NCBI GenBank assembly: GCA_039621445.1
Contig: CP154954.1
Coordinates: 46,913,847 to 46,977,846 of the forward strand
DNA from: Euglena gracilis
Taxonomy: Eukaryota
Length of the DNA: 64,000 nucleotides
Direction: 5' to 3'
In this document: one piece after another, positions 1 through 64,000 of the stretch
Numbering within the stretch: the stretch's first letter is position 1
How the letters are laid out: each line of letters starts with the position of its first letter
The notes under the pieces: generated by a model
What the model was told of the DNA's origin: nothing
Seen by the model: only the letters and a program-made list of their open reading frames with translations
The model's database searches: none
Program-made: the position numbers and the translations under genes

Positions 1-340
1 AAGTAGATTACCAGTCTTCGTTCTGAAAGGGGTGGAAAGTGTTTTGATTTTATCTCAATGGTGAGGTTAGCAATGTGGATTGGCGTGGATTGGGATGGAT
101 TAGTTTGGATTGGGTTTGCATCGGTGATGGGCATCTTTTTTGAATTTATCATTTTCATTTTTTATCATATTCATATTTATCATTATTTATCATTTTTCAT
201 TTTTTTTTATCATATTCATAATTATCATTATTATTGTTTGTTTTTATTACAGTTTTTTGTAGCTTTTGCATTTTTTTTTGTTTTTTGTTGTATGAACTGT
301 ATGAATTGCATTCGCTTTCTCCCAGACTGTGGACCGCATC

Positions 341-3300
341 ATGGCTGCGCCTGTGGAAGAAGTGCAGCCACCTCTACCCCCAGTGCCTCCTTGCCAGGCT
401 TTTCCTCCTGTTCTCTTTGGTGTCAAATTCCATGCCGAAACACGGCAATGTGTTCACCCCCCCCCCCAGAGCTGACCCTGAGCCCCTTGGGTGGTGTATG
501 AAGGGGGTTGTCCATTGAATATCCATTAGTGGGTGGGGTGGGTTGGGCTCCCCCCGCGCCAGGTTTTCTTTTTTCTTTTTCAGAACTTTCAACGGGGATC
601 CTTCAGATGCCTTCAGTACCGAAGGAATTTGTCCTTGCGAGCTGGCATACCCACCGTGTGGCCCTGCCCCCCTGCTGCCCACCAGTTGGAGGGCAGGCAC
701 AACACTTAGGGTATCCCGGTCCACTGGCTGACACACGGCAGGGCACCCCCCCCCTTTCTTTTCCAGGAATTCCTGGCTGGGTGGGCCCCACGGCCGCAAC
801 CAAACCGCAGTGCCCAGTTTTCTGCACGTTCGGGTTCTCCCACGCCGAATTCGCATCAAAGTCCCCCCCCCCCTGATGGTGTCGGAGTGCTGTTTCACAA
901 ACAAAAGCCTGCCCTCGGCCCGCCCCCACTGCCCGCCACCGCCCCGCCCAGCAGCGGCGGCATGCAGATCCGGCTGAAGACCGAGGACTTGACGCAGCTG
1001 CACACCGAAGAACGCGCAGCGGCGGTGGAGGTGGAGATGCGCGTCATCCCCAGCGTTGAAGGTGCTGGCCCATGAGTTCCACTCCGCACTCCCTCTGTCT
1101 GGTTTGAGCAATCTTTGTCCAACAATCCAGTTCAAGGCAAATCCTCCAATTTGACACAGTTTCGATCAAAATTTGCTTTTTCTGATTTTTGTGAACACTC
1201 ATCCAAAATGTTGGGAAAAAATTACCGCCCCTGCCAAGAGCTGGCTCCCCTCTTCTGTTGGAGTCAGGGGGTTTTTTTTTTGTCTTGGACCCTGGGGGGG
1301 TAGGGGGGGTGGGTCTGGCCGAGCCCCCCCGGGGGGGGGTCCCCCCAGGGGGTGGGATATACTTTTCGGCGCCAAAGGCACCGAAAATTTTTGAAAGAGG
1401 TGCCTTTTTTAGCGTTTTTGTTATTTTTTGGCCTTTTCAGGGAAAAGTGGGTTGGGTCCCCCAACCCCCCCCCCCCCGGCCCGGGGGTGGGGGGGTGGGG
1501 GGGGGGCCCCCCCTCCCCCCCGCTCTAAAAAAAAAACCCCTGGGTGGAGTGATCATGGTTGACAAAAGCAAACAGGGCATTTAGCCATTGTGCATGTATT
1601 ATGTGCCCATCACATCCCTCTGTTACGGCTTACACCGAAAGGTGGCTGTCGTTTTCCCTGGGGACAAAGACAGACTACGTGGCGATGCACACGCGGCCCC
1701 TTCTCTCTCAGTGGGCAATCCCCGGCCCGTTGCCTGGCCATTCGCGGAGGGGGCTGGGGCCAGTGCCCCCCCGCCAGCCCCGCCCCCGCCGCCCCCGCCC
1801 CCGCCTGCCGCCCCGGCGCTGTTCAGCGGGCCACCCCCGGACACCCCAGACCAGCAGCAGTGCCACCTTCAGGTGCCAGAGCTCTCCAAATTCCCTTTGC
1901 ACTGTTCAGGGAATCAACGTAATGGAAATTATCACTTGCGTTGGGAGGGGTTGGTGAGTCGCCCAGCCAGTTGGTCTGACGGGTGGGGGTTTCTGGTGAT
2001 AAAACCACTCATATGTGTACAACTCATATGTGCATGTGGATGTCGTTGTTCAACAGCAAAACAAACAAAACTATTTAATTGGCTTACAAAGCCTTCCAAA
2101 ACAAGCTCAAATGGTGCCAAAGCCTTCAAAAAAACTCCAAATGAAGAGAAAAATAGGTAAAGCTTGTAGATGGCGTCGGGGCAGAGGTTTTTGTGTTTTT
2201 GGGGGTCGGGATCCACCTACCCACCCCTGGGGGAGGTGTCGCGGGGGGGGGGGGAGGCTTGGGGGACCACTTTTGGGGTCAATTTCGGGGTCCAAAGGTT
2301 CTTCGGTGTACGGTGCCCACTTTGCCCAACCCCCGACCCGGGGTTGCAGGGTATTCAGACTGATCTGCATGGTGTGCGCAGTTACAACTCTGCACCCAAA
2401 ATCTGAATTTCGAAATTGAAATCTTCCCAAATTTGCTTTTTCTGAAGTATTATTTTCCTGTCATTTTTACGTTCCACGATCTTTGTTCAGGCTTTAAAAG
2501 ATGAACGCCTGTGCAAGCTTTTCCATTGATTTGTTTGTTTGCCCCTGATCTATCAGTCGAATATTTGACAACAATGGTAATAAATTTTGCCTTTTGCACA
2601 AGGGGTGTTGCAAAAAATTCTTGTTTTCATTTGCGGGATTTCATTTTTCAGACCAGCCTGATGAAAAACATGAAAGTCACATTGGATCCAGGCTTTTGCT
2701 TAAGGACCCCCGGGTACTGGCTAGCCAATCGGCTAGACACTGGAAAAAATGGACTAGCTAGACCCCCCTCCCCCCCCGGGGGGGGGTCCGGGGGTCCCCC
2801 CAACTGGAATTTTTTTCCTCCAGTTTTTTTCCTTTTTTTTCCTCCAGCGCTGCGCGCCGAGGTGGAAATGAGGTTTTTAATAGGTTTTTGGCTGATTTTG
2901 TTCCAAAAATTCCCAAAAAAAGTTTCTGGTGCTTCGCGCCGGGCACTGGAAAAAATTTTCCACTAGCTAGCCCTGCCAGCAGACCCCCCCGGGGGGGGTC
3001 TGCTAGAAATCCCACTAGCCAGATTTGGACTAGCTGCAGTCCAGCCCCCCCCCCCCCCCCGGGGGCACTGCAATCCCTTAAGCAAAAGCCTGATTGGATC
3101 GTTGTGAGTTTGGTGAGTAAATTGCTCGAAAATGTGCTCATGTTTGTGGCAATGGTGACCAATCATCAGTTGTTGTTTGCCATAATTACTTGATTGAGAG
3201 CGTCCTATTGCGTGTCTTTTTTGTCCCTTTTCACACATTCCAGCCTGGAAGGGATGTTAAACCTGTTGGCTCAGGGCTGGCTGACGCGGCTTTACCAGTC

Positions 3301-6300
3301 AAATCGGCGTGCCATTTTGGTTCCATCGTATGCCTTTTGTGACTCAGGATCAGATCCTGCAGCTGCAGCAGTTTGCTGTTTCGTTCAAGTGCCATCGCCG
3401 TCAATCCCCCCAATGTCGAACAATTTATATTTATATGTTTATATCTCCACAGAAAATATTCCACACTAGGTGGGCTAACATTTGGCAAGACAATGCGCGC
3501 CAAGTTCAGCATCCTGACATCTGAGACCCAAGCCCACTACAATCGCTCAGTCACTTAACCCCCCCTGAATAGAAGCCCCTGGGGGCAACTATTCGGAACG
3601 TTGGTTGAAAACCGAGGGGGGGCTTCTATTCGGGGGGGGGGGGGGCACTATTCAGAAAAGTGGTCGAAAACCAGTGGGTTCGAGAATTATCGAAGAAATT
3701 TCTTCGTGGGTCTACATGCCCTACCTTCTAAACCATGTCAAATCTGCTGCAAATGTTACTCTTGTGAATGCATGATCATTAAACGTAAAATCATCCAACC
3801 CTCATTTAGAGGTATTGCAAAAACTGGAGCCCTGCACTAGACATTTACCCCCACCCCGCACACCCCCACCCCCCCACACCCCCCCCCACACCCCCCCACA
3901 CTTGACCAGTGTAGGCTCCAGTTTTTGCAATATATGCTCATTTTACCAAATGCTGAAGAAGCCAAAGCCAAAGCATTTGCCGTCTCAATTCACAGACAAC
4001 CCACGGGGAGCGGTCTACTATTCGGGGGGGGGGGGCACTATTCGGAACGTTGGTTGAAAACTGAGGGAGGGGGACTATTCGGGGGGAGGGGGCGTCTATT
4101 CAGGGGGGGTAGTCACTGGCAGACCCCCAGGGTTTGTGACTGTTTCTTTCAGAATGATTGAGTGGTTGTTGGCCCAGACCTCCTCCCCCCTTGGGGGTGG
4201 TCTGCAAAAAAAATGAAAGTAAATACCCAGTGCTGAAGGCGACAAAAAACCCTTTTTTGCCATTTGTTTTTTTGTTTTTTTACGTTTGTGGTCAATTCCC
4301 CCTTGGGATTCAGAGTGGCCAACCCCCCCCCCCCACCAGGTAGTGGGTGGTGACTGACTGGTTTTTGGAAGTGTGGAACTGACCCTAGGGCGGTAAAAAT
4401 TGCATGGAACCCGTGACAAAATGCTGGTGGTCAACCGTTTGATCGCCCCAGCCAACCGTCCAGCCAAACCCACCGTTGGCCCCCGAACGTTCCGCTCACC
4501 CCTGCGCGGTGGCGTTTGCCCCCGTTCCATGTCGGCGCGGAGGAGAAGTCACTGGAGGAGCTGGCGAAGGGGGCGGAGGACCTCCAGCGGCTTCAGCAGC
4601 TCGAGCAGCTCCAGCAGGAGGAGTCCTCGGCGAGGACCGCCCAGGGCGTGCCTGCCGCGGAGGCCCCGACCCACCGAGCAGCGCAGGGCGGGCCCGCTGG
4701 CTGTGTGACGGCCCGCGAGGGGTTGATCCAGCCGCAGCGATTTGGTCCTCTCAAATAACATTTTGCTGTCCACATTTTTGTTTTAATTTGATCTATTTAA
4801 TTTGATTCAATTTAATTGATCGGGTCGCAGCATTGGCATCGGCATTAGTATTAACGTACCGCATTGCTGCGTGTTTCTGGTTTTTTTTGCCTTCCTTGTT
4901 TTTGTTTTGGCCCGCGGCAATGCGTTTGCAGCCATCGCGCGGAAGGGTCTGTGCGACGGTTCCCGGCGATGTGCCGGCTTCCCTCCATTCCTTGGCGTCC
5001 GGCGCCGCCCTGCGGTGGTCCCAGTGTGCCCTGCACTTCCGCTTCCGCTGCGGCCCCTTCCTGCAGCAAGGTGCCGATGGGCAGTGGCGCTGCCTCCCCC
5101 GCTTCGCCTGCCAGTACTCCTCCCCGCTGGTGTGCAGGGGCCCCCTTCCCGCTGAGCTGTTGGAGCCCCACTCCTGTGATGACGTCCCAAACATCCCACG
5201 CACATTCCTTTCCCAAATGGCGACCACATCTATTCCCCAATAGAAAGCATTTTTAGGTCGTTTGAAGTAGGACGAGAAGTTGATGCCCTTGTGGTGCCTT
5301 TTCACAGCTAGTTGTTGTTGTTGTTTTTAAACCGACAGTTACAAAAGAAAATGGCAGCTGACCACCCCTGTGGGCCAGGATCTGAAGTCAAGCTGTTTGG
5401 GGACGAAACAAGCCGGCCGCCACTCCCTTGTGTGATGTATGCCAACCCATCATCCATCCTCAGCTCTACCACCCCGTCACAGATACCAGCGGTGGCCGCC
5501 CCCAGCGTGGAGGTTCCCAGCAGCATGCCTCCCGCGGAGCCTCAGCCTGCCCAACGCGGGCGCAGTGCCTCTGTGCAGTCCCTCCTTTGGCCGTTTGCAA
5601 CAGAATCTGCCGCGTCAGGCTGAAAGGCTTGCAGCAGTTTTTACGCTGCAACTGAAAAGCTGAGTGCCTCGGTTGGCTGGCTTTGGCATGGCATGGTGAT
5701 GAATGGGAGGGGCTGGGCCCAGCTCCAGTAGCTCCAGCAGCAGCTCCAGCAGCCGACACAGCGACAGCACGCGCGCCCCAACTCCGGAGCCGGAGAATGC
5801 AAACGTCAACTGGCACGATATTAACGTTGGGCCTGCAGGCTATGGTCGGAGGCTGCTGCGGAAAGGGTGTGCTGAGTTTAAAGATTCCCTGCAGGGGGAT
5901 CCTGCATAATCCTGCATAGGTCTGTCTTTATAAATTCCTAAAACAGCAAAAGAATACCCAACCATAATGGGTTTCAGAAGGACAGGAAAAACAATTTTCT
6001 GTTTCGCTTGATTGGTATTCTGTTAGGTGAGGAAATTGTTTTTCAATCATCCCACTTTTTCTTGAAAATTTAATCAAAGAATTTTGAAGTTGAATTTTGG
6101 TACATCTCAAACCAATTTGTGTCTTTGGTATTGAGTGTCAGAGAATTTTTTGGCACCATTTTCACAAAATATTCATCATCCTCATCAGCATTTTCCTGTT
6201 TTGAATTATTTTCACAATAATCCTTCAGGGTCGATACATTTTCCACCTATTAAAGTTGGCTGAAATGCATTTTGTCAAGCTCCATCTTGTCTGGCAGCGC

Positions 6301-9300
6301 ATTTTTGAAGTGCCGCTGAAAAGAATGGGCTGATGGTGTTTTTTTTTTGATTCACAAAAGGCGACTTGCAAACTCTGAAAAAAAAAGATGTTTACAACCG
6401 CCAAAATCAAGCCCTCACTGGGGCCTAAAACTGACCCCTCCCCCCGGGGGGGGGGGTGCCTGCTTTGCCAGAAGCGAAGTTAGTGGCGGCAATAAACAGG
6501 CAAGAAGCCTCAGTGCAGCCTAAGGGGGCTTTGGGCAGGCACCACATTGCACAAGGTGCCCCCCTGGGCTTGACAGAAACGGATCTTTGGCTTTCACATA
6601 TGCAAAAATGGCCAGAAATTGCAAAATGGATCGGATTTGGGCTGGCCAGGGCAAATTTTGGGTCAAAAAACCCGTGTTTTTTTTACACCCCTGGCAGTTT
6701 TTTGGGGCTTTTTTGGAGTTTCAATGTTTTGATCCCCGGTTCGACTCCCAGTCCCGGGGGACCCCCATGGGGATTACCCAGCAGCCTTATTCCAGCCAGC
6801 CCAAATTTTCCAGCTTCTGACCTGGACCCCCCCTCCCCCTCCCCTCATTAAGCAATGCCCCGGTCTCAGGCCCAACCCCCATACATTCTGGGAGCATAAT
6901 TGGGAAAACGGTTGCGTCACAGACCTCCATTTAGTATGTATCACCAAAAATTTTTTTTTGCGTATCACATGTATCACAGCCTAAAAATTAATGTATCACA
7001 TATGTATCACCAAAAATTTTTTAATGTATCACATATGTATCACCAAACAAATTTCAATGTATCACACATGTATCACCATTTTTTTATAGATTTTTTTCCG
7101 TTTTTACATCAAAATGTTTTTTCCTTTTTCCGCTTTTCATCCTTGTTTCCTTGCCTCTCTGCAGACAAATGGAACGTTTTTCTTGTGATTATGCTTTGGA
7201 GACATACCATTGCTTAACACCTGTCCCACCCCACCCCCGGGGGTGACTGGCTGGTTTTTTTCAGAGTGACAAGACCCCCCAGGGATAGGCCCGGAAATGA
7301 AAAAGTGGCTGGCCTGGCGCCGAAGGCGCCGGATTTTTTTTATATTTTTTTCAGACTTTTTGGCAATATTGCCTTGCCAACATAAGCGCATCCAACGGTG
7401 GCCTATCGCCCCCTCCTCCGGGGGGGGGGGGGAGGTAAAGTGACTGCTGATTTTTTGGGAAAAAGTGATTGACTGGTAGGATGGCAGAGATTGGTTGCGT
7501 TTTGAAGCATCCCGTGGCATGTAGTGTGCTATTTGCCATCAATTTCGTCAGAATCCAAAAGTGATCCGGAAGTGATGGGGATGGGTCAGAAAAGGAATTC
7601 TCTTGCAATGCCAACAAAAGTGTACATTTTCCGTAACATCAAATCGCGCAGAGAGGGAAAGTATCATCTTGCTGCAAAGGCCATGTTGAATCGACCACAA
7701 ACAGATCTGAGCCAATCCCTTATTCAGCTTCCGTCCGCTTTGGTACCGCAAGCAAAGATGTTGTTTAAAACTGTTTTGTGGATGGTGAAGCATGGAATCG
7801 CCAACCGAAAGCTTCGTTCATTGTTAGACTTGCAGCATTTGAATTGGGCGGTGTATGATTTGTGTCATGTGTCCAGCTACACACCTGTGGCCGTGAAGAA
7901 GCAGCCATGGGAACCTGAGTTCCTCAAGCTCGGGTGAGCGACGTCTTATGTTTGTCTGTTAATTTTTCATCTTACAAATTTGTGCTTCACAACTTTTTTT
8001 TATGTTTCACCAAGGAAAATTTGTGTATCACATGTGTATCACCAAAGTTTTTTTTTTAATGTATCACATATGTATCACCAAATTTTTTTTAGTGTATCAC
8101 ATATGTATCACCAAAAAAGAATTAATGTATCACAGATACGTTGTGATACGCACTAAATGGCGGTCTGTTGCGTCATCTTTTGCTTCCTTGTGGTTTTGTG
8201 TGGCGTTTGTAATTTTGGGAACTTTGAAAATTCTCAAAAAAACTTGTTGGAAAGGCTCTAAGGTTGAACCTGCCTCTGGGGTAGGGGTTTTCTTAAGCCG
8301 TAGGGGGTCTTGCTTCCTGGGGGGGTCCAGTCAGCCATCACTTTTTTTTCAAGCCAGCACCTCCCAGCCAGGCTGTGGACCCCCCCCCCAAAGGTTCGCT
8401 GAAACAAAGTTTGGGCCAGCCCAGCAAAGCCAGCCTGGCAGAAAATTTTTGAAGACAGCGGTCAAAAAATGGCCAAAAATGGCATTTTGGGGTGCTTTTT
8501 GGGGTTTCACTGCTGAAAAATGCCAACCCAGCTGTATTTCGGCTTTTTCGGGTGTTTTTGGGTACCCACCGGGTCCAGCTCCCAGCCGGCCGGACCCACC
8601 CCCCACTCACCACTCACCTGACAATTGGGCCAGAAGCGAAGTTAGCGCCGGCCATGTACAGAAAAGAAGCCTGAGTGCAACTAAGGGAGTCCAGCCAGCG
8701 CCTTTTTCCAGCCGGCCCGCGGAACCCCCCCCCTCCGGGATCCTTAAGAAAACCCCTGCTTGGGGTAAGCCAGAGTCACAAAAGCAGGTTGGTTGTAGTT
8801 ACTCAAGGAACATGGTTCTCTTTTTCTCTCTCTCTTTTGTTTCAGGTCTCAGGTTTTCCGAAGGCTTGGAGACAAGGCCAGTTCACCTGCAGCACAGCGT
8901 ACTCAAAGTCGAAGCCGCAGCAAGAGCCGCAGTAGAAGCAAGAGCCGAAGCAAGAGCCGCAGCCGCAGCAAAGGCAGCCACTCCACGCGCAGCCGGTGTG
9001 TACTCCCCCGAAATATAGAACCAGTTCTAACCCTCGGAGGGGTGTTCCAAATTTGGTCAAGAATTTTGTCGATCCGAAGGTTACCATTTTCCCCTCACCA
9101 TGTGCAATAATTTAGACCATTTTTGGAGAGTATTTTTGGTTGCTTTGGTTGGAATTGGTGGACGAAATTTATCAGGCAGCATTTATTCAAAAAAAATTGT
9201 CTCTGAAATTCCGAACCTCAAATTTTTTGGTGCTTTTTTATTCTCCGTTTCAAAACCCCCATTTCAGGGAGTGAAGTTCAAATATTTGGTCGCTAAATCA

Positions 9301-12300
9301 AGGACCCCAGGAGGGTTCTAAACCCCCCCCCCCCACTTACTAACCCCCCCCACTTACTAACCCCCCCCCCCCACTTACTAACCCCCCCCTCGGGCCGACC
9401 AACCAAACCGGGACTTATAAACCCCCCCCTTCGGGGCAGGAAAATGAAAGCCGCCGGGGCCGATTTTTTTTGGCCTCAAACCACCCAAAAACTGATTTTT
9501 GGCCCTTTTTTTGAGATCGACCATCATCAAAAATGCCATTTTTGACCAAATTTACCAAAAATTGCCATTTTGGGGGGGTTTCGGGGTCATTTTTGGGGTT
9601 CGGATTTTCACCAACAATTCCGGGACTTATAAACCCCCCCCACTTACTAACCCCCCCCTTCGGCAGACCAACCAAACCGGATCCTACTAACCCCGGGGGT
9701 TTATAAGTGGGGGGTTTATATTTGGGAGGGGGGGTTCAATCTGTCTTTGTTCCTTGCACACAGGCATAATGATTTTTGGGCAATTTTGAGGCAATTTTTC
9801 ATTTTTTTAAAGGTTTTTCAGGATTTTTTTTAAAGGCATTTTGAATTTTTAAAAAATTTTAAGGCGTCTATTTTCCATGCGACATCAAAGAGCTATCCGG
9901 GCATCGAACCAACGTTGGTCCAGGCTGAAAATGAAAAGTCCAAAAACACATTTATTGGGTGGATGCACAATGTTCAAGGGATGCCAAAAACCATCTTTTT
10001 TCCCGGAGTTGGCTTGTTCTTGATTTTGTGACTTCTTTTTTCCAAAAAAAAATGCAAGGTTTTCAAGGTTTTTAAGGCTTTTAAGCGCCTTAAGAAATTA
10101 TTAGGCCTGCTTGCACCCCCCCCCCCGCGCACCATCCACAAAATGGTGCGAAATGATGAATTAAGGAAATACCGTCTCCACTTTTCTGCCCTTCCCCCCC
10201 TTTTTTCAAGCCACAATTTGTGTGGGTGCACAGCTTTAAATATCAGCAAACAGCATTTTGCAGGCAGTCCAGGCCCCATTGCTGCCACAGAGGCAGCCGC
10301 AGCGCCAGCCGCAGCAACAGCCGCCGCAAGGGCCCCAAGCAGGGATTTTTTTTTAAAAGTTTGGGAGGAGGGGTCCATTGGACCCCCCCCCCCAGGGGGG
10401 GGTGGGATGTCACGGGAGGTAGGTTCGTGGGAGGTAGGTGCCGCGGCCGGCCGGCCGTCAACCAACCAAAACAGGGGTTTGGTTGGGCCGCGGCCGACCG
10501 CGACCCAACCATGGCCATATTTTGCTGTCAGAATTCTGATTTGGTTGGGCCCCAATCAAATTGCAAAAGGTTATCACAAAACAAAAAGATTTTATGACGT
10601 TATTTGAAGAAATAGGGTTAGGGTTAAGCTTCTCATGCAAACAGTTCAAACCTTCCCACTCAACTTCGGTATATTGGCCTCTACAGGGTACTCAGCGAAC
10701 CCAAAGAGCCACCCAATTAGGGTTAAAAACATGGGGGGACCTGAGCGGTGCGGAAGGCGCCGAGCGAGGGTCCCCCCATGTGTATTAACCCTAGTTGGGC
10801 GGCCTTCTGGGTTCGCTTAGTACCCTGTAGGAGCCAATTTAACCGCCATTGTGCGATGCAGTTCGCTGGGTCTGTTGTGGTTGGGTGGCCGCGGTCCAAC
10901 CAAACCGAATTTCATGATTTCAGCATCGGAAATGGTTGGCCCGCAGCCCAACCAAGATTTTTTTGGGTTGGGCCGCGGCCGGCTGCGGTCCAACCAAAGC
11001 AGCAAAATGGTTGAGCGGCGCGACCCTACCTCCTACGAACCTACCTCCCCTTCCCCACCACCCCCCAGGGGAGTTCCTCCAAAGGGCTTGGTGGGTTTTG
11101 GCCACTTTTTGGCCTTTTTTGGCGCGAAGCGAATTTTTTTTGACCCCAGAATTGGCCCCCCAAAAGTGAGTCCCCGGACCCCTCCCCCCAGGGGGGGGGT
11201 AGGGGTACCTTCTGGGTTGGTATGGGGGACCTCCCCCCGGTCTTAAAACAGTCCCTGGCCCCCAAGGCCGAGGGGGCCAGGGAGAAGCGGTCCAGCAGCC
11301 CCAGCCAGGCGAGCCGCAGCCCGAAGAAGGCTCGCAGGTGTGCTTTTTTCTGGATAACTGCTTGTTTTTGAGATTTTGTTAAGTTGGCATAGGTTCATGG
11401 TGCTGGCAAATACCTTCTGCGATGCATTGGAGTAAGACAGGCATCTATTGTGGTTTTGCTGTCATGAACCATCACTGGTTCTGCGGTATACTATTTTTTT
11501 GTTGGGACCCATTTTCATCTGCAGTCCAAGGAAGAAATTACTGCAAATGATTCTGGGTGAAAATATCATGGGAACAATATTTTGGGAGTATTTTGATTGT
11601 GAATTTTTTTGGGTAAAATGAATTTTTCATCCTGTGCCAAATCTTTTTCAGACCACATTGCAGCCAGAAAACCCTTTTCCCCAAAGTGTGGTGAGCAAAC
11701 TGCTCAAAAATGAGTCACTCGCAAATATCATACACCGATGATGGCTGCTTTTGATGACTGGCCTGGTATGGCATTTGAGGATTTCATTCGCCTTGGCTCA
11801 AGGAGGTGTTGAAAGGTGCAGAGGGAAGAAAGGCGGCGCCCTGCCGGGGGGGGGGGGGTTCTTTGGCAGGCACTCCAGGGCCGGGCGGGGGGGGGTAGGG
11901 CCTGTTGCCAAAAGTGCCTGGGCACTCGGGCAAGGCACTTCTGGCCAGAAACGCCCATTTTTGGGCACTTTTTGGCACATGACCAGCAGGGGGGGATGGT
12001 GCCTGCCTGCCCAGGCATTCCAGGGCACTTGGTCAAATTCAGCCTGGTGAGGGTGTTCCCTGGATTTAGGATTGTAGTCGAAGTGAGGCTTTTTTCCTTG
12101 GACTTGAAATTGGGTGGGGGTCAAATATTATGGGAGGAAGTCACATCGAAAACTTTGATTTTCACACCCAAATCTATTTTTCTGGCGCTTGTTTTTTGTG
12201 CAAGTTGGAAATTGGAAAGTTGTTTGTTAGGGGAGAGGGGAGCCGACATACCTCCCCTCTCCCCCTCTTTGGCACCCTGCCTGCCCCAGGGCGGACTCCC

Positions 12301-15300
12301 AGGAGCGGGAGGCGGCCAAGCGGAAAGCCGCCCCGGGGCCCCACAAGGACCCGGTGCCCCGGAAGCTGTCCACCGCGACCCGCCGCGAGGCGCCGGCCCA
12401 CCCGCCGCCCGGCTGGGAGCCCCCGCCGCCCCCGGTGGGGCCCCCGCCGGGGCGGCCCCCCACCAAGGCCGCAGCCCAGCGGGGAAGGGAGAGGCAGGGC
12501 GACGGAAAGGAGCGGTCCCACCCCGCCCGGGCATCTCCTTGCCGTGTGGGGGAAGCTTGCACCCCCCGCAGATTGGCCAAAGGAGGCCGGGTCAGAGCGG
12601 TGGCGGCGGAAAAGTTTTCAAACACTGTTTTGCGTGTTTTCCCCTCAAAATAGTCTTTTTGGAGGATTCCTTTTTTTCCTCGATTTCTTCTTGTTTGGGA
12701 AAAGACCACATGAAGAGCTTTTGCGTTCTCTTGTGTTCCCTCTTAATGCAGAGTTTTGGATCCAGGCTTCTTTTAAGGACCCCCCCCCCCCTTGGGTGGT
12801 GTGTGCAGGCAGGGGGGGGTATTTTTTTTAATAATCCCAGGGGTGTACCTTGTATGCAGGGGTGCCTGACCATAGCAGGCACCGCTGGTCCAGACTGGGG
12901 TTGACCCAGGTAAAGTCGTTTTCGGGCTTACCCACTGCCCACCCCAAACCTGACCCTTCGGGGGATCAAAGTGCCTGCTTGGACCTGAAATATCCACCTA
13001 ATTTCATGGGTTTCCTATTTTTGATGGCAAGGGATGATGATGTGGGTGCGAAGGTGGATGCTAAGCGAAGAATTGTTTGGGAGATGTCAAGTGGATGCAC
13101 GGATCCGATGCACCAAGAGGGCGGAAGCCTCCGCCTCCTCCTCCGCCCCCCGAGGAAGATTGGGGACAGACTTCAGCATTTGAAACGGAGGCCAAGGATA
13201 CCTTTTGAAAACAGACTTCTTTTTAGCACCCCCCCCCCCCAGGTCACCAATTGGAAAAAATTTTCTGCTTTCTGCCAAAAGCATGAAACGTGTTCCAACG
13301 GTGCTTGGTTTGAGATATCCACAATGTCCTCCCACCAAATCAAGGTTCAAACGGTTCCGCAACACCGATTTTTTGAAAATATCACAAAAAAGGCAATTTT
13401 GCTGGAATCCCCCCCAAGGTCCCGATGTGGGGGATGGCAGAGTGGGTGCATGGAGGGGTTTCCCTCTATTTTCGTTGCACAGCCCCAATTTTTTTTGAAC
13501 TACAAATTGCCCCCCCCAAAGTGGGTGCTCCCCCTGAGAGTCCCCCTCTAAGGGGTGGGGTGGATGGGTCCGTACCCCCCAGGTCCTAAAAAACCTCTGG
13601 TGCGAGGGGTGAAGTTTTTTGGCAGGGTGTTTCCTATTTGCATGAATAGTGGTACAGAGCTTTGACATGGAAGGGGTTGTGTTTTGGAGCAGGTGGAACA
13701 TGAAAACAATTCGAATCATGTTTTTTAGGGCGGGGCCTAGCTTGGACCATGTATGTGCTGGCACCATAGCAAAACGAGCAGATTTGGTCAAAGCCTGACA
13801 CAATAGGCACAACTGTCATTTTGGCCATCCTGATGGGTTTTGCGGCGTTTTCTTTTTTTGACGTTTGGGCATCTCCAGCGGCAGAAGCCTGTTGACCGAC
13901 GACGTGCAACCCGACGCTGCCGCGAAGCACCGGAGGCCCAGCCATCGTCACGAGGAGCCGGCGGCTTCCCGCGGAAAGTGGGATGGCCCGGTGTCCTTTG
14001 CGGAGGAGCCCGCTGAGTGGGATGACCCTCCACCCCGGGAACGTGCGCCAAGGCCAGCACTCCACCCTGCTGTGTTCTTGAGACCACTGAATGAGCGTTA
14101 GTTAGTGAATAGATTTGTGTGCCTATCATTAATTAGAAGGATATATTATTTATTTCGGGGTCTGTTGTTGCCCTCCCCCTTGGTGAGAAAGTGGGACTGC
14201 GTGTGCTTGTTTCTGACATTTCTCTTCGTCACCGCCCACATTGCGGATATCTCCCAAAGAATGAACCCTCTGCTGCATACTGGTGAAGGCAAACAAAAAT
14301 GGCAGAAAAATCACCAGGTACATCAAAAAAGGTACATAGAAAAATTGATGAATTGAGCCTGTATGAATTTCAAAAATTATGGTCATTGCACAAAAAGTTA
14401 CAAAAAATATTGGGCTGGAGAAATTGGCGAAAGAAATTTTGCAGTCATTTTTTGAGGTTGATAATCTAGCCCAAGATCCCCCCAACCACTGGTTTTTGGC
14501 AGAAATATCGCCCGTTTTCAATTTCCATGTCTGGGAATTTTGTATTTTCAGTGTTCAGCTCTATCCTCCTCAGTCCGCATGTATATCGGCACCCTGAAAA
14601 GGGGAGGAAAAAAACAGGAAGGTGTGGAGGGCATTGCTAAGATTGGAAATTCAAACCTTCACCAACATCCTACCCCTTGAGTGTATTCCCCCTAAATAAT
14701 AATGATTTGAACACCGAAGTCAGAGCCCAGGGGGGGGGGTTGGACCCCCAGGGATGATAGCAGCGAACAGCACACAAGAATCATGTCTTTGGAGTTGGGT
14801 CTGGGCTGCACAGGCCTCACACAATGCGCGTTGCAAGGGACCCTTTGGCACCACACCGGCAACCCTCCGTTCCGGCCATCACACGGGGAGTGCTGCCCGC
14901 AGCGGCCACGGCAGAGACAAGAGGCGGACCCTCCGCGCCGCCATGCCGACCACCGCAGCCAATGGGCCGAGGATCCCGACGAGGCTTTGTTTTCGGGCGG
15001 CCGCCGGTGGCCCTGGCAGGCCGGGGGGGGGTCCAAAGCGCCCACCGTGTGAGGCACGCCACCCCAAGTGGTGGATGGGTGTCCCCCCAAGGGGGGGTCA
15101 AGCAAAGCCTGCCGGAGAGGCATACCCCGTCCCCACCACGGGGGGCCAGTACGACCGCTACCCAGACCCCTCCCCCCCGCGCCGGGGCCCCCTCTCCCCC
15201 CTGCGGAGGCCCACCGGGCCGCCCCCCGCCCCCCCTCCGTCGTCGCGGAGGGATGCCGGGATGGCGCATGATCAGGGCTGAATGAGAACCCCAGAAACCT

Positions 15301-18300
15301 CATGGGTTTTGGTGAGTGGGGGGGGGGGGTAGGTAGGGGTCGCCCCCCCTCAAACAGGCTTTCTCATACAGCCCTGCGCCCGACCCCTACTCCTGGTCGC
15401 CTCCCCACCAGCCTGCCCGCAGAACCTCAACCCATGACCCATACATGAGGCGTGCTGTGCATGCTCATTCTACTGGGAGGGGCAAATGGATATTTTTGTG
15501 TATTTCTGTTTGCCTTTTTCGATTTTGGCAAAATGTGGGGGGGGGTTGCGATTTTTCGCTTCCCCCCACCGATTTCCTAATTTTTCCTGGGATTTTTTTT
15601 TGTTTTGGAAAGATTGCATATTTCGGTCCAATCTTTTCTCTGAAGGATTTTCCATGCAACTTACGTTTGTTCTGTTTCCACTATGCCCCCTCTTGTGGAC
15701 AGCCTGACAAAAAGCCATTGGTGAAGACACACCGGCTGCAGGCTTCTTTTTAAGACCCCCCCCCCCCCGGGTGTCCCCCCCACCCACCCAGCCTGGCGCA
15801 GGACCCCCTGGACCCCCTGGCAGGACAGGGACTGAGGGCATCCCCAAAAAATTTTCGGGGCTTCGCACTGAAACCCTACCTGGGCCTCCGCCTGGGACTT
15901 CCTCCCTGGGGGGAGGTCCCTGGACCCCCCCCCCCAGGGGGGTCTTCTGACTTAAAAAAAAAGCCTGATGCGCCGGTGCCTGGCCCGGGGTCAAGCCATT
16001 CACCCACCCACACACCCACCCACCCACCCACCAGACTGTAAGGCATGCCCCAACCCCCCCCAACCCAGGGAGTGGATCAAAGTGCCGGAAAAATTTTGGC
16101 CCTTGCATTTTCGGGCTTTTTTTTAAAAAAAATCGGCCAAAATATGTGAAAAACTGGGGGGGGAAGATATGGAATTTTTTGGTTCCGGGGGGGGGGGCGG
16201 GTCGGATCTGGGTCCCAGGAACTCCTGGGGGTGCCCACTAAGGAAATAGTGACCAGTCGCCAGGAAGGAAGCCCCCAGAGGCTTGAGGACCAGGGGAGGC
16301 TCGGGTTTTTGGGAACAATTTTGGGTCAAAGCTTTTTTCGGTTTGTTCTTGAAATATTTAAAAACCCCCAGGACAGGTGCTGGGTGTACAGGTTGCCATC
16401 TGGGCTTTTACGTACCTTGACTTCGCAGAGCGTAGAGTTGTTGTTTTTTTTGACGGTGGGGGGTTATGAGGAGCCAGAAAACAAAAGATAACTGTTGGAA
16501 TGAGATAAATGCAATTTCCAGCATTTTTTTGCAGAAAAAAGGTGATAAGTGTCAACAGCACTGAAATCACATTTTTTTTCTCTCTGCTGTTGAAAAAAAA
16601 GGATGATTAGCCTTTTCAAAGAAAGTGGATTCTTATGTGCTCCCAAAAAAATGAATGAGATTGGCGTGACAAAAATGCAGGAAATGACATGACCCTATCT
16701 TTTAAGGGTCTCCCCTCCCATGAAAATAAAAACCCGTATCAGAGATTTTTTAAAAGTTTGGTTATCTGGGGCAGGGGTCCGCCCCCCCCCACGAGGGGTG
16801 GAGCGGGCCCAGTCCAGGCTTGCGCTTAGTCGGGGGCCTCCCCCACGGGGGGGGGGGGGGTGCTAGGGGAAGGCACCCCCTGAAACCCTACCCCCCCCCC
16901 AGGGGGGGTAGGGTTTCAGGGGGTGCCTGCCCCTAGCAGGCACCCCCTCCGACCCCGGCGCCTTCGGCGCCGGGGGCCCGGAAACGGCCATTTTCAATGA
17001 AAATTTTCTGGGTCCGGCCCGAACCCCTATCCCCCCCCGGGGGGGGTGTGCCTGCTAGGGGCAGGCACCCTATAGCACCCACCCCCCCCCCCGGTTGTTA
17101 AGCACAAGCACGGCCCAGTCGAGTGAAAATTAAGTTGGGGCAGCCTGCCACAGCCCAGGGGTCTGGCTGGCCGGCCGGAAAAAGGGGCTAGCTGGACCCC
17201 CCCCCCCTTTGAGTGAGCCAGCCGGCTGCCGGGCTGGACCTGGCTGGAACCCAAAAGCCAGCAAAAGAACACAAATCCAGCCGTGTTGGTTTTTTTTTTG
17301 GTCACATTGACCGTTTCCCCCTCTTTTCCTCTTCTCGGTGGACCTTAAAAATTCCGTGACCCAGTTCCCCCAACGGAAGGAGAGGGTGGCTGATGCATCC
17401 GCAGAGAGATTGACGTCTTACCCAGTGGATTATTTATCTGCACAGGGAGTATGAGAGACAGTTGCCGCAACCACAACGAGAGCGCCATGGCCGGAGTTTG
17501 GGAGGTGTGTCGCCATGTCAAGAACACAGTTCAAAATAAAAAGTGGAAAAGTGGAAAATGGAAAAAGTAGAAAAGTGGAAAAGTAAAAAAGTGGAAAAAG
17601 TGGACAAATACAAAGTGGAGCCCCAGTTTGTATTAGTGTCCAGCGGATCCAAATATAAAGCATGGAAAAGCCCTCCTGCTATGAATTCTCTTGAACCACA
17701 TTGTATTGTCACTTTGCTTTGCGGTAGCAAAATAATGGAAAATGGAAGGCAAAAAGGGTGCCAGACCAGAGGGGTTGCTGCCAGTGCTGTGTGAGAAGCT
17801 TTGCACACCCACCCCAGCAAGTCCTTTTTTATCCAGCTCCCAATCCAGGACCAAAGATCAGAAAGAATCAAAGAATTTGTGAGAACTTTGAAGTGTCTCG
17901 AACCGCAAGAAAGAAGCCCACGTCTTTATGGTGTATTTTCTGTCCATGCCAGACGCTGGGGTTCCCCTCTCAGGCGAGCATAGTCCTCCACACGTCAGCC
18001 GCCGGAGCCCCACTCCCCCACCGAAACGGGCCTATGCCCCGCCCCCGCCGCCGGACGAGTACGCCGACTACCGGCGGCCGGAGCGGGAACGGCGGCGGGA
18101 GCGCCGCGACCTGGACAGCGAGCAGTACTGGGAGCAGCGGAGGGAGGAGGGCCGGGGGGAGCAGCGGGACGGCCGGGGCCGGCAGCCCGACTGGCGATGG
18201 GGTCCGGAGCCATGGAATGGCCGGCCCTATGCCCAGGCAGCAACTTCTGAGCTCCGACGTGTGAATTCTTGGTCTCGGCGTTGGGAATCTCTGTGGCTTA

Positions 18301-21300
18301 TTTCATTCTTCTGGTTGGCAGTTTTATTGGATTTATTGGCACAACAATTTTTTTATAAATAAGTGTGCTGTGATTTTCAAGTGCCTGAAAATTCAAGCAA
18401 AGAAATAATGCATGCTGGGAACTGTAATGTACGTCCCCCCCCTGTGCTTGACATGGCTGGTCCATGACACCGTACCCCCCCCCCCTGTGTCAACCCCCGT
18501 GTCAATTTTTTTTCTTGTACCCAAAATGCCATCTTCTTTATGGTAAACCCCCCAAATATAAAGTCGGCTTTATATTTGGACAGGAGTTCAAGACCCTCAG
18601 GGGGACTTTATTTTCAGGGGGGCTTTTTTGGATGGGGGAATCCAATTTTTTAGGTGGCCTTTATGACCTTTGGCGGCCTTCAAATGTGGCCAAATACCAA
18701 TTTTTATGCAAATTTTCGTTGTTCACCGCTTATTTTACTATGTGCTATTATTGTGCTATCCTATGTGCAATTATTATCCAAAATGGAGTATTTCTGGAGA
18801 AAAAGTTTTGTATCCGCCCAATTTTTTTTCTATTTTTCCTGCATGGCACCGTCGTCTGGTTCCATATGGGGGGGCTTAATATTTGGGCAGCAAAACCAAA
18901 CATCCTGGGGGGCTTCATATTCGTTGATATTTGGGGGGGCTTTATATTTGGGGGTTTACAGGGATGGCACGGCGTGTCCATCGTCCCCCCCCCCCCCTGT
19001 GTCAACTGCACTTTCCCCGTAAAGGGGGAGAATGTAGCATTCTCCCCCCCAGGGCCCGACCCCAAGTTGCCTTAGCACCTACCCACTCAGGGAGGCCCGC
19101 CTCTTCCCCCTGTGCGGTTGACCGACAGGAGGGGGATGGGGGAGTTTGGCACCAGGGCCTGAGGTTCAAGAGGAAAATTTGCACCCACCCCGAGTCGCAA
19201 GGGGGGAATTTTTTGCAGTTTTTGTGAGTTGCATTTCTTGCAGTATTGTTTTTATTGAGATTTTATTCATTTTTATTGACAAATTATTTTTTTTTTGAAT
19301 GCTTCTTTGCAGCACTTCTCTGAGAGAACACTGCACATGACAAATTTTGCGCATCTTTTGCAGTTTTTGCAGTTTATTCTGGAAGTGAGAATCTTTTTGG
19401 CAGCATTTTGCTAATTCTGAAGTAATTTTGATTGCATGTGGTTTTTGTTGGTGTTTTGTGCAGTTTTTTTTGCATTTGCAATTTTTGGGGTTGCCCTTGT
19501 GCGTATTATGCACCCTGCCGAGCCCAGCCCCTCCCCCAAGCTGCAGTGCTGTGGGCATGCGACCCCATGCCACAAGGCGCCCAATAAAAGAGCTTGTTTG
19601 ACTGACCCATGAGGAGGTCTGGAGAGCTTGGGTTGAGGTTCCAGGATCTTTTTTTTAAAAAAAAAACAAAAAAAATACAAATTTTGTTTATTCAAATTTT
19701 TTTTAAAAAAATCAAAATCAGCAAAAAAAATTCTGGGCAATGAAGGGAAGGGGTTTTTGGGAGGTTTGGTTTTTTTTGACAAACCCAAGGTTTGGTTTTT
19801 TTTTTTCAACATTGAATTGACCCAGCCGCTGAGGAGTTTGCCATTTTCCAGCCCATTTTGCTTGTTTGTCACTGTTTTCTTTTTTAAAACAAGAAAAAAT
19901 GCGCCCACAAGGTGGTGAAGACAGTTTCAGTTTACAGTTGTTCGTGTTTTTCATGTCAAAACCAACCGACCAGCCAGCAAGCCAACTCTCAGAATGCGTG
20001 GCCCACCTGCCATTTTGAAGGGATTTGCCCTACCAGATAATTTACCACAACTCCGCTTCAGGCAGTTTTGTCAAGTGCCTGAGGAAATTTTGGTCTTTTG
20101 TCCAGGTTCCTTTGTGTGCAGATGGGTGGGTGGGTGGGTGTACCGCCTCCTCTAATCCCCACAAATCAAGGGGCATTTTGTCACATCCGTCCCTTTCTTG
20201 AGCATTTGTTCTGGGTGACATCCAAATGCAAGTGTGAAAGAGAGCGCAAAAAAAAATCCTCTCCTGTTTTTGTGTTCTTCTGTTTAAAAGAGGATGTTTG
20301 TGGTGCCTGAAGTTGATGAATCTGCAGACAATGGCCAGGATTATGCCAGTGCTCAGGTGCCCAGAGAGTTTTTTTTTTTGGCCAACCTTTACCCGGGGAG
20401 GGTGCCTTGTACAATGGGGTGCCTGCCCGTAGTAGGCACCCCCCCCCCCCCTACTTGCACTAAGGTTTCTTGATTGTTCATGGCCAGTGTTAAATTCACT
20501 GGCCCAATTTGCTGTGTGGTGTTTGCTGGTGGTGAACCCCCCCCCCCCGGGACCAGGCAAAACTCCCTTGAAAATAGCCATTTTTGTGCCCCTGGCACCT
20601 TCAGCGCTGGGGGTGTTCATTGCACTCCACCCCAAAACCCTGCCCTCCCCCCCGGGGGGGGGGGTCGAAAGTGCCCAGCGTGAACCCAAGGTAAGTCACC
20701 TCCACAACAGACAAAAAGGGGCCAAGCACCCCCAGGGGCGCACTTCCTTGAAAAGAACACTGCCCCACCTTCCCGGGTGTCAGGGACGGGACTGCCCCTC
20801 CCCCCTCTTTTGATACCTTGCAAGGGGGAACACAAACGTGTTTTTTTGTGTTTTCGATTTTTGCAAAAAAAATTTGTGGTTTTTTCCCCAGCGATTTCCT
20901 GTTTTTTTTTGCTGGCGATTTTTGCTGAGAAATTTTTATCCCTTGGGGAAAATTCCACCTTTGGCCTGATTTTCCCCTGATACGAAGGTTTTTCGCCCAA
21001 ATCTTGTTGCCGGATGAAAAACATTCTTTTAAAACTTTTCTCAGTCCTCTTTCTCAGAAAAGTGTACATCCGGAGGAGCTCCTGAAGGAATTTGCATGCA
21101 GATTGCTTTTTTTGTGCTTTTGTTGGGGTTTTTTTTTGCATTCTTGAGGGTCCACATTGTCCCCCCCCCCCGCCGTTGTCCCCCCGTTGTCCCCCCCCGG
21201 CGTTTGTTGGGGGTTTTGTCTATTTGCATTGGCATTGCTGGGATCCAGATTGGGCCTCTACAAGGCGGAGCGCCAGTGGGCGCCGTTCCCAAGGATGGGA

Positions 21301-21391
21301 GGAGAAGACTTGGGACTCTCCTGGCCGTGCGCCCCCTGAAGGGGACGAACACAGACACACTCGTGGCAGGCACCGTGCTGCCCACAACTAG
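341..21391 (+). CDS. Multi-exon gene for a long low-complexity Pro/Arg/Ser-rich (SR-related) protein of unknown function; exon model partial
   Basis: GC-rich exons separated by repeat-filled introns. Better supported: 326-397 (ATG 341, MAAPVEEVQPPLPP), 908-1061 (MQIRLKTEDLTQLHTEERAAAVEVEMRVIP), ~1712-1872, 3244-3306, 3348-3382, 4524-~4684 (FHVGAEEKSLEELAKG), ~4921-5180, 8846-~8995 (QSRSRSKSRSRSKSRSKSRSRSK), 10264-10336, ~11264-11337, 12290-~12530, ~13871-14060, ~14840-15269, 15382-~15449, ~17973-18258 (EYADYRRPERERRRERRD), ~21249-21391. Frames at 1.6-2.4 kb, 13-17.9 kb and the 3' end are uncertain. Confidence 0.7.
1265..1542. mobile_element. hAT-like MITE in an intron
   Basis: TIR CAGGGGGTTTTTTT...AAAAAAACCCCTG; 8-bp flanking repeat GTTGGAGT/GGTGGAGT (7/8). 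Confidence 0.8.
2689..3092. mobile_element. hAT-like MITE in an intron
   Basis: Perfect 17-bp TIR CAGGCTTTTGCTTAAGG/CCTTAAGCAAAAGCCTG and perfect 8-bp TSD ATTGGATC. A related inverted copy lies at ~63243-63865. Confidence 0.92.
3383..4523 (+). other. Nonconventional (euglenid-type) intron
   Basis: TC|GTT-CAAGTGCCATCGC ... GCGGTGGCGTTTG-CCCCC|GTTC: a 13-bp terminal stem with G-U pairs and no AG acceptor. Removal gives in-frame QQFAVS-FHVGAEE. Confidence 0.8.
3556..4112. mobile_element. MITE with TAACCCCCCC(T/C)GAATAG termini; empty-site relative of the element at 28610-29923
   Basis: Inverted termini; the first ~250 bp align in reverse orientation with 29761-29923 plus 28770-28869. Confidence 0.75.
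6920..8167 (+). mobile_element. Internally deleted hAT DNA transposon with a transposase remnant
   Basis: 25-bp TIR (CAGACC(T/G)CCATTTAGT..GTATCAC, 22/25), perfect 8-bp TSD TTGCGTCA and subterminal ATGTATCAC arrays. Remnant at ~7490-7937: DWLRFEASRGM*CAICH (TTF-zinc-finger-like) ... LFKTVLWMVKHGIANRKLRSLLDLQHLN (reminiscent of ZNF862-type hAT transposases). Another repeat is nested at ~7206-7485. Confidence 0.85.
8282..8758. mobile_element. hAT-like MITE in an intron
   Basis: TIR TAGGGGTTTTCTTAAG/CTTAAGAAAACCCCTG with a degenerate flanking repeat (TCTGGGGT/CTTGGGGT). Confidence 0.7.
10337..11263 (+). other. Nonconventional intron that is itself a TIR element, with a second TIR element nested at ~10414-11049
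   Basis: CCC|AAG-CAGGGATTTTTTTTAA ... TTAAAACAGTCCCTG-GCCCC(C)|AAG, flanked by GCCCCAAG/GCCCCCAAG. The flanks join as RRKGP-KAEGAREKRSSSPSQASRSPKK. Nested TIR: GGGAGGTAGGTTCGT(G/A)GGAGGTAGG. Confidence 0.8.
15270..15381 (+). other. 112-bp MITE-like nonconventional intron
   Basis: CAT|GAT-CAGGGCTGAATGAGAA ... TTCTCATACAGCCCTG-CGCCC|GAC: 15/16 TIR, in-frame join MAH-DPYSWSPPHQ. Confidence 0.85.
15739..15967. mobile_element. MITE of the CAGGCTTCTTTTTAAG TIR family, possibly acting as an intron
   Basis: TIR CAGGCTTCTTTTTAAG/CTTAAAAAAAAAGCCTG, the same family as 45458-45740; flanks look exon-like. Confidence 0.7.
16861..16938. repeat. Near-perfect 78-bp palindrome
   Basis: TGCTAGGGGAAGGCACCCCCTGAAACCCTAC(n)-A-G(n)TAGGGTTTCAGGGGGTGCCTGCCCCTAGCA. 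Confidence 0.85.
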
Positions 21392-21849
21392 GGGAAGACA
21401 GCGAGAAGATGATGCCGCTTTGGTGGAACAACAAGGGAAGGTGCGTGCGCCCCAAAAAGGTCATTTCTTTCCAACCTGCTTTGAGCCAAAAAAAATTGGC
21501 CCAGTGAAACGGTATCTCGGGTGCATTTTTGGGGCAGAAAGACACCTTGGGCTCCACAATTTGACTGTGAAGATGCACCTGCTTCACCAGCGGCCGTGTT
21601 TATTCAGTATGATGGATTGAGGCCTTCTGTCGGAAAAGTTGGCCAATTCGGAAGTTTTCTTTGGGAAGGGATCGGAAACCCAATAGAACAATCAGCTTTA
21701 CAAAAAAACCCCAAAGAGCTGGACCACCCCGTCCTTGGTCACCGTTTCGGGAGTGTATTCCCTTAAAAAAAAATTCTAAAGAGGAAGGGGGGACTGCACC
21801 CATTGGAAGCACAACAGCATTTAAAAAGGTCTCCGAAAATGCCCTGTCG

Positions 21850-22103
21850 GGCTACACGCTTTGCCATTGCAAGGCCATGCCTTGCGCGCCTGCGGTGTTT
21901 TCTGGACGAACCCCCGGGCCCCGCACTTCCCCCTGCGAGGCAATGCCTTGCTCGCTGGCGGCCCTGTTTGGATTCCGACGCTCGGGCTCCGCTCTTTTCC
22001 CTTGCGAGGCCATGCCTTTTTTGCGAACAAGGCATGGCCCCGAAAGGTCTTTGCGCGTCGGTGTCCCGCCCTCCCTTGTCGGTTTGCCTCGGGGGAGTGC
22101 GAT
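21850..22103 (+). mobile_element. Tandem DIRS terminal fragments / miniature non-autonomous DIRS
   Basis: Three degenerate copies of the left-ITR start (CGGGCTCCGC..TTT.CCCTTG.GAGGCCATGCC). The third runs straight into right-ITR and right-extension sequence resembling 26885-26963. Confidence 0.65.
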
Positions 22104-22464
22104 CTTGGTGCCATAGGTTTGGAGGCCCCGCTCAGTGCCACCTCGCCGGGGCTGGCTGACGCCGAGCAGAGAGGAGCGCAGCGACCGGTGCGGCGCCGAA
22201 AATCGAGACGGCTGCTTTCTTTGCGGGCTCTTTTTTTGCTGCGTGTTGTGTGCGTGCGGGGGTGCCTCTTACTGTCCTTTTTTGCTGGAGGCGACTGACT
22301 CTCATTTCTGCCGTCGATTTAAAGACAAAAGACTTTCAACTCAGCCAGCTCACCGACAAGAAATTGCGCAGCGTAATTGAACTTCTGAGACGAATTTCAA
22401 GGGACTTCCATGAGAAATGTAGTTCAAAAATTTCCAGCCGCCAAGCAGAACGTCGAGGAATTCT

Positions 22465-25400
22465 CGGGACACCCCGGGCTCCGCACTTTACCCTTGTGAG
22501 GCCATGCTTTTCTCGCCGACGGTGCTGTGTGATTGCTAGCTGCGCTTGGTTAGGGTACCCGGTTAGTTCCTTTTTTTGGCCGGAGTTGGCTGACTCTTAA
22601 ATTGCCCTTCGACAACCCGGAATTGAGGAAGTGAGTTTCAAACGCAGGAGAACCAAAAGGACAAGTCAATGTCAAAAAAATATTCAGAAGTAGACGAGCC
22701 AGACGAATTTCACTTGACAAGTCAATTATCAATTTCAAAATCGGCTTCAATGAACAATGAAGTGGGGATGAAGCTTGAATTTTTCGGTCGACGCGAACTA
22801 CCTGGAGCAGCTGTCGCCGTGGCAGCCGGAGGACCTGGAGGTGCAGACGACATGTGGCGAACCGTGGCCGCCCCCCGATCCCACCGTCAGAAATTTCCCA
22901 GCAGAAAATCCAACCGAGTGACGGCCACGGCCTGTGGACCACAGTGGCGAGAAAGACCAGAAGAAAGAAGGAACCCCCAGCGCAGCAGAAACGCCTGGGC
23001 ATTGGAGCCCAATCAAGCAAGATGGGACAAAAGCAGACCAGAGGATTCCAAAGACATGTTCCACAACGGCGCCCAGTCGCCAGAACACAATTTGAACAGA
23101 AGTGGAGAAGATGGAATCAAGGCCAAGGTGGAGGCCACGTTGGCCAATTCCAAAAGAAATTACCTTCAGGAAGGGGCAGAAGAGGTCTGCCAAATCCCCC
23201 AAACTTTCTAAAACAACTACCCATCCAAAGGGAAGGGGGGGGAGGCACAGCAACCCCCCAAGCTTTCAAGCGGAGCTGGAGACCAACGTCAAGCTCAGGT
23301 GAGATCATAGCCAAGGAGGCCAGAGTTCGAATCATTTGCTTTTGCACGGCCATGGAGGTCATTATCTTCATGGACATGGCAGCCATTATCTTCAGGACCA
23401 AGATGGCCAGAACTCACAGGGCCATGGGAACCAAAGGGGTGTTCCATAACTGGCCCCCCAGAAGCAAAGCTGCCAACCTTATCATATCAATCAATTCCAG
23501 CAGCCCCAGGAAGATGCCCCAGACAGGGAAAAGGATGACAAGGGATGATTAATTCTTTTTTCCCATGGAAGGGGAAATCAAAGGGGGCAACTTGAAGGGC
23601 CCCTCTATGGTATGTAAGCAGACAACCGGAATGAAAAGATGGAGGACCAGAGAGTCTGTGAGAGAGGGGGTGTGTGCATGAACACCCCCATCAATTACAT
23701 TCTTTTCAAACCCTGGGAAATGAGGGTTGTGAAATGTCCCAAAGCCCCAACCCATATCCCAGAAAATTAATTGATCAAGGGAATAAATTCATTGGAGGAA
23801 AAGTGGGGGGACACCCCCTTGCACCAGAGACTGCAAAAAAGTCCAAAATGGCGGCTGAAAAATGCCCCCCTCCCCAGCCACCTGCCAACTCATAAAAGAT
23901 AGCATTCACCCCCCCCCCCTTGGGTCAAACCCCCAATATTATCCACACATCCAAAAAAACAGAACCAACCTGGACCTGAAACAGGCCGAAACAATCCTGT
24001 CGGACTACAAAACAATGGGTCCAGAAAGAGGGTTCAGGATTCAGGAACCCAACATCTAATTCCCTGATTCCTGATATCAAAGCCAGAAGGGGAACAAACG
24101 AAGTGGAGGTTCATAAGCGACTGCAGGGAAATAAACCAAACTTCTCCCGTGAAAGATTTTCAAAGTAGATCACATTCAAAACATTTTCCCAGTTTTGCAT
24201 AAAGGCCACTGGGCGGCAAAAATCGACTTAAAAGGCGCATATTTTCACCTTCCAGTGAACCCAGCCCCAAAACCCTTTCTAAAGCATCAGGTGGGGGGCA
24301 AACCTGGGAATTCCAGGCAGGCTGTTTTGGCCGAAGTGTGATGCAACAAATTTTTATGTCAGTCATGAAGACATTCGAAAAACGTCGGAGGAAAAATGGA
24401 CTCCAGGTTTTATTTACCTGGACGACATTTTATTGGTTGCACCAACCCAAAATAAATTGCAAAAACACTTGAGCAGGGTGGTCAGTGACCTAATCGATTC
24501 GGGGTTCAAAATAAATGTCAAAAAGTCAACCTTGAAGCCCACACAGGTTGTAAGCCACTTGGGCTTCCAGTTAAATTTCCAAGAGGGAAAATGCAAATTG
24601 CCCCCCGAAAAGTGAAAACAATAGAAAAGGAGCTTAAAAAAACAGCGAAAAAAGATTTCATGTCGAAAAGGCAGTTGGCTGCCAGGCCAAATCAGGTGCA
24701 ACCTCATGGCCCTGCACCTTTTATTTAAGGGCTTTCACAGATCCCCTGACAACATTTTGGGTCTAAAAGTCTGCAGCCGCATGGGACTCAAAGCATTCCA
24801 TTTCACAGAACATAAAAGTCCATTTGATGGAAACATAAAATCTGCTAGACACCTGGAGGGAGACCTTTCCCCCAAAGTGCAACAAGGGATTTACACTGCG
24901 ACAGGAGCACCCATTCCTGGAGGGGGGGGGGCTGGACGTTCATGTCCCGGAGTTTGGAGAGAGCTCCATTTTTCATGTCAATATAAAAGAATTACGTGCC
25001 ATCAGCACAGTGAAAAGTCTAAGCAGGCCAGGGGAAACGGTGGACAATCAGGTGATTTATTATTTCCTGACAAAGGGGGGGGGGCAGAAAAGGCCCTTTC
25101 AACAGCCGTCTACGGCCATTTTTCAAATGGTGCAAGGAAATTCTTTAAATCTACAAGTGAAATGGGTTCCTTCAGAGAAATGCTTAGCAGACCCCATAAG
25201 CAGGTGGCAATAAGACAGGGGGGATCACTCACTCCCAGCTCTTTCAGTGGCTAAGGCTGCATTTCAAAGACTTCATAAATTTGGAAACAGATTTATTTGC
25301 CTCCCCAGGCAACAAAAAACTGACAAATTTTGTAGCCAGATGGCCCCACTGAGATGCCACAGCAGTGGAAGCTCTCCAATGCCCACTGACAACATTGGGG

Positions 25401-26963
25401 ACTATATGCCAACCCCCCCCCCTGTCAATAATTACAAAATTCCTCCCATGATTGAAAATTTTCCCCCAGACCGAAGTTTTGATGGTCACCCCGTTTTGGA
25501 ATTCAGCCACGTGGTGGCCCCAATTATATTAATAAAGATGAAAGTTCCAGGGACCACCTGCGTGAAAATGCATGATTTGCTCAGGAAAAATATTGGATGG
25601 GGAATAAATACAAATAAAACCATTGAATGTTTCCTGTGGAGAAATCCCAGCCTAAGGCGTTATCAAAGCGGTTTTGCGCTTCTTTGGGTTATTTTGGAGA
25701 AAATGCCCCCCCACCCCCTAAAGCCACCACAGACCAAGTGGCTGACGCCTTGACCTAAATATTCTAATTTTCAAAAACCCAGGCCAGTAATACATACAGG
25801 GTTAGGGTTAGGGTTATGGTTAGGGTTAGGGTTAGGGTTAGGGTCAGGGTTAGGGTTAGGGTTAGGGTTAGGGTTAGGGTTACCGTTAGGGTTACGGTTT
25901 GGGCTAGGTTTAGGGCTATGCTTTTGATCTCTGGGTTTGGTGGACTGAGATTCCACACCATGTTAGCACCTTACCAAAAGACTTTGGAACCAAAACTTGG
26001 AGAAATACGATGCATTTTCGGACACCCTCCCAAAACCCCCTCCGAATACTCCAAGGGCTGGCCTAAGCTCCCTTCCCCAGTGATATTTGTACATTGCGTA
26101 CACAGCTCATTTTTTGTGCCCGAATCCTCTGTTTTTCTCGACCTTCTGATTTGGAAAGAATCAAGCGTACAAATTTGGCGTAAAGGCCCAAAGCTCCACA
26201 AGTGGGAGAGAGTTGTGACACTTCCCCAATGTCCACAAATCAGCCCTTTTCATTTGATGATGTCCTATGTGGCTGCCACACGTTCATACGTCAGACCTGG
26301 GGTTGCCCTCCTCATTTCACTAAAACCCCCTCATAAAACCATAAGTGCTGACACAATTGCTTCAATGACCGAAGATTATTTGGCCAAAAAAGAGGCACCC
26401 CCCAGGTGTGGGGGACCCATTGCACCAGAGGGGCTGGAGTTAGTTTACTCAAAAAATTAGGCCTTTCTGCCCAAGAAGTTCGTGAAATTGGCCAGTGGAG
26501 GAGGGTGGAGGCATTTACAGCCCATTATCAACGACTTGGTTCCCAAGCTTCCTTAGAAAATGCCCTGCCCCCCCTAATTCTAGTGCGCAATCAGGCCTCA
26601 CAAAGGGCAAAGTGTGGAGCCCGAGGTGTCTCGTACTCCCTCGAGGAAAACCGACAAGGGAGGAAGGGACACCGAGGGCGAACCACAAAGACATTGTGAG
26701 CCCGACCCGCCCACCCGTGAAAGAAAATTTGTTTTCAAGAGCCCTGGGTCAAAAGAAAACGGGAGCCAGGGACCCCCCCCCCCCCGAGGAGCAAGAAGCC
26801 ACGTCGCCACGTCGGAGCAGCATCATCAGCCAACCGGGGACTCCTAACCCAGCGCAGCGAGCAATCATACAACACCGCCGGCGAGCAAGGCATGGCCTCA
26901 CAAGGTTTTTGTGCTTCGACCTCGGTGTCCCTTCCTCACTTGTCGGTTTTCCTCGAGGGCGTA
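22465..26963 (+). mobile_element. DIRS1-like tyrosine-recombinase retrotransposon, full length but decayed
   Basis: Left ITR 22465-22565 is complementary to 26833-26905. ICR ~26594-26702 is complementary to both ends. Frameshifted RT (YLDD at ~24415; KINVKKSTLKPTQVVSHLGF), RNase H (~24890-25210), MT remnant, and YR (~25610-26560; HCTRGAGVSLLKKLG...IGQWRRVEAFTAHY). Confidence 0.9.
25798..25911 (+). repeat. Interstitial telomeric repeat, 19 units of (TTAGGG)-like sequence, inside the YR ORF
   Basis: 114 bp of mostly perfect AGGGTT units between ...AATACATAC and AGGGCTATG.... Confidence 0.92.
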
Positions 26964-28030
26964 AAAAAGAGGGCAGCGGAGGCTGGGGAATGCAGAAGCC
27001 GCAGAATCTTAGGTAGCGGCAGCAAAACCCCAGTCCGTGGCCGTCACAAGCCCCCACCCCCGGAAAGACAGCGAATTTACAAGGCCAAGGCAATGGCCAG
27101 CATTATCACAAAGACTGGGGCTATGTCAGTCACCAATATCAACAGGAAGGGAGTCTGCAGCAACAGGTCAAACAGACACTCCCCAAGGGCAGCAGATCCA
27201 GGCAGGTCATCAGCCCTTCAGGTCAAGGCCCTGGTGGCCATCATTTCCAGGTTCAAGCTATGGAAGCCAACACTATCAAAAGCCATGACAGCCGTCGTCT
27301 TCATGAAGCCGAAAGACTGCAGCAACAATTTCAATCACAAGGCTACCAGGTTCGTACAAGGCACTCTTGGGGGGCGGAGGCCCAGGCCCATTTCAGAAAG
27401 GGCCTCCCAGAAGCTAAATGATTGCACTAGCACACCCTTATATACACCTCCCCACTGCAGACAACACAGACTTTCCCCCGTAGGTAAAACGTTGAGGGAA
27501 AGCCTGTCTTTGAGCAACCCTCTGGTAGGGCCAGAAGTGACCCTAGTGATGGGGCACCCAAAGGGAAAGGTTCTCCCCAGTGTCGGGCATGTGGAATGCC
27601 CAGACACTTTAAAAACAGGGTGGACCCCTACAGGGCCCCATTGGCAGAAAGCAGAAGCCGAACAAGGAGGTGCTAAACCTCATCAGAGAGGGGGTTGTGG
27701 CAGATCTGCCCCTTCCCCCTCAAATGTCTTTAGAAAACTCCCTTCAAATAACCCCAAGAAAATGTCTGCTCAAAGAATTCTGAAGGAAAACGGATTTTCA
27801 ACAGCAACCAGACAAATCACCCCAGAAGAGGCATTTTTTTCTTTTGTCATCATTTCCAAGAAAAGAGAATGAAAGACAAGTGAAAGACTAATTTGACACT
27901 GTAGACAATTAAATATCCACTCCACCCACCAGAAATTCAGAATGGAACACATGGAAGACATTCTCCCATATTTAATAAAAGTTGGTTCTCTGGAAAAAAA
28001 TCGACCTCAAAGATGCTTATGTTCATTTAA
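26964..28030 (+). mobile_element. Fragment of another DIRS element (gag C-terminus and RT N-terminus)
   Basis: FFSFVIISKK ... CRQLN ... KFRMEHMEDILPYL ... KIDLKDAYVHL; directly abuts the right end of the 22465-26963 element. Confidence 0.75.
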
Positions 28031-28945
28031 TTGTGATTGATTTTAATTGCAACACAAAACAAAATAATGGAACAGATAAAGAGAAAAAACCCATGAGAAT
28101 ATGTTTTTGATGCAGCTGATGGGCAGTTAAATTTCGGTTGAGTGCGCTGATTCCTAAGCGCTCTCATAACCAAAATTTCTGCTCCGTGCATGAACCAACC
28201 CAAATAAAAATTATGGTTTCCCTCCTTTATTTTGATAAACTATGCTGAATTCCATCATTATTGAGCCTCACAAACCCCTGCAAAAACTGCGGGAATTCAG
28301 GCGCCAATCTCAGAAAATTCTGCTCCAAGGGCTCGCAAGCACCCTCACCAAATCCAACATTTTCCCTGAAAACCAAAGTAAAACTGCATAAAAAGCCTAA
28401 AGCACGCTAAATCGGCCCAAAATCACCATTTAGGAATACCTAGAATCAGTCAATCCTTCTCCTTGCACAACCATCCCATGGGCGCCTTGGAGAGAAATTT
28501 TTTAAGGAAATGTTCAGAAAACTTTAAAATTCGAGCTAAACCGCCCCAAAAAGGACTTTTGAAGAGGAAAAGGTCCGCCGCCCGGTGGTCGGCCTCAAAC
28601 GGTCATTAGCTAACCCCCCCCCGAACAGTGCCCCCCCCCCCCCCCCCGAATGGAAGCCCCCCTCGGTTTTCGACCAAAATTCCGAATATTCCCCCTCCCG
28701 GACGGTAGGCCCCTGCCAGTAGATCAGTCAATTGGGGCGGATGGCAATTTGGTTTCTTCAGGCATTGGCTAAATGAGGGTTGAGATATTTTATGTTTCAT
28801 GATCCGGTGCATCCACAAGAGAAACATTTGCAGCAAATTTGACATGGTTTGGAAGGATAGGACATGTGGAGTTCCAGGGCTTGTTTGCCTGGGGCGTAGG
28901 ATCGAATTCTCTTTCTCTCCGGTCGGGCCGTTCTTTTTACCCCCG

Positions 28946-29016
28946 TGGGGGTACCCGCCGGGACTCGAACCGGGATCTTTGGGACCACAACCGAGTGCCA
29001 GATCCACTCGGGTACC
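28946..29016 (-). ncRNA. tRNA-His(GTG)-like module without a D stem (copies at 29254-29324 and 29561-29631)
   Basis: GGTACCCG/CGGGTACC perfect 8-bp acceptor stem followed by CCCA; T arm CCCGG-TTCGAGT-CCCGG; loop TT-GTG-GT on a mismatched anticodon stem. Confidence 0.6.
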
Positions 29017-29113
29017 GGTGGCGATAATTAAGGCGTGCCGCCTGCAGGGCCTTCTCCGGTCTCGACCCTGGGCTATCGCCCGATTACCGCCAGGTGGTCC
29101 GCCCGCGTTCGCT

Positions 29114-29177
29114 TGGGGTAGTTGGCCGGCCTCGAACCGGCCACACTCCCCTTCCTCGGGAATCAACCTCTGCTACC
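29114..29177 (-). ncRNA. 64-nt D-armless tRNA-like module (copy at 29421-29484; partial copy at 29729-29760)
   Basis: GGTAGCAG/CAACTACC acceptor stem (6/8) followed by CCA; ATTCCC-7 nt-GGGAGT arm; perfect T arm GCCGG-TTCGAGG-CCGGC. Confidence 0.55.
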
Positions 29178-29977
29178 AGTTCCAGGGCTTGTTTGCCTGG
29201 GGCGTAGGATCGAATTCTCTTTCTCTCCGGTCGGGCCGTCCTTTTTACCCCCGTGGGGGTACCCGCCGGGACTCGAACCGGGATCTTTGGGACCACAACC
29301 GAGTGCCAGATCCACTCGGGTACCGGTGGCGATATTAAGGCGTGCGGCCTGCAGGGCCTTCTCTGGTCTCGACCCTGGGCTATCGCCCGACTACCGCCAG
29401 GTGGTGCGCCCGCGTTCGCTTGGGGTAGTTGGCCGGCCTCGAACCGGCCACACTCCCCTTCCTCAGGAATCAACCTCTGCTACCAGTTCCAGGGCTTGTT
29501 TGCCTGGGGCGTAGGATCGAATTCTCTTTCTCTCCGGTCGGGCCGTCCTTTTTACCCCCGTGGGGGTACCCGCCGGGACTCGAACCGGGATCTTTGGGAC
29601 CACAACCGAGTGCCAGATCCACTCGGGTACCGGTGGCGATAATTAAGGCGTGCCGCCTGCAGGGCCTTCTCCGGTCTCGACCCTGGGCTATCGCCCGATT
29701 ACCGCCAGGTGGTCCGCCCGCGTTCGCTTGGGGTAGTTGGCCGGCCTCGAACCGGCCACAGTGGGCCCACAAAGAAATTTCTTCGATAATTCTCGGACAC
29801 CCTGGTTTTCGACCACTTTTCCGAAAAGTGTCCCCCCTCCCCGAATAGAAGCTCCCACCCCCTCGGTTTTCGTCCAACGTTCCGAATAGAAGCCCCAGGG
29901 GGCTTCTATTGGGGAGGGGTTAGTACAGTAGAGTGGGTAGTCACACTAGAACAAAACACAAACACCAAGTCAGGCAG

Positions 29978-32900
29978 CGCGACACTTCGGGCACCGCACG
30001 TCCCTAAGGTGAGCCATGCCTTATTTGCCAGAGTTTTGAAGGTGAATTTTTTGGGAAGGTTATCTTTGCGCATGTAGTGCTCTGTTTTGCCTGTTTTCCT
30101 GTTTGCCTATTTTTCCTGTTTTGTCTCTATATTGGCTGTTCTCAATTGCCCTATGGCAGAAGTACTGGTGCAGTTTATCTCAGCGACAGACCCTACAGAG
30201 ATACAATCCCTTTACAATGCTATTTTTTTCGTGACGAAAGCACTTGGAGTATCGCCTCAATGGACTACAATGAGGTTCGTGGTAGCAGTGGAGCAGCTGT
30301 GTGGAGAGGCCATGGTGGCCGCATCAACCAAACCTACATCGAAGCGTGGCTCTTCTCGCTCGCCCTCGCGTGCGAGGTGGAGATGGGGCCGTCGTTGAGT
30401 TGACGGACAAACAGGCCTCCGTGGCCTACAAGCTCTGAAAGTCCAGGCGCTGCGAAGCAGGGATGGAGTCGTTCCCCGGAAGCTGCAGCACCTGAAGGTG
30501 CGGCGATGACATTGGAAACTAACAGGGAAGCGCACGCGACGACGCAGGACAACGAGGAAGAGCCCCTGGAGTGGGAGTAAACCCGCCAGAGCCTGTGGGC
30601 GGACCCGGAGAAGGTCCTTCTCCAGCAGCAAGCGGGCTCTTTGACTTTGGATATCCGTTCTTAATTGGAAGGGTTACCCAAGTTCCAAGGCCTAAGGACA
30701 AGCCAGAGGTCAACAACCACCGGTGGTACTCCACCCCAAAGTTAGACAACCTGCTTTGGGCCAGACAGCAAATAATTTTGAGTTTGTTGAGGACGTATGC
30801 AATGATTCGCGAAGGAGTGCAGGCTAACAAGCTCGTATTGAACCAGTAGTTATTCTACCTGCTGTTGTAACTGGACGTCTGGTTGGTGGGCGGAGAGGAA
30901 GAAGGCCTCCCTGCCCCTGCCCAAGTCGGTGGAACAGATGGAGCAGAAGTTGTTCTTGGCGGATGACCTGAAGATTCAACAGGAGGCGGAGTAGATCAAA
31001 AAAGTCAAAGGTTGTTTCTCCAGCCTTGGAGATTTTTCCAATGCTTCCCCCTCCATCACTGGTAATTCCCAGAAGGGAATGTCGTGTACTTCACTTTCCA
31101 CAGATGGAGGATTCAAGTTCAAGAAGTGTGGAAAAGCAAAAAGTGGAGGAGAATGGCGAAGATTTGGAGAAGGACAAGGCAAAGAGGGGTGGAAGAGAGG
31201 AGGAAAATTCAAACGCAGCGGCAAGCCCTGCCCAGCTGCCTCAGCAGCCTCGGGGAAGGGGAAACCTCCAGAACCCCACCTGCCCAGCACCCACAGTGGG
31301 CTGCAGCAGGGCCCCAATGGCAGGAGCCACAGAGGCCTGGCCGCCCCCACAAGCCAAAGGTATCCCAGGTCTGTGCACACCCATCATTCATGCACATTCC
31401 CCCAGTATTCCAGTGGAGGAAATGGTGAATCTTGCAGAAGGGGCCTGGGGGGACACACCACCACCCCAGAGGTTGAGAACATGTCTGCCCTGGTGCGAAA
31501 AACATGCCAGTCCTCACCTTGTTACACTGATCATGGAGGGGCTCACACCCCAGCCTTTCTGTGACAGGCAGAAAAGGCTCCAATTTGGAGCAAGCCAGAA
31601 AAAATTGTGGAAGATAACCAGAAATATGGGGCTGTGTAAAACGCGGAAGCAGATGGCACAGCCCATCTGCTCCACTGCTCCCTCATTTCCAAATACGAAA
31701 CCTCAGGGGAAATAAAATGGTGTTTCATTTCGGGATTGAAGAGAAATAAATGCACATTTCCAGGTGAAAAAGTTTACCCTGGATCACAGGCAGGGCATCT
31801 ACACCCCCCTCCAGAAACGTCACTGGGGGGCAAAATAGACTTAAATGTGCCTTATTTTCATCTACCCCAGCACGACACCCTAAAGCCTTATTTAAGGTGC
31901 AGGGTAGGAGACAATGTCTGGGAGTACCAAGCAGCCCCTTCTGGGCTAAACATGGTGCCCCAGGATTTACAGAAGAAGAATTCAGGTGTATGTATATTTC
32001 GACGACATACTAATCACAGCACCTACACCAAACATCTCAGCATAGAGGATTTAAGGCCAGTGTGTTCAAAATAAATGTAAAGAAAATCCTGCTGCGGCCC
32101 TTCCAACTGGTGCCCCACTGGGTTTGCATCAATTTCCAGGATGGGAAACTGCAACTTTCCCCTCAAAGGGCAAAGGGGGTAAGAAAAGAACTAGGAAAGA
32201 TCATCACAAAAAGCATCATGACAAAAAGGCAGGAGGCGTCCATTTCAGGAAGAATGAGATCATCTCTCCTGGCCCTGCCCTTTTTTTAAGGGCTTTCACA
32301 TGAATGCTCTCAAATTTTCTGGTAGATCACTCACCGGACCCTTGGGAGTCTCTCACCTCGTCTCCCAGGAAATAAAAGAGGAGGAAAAAATGTAAAAGAT
32401 TTGCTGGGGAATTGGTCAGGAAGACGATTTGTTCAAAAAAAACACAACATCTTGCACTCAGACAGCAGCACCATGCACTGGGGGGGACTGTGCCCAGCAT
32501 CATTAAAGTTCATCCAGGAGCACTGGAGGGAAAAAAAATCCCTTCACATAAATGTAAAGAACCCCTGGCTGCCACAAGCGCAGTCAGATCCCTGGCAAAA
32601 GCAAACGACAGAGTTCTGCCTGTGTGTGGACAATCGAGTAATCTTTTTAGTTAAGCAAGGGGGGAGAAAGAACCCTTTCAACAAAATTTCTCATCCATTT
32701 TTCCATTGGCTGATCCACAATGTCACCCTGGAGGTGCAGTGGTCCGCTTCAGCCAATGCATAGCAGACCCACGCAGCAGTTCAGGACAAGACAGGGGGAT
32801 TACTCCCTGGACAAAAAACTGTTTCGTCATCTGGAAAGAATTTTTCAGCCCTTCATCACACTCCAGACAGATCTTTTTGCCTCGCCAGAAATCAAAAGAC

Positions 32901-34007
32901 TTACAGATTTTTTGTCCAGATGGCCCCATTGGGAGGCAAAGGCAACAGATGCACTGCAGTGGCCACAGGAAAACCCGGGGGGGGGGCTCTATGCCAACCC
33001 CCCTGGTCCATAATTCAAAAAAATTCCGGCTACGCTGCAGCTTTTTCTCAAAGCAAGCGTTTTGATGGTGGTCCCCTTTTGGGATTCAGCAGCATGATGG
33101 CCCCTATCAATAAACCTGAAGGCCCCCCACACTCCATGTGTCAGAGTAAACCCTACCCGGAATTTCCAAAACTGTTGGGGATAAAAAAAATCTTACCCCT
33201 CCTTTGCCTGATCTGTTCAGGTCAATTTTCCAGGGCAGAAAAATTCTACCTGCATCCATTGATGACTTTGTAAGGTGGAATCCCAGCCCGAATACATATC
33301 AGAGTGGCTTTACACATCTCTGGAACATCCTCCCGCAGGGGGGGTCCCCCCCACCAAGCATCATCTAATGAAATTGCTGATGCTGTTGTGCAATTGTTCA
33401 GAGTTTCCCACACACAGGCCAGAAATGCCCATTCAGGTGTGTTACTTCCACCAGGGGTTCGGGGAAAAATAAGATTTCACCCCCTTTAAATCCGTAAAAA
33501 AAAGCGTGGAACAAAAATATTAAAAAATATGATGATGTCTGGAATCCCTGGCCTCTGCTGAGGCATCTGGCCTCAGCTCCATTCCCCTCCCTTCTGAACA
33601 ACATTGCACCCTTACGATTGCAACTCCTTCTTGTGTATTGCCTTTTAATGTTGCTCAGATCTTCAGATTTATCACAATGAACGTTGTTGAAGTTTATTAG
33701 ATACAGGCCCCTATGTAAAATTACAGGAAGCTCACCTCCTACGATTATTAAAGGGGCGGTTGGGTAGCGGGTGGATGGGCCATGCGTACAACCCTTCCTG
33801 GAATGAGGGCCACACTCACACCGTCCCCTCCATACATCCAGGAACGTTGTGAGAAGAAAATGGAGACAATTACAAAGGGCCAAAAAATTGTGTGTGTGAG
33901 AGAATGGTTTCTTCACCAGACATTCCCAAAATCTCCTCCTTTCACCTTGGGGTTTATGTTTTGCCCTCGGTGTCTCCCCATCCACCTTGGTCTTCCTCGG
34001 GGTAGTG
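29978..34007 (+). mobile_element. DIRS1-like retrotransposon, heavily decayed, with YR C-terminus and ICR deleted
   Basis: Termini resemble those of the neighbouring elements. RT KIDLNVPYFHL...WEYQAAPSGL, YFDD at ~31993; RNase H LHSDSSTMHWGG...HINVK; MT TDLFASPE...LYANPP; partial YR at ~33250-33740. Confidence 0.85.
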
Positions 34008-34042
34008 CCACTGCTGTCTTGCGCGTCGCCCAGACTGACTAT

Positions 34043-34329
34043 ACCATTGCTTAGCGACCGCTGGGGGGGTGACGGGGGGTCGCTTTCCACTCCGAAAAAC
34101 CAGCCAGCCACTTTTCTCGGCCAAACCAGTCAGTCTTACTCCCCCCGGGGCGGGCCACTCTGGAAAACAAGTGACTTTTTTCGCCTTTCAAGGCCATTTT
34201 GCCAAAATTTTCTCCGGCGCCGGCTGGCCACTTTTGGGTGATTTTTGGCCTACTCCACCCTCCGGGGATCACGGCCAAAAAACCAGTCAGTCATCCCCCC
34301 CCGGGGTTGGACAGGTGTTGAACAATGGT
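34043..34329. mobile_element. MITE with ACCATTGCT termini (related copies at 44207-44498, ~7206-7485, ~39358-39640)
   Basis: ACCATTG(C/T)T...A(A/G)CAATGGT termini; shared internal motif CACTCTGAAAAAACCAGTCAGTCAC. Confidence 0.7.
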
Positions 34330-34799
34330 CTGACCTGGACGCTTCCGCACAAGATGAAGTTCAATTATTTGGCCCACTGCCCCCCGGATATTCCAGGAAG
34401 CTCTTTTTCGGACTCCGGTGAAGAATGATCCAGGAGGAAGGGACAGCGAAGGCGGAGCACAAGACAACAGTGAGGTCCTGCTCTGCTTTCCGGCTGTTGT
34501 TTGTGTTTTTTGGTGTTGGTTGTGGTGTTTCTTACTGCGATGAGATGTCGGAGTAGGCGGACTTGGAGACGGTGTCGGACTTGTCGGTGGCTCGCGGCGG
34601 TGGGTTGCTGGCCTGTCTGTGGGTGAACTGAAATTTCTTGGGGGGGGGGGCTTTACCGACTGTTTTGTTCTTTTCCGGGTCGGAGGGGGGGCGGGCTCAC
34701 TGTTGTCTTGTGCTCCGCCTTCGCTGTTCCTTCCTCCTGGATCATTCTTCACCGGAGTCCGAGACAGCTTCGGCTCCGCACAAGACCCCAGTGAGGTTT

Positions 34800-35660
34800 T
34801 GTGCACCATTTTTTTGGACAGCAACCCCCGCCTTTTTACCCGCTTCCAACCGCAAATAATGGGAAGAAAAGGCCTGCACATTTTCCATTTTCCAATCTGG
34901 CATACCTCCTCAGAGGACAAACCTGCCAGTTTATACATGTACACTCCTGCCCCCCTGGTGGAGTGGGGGCTCACTGGGGGGGTACCCATGTTTATCCAAC
35001 AATCGTTTCGTCAAACTCCCAATGGTTTTGGCCGGCAGAGGGGTAAAAGGGGTTTTTTAGACTTAACAACAGAGGTCACCCTGGGGGGGCACAGTGTGAT
35101 GTCAAACTGACATATTTTTTCATGTTGAACCAGGGGAAAATATTGGGACATGAAGGAATTTGGGGAATGTCCTCCCACTGAGTCTGTCTCCAACACTTTC
35201 TTTGGACAAGAACAAAACCTTGCCATCAACCTGGGACACTGTCCTGAAGGTTCTGCTCAAGTCCACTGAACGATGCAAGCAGATGAGTCTGAAACTTAAA
35301 ATGACTTGGTCTCTCAGATCACTGAGGCACTCTGGGGGAGGTGCTGCTGCCAATTTCTGAAGTAATGCCTCAGGATTCCAAAAGGAAAAATACCTGGATG
35401 TGTTCCATTTTCTTTTGTAGGGGGCCAACAGTGGTAAAAACCTTAACATGTGAAACCCAGGAAGCTGTACCACATCACTATAAGCATTCCTGTCCTGAGC
35501 CACACTGAAGGTTAAAATTTTAATGATTCCAGAAGCGACTAATTCTGGGCTCATGGTGTCGAGGTCCATCTGGGACATGGCCAAAACTCCCCACAGGAGT
35601 CTGAAGGCAGAATCATATCTTGCCAAGGACAGATTCCGACTTAAGAAATTGTCAACCACT
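34800..35660 (-). pseudogene. DIRS tyrosine recombinase, frameshifted
   Basis: R...HxxR...W...HY catalytic signature across ORFs 35120-35833 and 34291-34989. Confidence 0.88.
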
Positions 35661-35699
35661 GGGGGGGGTGTGTTGCTTCTGTAACAACTGCCTGAAAAT

Positions 35700-37500
35700 A
35701 AAACGCAGGCTAGGTGCCATATTGGCTTTTTTATGGGCTGCCCGTGACAATTCTCGAACATGTGGTGGCAAGACAGAATTCTCAGGGTTGGTGTGTGTGG
35801 AATGCGAAGTTTTATTAACAGGGGCCACCACACAGCTGAAGCTCACAGGAGGCAAATCAGAAGGCATTTTAGATGTCTGTGTTCCTTTAATCTCAGGAGC
35901 CACTGGCACAGGACAGACCAGGGGGGTTTGCATACACCTCTGAGAACATGTCCAGAGGGCAGTTCAACATGTCTGTGGCCACTGCCTGAAAATGGGGCCG
36001 TCGACTCACAAACTGAGGAAGTTTGTGATTCCCTGGTGATGCAAACATGTCCACAGTTGGGTTTATGAATTGCTGAAATTTCTGCATGAGTTTTTTGGAA
36101 ATGAAAGGGTTTAAACTGTAATCCCCTGGGTCGAAGTGCCATCTGCTGATGGCATCGCTTTTCATGCTTTGGGAGGGGGCCCAGTGAACTTGGAGGGTGA
36201 TGCCCATTTCCATACACCACTTGAGAAAAGGTCTGATGAGTTTGTTCAGGTGGGGTTGCCTGCCCCCCCCTTTGAGAAGATAGTAGTAGGAAAGTTTGTT
36301 GTCCACTGTTAGGGACACTGTGTCCTTTTTCCTGGCCAAAGACCTTACAGTTGAGATGGCTGCGATCAATTCTTTTACATTGATATGTAAATGAGAGTAT
36401 TTTCGCCAAAATTCTTGTATTTGAGTGCCAGCTTGTAGGTCCAGGCCTCCCCAACCAAAGGTTGAACTGTCTGACTCCAGGTGTCTGGTGGCTAGGCTTG
36501 GGAAGGGTCTCCCCCCCCCAGGTCTGCAGAATTTCCCTGACATCTTGCAGTTGAGATTTGACCTCCTCTGGGATTGGAACCTGATGATCCCAGGCAAATT
36601 TTTCTTGTAGGTTGACAAATCCTACCAAAGTGTCTGTGAATGCTCTGAGGAAGGGCAGCCCCACCAAGAAGCTTCTTATGCATCCCAAAATTGAGGCCAT
36701 TTTCCTGCAACTGAGGGACTGGTGTGTGACTAATTTTCCCAGTTCCCTCCGAACGATTTTCAGTTTTTCTGTCCCCAACTGCAATTTTCCCGGTGCCGAT
36801 TGAGGTGGAATCCCAGATGTGGGAGATTTTGGGTGGGTTGAAGGATTGATTTTTTGCTGCTGATTTTGAAACCCCCCTGCAGTAAATCTGCTAGCATGAT
36901 GGCCAGGTGGTTGCTGACTTGCTTCTGACTGTCTCCCATCAGGATGATGTCGTCCAGGTATACAAAGCATAAAGGCCTTTGGCCCTCCAACGTTTTTCCA
37001 GGCATTTCATTAGACTCATGAATTTTTCTGGCAGCACATTTAAACCAAAACAAACTGCCTGGAATTCCCAGCATGTGTCTTCCAGAGTCATCCTCATGTA
37101 GGGTCTTAGGGCTGGGTTCAACATTAAATGAAAGTAGGCGTCCTTTAAGTCTACTTTCGCACCCCATTGTCCTTTTTTCAGGAGCCTGAAGATGACCTGG
37201 ATGTTGTCCAGTTTGAAGGGGTGGGGGAAAAAATGCTGGTTCAGCTGGCGACAGTCGCTGATTAAACGATGTTTCTCCCCCTGAGGTTCTTTTTTGGAGA
37301 TTAAAAACCAAGGGATGGTGTGTTGGGTACCTTCCCAAGGGACTGGTTTTATGGCTCCTGCCTGAAAATAGTCTTGTATAATACTTTTTGCCTTTTGTAT
37401 TTCCACCTTTGATTTTGGTATGGAACATGTGCTGAGGGGGAGGGGTCACTCCCAAGGGGGGGTTACCCCCTGTGCGATGAGTTGCAACACCCTGGGGGGG
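35700..37500 (-). pseudogene. DIRS pol (RT, RNase H, N6-adenine methyltransferase domain), frameshifted
   Basis: Domains are split across ORFs 36939-37406, 35843-36970 and 35893-36618. Confidence 0.9.
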
Positions 37501-37656
37501 CAACCTTTTGCCACCATGGCAGCTGGTCCTGAAGCCTCTGAAACAGAGGCACTCCCAGAAAGTGCTCCTCTGTCAGCAGCAGCACCTCGGTGATCTGTTC
37601 CAGAGATCTCAAGCTTGCAGCTTCCCACAGCGTGCAGATGTCTTGGCTTCTGCCCC

Positions 37657-38436
37657 TCAGGCTGGTTGACTTTGTGGCACAATGCCCAGCTCTGGGGGAC
37701 ACAATGTCCTTTTGGGACTTGATGAGTTCTGACTGAAAAGGAAGGAGCAATACTTCCTGGCAAGGTGTTGGGCAAACCATTTTCCTCCTTTGGACTTGCC
37801 TTTCCCTTTGGGGCCAGACCGCCATGGTCTCGGTTGCCAATTTGTTTGCCATTGCTTGAACTTCCACACTTTTCCACCTGTGGGGGTGGGTATATGCCAC
37901 ATGGGGAACTCACCCATGAAGGGGGATTTGATACCCTCTTTGTTGATGCCAGCTTGGGCTTTGGCCATTTTGATGTCTTCAGGGGTGAACAGGCCATTCC
38001 CTGGCTGTATGGTCTGAGGGATGCTCCTCCTCTTCCTCTCCTTGACAATGTGCCCTTCACAGGCAGCCACATATGCGAATAATTGTTGGCTCAAACCCAA
38101 TATGTCTTCAGGGGCTCCTTGTAAGGTGCAGTGCAGCGCTGCCAAGATACGCAGTATGTTCAAGAACTTCTGCTGGACTGCACGCATGGTGCGGTCATAC
38201 CCACTCTTACCGTCTTGACGGTGGTTGTTTTCCTCCGCTTTGGGCTTCAGGGTCTTCCAGGTGGGTATCTGTTCCAGCAAACTTCGTACGTCCAATCGTA
38301 AGTCCCCAGACTGTACCTGTGTGCATATCCCCTCCAGGTCCCCCGGCAGTGCCTCCTCGGCCGTCTGCAAGGGGAAGTCCTGGGCTTCCTCCGCCGCGCG
38401 CGCTGCCTCCTCGTCGCGATCCATCTCCGCCGTCAC
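37657..38436 (-). CDS. DIRS gag-like ORF1 (partial)
   Basis: 259-aa ORF upstream of RT with a helical core and a basic/Trp-rich C-terminus; similar segments occur in the other DIRS copies (LEQIPTW..KPKAEENNHR vs IGRVTQVPRPKDKPEVNNHR). Confidence 0.7.
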   Translation of the reverse strand: MTAEMDRDEEAARAAEEAQDFPLQTAEEALPGDLEGICTQVQSGDLRLDVRSLLEQIPTWKTLKPKAEENNHRQDGKSGYDRTMRAVQQKFLNILRILAALHCTLQGAPEDILGLSQQLFAYVAACEGHIVKERKRRSIPQTIQPGNGLFTPEDIKMAKAQAGINKEGIKSPFMGEFPMWHIPTPTGGKVWKFKQWQTNWQPRPWRSGPKGKGKSKGGKWFAQHLARKYCSFLFSQNSSSPKRTLCPPELGIVPQSQPA

Positions 38437-41400
38437 CGTCGTCGCCCACTTCTCGTACAGCTTGAATTCTGAGCTCCAATGACGGTATCGAGACGTTCTT
38501 CGTGAGTGAGACGCTTTAAAGGTACCGCAAGATATGGTTGTAGGTTACACTCCACCATAGCCACTCCAGTGAGCTTCCGTGCGGCAAGGGCACATCGGGC
38601 TGTATCCAACCCTGCCCCAGTCCACTTCTTACCTGAACCAAATCGTGGCCATCACGGCGGTAGCGTCGGCATCTCGCAAGAAGGCTGTTGTCGGCGATTC
38701 TTGTAAGAAAATGTTGCTCCACGCCGCTTCGAAAGCCTCTTTGTCGGTCTCGTCTTGCAGGTGCGAAATTTTGCATGATCAGCTTGAACGAATGGTTACA
38801 GCTCCGTGCCAAAAAACGGTTATGATCCGCCTATTCCGGAAAAGAAAAGCAGTAAGAAACACCAAAACCAACACCAAAAAAAGACAAACAACAGCCGGAA
38901 AGAAGAGCAAGACCTCACCGGGGTCTTGTGCGGAGCTGTCCCCTGCAAATGGGGTTCATCCGTAAGTGAACCAAACCATTTCAACCGTTTTTCTCTCTGC
39001 CTAATTGTGCCTAATTTTGGGCAATGCCTGAAATTGTGATGATGAAGGTTTTGCTCGCAGAAAATGAATTTCTTTCGAAAAACAAGCGCCCTAAATTCAA
39101 CCTTTCTGCAAAATAACTATCCTGGTTCTCATGTGACAGATGACGTGGGCAGAAACAGTGGCAGGGGCAGAAGTTTATGTGATTGTCAAGAACCTCCCTC
39201 CCGACTGGTTGGACACGTCTGGACAGTGGTGAGATTCTCACAAAAGCGATGATGGTGTTGGGATCTCTTGGTGTTGAAACATCTCCCAAACCAAAAAAAG
39301 CATCTGGTCAGAAACAACAAAGAATTCACTGGAAGGGCTGCACGAGAAAGCCCCAAACCGTTGCTTGCCGACCATGGGGGGGTTTAACGACCGGACCCCC
39401 ACGCACTCACTTTCCCCCGAAAATGGCCGAAAAATCGCAAAAAGCTAAAAATAGCACCTTTTCAAAAATTTTCAGCGCCAAAAAAAAATATCCCAGGGGC
39501 TTGGCCGGACCACACCATTGCTGGGCGACCCCTGAGGGGGGGGGGTCACTTTCCGCTCTGAAAAAACCAGTCAGTTACTTTACTCCCGGGGGGGGGGGGG
39601 TCGACCACTCTTGAATTCGCTTATGTTGGCAAGGCACCATGGTGACGCAATGAGATTGGAGGTATGTTCTCATATGTGGCCCTCGCCCAATTTGAGGAAA
39701 AGGAGGCAGAGTTCAATCAGAAGAATGGTCACACAAATGTCCTGGAGTTTGCCTATTCCTTCATCATGAATCAGTTGCCAAAAAATTCCAAAAAATTTCC
39801 AGCACCTTTGGCGCCAAGCCAGCCACTTTTTCATTTTCATGCCTACCCCCACCCCCAGACCGGACAGTCATTCACTATTCCGAACCATACATCTCTCTAA
39901 GGTTTTGCGAACCCCCCCCCCCCGGGGGCGGCTGCAGCCAGCCCCGATTTGGGCCCAGCCCAGCCGCCCCCTCCCCCCGGGGTGCTGCTACCCTAGATAG
40001 CCAGCCCCTTTTTGGGGGTCCAGCCCAAAATTTTTCGGCGCAAAGCGCAAGTTTTTTTGAAAAACTGTGTTCAAAAGTGGCCAAAAATGGGGTTTGGGGG
40101 CGTTTGGGGCATTTTTGGGGGGTTTCAGATGCATCATTTTTTCAAAACTGTGTTCTGCAGGACATTTTTGGGCATTTTTCCGATTTCACTCCAGCTCGCC
40201 CCGGTTCGGGTCCAGCCCCCCCCGGGGGGGGGGGGGCGGGCTAGCCAGCCCAAATTTCTAGCCCTAGCCCAGCAACCCCCCCAGGGTCCTGAAAAAGATG
40301 TATGTTCCGAACCCCCTGGGGCCAAAAATGGTCCATTTCGGCTGTTGTTGGCTGCGGGAAAGGTGGGAGCGTATTTTTGGGAACGGGTGGCCCTACCCCC
40401 AGGCCCTGGCAGGTTTGGCTCCGGGTGTGGGCACTGGGGGTGCCCCATGGTTGTGGTGCTACCAAAGAGCATGTGGAGGGTAGATGCATTTCCTTTTTTT
40501 GTTTTTAATCACAAATTGTGCTGCTTTCAACCACACATCCCCCCTGGTGGGGGGGGGTCGGCTGGACCCCCCCCCCCCGGGGTCCAAGGCTAAAAAAAAA
40601 CCCCTGATACGCACACACATCTTTTCTGTTGCCAAAGAAACCCCACACCAGCTGACAAAGAAGAGGTGAAGAAGACCCTGTTGGCCAGATGGAAATGAGC
40701 AGAGGTCAAATCAGAACCAGAGCTTCCAGGCTGGAATGCAGGTGGGTTTCTTCCTCAGAACTGGGAAAAATATTCGCACCGAGATGAAGGTTTTTTCTTG
40801 CAAAATCCTGGAGAATCGGAGCCAGCGTGTCGCTGAGCGACCCCCAAGGTGTTCCACACGAAAATTTGGGCTGGCTGACCCCCAGGAAGTGAGAATTGGC
40901 CAACTGGGGATTGAACCAGGAACCAAAAAAATCGAAACTGCACAATTTTTTCAAACTGCCAATCTTTTTCCACCCAAATTATGCCCTGACCAGCTTTCTG
41001 AGCCACTTTGTGCACAATCACCGTCCAGCCGTCCCTTGGGTGTCTGAAACTCATCAATTGGAGGGGGGGGGGCTGGCTGGTTGGACCCCCAAGGGGGGGA
41101 TGGGCGGCCTGTTGACCATTGACCTGATTGGGGCAGGTTGTATGGTTTTTTTTGGTGAAAACAAAACCAGCTGGCCATCGTTGAAAGCTCTGGGGCGACT
41201 CGAAATGGGAAGAGAGAAAGGGGGCAAGTCAATGGGTTGAACCCAGGGATGTGGAGGAGGTTGCAGGGATGTGGAGGAGGTTGGTTTAGGGCCCACAATT
41301 AAATCAATTCTCTGCAACTGTTGCTGCACAGTGAAGAAAAATTGATAATTTGCTCCAATGGGGTTCATTGGACAAAATTATTCGGCAAATCCCACTAATG

Positions 41401-42581
41401 AAATGGTGACAAAGTTGAAGTCCGAACTAGGGGGGGGGGGCTGTGCAGGAAGGCCTGGTGAGGTGTAGACCCCAGGCTTCTTTCACCAACGCCGGGGGGG
41501 GGTCCTTGTGCTGAGGTGCCCCAGCAGGCACCCCCCCGGGGGTTGGACAGGGAGAGAGGGGTCCCCCACCCCTGTGGGTAGGGCAGAACGGGAAGGCCTG
41601 GTGGGGGGGGGGGGGTGGTCGACCCCCCCACCTGGGAGGTGGGGGGGGGTAGACCCCTCCACCCACCACAGAATTTTCACCAATTTCGGGAAGACGGGGA
41701 TTTTGGCCGGAAAAATGCACCCAACCCACATGATTTTTTTATGGAAAACCACATTTTTTTCACAAAAAAATCTCAAACATTTCAGGGTAAAAAATTGGTA
41801 GTTTTTGGGGGGGGGGTGAAAAAAAATGCAGGTCAAAAAAAGTGGACCAAATTTTGGCACAATCAAATTTTACTGACATTTTTTTTTGGACTTTAAATGG
41901 CATTTTCTTTGCTTCAAAACCTCTCAAAATCAAAAAATTGAGAAAATGTTGAATTTTTGGAAGTTGTGAAAAAATGGGGGTTTCAGGGATTTTTTGGGGG
42001 GCCTCCCATATGGGTCCCAAAATGGGGCAAAAAAACATCCGGCGCCAAAGGCCAGAAATTTTTTTTTCAGGTCCAAAATTGGTGCTCTCGGAAACATGGG
42101 AGAGGTGGTGGGGGGGGGGGGTGGTTGACCCCCCCACCACCCTGGCTGTTTGGCCGATTCCCGTTCTGCCCTGCCTGTGGGGGAGGGGGTGTGGTCAAAA
42201 ATATCTGGCGCTTTGCGCCGGAAAAAAGCCAAAACCCTGCCAGGGGATCATAAAAACCCACAAGGGCTTTGTGTGTTTCAAATTTCGAACATTTTCCAAA
42301 AACACCAAAACATCAACAAATGTACAACATGCTTAAAAATGGAAAAAGGCCTTTTTATATATTTTCTGGCGCGCAGTGCGAAAGAAAAACTTTGCTATCT
42401 TTAGACGTGCTTGGATTTTTTGAGGGGGCAGGGGCGGGGTGGGGGGGGGGGATGGGCCAGCTTCTTTTCAGGAACCCCAGCCATTTTCCAAAAATTTTCG
42501 GCGAACCCGCCTCTGGCCTGGGACCCCCCGGACGGGGGGTTCCCAGGCTCCAGACCAGTCGAGACTTCCCCCCCTCCCACC

Positions 42582-42791
42582 CAGGGGCTTTTTAAGATCG
42601 GGGGGGGGGGTCCCCCCACCCCCTCCCTGGGGGGGGGGGTCCCGGGTGACCCACTCAAAAATCGCGAAAAATTCCAATAGCACCTCTTTCAAAAAATTTC
42701 GGTGCCGAAAAGTATATCCCACTCCCCCCTGGGGGGCTTGGCCGGACCCACTCCCCCCCCCCGGGGGTCCGCGACTAAAAAAAAGCCCCTG
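42582..42791. mobile_element. hAT-like MITE
   Basis: CAGGGGCTTTTT...AAAAAGCCCCTG; TSD CTCCCACC/CTCCTACC. Confidence 0.8.
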
Positions 42792-43683
42792 CTCCTACCT
42801 CGAAACTGAAGGGGGAAAATTTTCGGTTTTGTGGAAGACCTGGACACCACGTCGGAAGGAAAATCCGCTATTTTTGGAACTATGGGGGGGGGTGGTCCGG
42901 ACCTCCCCTCCCAACACCCCGGGGGGTCCGGACCGTACCATTGCTTACCAACCAACCGGGAGGGGTCACTTTCCACTTTCAAAAAAACCAGTCAGTGACC
43001 CCCCCCTCACTGCCTCAAAACCGAAGGGCTTCCCATCTATCCCTGCCCAGGGGGTCCAGCCCCAAACCCAACCATCTCCTGGGGGGGGGGTGTTCTGACT
43101 GACACCTGGTGGGGATGATTGGAGACACAAGGATGTTGCTGATATTAGAAATGTCCGGAAGCTGGACTTGAGGTTTTGTGCGACCCCAGAGGTGAGTCAG
43201 TGGTGAAAGCAGCAAGATTCTGTTTGAGGACACAGAGAACCTGTGATCCTTTTGGCTTGCATGGGCATTGAAAGAATCCAAGCTGTAAGCTGAAGAAAAA
43301 AGGTCAGATGAAGAGAAAAGGTTGGCTGGCAGGCTTGACCAAAAATACCCAAAGAAGCCAAGCTCAGTTACGTTTTACATCAAAATTTTGGGGTGAACCC
43401 CAAACCCTCAAAACGAAAATTGATTGGCAAACCACCATTTTGACAATCATATCTAAACTTTCCATGCTAAACACCGAAAAGTTCCTGCTCATTATTTCCA
43501 AACAAATTATGGCGAGAAAGTTTTTTCTCCAGAAGCAGTTTTGCCAAACAGAATCGGGGCGTGGAGTCACATCTCTATGGCCAGTGGAGTCAAGGGTCAC
43601 GGATTACATTGACTTTGGTTCGTCGAAGTCAACCGGTTCAAAAGGGTCAAGCTGGTCAGGTATCGGTCGCGCGAATCCGTGAA

Positions 43684-46600
43684 TTGGGAACAGAATCCGC
43701 TGGATTTTCCAGAAAAAAATGTTAACAAGATTCTTTCTTTCAGGAAAATGTGATGTTTCCATTCATGCAGACCTCTGGGGAAACGCAGAGGACAATGGAA
43801 TCAAATGCCTTTTTGTTTTCAATCAACCCACCCACCCAAAACCCTTGCAAAAAAGTCTTCCGGCCAAGTGGACAGACAATGCTGGGCCATGGTGCATCCA
43901 ATCTTTTTCTTTTGGTGAGGGAGGGTTCCAACAGGATTCTGGGTATTGGTGTCCGTACCGATTCATGCCACTGGGCCCATATGAAGGTTGAAAGCCGTCG
44001 TAGTTCTCAGCGGGCGGTGGGGGTGTTGGCAGACATTCACTTGGTGTATATCATAATGTCGCTGTGATGTGCAAGTGATACACAAATTTCTTTGTGGTAT
44101 TGCCTTTGGCCCTTCTTGTCTGTGTGTGTGGAGGTGGTCTTCCGAGTGAAAAATATGTCGAAACTGTGATCTTTGATATGCACTGGCCCCCCAAAAAATC
44201 AAAAAGACCATTGCTTGGCGACCCCCCGGGGGGGTCACTTTCCACTCTGAAAAAACCAGTCAGTCACTTTACCCCCCCCCCCAGGGGATCAGCCACTCTT
44301 CAGGAGCAATGAAATATTGCCAAAAAGTCTCAAAAAAATCCAAAAAATTTCCGGCGCCTTTGGCGTCACGTTTTCATTTTCGGGCCTACCCCACCCCCCA
44401 GGGGGGGGGGGGGCTCTTGGCCAAAAACCAGTCAGTCACTCTGAAAAAACCAGTCAGTCACCCCCCGGGGTGGGGTAGGACAGGTGTTGAGCAATGGTGT
44501 GGCCCAGATCAAATCATTTCAGAGAAACTCAAGAAATTGCAGGGAACAAAAACATGTCGCATTTTTGTCACCTGCTTTTTTCGTGATACACATTTAATGC
44601 ACTAAAATTTTTGGTGATATATGTGATGCACAGTGATACACAATTTTTTTTGCTGATGCAATAAATGAACGTCTGGGTGGGGGTGGCGGGAGCATGGTGC
44701 CAAAAGACTCCGGCTCGGTAGGGTAGCCAGACACAGGACATTGCGAAACAGCCAAACAGGCAAGAAAGAAAAGAATTTGCAAAAGAAGTTTCGCACATGC
44801 CCTGGGAACTGTAATATGATGAGGGATCCTCAACTTGCGGTGGGGCACCTTCAAGCCTTGGTCTTCCCCTTGCAGGACGCGGCTTGCAAGCGGCAAAAGC
44901 AATCCAGATGCCCTTCCCAGAATATTTTTCATGACCTTGAGCTGTAGGATCCAGGCTTCTGAGATGAGGAAATCATTCTACGAACAGAAAATATGGGGGT
45001 GAAGATGGACTGCGCAACCAGCAACCTGAACCATCCGGTTTGGCCAAAGAAGCTTTTGGTGGAAAAAAAGTAAAAAAGTAAAAATAAAAAGTAAAGCTCT
45101 TTGTTTGGAAGAATTTTCTTCTTGAATTTTTTTAGAATTTTCTATCAAAATGGTGAAGCCTTCTGCAAAAGGTCAAAAGGCATTTACAGGAGCCTGGTTG
45201 GATCCATCACATATCCATGCAAAGCGACCAAAGCATGAACTGCACTTTCAACAGAATCCATCTTGATCTTTTGCAGACAGGTGCTTGCAGGTGATTCCCC
45301 ATACAACCAGGAGAAAGGCAACCCACCCATTTCGAGAACCAAAGGTTTCTGTATAATTTTGATTGTTGTCATCCGCACCAAGGTTCCTTCAAGAGAAAGA
45401 CCCCTGGTGCCCCCCCCACCCTGGCTGAGCAGGGGAAGGTCCCAAGGGGGAGGGGAACAGGCTTCTTTTTAAGACCCCGGGGGGGGGGGGAGGGGTCCCC
45501 CCCACCCACCCACCCACCCACCCAGGGTGGCGCGGGCCCCCCCCGGGGGGGGGGGGCGGGGGCCCCCCCCCCAAAATCGGGCCTGTTAAAGGCAATTTTC
45601 AAAAACTTTCGGCGCTTTGCGCCGAAAAGGTATACCCAGCGCCTCCGGCGCGGGACCCTCCCCCCCCCCGGGGGGTCCGGCCCAGACCCACCCACCCACC
45701 CCCCGGGGGGGGGGGGTCAGGTGACTTAAAAAGAAGCCTGGAGGGGAAGGGGGAGGAAACCACAAAAAAAGAAGTTTCAAGTCCAAGTGAGAGTCATGGC
45801 ACAAAGTGGGCCACCATACCCCACCATATGCATCTGGCTGATAATTTTTCCGAATCATCATTTTGTTGGCACATCGGGGGACCCATTAAACTGTTTGAGT
45901 GCCCGAAGGGAATCAATTAAAAGTCCCCAGGGGGGGGATAAACCCCCACACCCCCCAAGAATGGGGGCCCCACTTATTCCATGTGTGTACCCAGCGAATG
46001 TGGTCGGACAATTAGGTGCTGAAGGATCCGACCAAAAAATCGGTGGAACACGATTTTTTCTAAAAAGGCTTGGAACGCCAGGGAGGGTGCCCAAAGGGCT
46101 TTTTGGACCCCGGGGTTCTCACCAGAGACAGGGTTTGGAGTTTTTCTTGGTTTTTCGTGGAAAGCGTGGGAAAAAATATTTTGCCCCCCCCCCCCGCATG
46201 CGCTCTGCCATTACGAGAGTCAGATGGGAGGTGGGGGGGTCGGGTCGCTTGGGAATGTCGGAGGAGGGGGGTGGGGGGACCCCATTCCAAAACCAGGGGG
46301 TACCACGTACCTCCTGTCTGCGGAGCTTCCCATACAACACTGACCCCCCCGCCATGACGCCCACTCAAAGAAAATTCCCTTGGTGCCGAAGGAAAACTTT
46401 GACCCAAAATTCGGCGCCCCCGAAAATAAGGCCTGGGGGTGGGTTGGACTCCCCCACCACCCACAGGTTTGCGGGGATCCTTGTGCAACTGTGGGTTGAC
46501 CCGGCTGGCACCCGTAGCAAGGCAAAAAAAAAGCCCAAATCCAACCAGCCTGGTTTCCAGCCTGATTCTTGAGTGGAAAACCAAAAAAATGGCAAAAAAA

Positions 46601-49188
46601 TGGCAACAAGTTATTTTTGAAGTCTCTTTCCAAAAAATCCCACAAACTTTCGCTGCGGGAGCCAAATTGCTGCTCAACACGCAGATCACTTGATTTGGGC
46701 TCGGTGTGTGCTGCTTCTGAGCACTTGCCTGATTGTGGCCCTGGTGTTGTCTGTCTTGAACAGTTCACAACTTTGAACGGCACCATACTGCCAAAACAGG
46801 GAAGCCAAAGCCTCAGGATCCAAAGGAATGTTGCAAGATATGTGCAGCGTGTCGCACGGTGGGCGGATGTGATCGAAGTTCCTGCTCTCTGGCTTCCGGA
46901 AACGATGCATGTCAGAGTTGCTGAAATCTTGGGTAAGACCATCGTCCTCTGCTCCTGTTGACATCAAATAGGGGTGATGCAACCAGACTGATATTTTGGT
47001 GCTCTTTCTTTCCAACCGGCCTGCCCGAGTCAGGAATTTTCTTGCGGAATCTCCTGGGGGGAGAGGGGGGCCAGCTGGAAAAAGGTGCTGGCTGGACACC
47101 CCGGGGGGCTGGCAGCGGCACTCAGTGGGTACCCCACCCAAAAGCAGGCAAAAACAGTCCAAATCCAAGTCTGGCTGGGCCTGTTGGGTTGAAAAAAAAG
47201 GTGGGGTGGGCTCCCCTCCAGTTTTCACATTTTTTTTGCAGTGACACCCCGGGGGTTTGTATCAAAAGCCATTGGAGATCAGGCGGTGAACTTTGGGTTT
47301 TTCGGGCGGGACCCCCCCCCACCCCCCCCTCTTCATTGGAAATACATGGCGGTGAACTTCACCGGTGAACTTCACCGGTGAAGTTTCTCCATTGAAATTC
47401 CTTTAGGGGCGAAGCCCCCACCCCCCCCCCCCCACCCCTGCCTAACCTCCATTCAAGTGATTGCATCGTTCCGCCACCAGAATGCGAAGAAAGGAAATTC
47501 GGAAATTTTGGTTCTTGAAGGAATAGGGTTAGGGTTAGGTTTTCGGTTTGGTGGTGCTCGAGTAGCAAACATGACCGGAAATTCCTTTAGAGAAAACTAA
47601 CACCATTTTTTGGTGGGGGGGGTTTCCCACTGGGGTGGCAGGAGGAGTTCACGAAGACTAAACCAGGTTCCACTCCTCGAAAGTTTGGGACTTGACTTGG
47701 AACAGAAATTGATCCAAAATGCTGACCAATCTCTGACAAAATTCGAAAACTTGGGGTGAATGAGGGAGTGGGATTTTACGCTTCAAATTTTGGTAAAACT
47801 CCAAGCCTGACTGCAGGCTAAAAGTTATGCTGAAGACCCAAGACCGATTCCCCACCACAATTCTCAATAAAATTTGGTGAGGGTCGCAGAGCGACGGAAG
47901 GGTTGGCAGCTGATTGTGATAAAAACCGTCAGGACAACGCTCATCACTGATCAATTGTTGCCAGAAAAAACCCGGAAACCCAGAATTGAGACCAGCCTGT
48001 GCGTGACCAGCTGACTTGGAGAATCTTTCCGATGAGAGGGCATCTGTTCAAGTTGGTGAGTGCTGACCAGGCTTGGCTGGAGTCCCGGAATTCCAGCAGT
48101 GCCATGTCACGCTTCCTGAACAGCTTTTTCACCTTCATGACATCTCCTGCTGTGCCAAATAAGTTGAACAGTATCTGTGGCGTTGCCCTTTCATCCACAT
48201 TTTTAACCCACAAAACACGTTGATAAGAAGTCGCTGGAGGAGCAGGATACAACTGTGCCTGCTGTTGCCACATTTGGCTGCCATCATCTTGCGGTTGTTG
48301 TGGTGGTGGTGGCTGATAAGTCATGGTGCTGGATGTTCCGTAGGCGGGTTGCATTGGTGGAGGAGGAGCTGCTGGGGGAATTCCAGTGGAAGCCATGGGA
48401 TAAGCTGGAGGTCCCAGGGCACCTGGCGGAGTTGAGAGCAAGGACGGTTGTCCCTGGTTCTCAACTGTGTAATCCTTTGCACACAACTTTGCATCAATGG
48501 AAGTTAGTCTTCAGCAGACGCCAACTTGCACTGCTTGATTTGAAAAAATAAAATGTATTCAGAAATCAAAAGGCTGTGAGTTGGCGTTTGACCGGGAGAA
48601 TTGAATCTGCATGTGGCAAGATCCAGTAAAAATGTGTTTTCCATTGAACTGCTCTTTTGCGGTGGCAGCTTCTTGAACACTCTCCATCTCCACAAAGCCT
48701 TGAATTTGTCCATTCTTGGGTGATATTGCAACTTTCCGCACTCGTCCAGCCATGGAAAACACTTGGTACAAAGTGTCAACATCCACGGGATGAAGGAGCA
48801 GAGTGACCAGGACAAATAGAATGTTGTTTGGAGGCGTTTCATGCAAATCAGTGTGCAGTGTCAGATTTTGCCTGTCCGAGTACACAACCTTTACGTGCTT
48901 CCCACGTACAATGGTGTTGCCTCCGGTGTTGTGCATGAATTTTTGGGCTGACTGTAGGGAAGCAAACTCGACGAAAGCCTCCTTCTTGTTCAACAGCTTC
49001 AGGATATTTGTGACAACACCAAAAGGTGCACATGCAGCATTAATCTCGGAGTCAGTTGCATAGTCTGGTAGGTGGCGGAAGTAGAGTACCCGGCTTGGAC
49101 TACTCATCAATCCGGATTGCCCAAACCTATCGCCAGCCTCTGCAGTAGGTGGTCTTCTCACACCGCCAGGAACGTCATTCAGGAACAT
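43684..49188 (-). CDS. PTB: Polypyrimidine-tract-binding protein / hnRNP L family protein, 4 RRMs, 9 exons
   Basis: Exons 49188-48593, 48508-48003, 47956-47927, 46954-46735, 45268-45200, 44946-44797, 44738-44679, 44024-43945 and 43685-43684 join in frame. PTB-like motifs: PSRVLYFRHLP, HPVDVDTLYQVFS, QFSRLTSI..KDYT, ATPQILFNLFG..GDVMKVKKLF, EDDGLTQDFSNSDMHRFRKPESRNFDHIRPPCDTLHIS, IKMDSVESAVHALVALH. Confidence 0.9.
45458..45740. mobile_element. hAT-like MITE nested in PTB intron 4
   Basis: Perfect 16-bp TIR CAGGCTTCTTTTTAAG and perfect TSD GAGGGGAA. Confidence 0.92.
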
Positions 49189-49291
49189 TCAGCGACCTTT
49201 CGCCTTCAAGGAAGAAGAAAAATCATTGAAAAGGGGTTGTAGTAATTCCTAATTCCCACACACAAAAGAACTTTTCTGTTCGAGACCAAAG
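49189..49291. promoter_or_regulatory. 103-bp divergent intergenic region with putative spliced-leader acceptor sites on both strands
   Basis: Minus strand: TTTTTCTTCTTCCTTGAAG shortly before the PTB ATG. Plus strand: CTTTTCTGTTCGAG 7 nt before the Alba ATG. Confidence 0.5.
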
Positions 49292-49741
49292 ATGGCTGAG
49301 GAGCAAACTCCAGCGCCCGCAGAACATAAAGAGGGAACTGCGAACACCATCAGTGTTAGCTTGCAGCGATCTCCTGTGTTCTATGCTAACCTTACGAAGC
49401 GATTCCTTCATGGTTCTCCTTCTTTTTTTAAAGGACTGCAGACAATTTGTTTTGTTTTTGTAGGTGGTGAACTGGAAGTCAAGCTTACAGGTTTAGGTGA
49501 TGCCACCACAACCGTTGTTGGTGCCTGTGAGATTCTCAAGAGACAAGAAGGGTTAGTCACGGTTTGCTTCGGAAAGGAATATTTACCACGTCAAAATTCC
49601 TCTTGCCTGTAGGTTACAAAGGTTGAAACTTCGCTCTCTGAGCGTGGTCAAGCACGCTTGATGGTTGTTGTTACGAAGGGACCAAAGTTCGATGAGTTGG
49701 ACAAGGACCCAGCGGAGAAGGGGGAGGCAAAGGCGGTATGA
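49292..49741 (+). CDS. ALBA: Alba-family RNA/DNA-binding protein, 3 exons (~115 aa)
   Basis: Exons 49292-49412, 49464-49561 and 49613-49741 with two 51-bp GT-AG introns. ISVSLQRSPVFYANLTKRFL..EVKLTGLGDATTTVVGACEILK..VTKVETS..RLMVVVTKGPKFDEL fits the Alba pattern. Confidence 0.88.
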
Positions 49742-50355
49742 CACTGTAGTTACGTCACCATCCTTATGAATTTATCTTTCAGGGCGCTGAGAAGGACTCC
49801 ACAGGTTTGCAACTCTGTGACACGGAAACTTAAGAATTGGGATTTTTTCCAAGTGGTATTTCTTCTTTTCTTTGTGCAACATCCATCGGTCACTCAATTC
49901 GATGTTGTTAATTGAAGAATTTGGCCCTTTGACATGAATACACTGTGCCGGAATTTCCAGCATTTTTCCAGCACCTCCGAAAAGTGCCAAGAGCCACAGG
50001 AAAAGTTGCCTCCACAAATGAATGAATTCAAGAAAATTTGAGTGAAAAAAGAGTTGATCCATTGAACAACAAAGGAAACTGAATTTTTCAGAAAAAGAAA
50101 AAAAATTGATGAACGTTGGACAAAAAAATTCTCCATCTTTTTCCCCATCTCAACACATTTTCCCATCCTTGTTGGGAAGTGACCAATTGTGCAGAAGAAG
50201 GGCGCAAGGTATTCTTCTTCGACAAATTTTGTGGTGCTGGCAGGCACTGAATTATCCCCTTCACCCAACGACCCTGACACCTGGCCAAAATCCTCTGCTT
50301 TGCCCGAGTGACGTGATGGCACTTTTTTTCGCTGATTTTTGTGCATAAAAAGCCT

Positions 50356-51188
50356 CTGATACGAAAACTGTGTTCAGAACGCAGCCCGAACCGGCGTTCC
50401 GGAACACGGCTTCACACCCGAACCGGCGTTCTGAACACAGTTGTTGAACCCGTGGATTAGAGGCTCAGCTTCACGCCCGAACCGGCGTTCAAGGAATCAC
50501 GGCCAATTTCGGCCTAAACACTCATTTTTTGAACCTTTTTGAGCATTTTTGACCTCCTTTGGGGGAAGGGCCATGTCGATCGGCCGATTGAAGTTTTCAC
50601 AAATGTGATGCCATGTTACCCATCGATCGAAGCTCTTCTCAAGGGCTTTTGACAGATGGCCACAGGATTCAGCCATTATGCACACAGTGCTTGTTTTTTT
50701 CAGCGATCGTGTGTTTCAAAATTTGACATCCTAATTTGTGAAATCCCACACCTCAGGTGCCATACAGCATATCAATCGAAAGCTCTCCCCATGAGCTTTC
50801 ATTTGGTACCCTTAGAACCACAGAGCCACACTGCACAGCGCCCTGAAAATCGCTGATCGCATGTTTCGACCCTTTTCGCAAATTCTAAATCCACTGTTCA
50901 CCTGTCATGTTGCCCCTTGTTTGAAAGCTCTTCTCAAGGGCTTTCAGCAGATGGCCTTAGATTTCAGCCGTGCTGCATGGTAATCTATTTCACAAAATCG
51001 CCAAGTTTAGCCAAATGGAAATTGTTGCACAAAATACCCCAATTTCTGGCCAAACACCCCCCAAAAACTGCTCAGATACGATTGCTTTTTATTTTGGTCC
51101 CCTGGACGCCGTCTTCCCGCCCGAACCGGCGTTCTGGAACACGGCTTCACGCCCGAACCGGCGTTCTGGACACAGTTTTCGTATCAAA
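50356..51188. mobile_element. TIR element with CCCGAACCGGCGTTC subterminal repeats (related inverted copy at ~61985-63060)
   Basis: TGATACGAAAACTGTGT.CAGAACG termini in inverted orientation; long internal homology to 62080-63060. Confidence 0.75.
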
Positions 51189-51889
51189 CTGGGCTCAGCC
51201 ACAATTTGTTTAAAAACGTGTTCAGAGCCCGCCAAATGCCTGCCCTGAAATTCGTGGTCATGATTCACGCAAGGGGTCAAAAACACAAAAATGTGAAATT
51301 CGGACCAAAAAACAGCGCCCTAATGGAAAACGTGTCATTGCCACAGATGCCCTCATTGAAAACGTGTCTAACCACAGATGCCCTCCCCTTTTTTTCCGCA
51401 GCCCTCCCACTATGGCTAAACGCACGGCAAACTTTGTGAATGGTCTTTTGCGGCTCATTGCGGGAAATTGGTGATGGACTTTTTGGTGGTCGGTACCGAC
51501 TAGTCGGTACCGACTGTTGGTGATGGCCTACCGACCATTGGTGGTCGGGCCGACTAGTCGGCCCGACCACCAACTTTAAGTCCACCCCCCCCCTCCAAAA
51601 AAGTTTTTAAGCCCCCCCCCCCTCCAAAAAAAATTCATTGAAATATGAAGGAAAATGACTCGAAACCCACCCAAATGCCTTCAGAAACCCCCATTCGGGG
51701 GTCCATTTGCCAAAAAAAATTGGGTAATATGTTCTTTTTGCGCCAGTTCTGTGAAACTTGTCTTTGTCCAGGAGTCCAGTTGGACGGGTGGGGGTCCGGG
51801 GGGGGGGGCGGCGACCCCCCCCCCCCCCCGGAGGAGGCCGTAGTAGGAGGGCCAAATCGTGCTCCCGAAGGAACCCCGATATGCGAACT

Positions 51890-53940
51890 ACGCGCACCGT
51901 AAACAAAACAGTCCTAAGGCGCCTTCGGCGCCCTTGGTCGTCAAGGGGGGGGGGGGCTGCCGCCCCCCCCCCCCCGCACCCCCCCGCCCCCGCCCTCCAA
52001 TAACAAAATCCCCTCCGGGGGGTACCCGACCCAGGGCCAGGCGCGCATGTAATGCCACGCGCACCGTAAACAAAACAGTCCTAAGGCGCCTTCGGCGCCC
52101 TTGGTCGTCTAGCGGGGGGGGGCTGCCGCCCCCCCCCCCGCGCCCCCCGCCCTCCAATAACAAAATCCCCTCCGGGGGGTAACCGACCCAGGGCCAGGCG
52201 CGCATGTAATGCCAGCGCACCGTAAACAAAACAGTCCTAAGGAGCCTTTGGCGCCCTTGGTCGTCTAGCGGGGGGGGGGGGGGCTGCCGCCCCCCCCCCG
52301 CACCCCCCCCCGCCCCCAATAACAAAATCCCCTTGTGTGTGCAAGGCAAGGAAGGCCGAAATCGTGCTCCTTATTTGGACAAAGACACTTTCACAGCTGG
52401 CGCAAAAAGAAGATATTACACCAAATTTTGCAGATGGACACGAATGGGGTTTCTGAGGCATTGGGGGGGGTTCGAGTCCTTCATATTTGAATGAATTTTT
52501 TTTAGGGCGGGGGCGCAATCAGACCAGGTCGGAGGGCGGCCCCCCGTGGTCGTCTAAGCGGGGGCGGGCTGCCGCCCCGCGCCCCCCACCCGCTTAGCGA
52601 CCCGGCACCAATGGTCGCTTTTGGTTCCGACCGCGTGGCGCCCTGCCCGTCTAGTTTTTTCCCCCCGGCCCGGTCAGCGGCGCTTCATCGCCCCCCCCCC
52701 CCCGAACACCCCCCATACAAGAAACAAACCCCCTTTTCCTGGCACGGGCTAACCGAGGGGGCCGGGCCCCTCATGCCAGCCGCCGTGTGAAATCATGAGA
52801 CCGTTTGCGCTGGCGCTTTTATTACCCTTTCGTTCTCGCTTCTGCCCCAGCCTCTCCCCTCTGCGGGTGCCCCCCCCCCCCCCCCCCCCGCACCCCCCCG
52901 GGCTGCCACCGTTTTTATGTGACATACCAACAGGCGCCTCGTTGTGGCGCCCGTGGTCAAAGGTCCAAAACAGCTTCCCGCCCCGCTTAGCCCCACCCCC
53001 CCCCCGGACGGCCCCCACCGCCCCAACCAAGAAACCCCCCCTCTTTTCCCCGGGGCCACAGTTTTTGTGAGCCGGACCCCCCGACGCCCTGAACACAATC
53101 ATCCCAATTGGGCTGCGCCGGCTTCGGCTGCGTTTCCCTTGAGGGTAGCCTTGGCGCCCCCCCGCATCCCCTCCCCCGCCCCCCCCGCCCCCCAATAACA
53201 AATTTTGCTGCGGGACCGTTTTTTTTGCAATCAGACACCCATTGTCGGCGCACCTTCACCACCTTGTCGTAGCGGGGGGGGCTCCGCACCCCCCCTCCCC
53301 AAGCAATAACAAAATTTGCCCGATCCACCTTTGTGACATACCCCCAATGACCCATTGTCGCAACGTTCGCACCCCTTTTGCTGGCCCTCCGCCCCCCCAC
53401 ATTGCCCCCGCCCAGATCCTCCCCCAAGCCCTAAACCCCAGCCCAAAATCCCACCCTTTCCTGCTGCCCACCGTTTTAGTGGCCCCACCACGCTCGGCGC
53501 CCTTGTCCTAGGCTTCCCCCCCCCCCCCGCAATCCCCCCCGATCCCTTTTTTTTGGCTGCCGGTGGTTTTTGTTGCCTGCGCAATCAGACACCCATTGTC
53601 GAGGCGTGGGGTCGTCTGCGGGGGGGGATGGTGCGCCACGACCCCGACCCCCCAATAACAAACCCCTGCTCCGTGCGAGCCTTCGGAACCCCTCTAGCGG
53701 GGCACGCCCACACCCGCGCCCAAAACTCTCCCAGGGGCCCCCGTCAGGCGACCCCCCCCCCATGTCCTTCACGGCGTCGGCCCTTTTCGTCTAACAGAGG
53801 GGGTCGGCGCACGGAGGGCGCCCCCCGCCCCCCCCCCCCCCAATCTTCCCTTTGCTGGGACCGTTTCCAGAGCCTGCCCCCCCGTCGAGCGGCTTCGGCC
53901 GCCTTGTCGTCCCCCCCCGCCCCCCCCCCAAGTAACACCC
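51890..53940 (+). repeat. ~130-bp GC-rich satellite (about 3 clear units, then degenerate copies)
   Basis: Repeated GGCGCCTTCGGCGCCCTTGGTCGTCTAGC-G(n)-CTGCCG-C(n)-AATAACAAAATCCC. Confidence 0.8.
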
Positions 53941-53944
53941 TCCG

Positions 53945-55930
53945 TTTTACGTATCACATGTATCACGGCCTAAAAATTAATGTATCACATTTGTATCACC
54001 AAAAAATTTTAAATGTATCACATATGTATCACCAATAAAATTATAATGTATCACATATGTATCACCAAAATTTTTCATAAGAATTTCCTTTTTTACATCA
54101 AAATGTTTTTCCCCCTTTCTGTTCCGCTTTTCATCCTTGTTTCTTTGCCTCTCTGCAGACAAATGGTACATTTTTCTTGTGATAATGCTTTCGGCAATGT
54201 GTTACGACTCACCAATTCGGCAATTTTTTTTTCCAATTTGATGTCGGGATTATAGTAATTACCTCCCCCCCCCCCCGGGCGCTTGGCCTCCCCAAGTAAT
54301 ACCCCCCCCCCTCGGGGGACTTCGGGCAAAAAAATAATACCCCGGGTATTATTTGGGGGGGTTTACTCTTGGCAATGGTTTAAGGCTGTGTTTATAGCAA
54401 CATGGCTTTGGTCAAAGTCTGTGTTTCTAAACACAGACTTTGACGTGCCGAAGTCCGTGTTTAGAAACACAGACTTTGACCTAAGTCTGTGTTTCTAAAC
54501 ACGGACTCCGACCAAGAAAACTGTGTTCACAGTATTTGGACCCTGAAACATCCCAATGATGCAGAAACAAAGGACTTTGGGGGGGTCAATTTTTGGGCTT
54601 TGGCGCCTTCGGAGCCAAGAGAAAATGGCCCCTTTGAGGGGGGGGGGGAACAAATTTGCCAAAACGGCCATTGTGAGGGAGGGGACACTTGGGGGGGGGG
54701 GGCAATTTTTGGGCTTTGGCGCCTTCGGCGCCAAGAGAAAATGGCCCCTTTGAGGGGGGGGGGGGACAAATTTTGAGGGAGGGGACACTTGGGGGGGGGG
54801 GGGGCAATTTTTGGGCTTTGGCGCCTTCGGCGCCAAGGCCACTTGGGGGGGGGGACAAATTTGCCAAAACGGCCATTGTGAGGGAGGGGACACTTTGGGG
54901 GGGTTAACTTTTGGGCGCCAAGAGAAAATAGCCACTTTGAGGGGGGGGGACAAATTTGCCAAAACGGCAGGGAGGGGACACTTTGGGGGGGTCAATTTTT
55001 GGGCTTAGGCTCATTTGGCGCCAAGAGGAAATGACCACTTTGAGGGGGGGGACAAATTTGCCAAAATTTTTGACCACTCTGAGGGGGGCACTTTGAGGAG
55101 GGTGAGGGTCTTTTTTTCTGTCCCAAGTGGCCTAGAGGGTGGCTCCCCAAAAATATCACCATACAAGGTTAGGTTAGGTAACATCTGTGCTCATTAACTT
55201 TTGGGAGCCTACCAAAGAAGTCATGGATCGTGGGTGCAGCGCCCGGAGCATTCTCATCAACATTGCAAATTGAAGCACGCAAAATGGGGTATGCAAAAGG
55301 AAGGAGACGATGTAATCTTGTGTCATTTCTTCACATATGTTCCCATGTTTAACGGTAATGTTACCACTATTTCGAAAGGATTCTAGTTCGGAAGACCACA
55401 GACGGCGGCCAAAAGCTGCCCGGCGGACACATTTTCTTATTCTGAAAAGGTTTCCGGCGTCCCAGAGCTGTGCAGCGGATCCTAATTCAGCATCGCTTTG
55501 TCCCAAAAATCTGTCGTCAGTCTGCCGTCCGTCGTCAAGGTTGAGAAACACAGACTTTGACCAAAGCCATGTTGCTTTATAAACACAGCCTTAAATAACT
55601 GCGTCTTAAACGCGGACTCTGACCTGAGTCTGCGTTTCGAAACACAGACTCAGGTCAGAGTCTGCGTTTAAGACGCAGTTCTTGATATGGCGGAATTGTT
55701 GTCTCGGAATCCTGGCTTCCGCGTTTTGAAGGTTCCCTTTGGAAGGAGCGGCTGAGAAGTTGCTGACAAAAAAAGACAAAAAAATTTGTGTATCACATGT
55801 GTATCACCAAATTTTTTTTAACGTATCACATATGTATCACCAAAATTTTTTTAATGTATCACATATGTATCACCAAAATAAAATTAATGTGTATCACAGA
55901 TACGTTGTGATACGCACTAAATGGCGGTCT
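53945..55930 (+). mobile_element. Second, 5'-truncated copy of the ATGTATCAC hAT family, with nested repeats
   Basis: Same subterminal arrays and 3' TIR (GTGATACGCACTAAATGGCGGTCTG) as 6920-8167. Nested: an inverted-repeat element at ~54381-55685 and a tandem repeat at ~54570-55095. Confidence 0.75.
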
Positions 55931-58486
55931 GGCTCCAAGGCAACGTCTAGCCTTCTGTTGTGTTGTAGAGTGCCCCCGACCCGCCTCACTCGTTGAGGAC
56001 CACCTCGGCCTCTCAACCTCTCGCCGATTTTTCATGATAGCGATTTTTGCTTCTTGCTCGGGGTTGCCACAGATGCCTTAATGGAAAACGTGCCTGACCA
56101 CAGATGCCCTAATGGAAAACGTGTCGTTGCCACAAATGCCCTAATGGAAAACGTGTTCATGACCACGAATTTCAGGGCAGGCATTTGGCGGGCTGAACAC
56201 GTTTTTAAATTTTTCAAAGGAATTTTGATTATAGGTCGGTAAAGGTCGGGCCGACCATGGTCGGCCCGACCTGTTTGTTACTGACCATTATGGTCGGCCC
56301 GACCATTTGGAGGTCGGGCCAACCATATGGTCGGTTGAAACGACTTCCATGGTTTTCCATTTCAGAAGCATAAAAATCCTTGGCCAAACCCTGTGGAACA
56401 TACAGATGGCTATTTACCTACCTGGGTGCGCACAAAAAGGAGTTTGTTGGGGGGCGCGTTTTGGCCATCCTTGCCTTGCACACACAAGGGGATTTTGTTA
56501 TTTTATGTTATATTGTTATTTTAGGCGGGGGGGGGGCGGGCCGACTAAGTTCGCGTTTTTCATTTTTTTTCCACATGGGATGCTTTTTGACAGTTTCAAG
56601 GTGATTCCAATGTGTTTCCATCCTTTTTGAGTCAAATTTGCCGAATCAATTTTTGAGGGGGGGGCTCCGTGCGGATTTCCGGTGGTGGTCGCTGTGGTGG
56701 TCGGGCCGACCATGGTCGGCCCTACCTGTGGTGGTGGTCGACCGACCTGTGGTGGTCGGGCCGACCAGGTCGGGCCGACCACCATTTTTTTGCACTACCC
56801 CCCCCTTTTTTGCATTTTTAAGCCCCCCCCCCCTGGTCGGTGGCTGGTCGGTGGGCATAAAAATGGTCTGTGAAGGCCCCAAATCACCCGGAAATGCACT
56901 TATGGCAAGTTCTCCCCCCCCCCCAGGACCATGTCCTGGGGGGTCCTGGGGGGGGTCCTGGGGGGACCTGGGGGAGTGCTTCGGAGGGTGCTGGGGGGGG
57001 GTGCTGGGGGGGTCCTTGGTGGGTCCCGCATTTTTTTTGGCAAAAATTTTGCAGCACAAGCTCAGGTTATTCTAAAGTGGGTCGCCACCGCCCCCCGGTG
57101 GGTCCTGGGGGGGTCGTAGGGGGAAACTGGCCATGACTCTCACGAGAGGCAGAAAACTCCCCCCTCCACCCGATCCGAAGTTTTCTTTCAGGGGGGGGTT
57201 TAAAAGTCGGCAGTTGACTCAGTAGCACAGAGTGGGTAGTTCGCCGACTAGTCGGCCAACTGGCCCCCCCCCCCCCCCTGTCTCACCGACTAGCTGCCGA
57301 CCAGGCCAACCGACCAATTGGCGCCGTCGGTCGGCCAACCAATTGGCTAGTCAGCCGACTAGTCGGCCGACCAGCCCCCCTTTCCAGCCTGCCACCAAAC
57401 AGTTGAAGGGTCGATCGTGACTGATGCGTGAAAAAGTGGTGCCTGCAGGGGACCAGCTACCCCAAAGAGGCGCCCAACTAGGGTTAATACACATTGGGGG
57501 ACCCTCGCTCGGCGCCTTCGGCGCCTCGCTCGGGTCCCCCAATGTTTTTATGGGTCCCCTGCAGACACCAATTTAACGACGTTGAGGGGATGGGATGGGA
57601 CACTTAGGGATGGAAACTTGACCCTAACCCTACTCTTTTAAATAACGTCATCAACTTTTCAAGTTCTGAATTGCAGCGGCCTTCGGCCGCTGCGCGGGCT
57701 TCGGCCTTCGGCCGATGCACGTCCTTCGGCCAGGCGGCCTTCGGCGCGCATGGCGGTAGATTGGCAGGGGGGGGGTGGTCGGTTGACTAATGGTCGGTAG
57801 CTAGTTGGCGAGACGGGGTGGCGGGGTATTGGGTAGTTGGCCGACTGGTTGGTCTGAATTGCAGCGGCCTTCGGCCGTTGCGGCGGCCCTCGGCCGCTGT
57901 GCGGCCTTCGACCAGGCCTTCGTGGCGCATGGCAGTAGACTGGGGGGTGGGGGGGGGGGAGTCAGCCGACTAATGGTCGGTAGCTGGTCGGCGAGACGGG
58001 GTGGGGGGGTATTGGGTAGTCTGACTACCCACTCTAATGTACTAACGGGTCAGTACGGCTCCGTGCGGAAAATCGCGGGTGACCAAATTGCGGGTCGGGC
58101 CGACCTGGTCGGCCCGACCTGTGGTCGGCCCGACCTGTGTGGGTGGCTTACCGACCTGTGTGGGTCGGGCCGACCAGGTCGGGCCGACCCACAATATTCC
58201 GCACTACCCCCCCCCCCGCCCCCCCCTTTTTTGAAATTTAAGCCCAAAAAACTCATGTGCAAATCACCCCAAAACCAGTCAAAACCCACTGAAATGGCTC
58301 CAGAACCCCCCAATCGGGGGTGAATATGCCAAAACTTGGGGGCAAAATGCCCATTTTGGGCCACTTTTGGGAAAAGCATAGGGGGTGCTCCCCGGGCAGT
58401 CATTGGGGGGGGGGTTAAACCCTTTTTTCAAAGGGGGGGGGGGGGGGCGTTTGGTCAATTAGGGGGGGTTCAATTAGGGGGGGGGG

Positions 58487-59752
58487 TAACAAAATCCCTT
58501 TGCTGCCGGACCGTTTTGTGTGCATGCGCAATCAGACACCCATTGTCGGAGGGCGCCTTCGGCGCCCTTGGTCGTCTAGCGGGGGGGGGGGGGGGGGGGG
58601 GGCTGCCGCCCCCCCCCCGCACCCCCCCGCCCCCCAATAACAAAATCCCTTTGCTGCCGGATCGTTTTGTGTGCATGTGCAATCAGACAGCCATTGTCGG
58701 AGGGCGCCCTTGGTCGTCTAGCGGGGGGGGCTGCCGCCCCCCCCGCACCCCCCCTGCCCCCCAATAACAAAATCCTTTTGCTGCCGGACCGTTTTGTGTG
58801 CATGCGCAATCAGACACCCATTGTCGAAGTTCGCCTTCGGCGCCCTTGGTCGTCTAGCGGGGGGGGCTGCCGCCTCCCCCCCCCCACCCCCCCCCCCCCC
58901 CCCAATAACAAAATCCCTTTGCTGCCGGATCGTTTTCGTTTGTGTGCATGCGCAATCAGACAGCCATTGTCGGAGGGCGCCTTCGGCGCCCTTGGTCGTC
59001 TAGCGGGGGGGGGGGGCTGCCGCCCCCCCCGCCCAGCCCCCCAATAACAAAAGCCCTTTGCTGCCGGACCGTTTTGTGTGCATGCGCAATCAGACACCCA
59101 TTGTCGAAGGGCGCCTTCGGCGCCCTTGGTCGTCTAGCGGGGGGGGCTGCCGCCCCCCCCCCCCGCACCCCCCCGCCCCCCAATAACAAAATCCCTTTGC
59201 TGCCGGATCGTTTTCGTTTTGTGCATGCGCAATCAGACAGCCATTGTCGGAGGGCGCCTTCGGCGCCCTTGGTCGTCTAGCGGGGGGGGGGGGGGGCTGC
59301 CGCCCCCCCCCCCCCCCCCGCTTCCCCATAACAAAATCCCTTTGGTGCCGGACCGTTTTGTGTGCAGGCGCAATCACACCCCCATTGTCGAAGGGCGCCT
59401 TCGGCGCCCTTGGTCGTCTAGCGGGGGGGGGGCTGCCGCCCCCCCCCCCCCGCACCCCCCCCCGCCCCCCAATTACAAAATCCCTTTGCTTCCGGACCGT
59501 TTTGTCTAAGGGGGGGGGGGTGAAACTTTTTTTTCAAGGGGGGGGGGGGCGTTTGGTCAATTAGGGGGGGTTCAATTAGGGGGGGGGTAACAAAATCCCT
59601 TTGCTGCTGGACTGTTTTGCGAGCATGCGCAATCACACGCCCATTGTCAGCGGGCCCTTTCGGCGCCCTTGGTCGTCTAGCGGGGGGGGGGGGGCTGCCG
59701 CCCCCCCCCCCGCACCCCCCCCCCGCCCCCCAATAACAAAATCCCTTTGCTG
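58487..59752 (+). repeat. Tandem satellite, about 9 units of 125-145 bp
   Basis: Units begin TAACAAAATCCCTTTGCTGCCGGA; length varies mainly in the G/C homopolymers. Confidence 0.9.
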
Positions 59753-59941
59753 CCTAACCCCAACCCTAACCCTAAACCTAACCCTAACCTTGAACGTAAC
59801 CCGAACCCTAACCCTAAACCAAACCCTAACCTTAAACGTAACCTGAACCCTAACCCCAACCCTAACCCGAAACCCTGACCCTGACCCTATACCAAACCCT
59901 AATCCGAACCCTGACCCAAACCCTAACCCCAACCCTGACCC
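59753..59941 (-). repeat. Degenerate interstitial telomeric tract (CCCTAA)n
   Basis: About 30 hexamers: CCCTAA, CCCTGA, CCCCAA and other variants. Confidence 0.85.
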
Positions 59942-60379
59942 AGTTTGTAGGTATGTGCAAAGACAATGTTTTCCCCAAAAGTGGCCCAAAATGGGCATTT
60001 TGCCCCCAAGTTTTTGCATATTCACCCCCGATTGGGGGGTTTTGGAGCCATTTAAGTGGGTTTTGACTGGTTTTGGGGTGATTTGGACATAAATTTTTTT
60101 CAGGAGGGGGCTTAAATTTCAAAAAGGGGGGGGGGTAGTGCGGATAATTGTGTTTCCTACCGACCAGGTCGGCCCGACCCAACAGGTCGGGCCGACCCGC
60201 AATTTGGTCACCCGCGATTTTCCGACCGGGGCCGGTCAGTACCGCCGACATTTAAGTCCCCCTGAAGAAAATCCCATGCAAACAAGTCGGTGGCTGGTCG
60301 GTGGTTATAAACATGGTCTGTGGCGGGCCCAAATCACCCGGAAATGGTCCGGATGGGTCCAAATAAGTGTCTTACCCCC

Positions 60380-61272
60380 CCCCCCCTAGTTGTACGACCA
60401 CCCCTCATTTACGACCACCCCCTGGTCACAGGTTGCAGGTCATGGGGTGTTATGACCACCCCCCCCCGGTCACAGGTTGCAGGTTACGAAAATTTTAACA
60501 CCACTTCATCTATGACCGCCCCCGCATTTACGACCACCCCCCGGTCACAGGTTGCAGGTTATGGGGGTGTTACGACCACCCCCCCCCCCGGTCACAGGTT
60601 GCAGGAACCCGGTCGTACGACTAGGGGGGGGGTACGCCTAAATAAACACCCCCAGATGGAAATCTTTGGTCGGTGGGGGGTCGGTGGACCCTTGATGGGG
60701 GCCCGGAGGGGTAAAAAAACAATGATGAAACAGGGATTACATGAAAATCCTTTAGAAATGCAAGCATTCTGCATCACGAGAGGCAGGAAACTCCTCCCTC
60801 CACCCCCATCCGAACGTCAAATAACAAAATCCCTTCTGAGTTGGCAGCATGCTTGGGGGAGAAGTTGTTTTTGTGGCTCACTTTTTCATAGGGGGGGGGG
60901 GGGCTCTGCCTCCCCAGCACACCCCCCCCCCCTCAAATAACAAAATCCCCTCTATGTTGGCAATATACTTGGAGGGCTAAATCCTTTTTGTGCAAAATTT
61001 TGCAATTACCCCCCCTCCCCTAGTCGTACGACCACCCCTCATTTATGACCACCCCCCGGTCACAGGTTGCAGGTCATGGGGGTGTTATGACCACCCCCCC
61101 CCCCGGTCACAGGTTGCAGGTTGCGAAAAATTTTAACACCACCTTACCTATGACCGCCACCTCATTTACGACCACCCCCCGGTCACAGGTTGCAGGTTAT
61201 GGGGGTGCTATGACCACCCCCCCCCCCGGTCACAGGTTGCAGGAACCCGGTCGTACGACTAGGGGAGGGGGG
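60380..61272. mobile_element. Two copies (~60380-60632 and ~61010-61272) of a MITE with GGTCACAGGTTGCAGG internal repeats
   Basis: C(n)TAGTYGTACGAC...GTCGTACGACTAG(n) termini, four internal repeats each. Confidence 0.75.
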
Positions 61273-63242
61273 GGTATATTGAAAATCCAATGGGGAGTGG
61301 TGTTCTTTTGCCAAAAGTGGCCCAAAATGGGCATTCCCCCCCCCAAGTTTTTGCATATTCACCCCCGATTGGTGGGTTCTGGAGCCATTTAAGTGGGTTT
61401 TGACTGGTTTTGGGGTGATTTGGACAAAAAAATTTCAGGGGGGGGTTTAAGTTTCCAGAAGGGGGGGGGGTAGTGCAAAAAAATGGTGGTCGGGCCGACC
61501 AGGTCGGCCCGACCACCACAGGTCGAACATGGTCGGCCCGACCATTGGTCGGGCCGACCACCACAGCGACCACCACCGGAAATCTGCTCGGGGCCAGGGG
61601 GGGGGGTCTTAGATTTCCAAAAAAAGGGGGGTAATGTGGTTGATTGGAGGTCGATAAGCCATAGCCAACGGTCGGCCCGACCTAGGTCGGTACGACCTCC
61701 CGGATCGTCATAGCCAATCATCCGCACGGAGCCGAAAAAACCACCTCTGAAAGAAAAGAAATACACCCCCCTGAAGCAAGGATGACAAGCTGTTTTGAAA
61801 CAACCAGGTTTTCGACGTGATTTTTTTTGCAAAGAAACACAGGGGTTTCGACCAAAACACCGTTTTTTGAACACGTTTTTTTCTTTATATTTTTGGGTGA
61901 TCATGTTTTCCGTCGAGTAAAACAAAAAATAACATCTCTGCCCTGAGCATAATTTTTGCACCCTACCACCCAATTTTTGTTGAAACCGTGTATTGGGGCT
62001 CTGGCTTCACGCCCGAACCGGCGTTCTGGACGCCGGTTCGGCGCAGAAATTTCTGCGCCGAACCGGTGTCCAGAACGCCGGTTCGGGCGGGAAAACGGCG
62101 TCCTGGGGACCGAAAATGAAAAGTGCCAAAAAAGTGTCCAAATGGTTTGTAGACATGAGGCAATCATATCTGAGCACTTTTTGGGGGGTATTTGCCAGAA
62201 ATTGGGGTATTTTGTGCAACAATTTCCATTCGGCCAAATCTGGGGATTTTCTGAAATAGAATACCATGCAGCAGGGCTGAAATCTAAGGCCATCTAAAAC
62301 CCTTGAGAAGGGTTATGATCAAGGGGCAACATGGCAGGTGAACAGTGGATTTTGGAATTTGCGAAAAGGGTCCAAAAATCGTAATTCTGAAAAAACCCAA
62401 GGGGAGCTAAAATTTCCTAACCATAATTCTGAAAAACCCAGGGGAGGGTCCAACCAATTTTGAAGGGGGGTCCAGCCAAAATTTCCCAACCGTACTTCTG
62501 AAAAAACCCTACGGGGGGCTCCAGCCAATTTTTTTTTCAACCGTGTTTGTGAAGAAACCCAGCCAAAATTTCTGAACCGGAATTCTGAAAAAAGGGGGGA
62601 TCAAATCCCAACCATAATTCTGGAAAAAAAACCAGCGGGGTCCAACCGAAAATTCGGCATTGCAAATCTGAAAAAATCTGGGGGGGGTCCAGCCAAAATT
62701 TCCCAACTGTGATTCTGAAAAAACCTAGGGGTGGTCCAACCAAAAAAATTTTCCAAATCGTAATTCTGAAAAAAAACCTTTCGATTGATGGGTAACCTGG
62801 CATCAGACGGATGAAAACTTCAATCGGCCGATCGACATGGCCATGAGCCCAAAGGATCCCAAAAATGCCCAAAAATGTTCAGAAACTGGGTATTTAGGGC
62901 GAAATTGGCCTTTATTCCTTGAACGCCGGTTCGGGCGTGAAGCCAGAGCCCCTAATCCACGGTTTCAACAACTGTGTCCACGCCGGTTCGGGTGTGAAGC
63001 CGTGTTCCAGAACACGGCTTCACGCCCGAACCGGCGTTCTGGACACAGTTTTCGTATCAGATTATTCAGGGATGGATTCACAGGCACAGTCTAAGTTTGC
63101 TCCAAGAAATAGGCCATTTTTGTCACACAGCTGTAATGACAACGTTTGAAACCACCGATGGATGATTTTTCTCATCACGACAGAACCAGCGTCCGCCACC
63201 CCTTTTCTTAAGCTAGCGTTTTTGGGACGCCAGTTCCACAAC

Positions 63243-63865
63243 CAGGCATTTGCTTAAGGGATTGCAGTACCCGGGGGTGCTGGACTACAGCTAGTCCAAA
63301 TTTTGCTACCCCCCCCCCCCCGGAAACTGTCACCTGACAGGTTGGCCAGTACCAGGGACCCTGACAACTTCCTATCATGACAGGTTGGCCGGTACCAGGG
63401 ACCCTGACAGTTTCCCGGGCGGGACCCTGACAGTTTCCCCGGTAGGGCATGTCAATGGAAAGCCAATGAAAAATGACCCTGACAGGTTGGCCGGTACCGG
63501 GGACCCTGACAACTTCTTATACTGCAGGTTGGCCGGTACCGGGGACCCTGACAGGTTCTCAGGCATGACAGTCTCCCGGGGGGGGGGGTGGAATTTCTAG
63601 CAGACCCCCCCGGGGGGGGGGGGGTCTGCTAGCAGGGCTAGCTAGTGAGAAAAAAATTTTGGGGCCCCCAAAAATGGCCAAAAAATGCCCGTTTTTTTGG
63701 CCATTTTTTGGGAATTTTTGGAACAAAATCAGCCAAAAACCTATTAAAAACCTCATTTTTCCAGTTTGGGTGGACCCCCGGACCCCCCCCCCCCGGGGGG
63801 GTCTAGCTAGTCCATTTTTTCCAGTGTCCACCCGATTGGCTAGCCAGTACCCCCCCGGGGTCCTT
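63243..63865. mobile_element. Copy of the 2689-3092 MITE family with an internal ~28-bp tandem repeat
   Basis: CAGGCATTTGCTTAAGG terminus; repeated GACAGGTTGGCCGGTACC(A/G)GGGACCCTGA at 63330-63570. Confidence 0.75.
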
Positions 63866-64000
63866 TATATCAAGAATTGTGTCTTAAACGCAGACTCTGA
63901 CCCGAGTCTGCGTTTAAGACGCAGTTATTTAAGGCTGTGTTTATAAAGCAACATGGCTTTGGTCAAAGTCTGTGTTTCTCAACCTCGATGACGGATGGCA

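Follow-up and report, generated by a model that had tools for sequence, protein, structure and literature searches.

Euglenid nonconventional introns have non-GT-AG borders, CAG at positions +4 to +6, CTG at positions -8 to -6, and ends that pair with each other. Their splicing code (N3-CDG...CH'G-N5-6|R) has been demonstrated by knock-ins, with one additional nucleotide tolerated in the 3' spacer (Nomura et al., 2025; PMC12501133). In the text of that paper, the origin of these introns is still called unclear, introns with junction repeats are set aside as "slidable", and the words "duplication" and "hAT" do not occur. An origin from MITEs has been proposed, with reference to inverted ends, junction repeats that resemble target-site duplications (TSDs), and the 8-nt repeats of a recent intron (Milanowski et al., 2014, 2016; PMC11282704). 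No euglenid transposon was known in 2014 (Milanowski et al., 2014), and for the recently gained gapC intron of E. agilis, which has eight-nucleotide direct repeats, Milanowski et al. (2016) preferred break repair (PMC4770533). The introner elements of Micromonas, Aureococcus, and dinoflagellates (reviewed in PMC11282704) are a further comparison, in which a DNA transposon and one TSD copy are removed from the transcript and exonic insertion is harmless. Introners, however, carry or co-opt GT/AG sites, use the spliceosome, and have TSDs of 3–5 bp in the cases quoted there (PMC11282704).

We analyzed one stretch of 64,000 nt (the window) of Euglena gracilis nuclear DNA, in which MITEs with CAG...CTG ends and 8-bp TSDs probably become scarlessly spliced nonconventional introns. 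The earlier note had named three free MITEs with CAG...CTG terminal inverted repeats (TIRs) and 8-bp TSDs, at 2689, 6920, and 45458; all three were confirmed, with exact duplicates. The first (2689–3092; 404 bp) has a perfect 17-nt TIR (CAGGCTTTTGCTTAAGG) and ATTGGATC on both flanks. The second (6920–8167; 1248 bp, 3' end at 8167) has the TIR CAGACC(T/G)CCATTTAGT and TTGCGTCA on both flanks, and lies between exon pieces of a plus-strand gene. The third (45458–45740; 283 bp; TIR CAGGCTTCTTTTTAAG; duplicate GAGGGGAA on both flanks) is nested within an intron (45269–46734) of a PTB gene. Four elements absent from the earlier note were also found. One of these (41579–42173; 595 bp; TIR (T/C)AGGGCAGAACGGGAA) has TAG at one terminus and CAG at the other, and is flanked on both sides by exact copies of CCTGTGGG, so that the 8-bp TSD is exact in four free elements. 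In the other three the flanks agree at 7/8 positions: 1265–1542 (278 bp; ends CAGGGG(G)TTTTTTTTT), the MITE-like 9761–10109 (349 bp; flanks CTTGCACA/CTTGCACC), which sits within the GT-AG intron 8995–10289, and 42582–42791 (210 bp; TIR CAGGGGCTTTTT, 12/12; flanks CTCCCACC/CTCCTACC). As in other MITEs, the TIRs are flanked by a duplication of fixed length, and the elements are short (210–1248 bp), non-coding, and multi-copy, judging from related copies within the window and from DNA contigs heaped on them. A domain scan of ORFs gave no match inside the free elements. The bin at 2689–3092 has a heavy pile-up of very many contigs from both DNA and RNA runs.

Our best guess for the superfamily is hAT-like, a label drawn from just two features, CAG at the termini and the length of the TSD. 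An 8-bp TSD together with termini of the form (C/T)AG is classic for hAT, and the elements share with hAT MITEs the 8-bp TSD and short TIRs that start with CAG or TAG; they differ in that no transposase is linked to them. Among nine duplicates counted by eye, the hAT target consensus nTnnnnAn is matched by T at position 2 in six and by A at position 7 in two. A scan of 150 ORFs, the longest among the 253 in the window that reach 100 aa, revealed no transposase domain, and our literature searches found no report of hAT in Euglena; both results favor a different assignment. P, Mutator-like, and Zisupton elements also have 8-bp TSDs, and it is quite possible, if somewhat short of probable, that the same MITE intron generators belong to one of these, to Merlin, or to an undescribed transposase with 8-bp TSDs. 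The duplicates agree in length with the 8–9-bp TSD of Merlin, the only 8-bp-TSD superfamily that our searches found reported for E. gracilis, where two such families have been described (PMC8101967). However, Merlin TIRs begin with 5'-GG in every family described (PMC8101967), whereas the elements here begin with CAG or TAG right after the duplicate, which speaks against Merlin.

At least 11 non-GT-AG introns are supported by RNA joints and by a 100% identical PTB protein. The joints came from runs X1, X4, and X21 (RNA), with none of them in the DNA-like run X20; X21 is the sole run recorded as RNA, with 3–9 reads per joint, and X1 and X4 are RNA by guess. Plus-strand introns were drawn from the 15 joints listed, of 15 + 658, so that the gene has at least these. 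The protein (P0004; 561 aa; UniRef-labelled Euglena gracilis PTB1/2) matches in seven blocks on the minus strand (43946–49188). In 10 of the 11 introns the 5' cut falls 3 nt before CAG and the 3' cut 5–6 nt after CTG. The spacers are exactly 3+5 in nine, including the inferred intron 43686–43944, and 3+6 in one. The borders are not GT/GC-AG (for example TG..TC and GA..CC, at RNA-only joints and protein-fixed junctions), and these introns are thus not introners, which need GT/GC-AG sites; a stem-and-ruler code without GT-AG and an 8-bp TSD set them apart. Consistent with the published code (PMC12501133), the downstream exon starts with a purine in nine of the 10 rule-fitting introns, and a 6-nt 3' spacer occurs once. 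The ends of all 10 form a duplex (z = -1.7 to -5.7), as do those of the free elements (n = 7; z = -3.0 to -8.0), whereas end pairing is weaker in three of four GT-AG introns (z = -0.1, 0.7, and -2.2).

The clearest plus-strand case is the 927-nt intron 10337–11263, which consists of element 10340–11257 (918 nt; ends CAGGGATTTT...AGTCCCTG) preceded by AAG and followed by GCCCCC. Its duplicates, GCCCCAAG at 10332–10339 and GCCCCCAAG at 11258–11266, form the pair GCCCCAAG/GCCCC(C)AAG. The joint 10332->11260, which can slide by 7, skips 927 nt and is found in X1, X4, and X21 (6 reads), with no X20 contigs. Splicing there leaves a single GCCCCAAG and preserves an RS-rich frame (...RRKGPK|AEGAREKR...). 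Because the 927 nt removed equal the 918-nt element plus 9, this intron is 3+6, with an extra C in the 3' duplicate; the 3+5 geometry described earlier holds at the other introns then listed. Intron 15270–15381 (112 nt; GAT-CAGGGCTG...CAGCCCTG-CGCCC|G) is 3+5, has an end stem of -27.9 kcal/mol (z = -5.7), and retains flanking 8-mers alike at 5/8 positions (CGCATGAT/CGCCCGAC). Its joint 15269->15382 comes from an X4 contig that begins at 15382 and has in front of it a loose end, a 15-mer unique to 15255–15269. Introns 392–916 (525 nt; flanks 4/8; joint 391->917, present in X1, X4, and X21 and absent from X20) and 5573–5720 (148 nt; flanks 1/8; joint 5572->5721, with the same distribution over the runs) are also 3+5. 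These last three joints cannot slide, occur in RNA runs only, and give exactly 3+5. The intron that departs from the rule is 4674–5020 (347 nt; joint 4673->5021, which can slide by 2), where 10 nt separate the 5' cut from the paired CAG and 8 nt separate the CTG from the 3' cut.

On the minus strand, the protein fixes the lengths of five coding introns of the PTB gene, each of which can be placed as 3+5. Intron 44947–45199 (253 nt), in the fourth RRM, equals element 44952–45196 (245 nt) plus 8 nt, and its duplicates in sense direction are GATCCAAC/GATCCTAC (7/8). Twelve junction placements reproduce the protein, all of which remove 253 nt and one of which is 3+5; the site has no indels in seven aligned orthologues. 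Intron 44025–44678 (654 nt) equals element 44030–44675 (CAGACGTTCATTT...) plus 8 nt, with flanks CCCCCACC/CCAACACC that agree at 6/8 positions inside low-complexity proline codons. The remaining coding introns are 3+5 with little flank similarity: 44729–44807 (79 nt; 2/8; three placements, one of them 3+5; stem z = -4.5), 45269–46734 (1466 nt; 3/8), and 46979–48002 (1024 nt; 3/8). Four PTB junctions fall within conserved blocks, and none of the four has an indel among seven aligned PTB proteins, in keeping with exact repair. A further intron at 43686–43944 (259 nt; 3+5; TIR CAGAATCC; stem z = -5.1; flanks 1/8) is suggested by the end of the protein, which terminates in ...RYGHQ where the unspliced frame continues; its splicing would form the PTB stop codon (CAA T|AA). 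Among the junctions to be checked in RNA, those at 10337 and 15270 were thus borne out by joints, and that at 43686 is deduced from the protein end.

The flanking 8-mers quoted earlier for 10337, 15270, 44947–45199, 44025–44678, and 43686 read as written, and the window gave the expected excess of identity over shuffled controls. Across the 10 rule-fitting introns (4674–5020 was excluded from the count), 38/80 positions match in register 8, compared with fractions of 0.23–0.38 in other registers and 27.9 +/- 3.8 positions in a derangement control (P = 0.008). The description of these repeats as a graded decay was, however, too strong. Duplicates are clear in two introns (10337–11263 and 44947–45199) and partial in two; the six without a signal score 1–4 of 8, and the five verified introns missing from the earlier note score 13/40, which is the baseline. 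The excess therefore comes from four introns, and one of them, 44025–44678, is located in CCN-rich sequence, in which similarity comes cheap. The elements were also assessed by screening the 64,000-nt window for inverted-repeat pairs (TIR of at least 10/12, low-complexity filter applied). Flanking 8-mers were alike at 7/8 or more positions in 6/157 CAG...CTG pairs, compared with 0.5 in shifted-register controls, and in 38/13163 pairs over all 64 terminal trinucleotides, compared with 40.6 in the control. For the CAG class, pairs with at most one mismatch numbered 3, 1, 0, 6, 1, 0, and 1 in registers k = 5 to 11. Within the window, the excess of flanking duplicates is confined to CAG...CTG termini and to register 8.

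This specificity bears on the alternative that the junction repeats stem from double-strand-break repair or from chance, with the CAG...CTG stems as splicing signals under selection and the free elements as an unrelated class of repeats. Such was the reading given to the 8-nt repeats of the newly gained intron (Milanowski et al., 2016; PMC4770533), and it accords with the lack of a repeat at six of the 10 introns and with the three introns (392–916, 5573–5720, and 44947–45199) for which no further copies were found within the window. However, free copies with exact 8-bp duplicates bear identical terminal motifs (CAGGCTTTT...AAAAGCCTG and CAGAC..TTCATTT), and the ends of intron 392–916 (CAGGCTTTT...CAAAAGCCTG) match those of the free element at 2689. 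Internal homology also links the two sets: the intron element 44030–44675 shares pieces of 80–87% identity with the free family of 6920–8167, and element 10340–11257 has pieces in common with two MITEs, at 42582 and at 15739. Together with the excess specific to CAG termini and register 8, these likenesses make break repair or chance improbable. Alternatively, nonconventional introns may have come first and spread after excision as RNA circles, with the free copies as their descendants. Circular intron RNAs have been reported (as cited in PMC11282704), and RNA-like runs contain many repeat-family contigs; none of the 15 joints listed is a back-splice. Copies outside exons bear exact 8-bp duplications and long perfect TIRs, as expected of cut-and-paste DNA transposition, young copies are nested in introns (45458–45740 and 9761–10109), and no joined (empty) form was seen among the joints listed for the DNA-like run X20. 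We regard this order of events as very improbable.

The window shows free elements flanked by 8-bp duplicates, where the introns are cut, how much is excised, and that their ends form stems; we infer an origin of the introns by transposition and an age series among them. In the proposed mechanism, an element would insert into an exon in either orientation, and its inverted ends would pair in the transcript. Nonconventional splicing would then cut 3 nt upstream of CAG and 5 (sometimes 6) nt downstream of CTG. The two spacers of 3 and 5 nt add up to the length of the duplication, so one duplicate would leave together with the element and the joined exons would have the pre-insertion sequence. 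The intronic halves of both duplicates would drift with time, and the repeat would fade from old introns. Introns 10337–11263 (+9) and 44947–45199 (+8) are each excised as the element with one duplicate, and the claim that excision restores the coding sequence is supported for these two, where one copy is left in an open frame colinear with orthologues; at the other introns the duplicates are partial or absent.

Three parts of this picture have been published before: the origin from MITEs, junction repeats that resemble TSDs, and the N3-CAG...CTG-N5-6 code. The splicing itself is the same as in the published code (PMC12501133); what is added is that the spacer sum equals the TSD length of co-resident free elements that share the termini. 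To the papers on MITE origin, so far as their text was available, we add concrete free copies, a test of the 8-bp register, and the argument that 3+5 = 8, a link not found in the published text that our literature searches covered. Tentatively, the 3-nt and 5-nt spacers may serve as a ruler fitted to the 8-bp TSD that a single dominant class of CAG...CTG transposons makes. If so, any element inserted into an exon, whichever its orientation, would leave no scar in the mRNA, even in the first generation. This would explain how nonconventional introns can make up about 72% of the introns of E. agilis, and the introns that genome surveys exclude as "slidable" should carry repeats that peak at 8 nt. 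The window supplies free copies that share termini with verified introns, a duplication as long as the two spacers together, and two introns with a visible duplicate in which precisely the element and one copy are excised from the transcript. The MITE hypothesis thereby becomes a quantitative prediction on a genome-wide scale and, if it is true, Euglena would represent transposon-driven intron gain without spliceosomal signals.

A scan of the whole window for all CAG...CTG pairs 80-3000 nt apart with an inverted-repeat match of at least 10 positions in the first 12 nt returned 205 pairs. The free elements at 2689-3092, 6920-8167, and 45458-45740 have identical flanking 8-mers (ATTGGATC, TTGCGTCA, and GAGGGGAA, respectively), and the flanks of those at 1265-1542, 9761-10109, and 42582-42791 match at 7/8 positions. 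A fourth exact 8-bp case, with TAG at one end, is located at 41579-42173 (flanks CCTGTGGG). The flanking repeats of free elements stop at 8 nt, with no further extension. An unbiased scan for maximal direct repeats next to TIRs gave too much noise at a TIR match of at least 9/12; it was replaced by a trinucleotide and register test that covered all 64 terminal trinucleotides and eight shifted registers with a low-complexity filter. For CAG termini, flanks of at least 7/8 were present in 6/157 pairs, compared with 0.5 in the eight shifted registers; for all trinucleotides pooled, there were 38/13163 such pairs, compared with 40.6 in the control. Apparent matches for GGG and CCC came from homopolymer stretches. 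Among CAG pairs alone, those mismatched at no more than one position numbered 3, 1, 0, 6, 1, 0, and 1 at registers 5 to 11, respectively. The trinucleotide control and register counts indicate that the free elements with 8-bp duplicates reported in an earlier note are real, and that the association is specific to these termini and to 8 nt.

Some of the young copies are nested within introns. Element 45458-45740 (exact TSD) lies within intron 45269-46734, and element 9761-10109 (7/8 flanks) lies within the GT-AG intron 8995-10289. Outside the CAG class, a 304-bp element at 26647-26950 has near-perfect 30-nt inverted ends (one mismatch), starts with AAAACCGACAAG, and has the palindromic 8-mer CCTCGAGG on either side. 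Among metagenome contigs, 71 loci with the exact 17-nt TIR each had a single match and no inverted partner, and were rejected as chance matches. In RNA-like contig sets, the depth of bins containing MITEs (2669-3335, 6671-7337, and 9339-10005), summed over copies, is tens to hundreds of times the exon depth, which means that these libraries are rich in element sequences.

For the plus-strand gene, the region 1-20000 was aligned with runs X1 and X4 (contigs guessed to be RNA), X20 (DNA-like contigs), and X21 (a raw RNA-seq run). Among the 15 joints listed, with a further 658 outside the listing, seven were found in the RNA runs and were absent from X20 contigs, each with 3 to 9 supporting reads in X21. 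The joints 5128→5482, 8994→10290, and 17502→17972 are GT-AG, and the joints 391→917, 4673→5021, 5572→5721, and 10332→11260 are not. An X4 contig beginning at 15382 has a 15-nt loose end with a single occurrence in the window, at 15255-15269, which gives a further joint, 15269→15382. Introns 392-916, 5573-5720, and 15270-15381 have zero positional ambiguity and follow the 3+5 rule of nonconventional introns exactly: CAG comes 3 nt into the intron, CTG is followed by 5 more intronic nt, and the next exon opens with a purine. The joint 10332→11260 skips 927 nt with a possible slide of 7, and the CAG-to-CTG element is 918 nt; therefore, 9 nt leave with the element. A strict 3-nt 5' spacer places this intron at 10337-11263, with a 3' spacer of 6 nt followed by A, in agreement with the published N5-6|R tolerance. 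The mRNA across 10337-11263 retains a single GCCCCAAG and keeps the RS-rich frame (...RRKGPK|AEGAREKR...). Joints from the RNA runs, namely 10332→11260 (6-nt 3' spacer) and 15269→15382, support nonconventional introns that the earlier note had proposed from sequence. The RNA-supported non-GT-AG intron 4674-5020 (+) is off the N3/N5-6 code, as 10 nt separate its paired CAG from the 5' cut and 8 nt separate the CTG from the 3' cut. Protein searches with this gene (exons 12291-12521 and 4417-4671) returned no matches. A 10-nt direct repeat (GGGCATCTCC) has one copy at 12529-12538, just past the exon end (12522), and another at 13868-13877, ahead of the next coding-looking stretch.

On the minus strand, a 94-aa frame (45187-45468) matched seven polypyrimidine-tract-binding (PTB) proteins, including P0004 (561 aa; UniRef label E. 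gracilis PTB1/2), which is reproduced letter-for-letter on seven minus-strand blocks from 43946 to 49188. On this basis, the window represents nuclear DNA of E. gracilis or a near-identical source. For each gap between these blocks, every donor/acceptor pair reproducing P0004 was enumerated. The minus-strand introns 46979-48002, 45269-46734, 44947-45199, 44729-44807, and 44025-44678 admit a 3+5 placement, and 48509-48592 is a GT-AG intron. The latter has a strong terminal stem (pairing score z = -3.5) and is similar to the euglenid introns that have been discussed as 'intermediate'. Intron lengths in this gene are fixed even at sliding positions; for 44947-45199, with flanking 8-mer copies GATCCTAC and GATCCAAC, 12/12 placements remove 253 nt (245 + 8). 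P0004 ends in ...RYGHQ, and the unspliced frame continues past that point; a 3+5 intron at 43686-43944 (-) would assemble the stop codon across its junction (CAA T|AA). An alignment of seven PTB proteins has no indels at the four junctions within conserved blocks. No genomic PTB orthologue was found among 319 pattern matches in metagenome contigs.

Flanks were compared for ten rule-fitting introns, excluding 4674-5020 and five GT-AG introns (including 11338-12289). The 8-mer identity is 7/8 for 44947-45199, 6/8 for 10337-11263 (8 with one indel) and 44025-44678, 5/8 for 15270-15381, 4/8 for 392-916, 3/8 for 46979-48002 and 45269-46734, 2/8 for 44729-44807, and 1/8 for 5573-5720 and the putative intron 43686-43944. 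Identity at register 8 is 38/80 (0.475), and that at other registers is 0.23-0.38; when the left flank of one intron was matched with the right flank of another, the sum was 27.9 ± 3.8 versus the 38 observed (P = 0.008). However, the flanks of the five introns absent from the earlier list are at baseline (13/40), and 44025-44678 is located among proline codons, a context in which CCN similarity arises easily; both points count against reading the flanks as old duplications. The graded decay described previously amounts to two clear and two partial cases, and the other six introns lack any repeat. An age series would fit this pattern, although the pattern is not proof of it. The central suggestion that an element leaves together with one duplicate is supported for the best cases (927 = 918 + 9; 253 = 245 + 8).

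Kinship with free families varies among the intron elements. Element 44030-44675 and the free element 6920-8167 have common pieces that are 80-87% identical and a similar terminus (CAGAC..TTCATTT), and subterminal pieces of element 10340-11257 recur in the MITEs at 42582 and 15739. For introns 392-916 and 44947-45199, the similarity to free CAGGCTT... elements is limited to the terminal 9-10 nt, and the window contains no further copy of either. Pairing between the two ends scores z = -1.7 to -5.7 across all ten introns and z = -3.0 to -8.0 across seven free elements; these end stems, like the cut positions and excised lengths, are shown by the present data.

The window has 253 stop-to-stop ORFs that reach 100 aa or more; a Pfam scan of the longest 150 matched only RRM families (PTB gene) and reverse transcriptase, and scanned ORFs inside free elements had no Pfam family matches. 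The RVT_1 fragments at 24283-24612 (+) and 36763-37572 (-) (E = 8e-8 and 2e-5, respectively) are retroelement remains between the two studied genes. The hAT label for the CAG...CTG elements is unproven. Merlin families with 8-bp TSDs are present in E. gracilis, and Merlin TIRs start with GG (PMC8101967). No report of hAT in Euglena was found in the main text of open-access papers.

The nonconventional splicing code, including the N5-6|R spacer tolerance, has been proven by knock-ins, in a study that left out introns with junction repeats as 'slidable' (PMC12501133). A MITE-like origin is suggested there, and its text does not use the words 'duplication' or 'hAT'. TIRs have been placed at positions +4 through +6 and -8 through -6, along with 'often repetitions of TSD' (PMC11282704), and the MITE hypothesis was put forward when euglenid transposons were unknown (PMC3935182). 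A recently gained gapC intron of E. agilis has eight-nucleotide direct repeats, which were interpreted as break repair (PMC4770533). In the main text of open-access papers, no link between the 3+5 spacers and an 8-bp TSD was found. In the mechanism proposed here, an element would insert and make an 8-bp duplication, its inverted ends would pair in the transcript, and the exons would be ligated after cleavage 3 nt upstream of CAG and 5 (or 6) nt downstream of CTG. Because 3 + 5 = 8, the upstream copy would contribute its first five bases and the downstream copy its last three, which together rebuild the target. The nonconventional introns studied here probably originated by transposition, and the idea that such elements act as intron generators is an extension of a published hypothesis rather than a new kind of system.

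Follow-up and report, generated by a model that had tools for sequence, protein, structure and literature searches.

Tandem families of tRNA-derived repeats with Pol III-type signals and units of 200-360 nt have been described in newts, frogs and salamanders (excerpts of PMC10702118). One of these, the PolIII/TAN ('Hirt') family of the newt Cynops pyrrhogaster (Nagahashi et al. 1991), has a unit of about 360 nt with a single tRNA-like segment related to tRNA-Glu, is transcribed in vitro and was attributed by its authors to tRNA retroposition (as related in passages of PMC10702118 and PMC12054243). The further tRNA-related tandem families named in the excerpts of PMC10702118 are Rana/polIII (about 250 nt), Hy/polIII (about 200 nt) and Xenopus OAX/satellite I; the same excerpts describe the SINE-derived satellites (sSats) of squamates, which are moderately amplified tandem parts of tRNA-related SINEs. 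The scattering of satellite arrays has been studied in other families. Dispersed short arrays of human alpha satellite carry insertion-site duplications of 2-10 bp, and a route through eccDNA has been proposed for them (PMC7719264, in part); the same dispersal has been proposed for the Cast satellites of Tribolium, where eccDNA was shown by 2D gels (PMC11610590, in part).

Here we analyze an array of 2.9 tandem units of 307/308 nt in a window of 64 kb, by which we mean the whole stretch of DNA under study. We propose, with a probability of about 0.6, that it is one of the short, dispersed arrays of an abundant family of satellite type, tRNA-derived and PolIII/TAN-like, that has spread at the DNA level. 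The initial annotation had presented the array as a candidate new element; however, judged by likeness to published descriptions, this kind of element is already known from amphibians and reptiles, and the claim of newness gives way to a described kind of tRNA-derived satellite.

The likeness to PolIII/TAN lies in a tandem unit of a few hundred nucleotides (about 360 versus 307 nt here) with a tRNA-related, Pol III-type segment, and the origin by retroposition proposed for that family fits the CCA-type ends found in the 307-nt unit. The two differ, by description, in that PolIII/TAN has one segment related to tRNA-Glu, whereas the present unit has a His-like module (GTG) and two or three acceptor/T-arm relics in all. 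With Rana/polIII, Hy/polIII and OAX it shares highly repeated tandem units, partial tRNA similarity, Pol III-like boxes and a large, repeat-rich genome; as described in the excerpts of PMC10702118, these families differ in unit length and their tRNA similarity is weaker or questionable. Hy/polIII is, in the same excerpts, without a B box, whereas the 307-nt unit has an exact B box twice. The sSats are likewise tRNA-related tandem repeats with satellite-like behavior, but their parents (Squam1-3) are known, whereas here we saw no tailed parent SINE, nor one with a LINE-derived part. In the manner of its dispersal the array resembles the alpha and Cast satellites: few-unit arrays lie in other repeats or unique DNA, with short duplications or microhomology and arbitrary monomer ends. 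Those satellites are not tRNA-derived, and a route through eccDNA is suggested for the present family by analogy.

A multimeric insertion into a high-copy host repeat

TRF reports a single array at 28870-29760 (period 307, 2.9 copies, 97% matches, score 1733), and the alignment of its units agrees with the earlier account of 2.9 tandem units of 307/308 bp. The inserted DNA proper measures 890 bp (28871-29760) and is organized head-to-tail on the minus strand; in that sense it begins 19 nt into the unit and stops 13 nt short of the unit end. By the unit alignment, the first unit in minus-strand order (unit 3, 29472-29760) is 5'-truncated, the second (unit 2, 29165-29471) is complete with 307 nt, and the last (unit 1, 28870-29164) is 3'-truncated. 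Six substitution sites and one 1-nt indel distinguish the three. Units 1 and 3 are identical at five clustered sites at which unit 2 stands apart from both: substitutions at unit positions 66, 81, 108 and 126, and a 1-nt deletion at 138. A higher-order repeat, in which the outer units would form one type and the middle unit another, was considered and rejected: four of the five unit 2 differences are not among the variants listed at 10% or more in a public DNA run (X1), so we keep the weaker statement that the outer units are identical there and the middle one differs. The surroundings of the array are decayed, as had been reported, with DIRS-like retroelement remains and other repeats around it; the matching DIRS-like RNase H clusters of a protein atlas, commonest in Mollusca, are too weak a hint to assign the organism to a group.

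The array interrupts an interspersed repeat of the host. The left part of this repeat (28615-28870, plus strand) matches positions 3711-3809 of the window with 86% identity over 103 nt and more weakly further out, and its right part (29766-29922, plus strand), which has very high summed contig depth in X1, matches 3556-3710 with 85% identity over 159 nt. The paralogue so defined (3556-3809, minus strand) has an empty site: its flanks are contiguous at 3711|3710, and the segments 28769-28870 and 29766-29922, separated at our locus by the array, are adjacent in it (subject positions 440|441). The same empty junction recurs as the loose-end consensus of 26 and 16 contigs of X1, of one contig of a second run (X6) and of three reads of an RNA-seq run (X23). 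The insert is flanked by an imperfect 5-bp duplication, GTGGA on the left (28866-28870) and GTGGG on the right (29761-29765, outside the repeat unit), both read on the plus strand; this match could reflect chance or microhomology. At both internal junctions of the array we find 32 nt (unit columns 296-308 plus 1-19) missing from each of its ends. Hence, one or more complete junctions between units were present in the DNA when it was inserted, which makes a concatemer or a circle its source. These observations identify the array as an insertion of 890 bp in a different repeat, itself of high copy number, and show that a multimer was inserted. Mobility by insertion, which the initial annotation had proposed, is thereby upheld by the empty-site paralogue in the window and by the empty-site contigs and reads.

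The arrangement could also be viewed as a composite non-autonomous transposon comprising the host repeat and an internal satellite, the 'empty' copies being a subfamily without the central repeats. Satellites are indeed known as central repeats of non-autonomous transposons (PMC11610590, in part), and in the very high-copy host repeat, direct repeats occupy subterminal positions to the left and right of the array. Moreover, 11 X1 contigs with a loose end before 29500 have a noisy consensus (agreement 0.59) and could represent further copies at the same host position, i.e. an amplified composite rather than independent insertions. Nevertheless, these 11 possibly filled junctions stand against the 26 and 16 contigs with an empty one, and no array interrupts the sole other copy of the host repeat in the window. 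Further, depth in X1 is high along the entire unit, including the 32 nt missing from the array ends, which means that most copies do not have this truncated form. A composite transposon is thus quite unlikely, and we retain the insertion of a satellite-type piece into a separate repeat.

tRNA-related modules on the minus strand

The sequence strings previously quoted for a 71-nt, a 64-nt and a third module, and for the hairpins of a spacer of about 75 nt, were all recovered on the minus strand. The unit is tRNA-related on this strand, and the likeness is real but weak. The His-like (71-nt) module lies at 29258-29323 in unit 2, with further copies at 28950-29015 and 29565-29630, all on the minus strand. 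It displays a perfect 8-bp terminal stem, GTG at the anticodon-loop position and a T loop matching the B box, followed by CCCA. Its D region has decayed to 10 nt, versus 15 in the tRNA model, and has no stem, in accord with the earlier description of a D-armless module; relative to the same model, two of the five anticodon-stem pairs and one of the five T-stem pairs are non-standard, the latter being a C.C mismatch in the Rfam alignment.

That alignment to the Rfam tRNA model (RF00005) spans model positions 1-71, places GTG at the anticodon and scores 17.7 bits (E = 4.1; cut-off 29) in each of the three units. The mascRNA-menRNA model (RF01684) also recovers the module below threshold, with 22.3 bits (E = 0.29; cut-off 42.5). 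Like mascRNA and menRNA, the module joins an acceptor stem to a T arm across a reduced D region and yields a weak full-length alignment, but its score is far below the cut-off of that family and it lacks a host lncRNA context here. At gathering thresholds Rfam gave no match anywhere in the 64-kb window, and ARAGORN at default settings found no tRNA gene. Relaxation of ARAGORN to 80% yielded His(gtg) in all three units, and its mitochondrial mode gave His(gtg) calls too; however, the relaxed search made 67 calls across the window, so the His(gtg) calls carry no weight on their own. The tRNA mimicry of the initial annotation therefore survives as a tRNA relationship of the minus strand, at a level below the ARAGORN default and below the tRNA and mascRNA cut-offs of Rfam. 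A 21-mer of the His-like module has one exact match in metagenome contigs, in an unrelated AT-rich contig (L001), whose element is tRNA-derived, colinear with the module and scores 38.8 bits on the tRNA model; we use that element as a tRNA comparator only. Taken together, the colinear alignment, the exact B box and the 21-mer shared with this comparator argue that the His-like module is a tRNA-derived relic and not a gene.

The second, 64-nt module (29421-29484, minus strand) spans the junction of units 3 and 2; it recurs at 29114-29177 and, cut at its 5' side, as a remnant at 29729-29760. A perfect 7-bp stem encloses its B-box-type loop, and its 3' end reads CCCCA. The weak third module (29198-29252, minus strand; copies at about 28890-28944 and 29505-29559) has a degenerate T-loop-like motif, also ends in CCCCA and is little different in stability from shuffled sequence (z = -0.52; 54 of 200 shuffles equally stable). 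Two details of the original description require amendment. Acceptor stems of 8 bp had been assigned to both mimics: that of the 71-nt module is perfect, but that of the 64-nt module contains two non-pairs and is unused in the minimum-energy fold, which is a 38-nt minihelix (z = -2.23). As to the encoded CCA, the stem of the 71-nt module is followed by CCCA rather than CCA, and the other two modules terminate in CCCCA.

Could these modules be the remnants of genuine tRNA genes, i.e. a decayed, pseudogenized tDNA array? Some eukaryotes do have tRNA genes in tandem clusters, which the head-to-tail succession of several tRNA-like modules in one orientation resembles. Unlike nuclear tRNA genes, however, the modules abut, with encoded CCA-type ends and no spacers; none reaches a tRNA threshold, and the same 'defects' occur in all three copies. 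The abundance of the family, moreover, greatly exceeds that of a tRNA gene cluster, and the array is itself an insertion into a repeat. We therefore hold this explanation to be highly improbable.

The B-box/T-loop motif GGTTCGANNCC occurs nine times in the window, versus 0.51 expected from shuffles; six of the nine occurrences fall inside the array, with two exact motifs per unit. In the His-like module an A-box-like motif, assigned approximately and by eye, precedes the B box by about 43 nt. This pair of motifs raises the possibility of a tRNA-derived SINE whose compound head comprises several tRNA-like modules, with Pol III making its transcript, a partner LINE copying it, and tandem duplications carried along or gained later. 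The high copy number of the family and the short duplication flanking the insertion are in keeping with such an origin, and satellites derived from SINEs are documented (PMC10702118, in part). The insert, however, ends at arbitrary points of the unit and is multimeric; at its ends we found no A-rich or simple-repeat tail and no recognizable LINE-derived 3' region, the duplication is merely 5 bp long and imperfect, and no LINE partner was identified, the retroelement remains nearby being DIRS-like. On balance we consider a SINE unlikely and favor a satellite-type family carrying tRNA relics.

Abundance of the family and its probable route of spread

Part of the stretch is present in 20 of the 24 listed public runs, which come from 16 studies, and at least half of the sampled words are present in nine of the listed runs. 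All but one of the positive runs bear the same organism label, the share in the run labelled with a second organism being 0.16; none of the positive runs is on record as RNA, six small ones (X6, X16-X20) being RNA by guess only. In the DNA run X1, 2370 contigs align to a 947-nt stretch including the array. Summed word depth in X1 ranges from 5.5e4 to 3.4e5 on bins of the unit versus 0 to 3.4e4 beyond 29966, a sum over contigs that is not a copy number, and single listed pieces on the unit have depths of 64-181. The spread over runs and the summed depth accord with the multi-copy family that had been surmised. With respect to age, the array itself is young, as claimed (97% matches over 28870-29760), a label that does not extend to the family: among the 2370 X1 contigs, 294 have at least 99% identity, 742 have 95-99% and 1334 have 90-95%, in classes that span the whole stretch including the flank, with unit and host repeat taken together.

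The same data bear on whether the array is an assembly artefact or a contaminant of vector, bacterial or phage origin, for which we found no supporting point. The occurrence in 20 of 24 listed runs from 16 studies, under one organism label in all but one, speaks against it, as does the recovery of the unit-to-unit joint (29760 back to 29454) in independent contigs (four of X1 and one of X6). Blastn against plasmids and phages gave no match, and a 24-mer of the His-like module has no exact match in prokaryotic genome contigs or viral contigs. This explanation is close to refuted. Two further patterns of the unit were likewise without exact matches in the viral contigs, and strings derived from the unit were not found in a full-text literature search. 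The palindromic T-arm 21-mer of the 64-nt module does have exact matches in five bacterial contigs. None of the five lies inside an ARAGORN-called tRNA gene; hence we regard them as chance matches in GC-rich DNA.

We posit the following history for the locus. The 307-nt unit would have been built from tRNA-derived pieces, namely a His-like relic whose D arm has decayed and one or two more relics of the acceptor/T-arm type, together with a segment rich in hairpins, and the CCA-type module ends suggest that the tRNA portions arose through retroposition of one or more mature tRNAs. A preformed multimer of at least 1.9 units (now 2.9) would then have been inserted as DNA into one copy of the host repeat, leaving the short imperfect duplication. 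By analogy with the alpha and Cast satellites, the most likely route starts from a longer array, whose extrachromosomal or rolling-circle product would have been captured, or reintegrated, at a break with the help of short homology. The tRNA-like shapes would accordingly be inherited relics without a function of their own rather than a selected RNA machine. Thus read, the locus belongs to ordinary repeat biology and adds one more tRNA-derived tandem family, while presenting a clean single-locus case of the scattering of satellite arrays, with an empty site, a short duplication and a multimeric insert. Its importance would be greater if Pol III transcribed the family and the transcripts were processed, or if the family were copied by way of RNA: tRNA-like ends that serve replication are known in plasmids and viruses, but we know of none in a nuclear satellite.

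Transcription and folding of the unit

Long RNA from the unit is nearly absent in the two RNA-seq runs sampled: X23 has no read on the unit and X24 about two, in 12.9 million records per run, or about 5% of each, a sampling in which small RNAs would be missed. The minus strand is free of T4 runs from 29824 down to 28679, whereas the plus strand has a T5 run in every unit. Given the B-box-type motifs and the lack of minus-strand T runs, Pol III could in principle read the array, and a minus-strand transcript might pass through all units.

The initial annotation had gone further and proposed a multi-module Pol III RNA that is either cut by RNase P and RNase Z into small tRNA-like RNAs or spreads as an RNA circle or concatemer on which reverse transcription starts at the CCA ends. 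A concatemer or circle as the source is the part of this proposal that stands, and the multimeric insert is what a rolling-circle product would give; the B boxes, the strand asymmetry of the T runs, the CCA-like module ends, the weak mascRNA-like match and a stable 77-nt rod discussed below also fit it. The RNA itself fares poorly, with the scarcity of reads set against a very high abundance in DNA. Among nine Rfam matches in 27500-31000 (E up to 10) there was no self-cleaving ribozyme and no family at threshold, the unit being unmatched beyond the sub-threshold tRNA and mascRNA hits; a hammerhead, suggested by a CUGANGA-like string at the unit start, was rejected, as Rfam gave no hammerhead match. 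Pfam recognized nothing on ten long ORFs of the window or on the two ORFs crossing the array, and thus no reverse transcriptase on the latter. The T-stem mismatch and the CCCA end of the His-like module also count against the proposal.

Folding is no more favorable to it. The whole unit folds with z = -1.68, no better than about two in 100 shuffles, and its opposite strand is about equal (z = -1.74). The two tRNA mimics range from z = -0.6 to -2.2, and the 71-nt module by itself, at -0.57 to -1.10, is no better than shuffles. An A>G variant at 29554, which makes up 37% of the family depth, breaks a proposed stem pair, with no partner change listed. In sum, processing into, or spread through, such an RNA is very unlikely, and there is no sign of a new class of structured RNA: with no Rfam threshold reached, a whole-unit fold near shuffles and no ribozyme, the structured-RNA element that had been envisaged is not borne out.

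A related scenario starts from the observation that the modules abut directly, each with a CCA-type end, and that the His-like one encodes an extra 5' G paired to the discriminator, a nucleotide that in tRNA-His of eukaryotes is normally added after transcription. Because of these three features, the unit might have begun as a row of mature-tRNA cDNAs joined head to tail, and the family may still spread through a multimeric or circular Pol III transcript that a resident reverse transcriptase copies from the tRNA-like ends; in that case the insert would have arrived by retro-insertion, and the family would be akin to retrozymes, though lacking their ribozyme. Hammerhead satellites and retrozymes do share the tandem unit of about 300 nt and a multimeric intermediate, but they differ in the self-cleaving motif, no hammerhead or other such motif having been found here at E up to 10. 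In Mauriceville-type retroplasmids a tRNA-like CCA 3' end is the priming site of the reverse transcriptase; the present unit resembles them in such an end and differs in its lack of a reverse transcriptase ORF and in its nuclear-type, repeat-rich rather than plasmid context. We view this scenario as a long shot and continue to favor spread at the DNA level.

The one piece of the unit that is clearly more stable than its shuffles is the 77-nt 'spacer' (29326-29402, minus strand; copies at about 29018-29095 and 29633-29710). It folds into one long imperfect rod of 23 bp at -36.0 kcal/mol (z = -3.44), with none of 200 shuffles equally stable. Four of the sites that differ between units lie in the rod, all at unpaired positions of the predicted fold, which hints at some structural constraint on this segment.

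Structure of the array and its insertion into a host repeat

Tandem Repeats Finder recovered a single array at 28870-29760 (period 307, 2.9 copies, 97% matches, score 1733), bearing out the 2.9 near-identical units of 307/308 bp described in the initial annotation. Alignment of the units, all on the minus strand and listed in minus-strand order, places the first at 29760-29472 (5'-truncated by 19 nt), a complete middle unit at 29471-29165, and the last at 29164-28870 (3'-truncated by 13 nt). They differ at six substitution sites and by one 1-nt indel; the outer two agree with each other, and not with the middle unit, at five sites clustered between unit positions 66 and 138. No significant copy of the unit was found in the window outside the array; the only similarity is a diverged fragment at 6727-6775 on the plus strand (blastn 76% over 38 nt near 6735-6772, E = 0.055). 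By eye, it looks like the 3' half of the unit's His-like module, and it carries a B box followed by a C-run/G-run hairpin like that downstream of the module.

The array arrived by insertion into an interspersed, high-copy host repeat, of which an empty-site paralogue lies on the opposite strand at 3556-3809. The array flanks (100 nt leftward to 28870 and 157 nt rightward from 29766) are contiguous in this paralogue at 3711|3710, with 85-86% identity, and loose ends in the public DNA run X1 (26 and 16 contigs), in one contig of run X6, and in three reads of the RNA-seq run X23 have this empty junction as their consensus. A further 11 X1 contigs show a noisy consensus before 29500 (agreement 0.59), which might reflect other copies in that position of the host repeat. 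GTGGA and GTGGG flank the insert, whose termini fall at arbitrary positions of the unit and which bears neither a tail nor terminal inverted repeats. An origin as a tailed SINE or as a composite transposon is a weaker explanation of the array. Both internal junctions hold 32 nt absent from both insert ends. Therefore, the insert already had at least one complete junction on arrival, and hence it came from a tandem array or a circle. We posit, with a probability of roughly 0.6, that the array is a short dispersed piece of an abundant tRNA-derived tandem family, inserted as a multimer and most likely at the DNA level.

The locus fits the dispersed-satellite pattern of alpha satellite and the Tribolium Cast satellites. 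Passages of PMC7719264 describe short duplications at most insertion sites of dispersed alpha-satellite arrays and propose dispersal through 2-10 bp homology and eccDNA, while the relevant parts of PMC11610590 document Cast satellites in eccDNA and propose their spread by eccDNA insertion or transposon carriage. It likewise fits, by published descriptions rather than by sequences, the tRNA-related tandem families of amphibians and squamates. Among the tandem repeats recounted in PMC10702118, those containing a tRNA-related segment of Pol III type are the newt PolIII/TAN (about 360 nt), for which its authors invoke tRNA-Glu retroposition, Rana/polIII (about 250 nt), Hy/polIII (about 200 nt), and OAX of Xenopus. 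SINE-derived satellites of squamates are described there as well, and the amphibian families are enumerated again in PMC12054243. A full-text literature search with four strings derived from the unit gave no match.

The host repeat itself displays a C-rich motif of about 45 bp in direct copies to the left and right of the insertion site (28615-28700 and 29800-29925), and also at 3556-3660 and 3995-4110. It ends in a short palindrome, is very high-copy in X1, and attracts a few RNA-seq reads. The paralogue additionally contains a MITE-like 120-bp insertion (3813-3932) with perfect 19-bp terminal inverted repeats and, by eye, an 8-9-bp duplicated motif on its flanks, which is missing from the array-bearing copy.

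tRNA-derived character of the modules

The strings quoted in the initial annotation are present on the minus strand of the array. The window contains nine occurrences of the B-box/T-loop consensus GGTTCGANNCC, where 0.51 would be expected; six of them fall inside the array, two in each unit. In every unit, Infernal aligned one module over its full length to the tRNA model, with GTG at the anticodon position; this His-like module scored 17.7 bits (E = 4.1; cut-off 29), with a shortened, stemless D region and non-standard pairs in the anticodon stem (two) and the T stem (one). The mascRNA model gave 22.3 bits on an array module (cut-off 42.5), no Rfam gathering score was reached and no Rfam gene found anywhere in the window, and ARAGORN with default settings called no tRNA there. 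Thus, the proposed tRNA mimics lie below the detection thresholds of these tools. At an 80% threshold, permissive enough to yield 67 calls across the 64 kb, ARAGORN called His(gtg) in all three units and Ser(gga) in both complete copies of the 64-nt second module.

Of the structure drawn for the 71-nt His-like module, the perfect 8-bp terminal stem holds, but CCCA rather than CCA follows it and the T stem contains a C.C mismatch. The 8-bp stem claimed for the 64-nt module includes two non-pairs, and the minimum-energy fold has a 38-nt minihelix instead. An exact 21-mer search of metagenome contigs returned a single match, L001, where the matching tRNA-derived element scores 38.8 bits on the tRNA model and is colinear with the His-like module; the contig is otherwise unrelated to the window. 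We conclude that the array's modules are relics of tRNA origin rather than tRNA genes, and regard a decayed tRNA gene cluster as a weaker account of the array than dispersal from a tandem family. L001 also carries, at 616-726, a long AT-rich perfect hairpin with sub-threshold matches to many miRNA precursor models, which is probably a MITE-like palindrome.

Folding, transcription and abundance of the family

Only the 77-nt segment labeled a spacer, a rod of 23 bp, stands out in stability among the pieces compared (z -3.44; 0/200 shuffles as stable). Corresponding values are -2.23 (4/200) for the 64-nt module, -0.57 to -1.10 (58/200 and 26/200) for the 71-nt module, -0.52 (54/200) for the weak third module, and, for the whole unit, -1.68 (2/100) on the minus strand and -1.74 (7/100) for its reverse complement. 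In our mapping, all four inter-unit variable sites of the 77-nt segment occupy unpaired positions of the fold, a small hint of possible structural constraint rather than a test of it. No ribozyme family was detected in the array by Rfam models even at E up to 10, and no Pfam family on the ORFs crossing it. The minus strand lacks T4 runs from 29824 to 28679, and therefore Pol III could in principle read through on the tRNA-sense strand; each unit has a T5 run on the plus strand. The 12.9 million raw-read records taken from each of the RNA-seq runs X23 and X24, about 5% of either run, yielded 0 and about 2 reads on the unit, respectively, from libraries that small RNAs would escape. The Pol III-transcribed or circular RNA replicon initially envisaged is a weaker explanation than insertion of a multimer at the DNA level.

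Of the 24 runs listed, 20, representing 16 studies, contain part of the array stretch. Four runs were examined with 29454-30400, comprising one repeat-free period and the right flank, as the query. X1 yielded 2370 matching contigs with identities of 90 to over 99% and a summed word depth on the unit of 5.5e4 to 3.4e5, which is not a copy number; the host repeat next to it reaches a comparable depth, and positions beyond have 0 to 3.4e4. This depth and spread of identity show that the family is large and heterogeneous. The unit-to-unit joint is present in four X1 contigs and one X6 contig. The variant 29554 A>G (37% of family depth) disrupts one of the proposed stem pairs, and the list of variants at 10% or more of depth shows no change at its partner; the remaining listed variants map, by our assignment, to loops or linkers.

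Other repeats in the window

In its overall makeup, the window looks like part of a eukaryotic nuclear genome that is large and rich in repeats. Decayed remains of DIRS-like retroelements at 35843-38544 (minus) and 30972-33273 (plus), both frameshifted and stop-rich, retain weak RVT_1 fragments (23.6-25 bits). They also include a part similar to RNase H, for which the closest clusters in the protein atlas are those with RT_RNaseH and Dam families. Two interstitial arrays of telomere type, one of (TTAGGG)n and one of the complementary repeat, lie in opposite orientation about 34 kb apart, at 25790-25900 (plus) and 59750-59950, the latter adjoining a poly-G/poly-C-rich tandem family of about 140 bp (58447-59724); poly-G/poly-C palindromes and several further tandem families are also present. 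A 33-bp tandem motif with a doubled GTATCAC core recurs at 6916-7130, 8050-8161, 53938-54115, and 55753-55923; the four blocks could belong to a DNA transposon, as its subterminal binding-site repeats.
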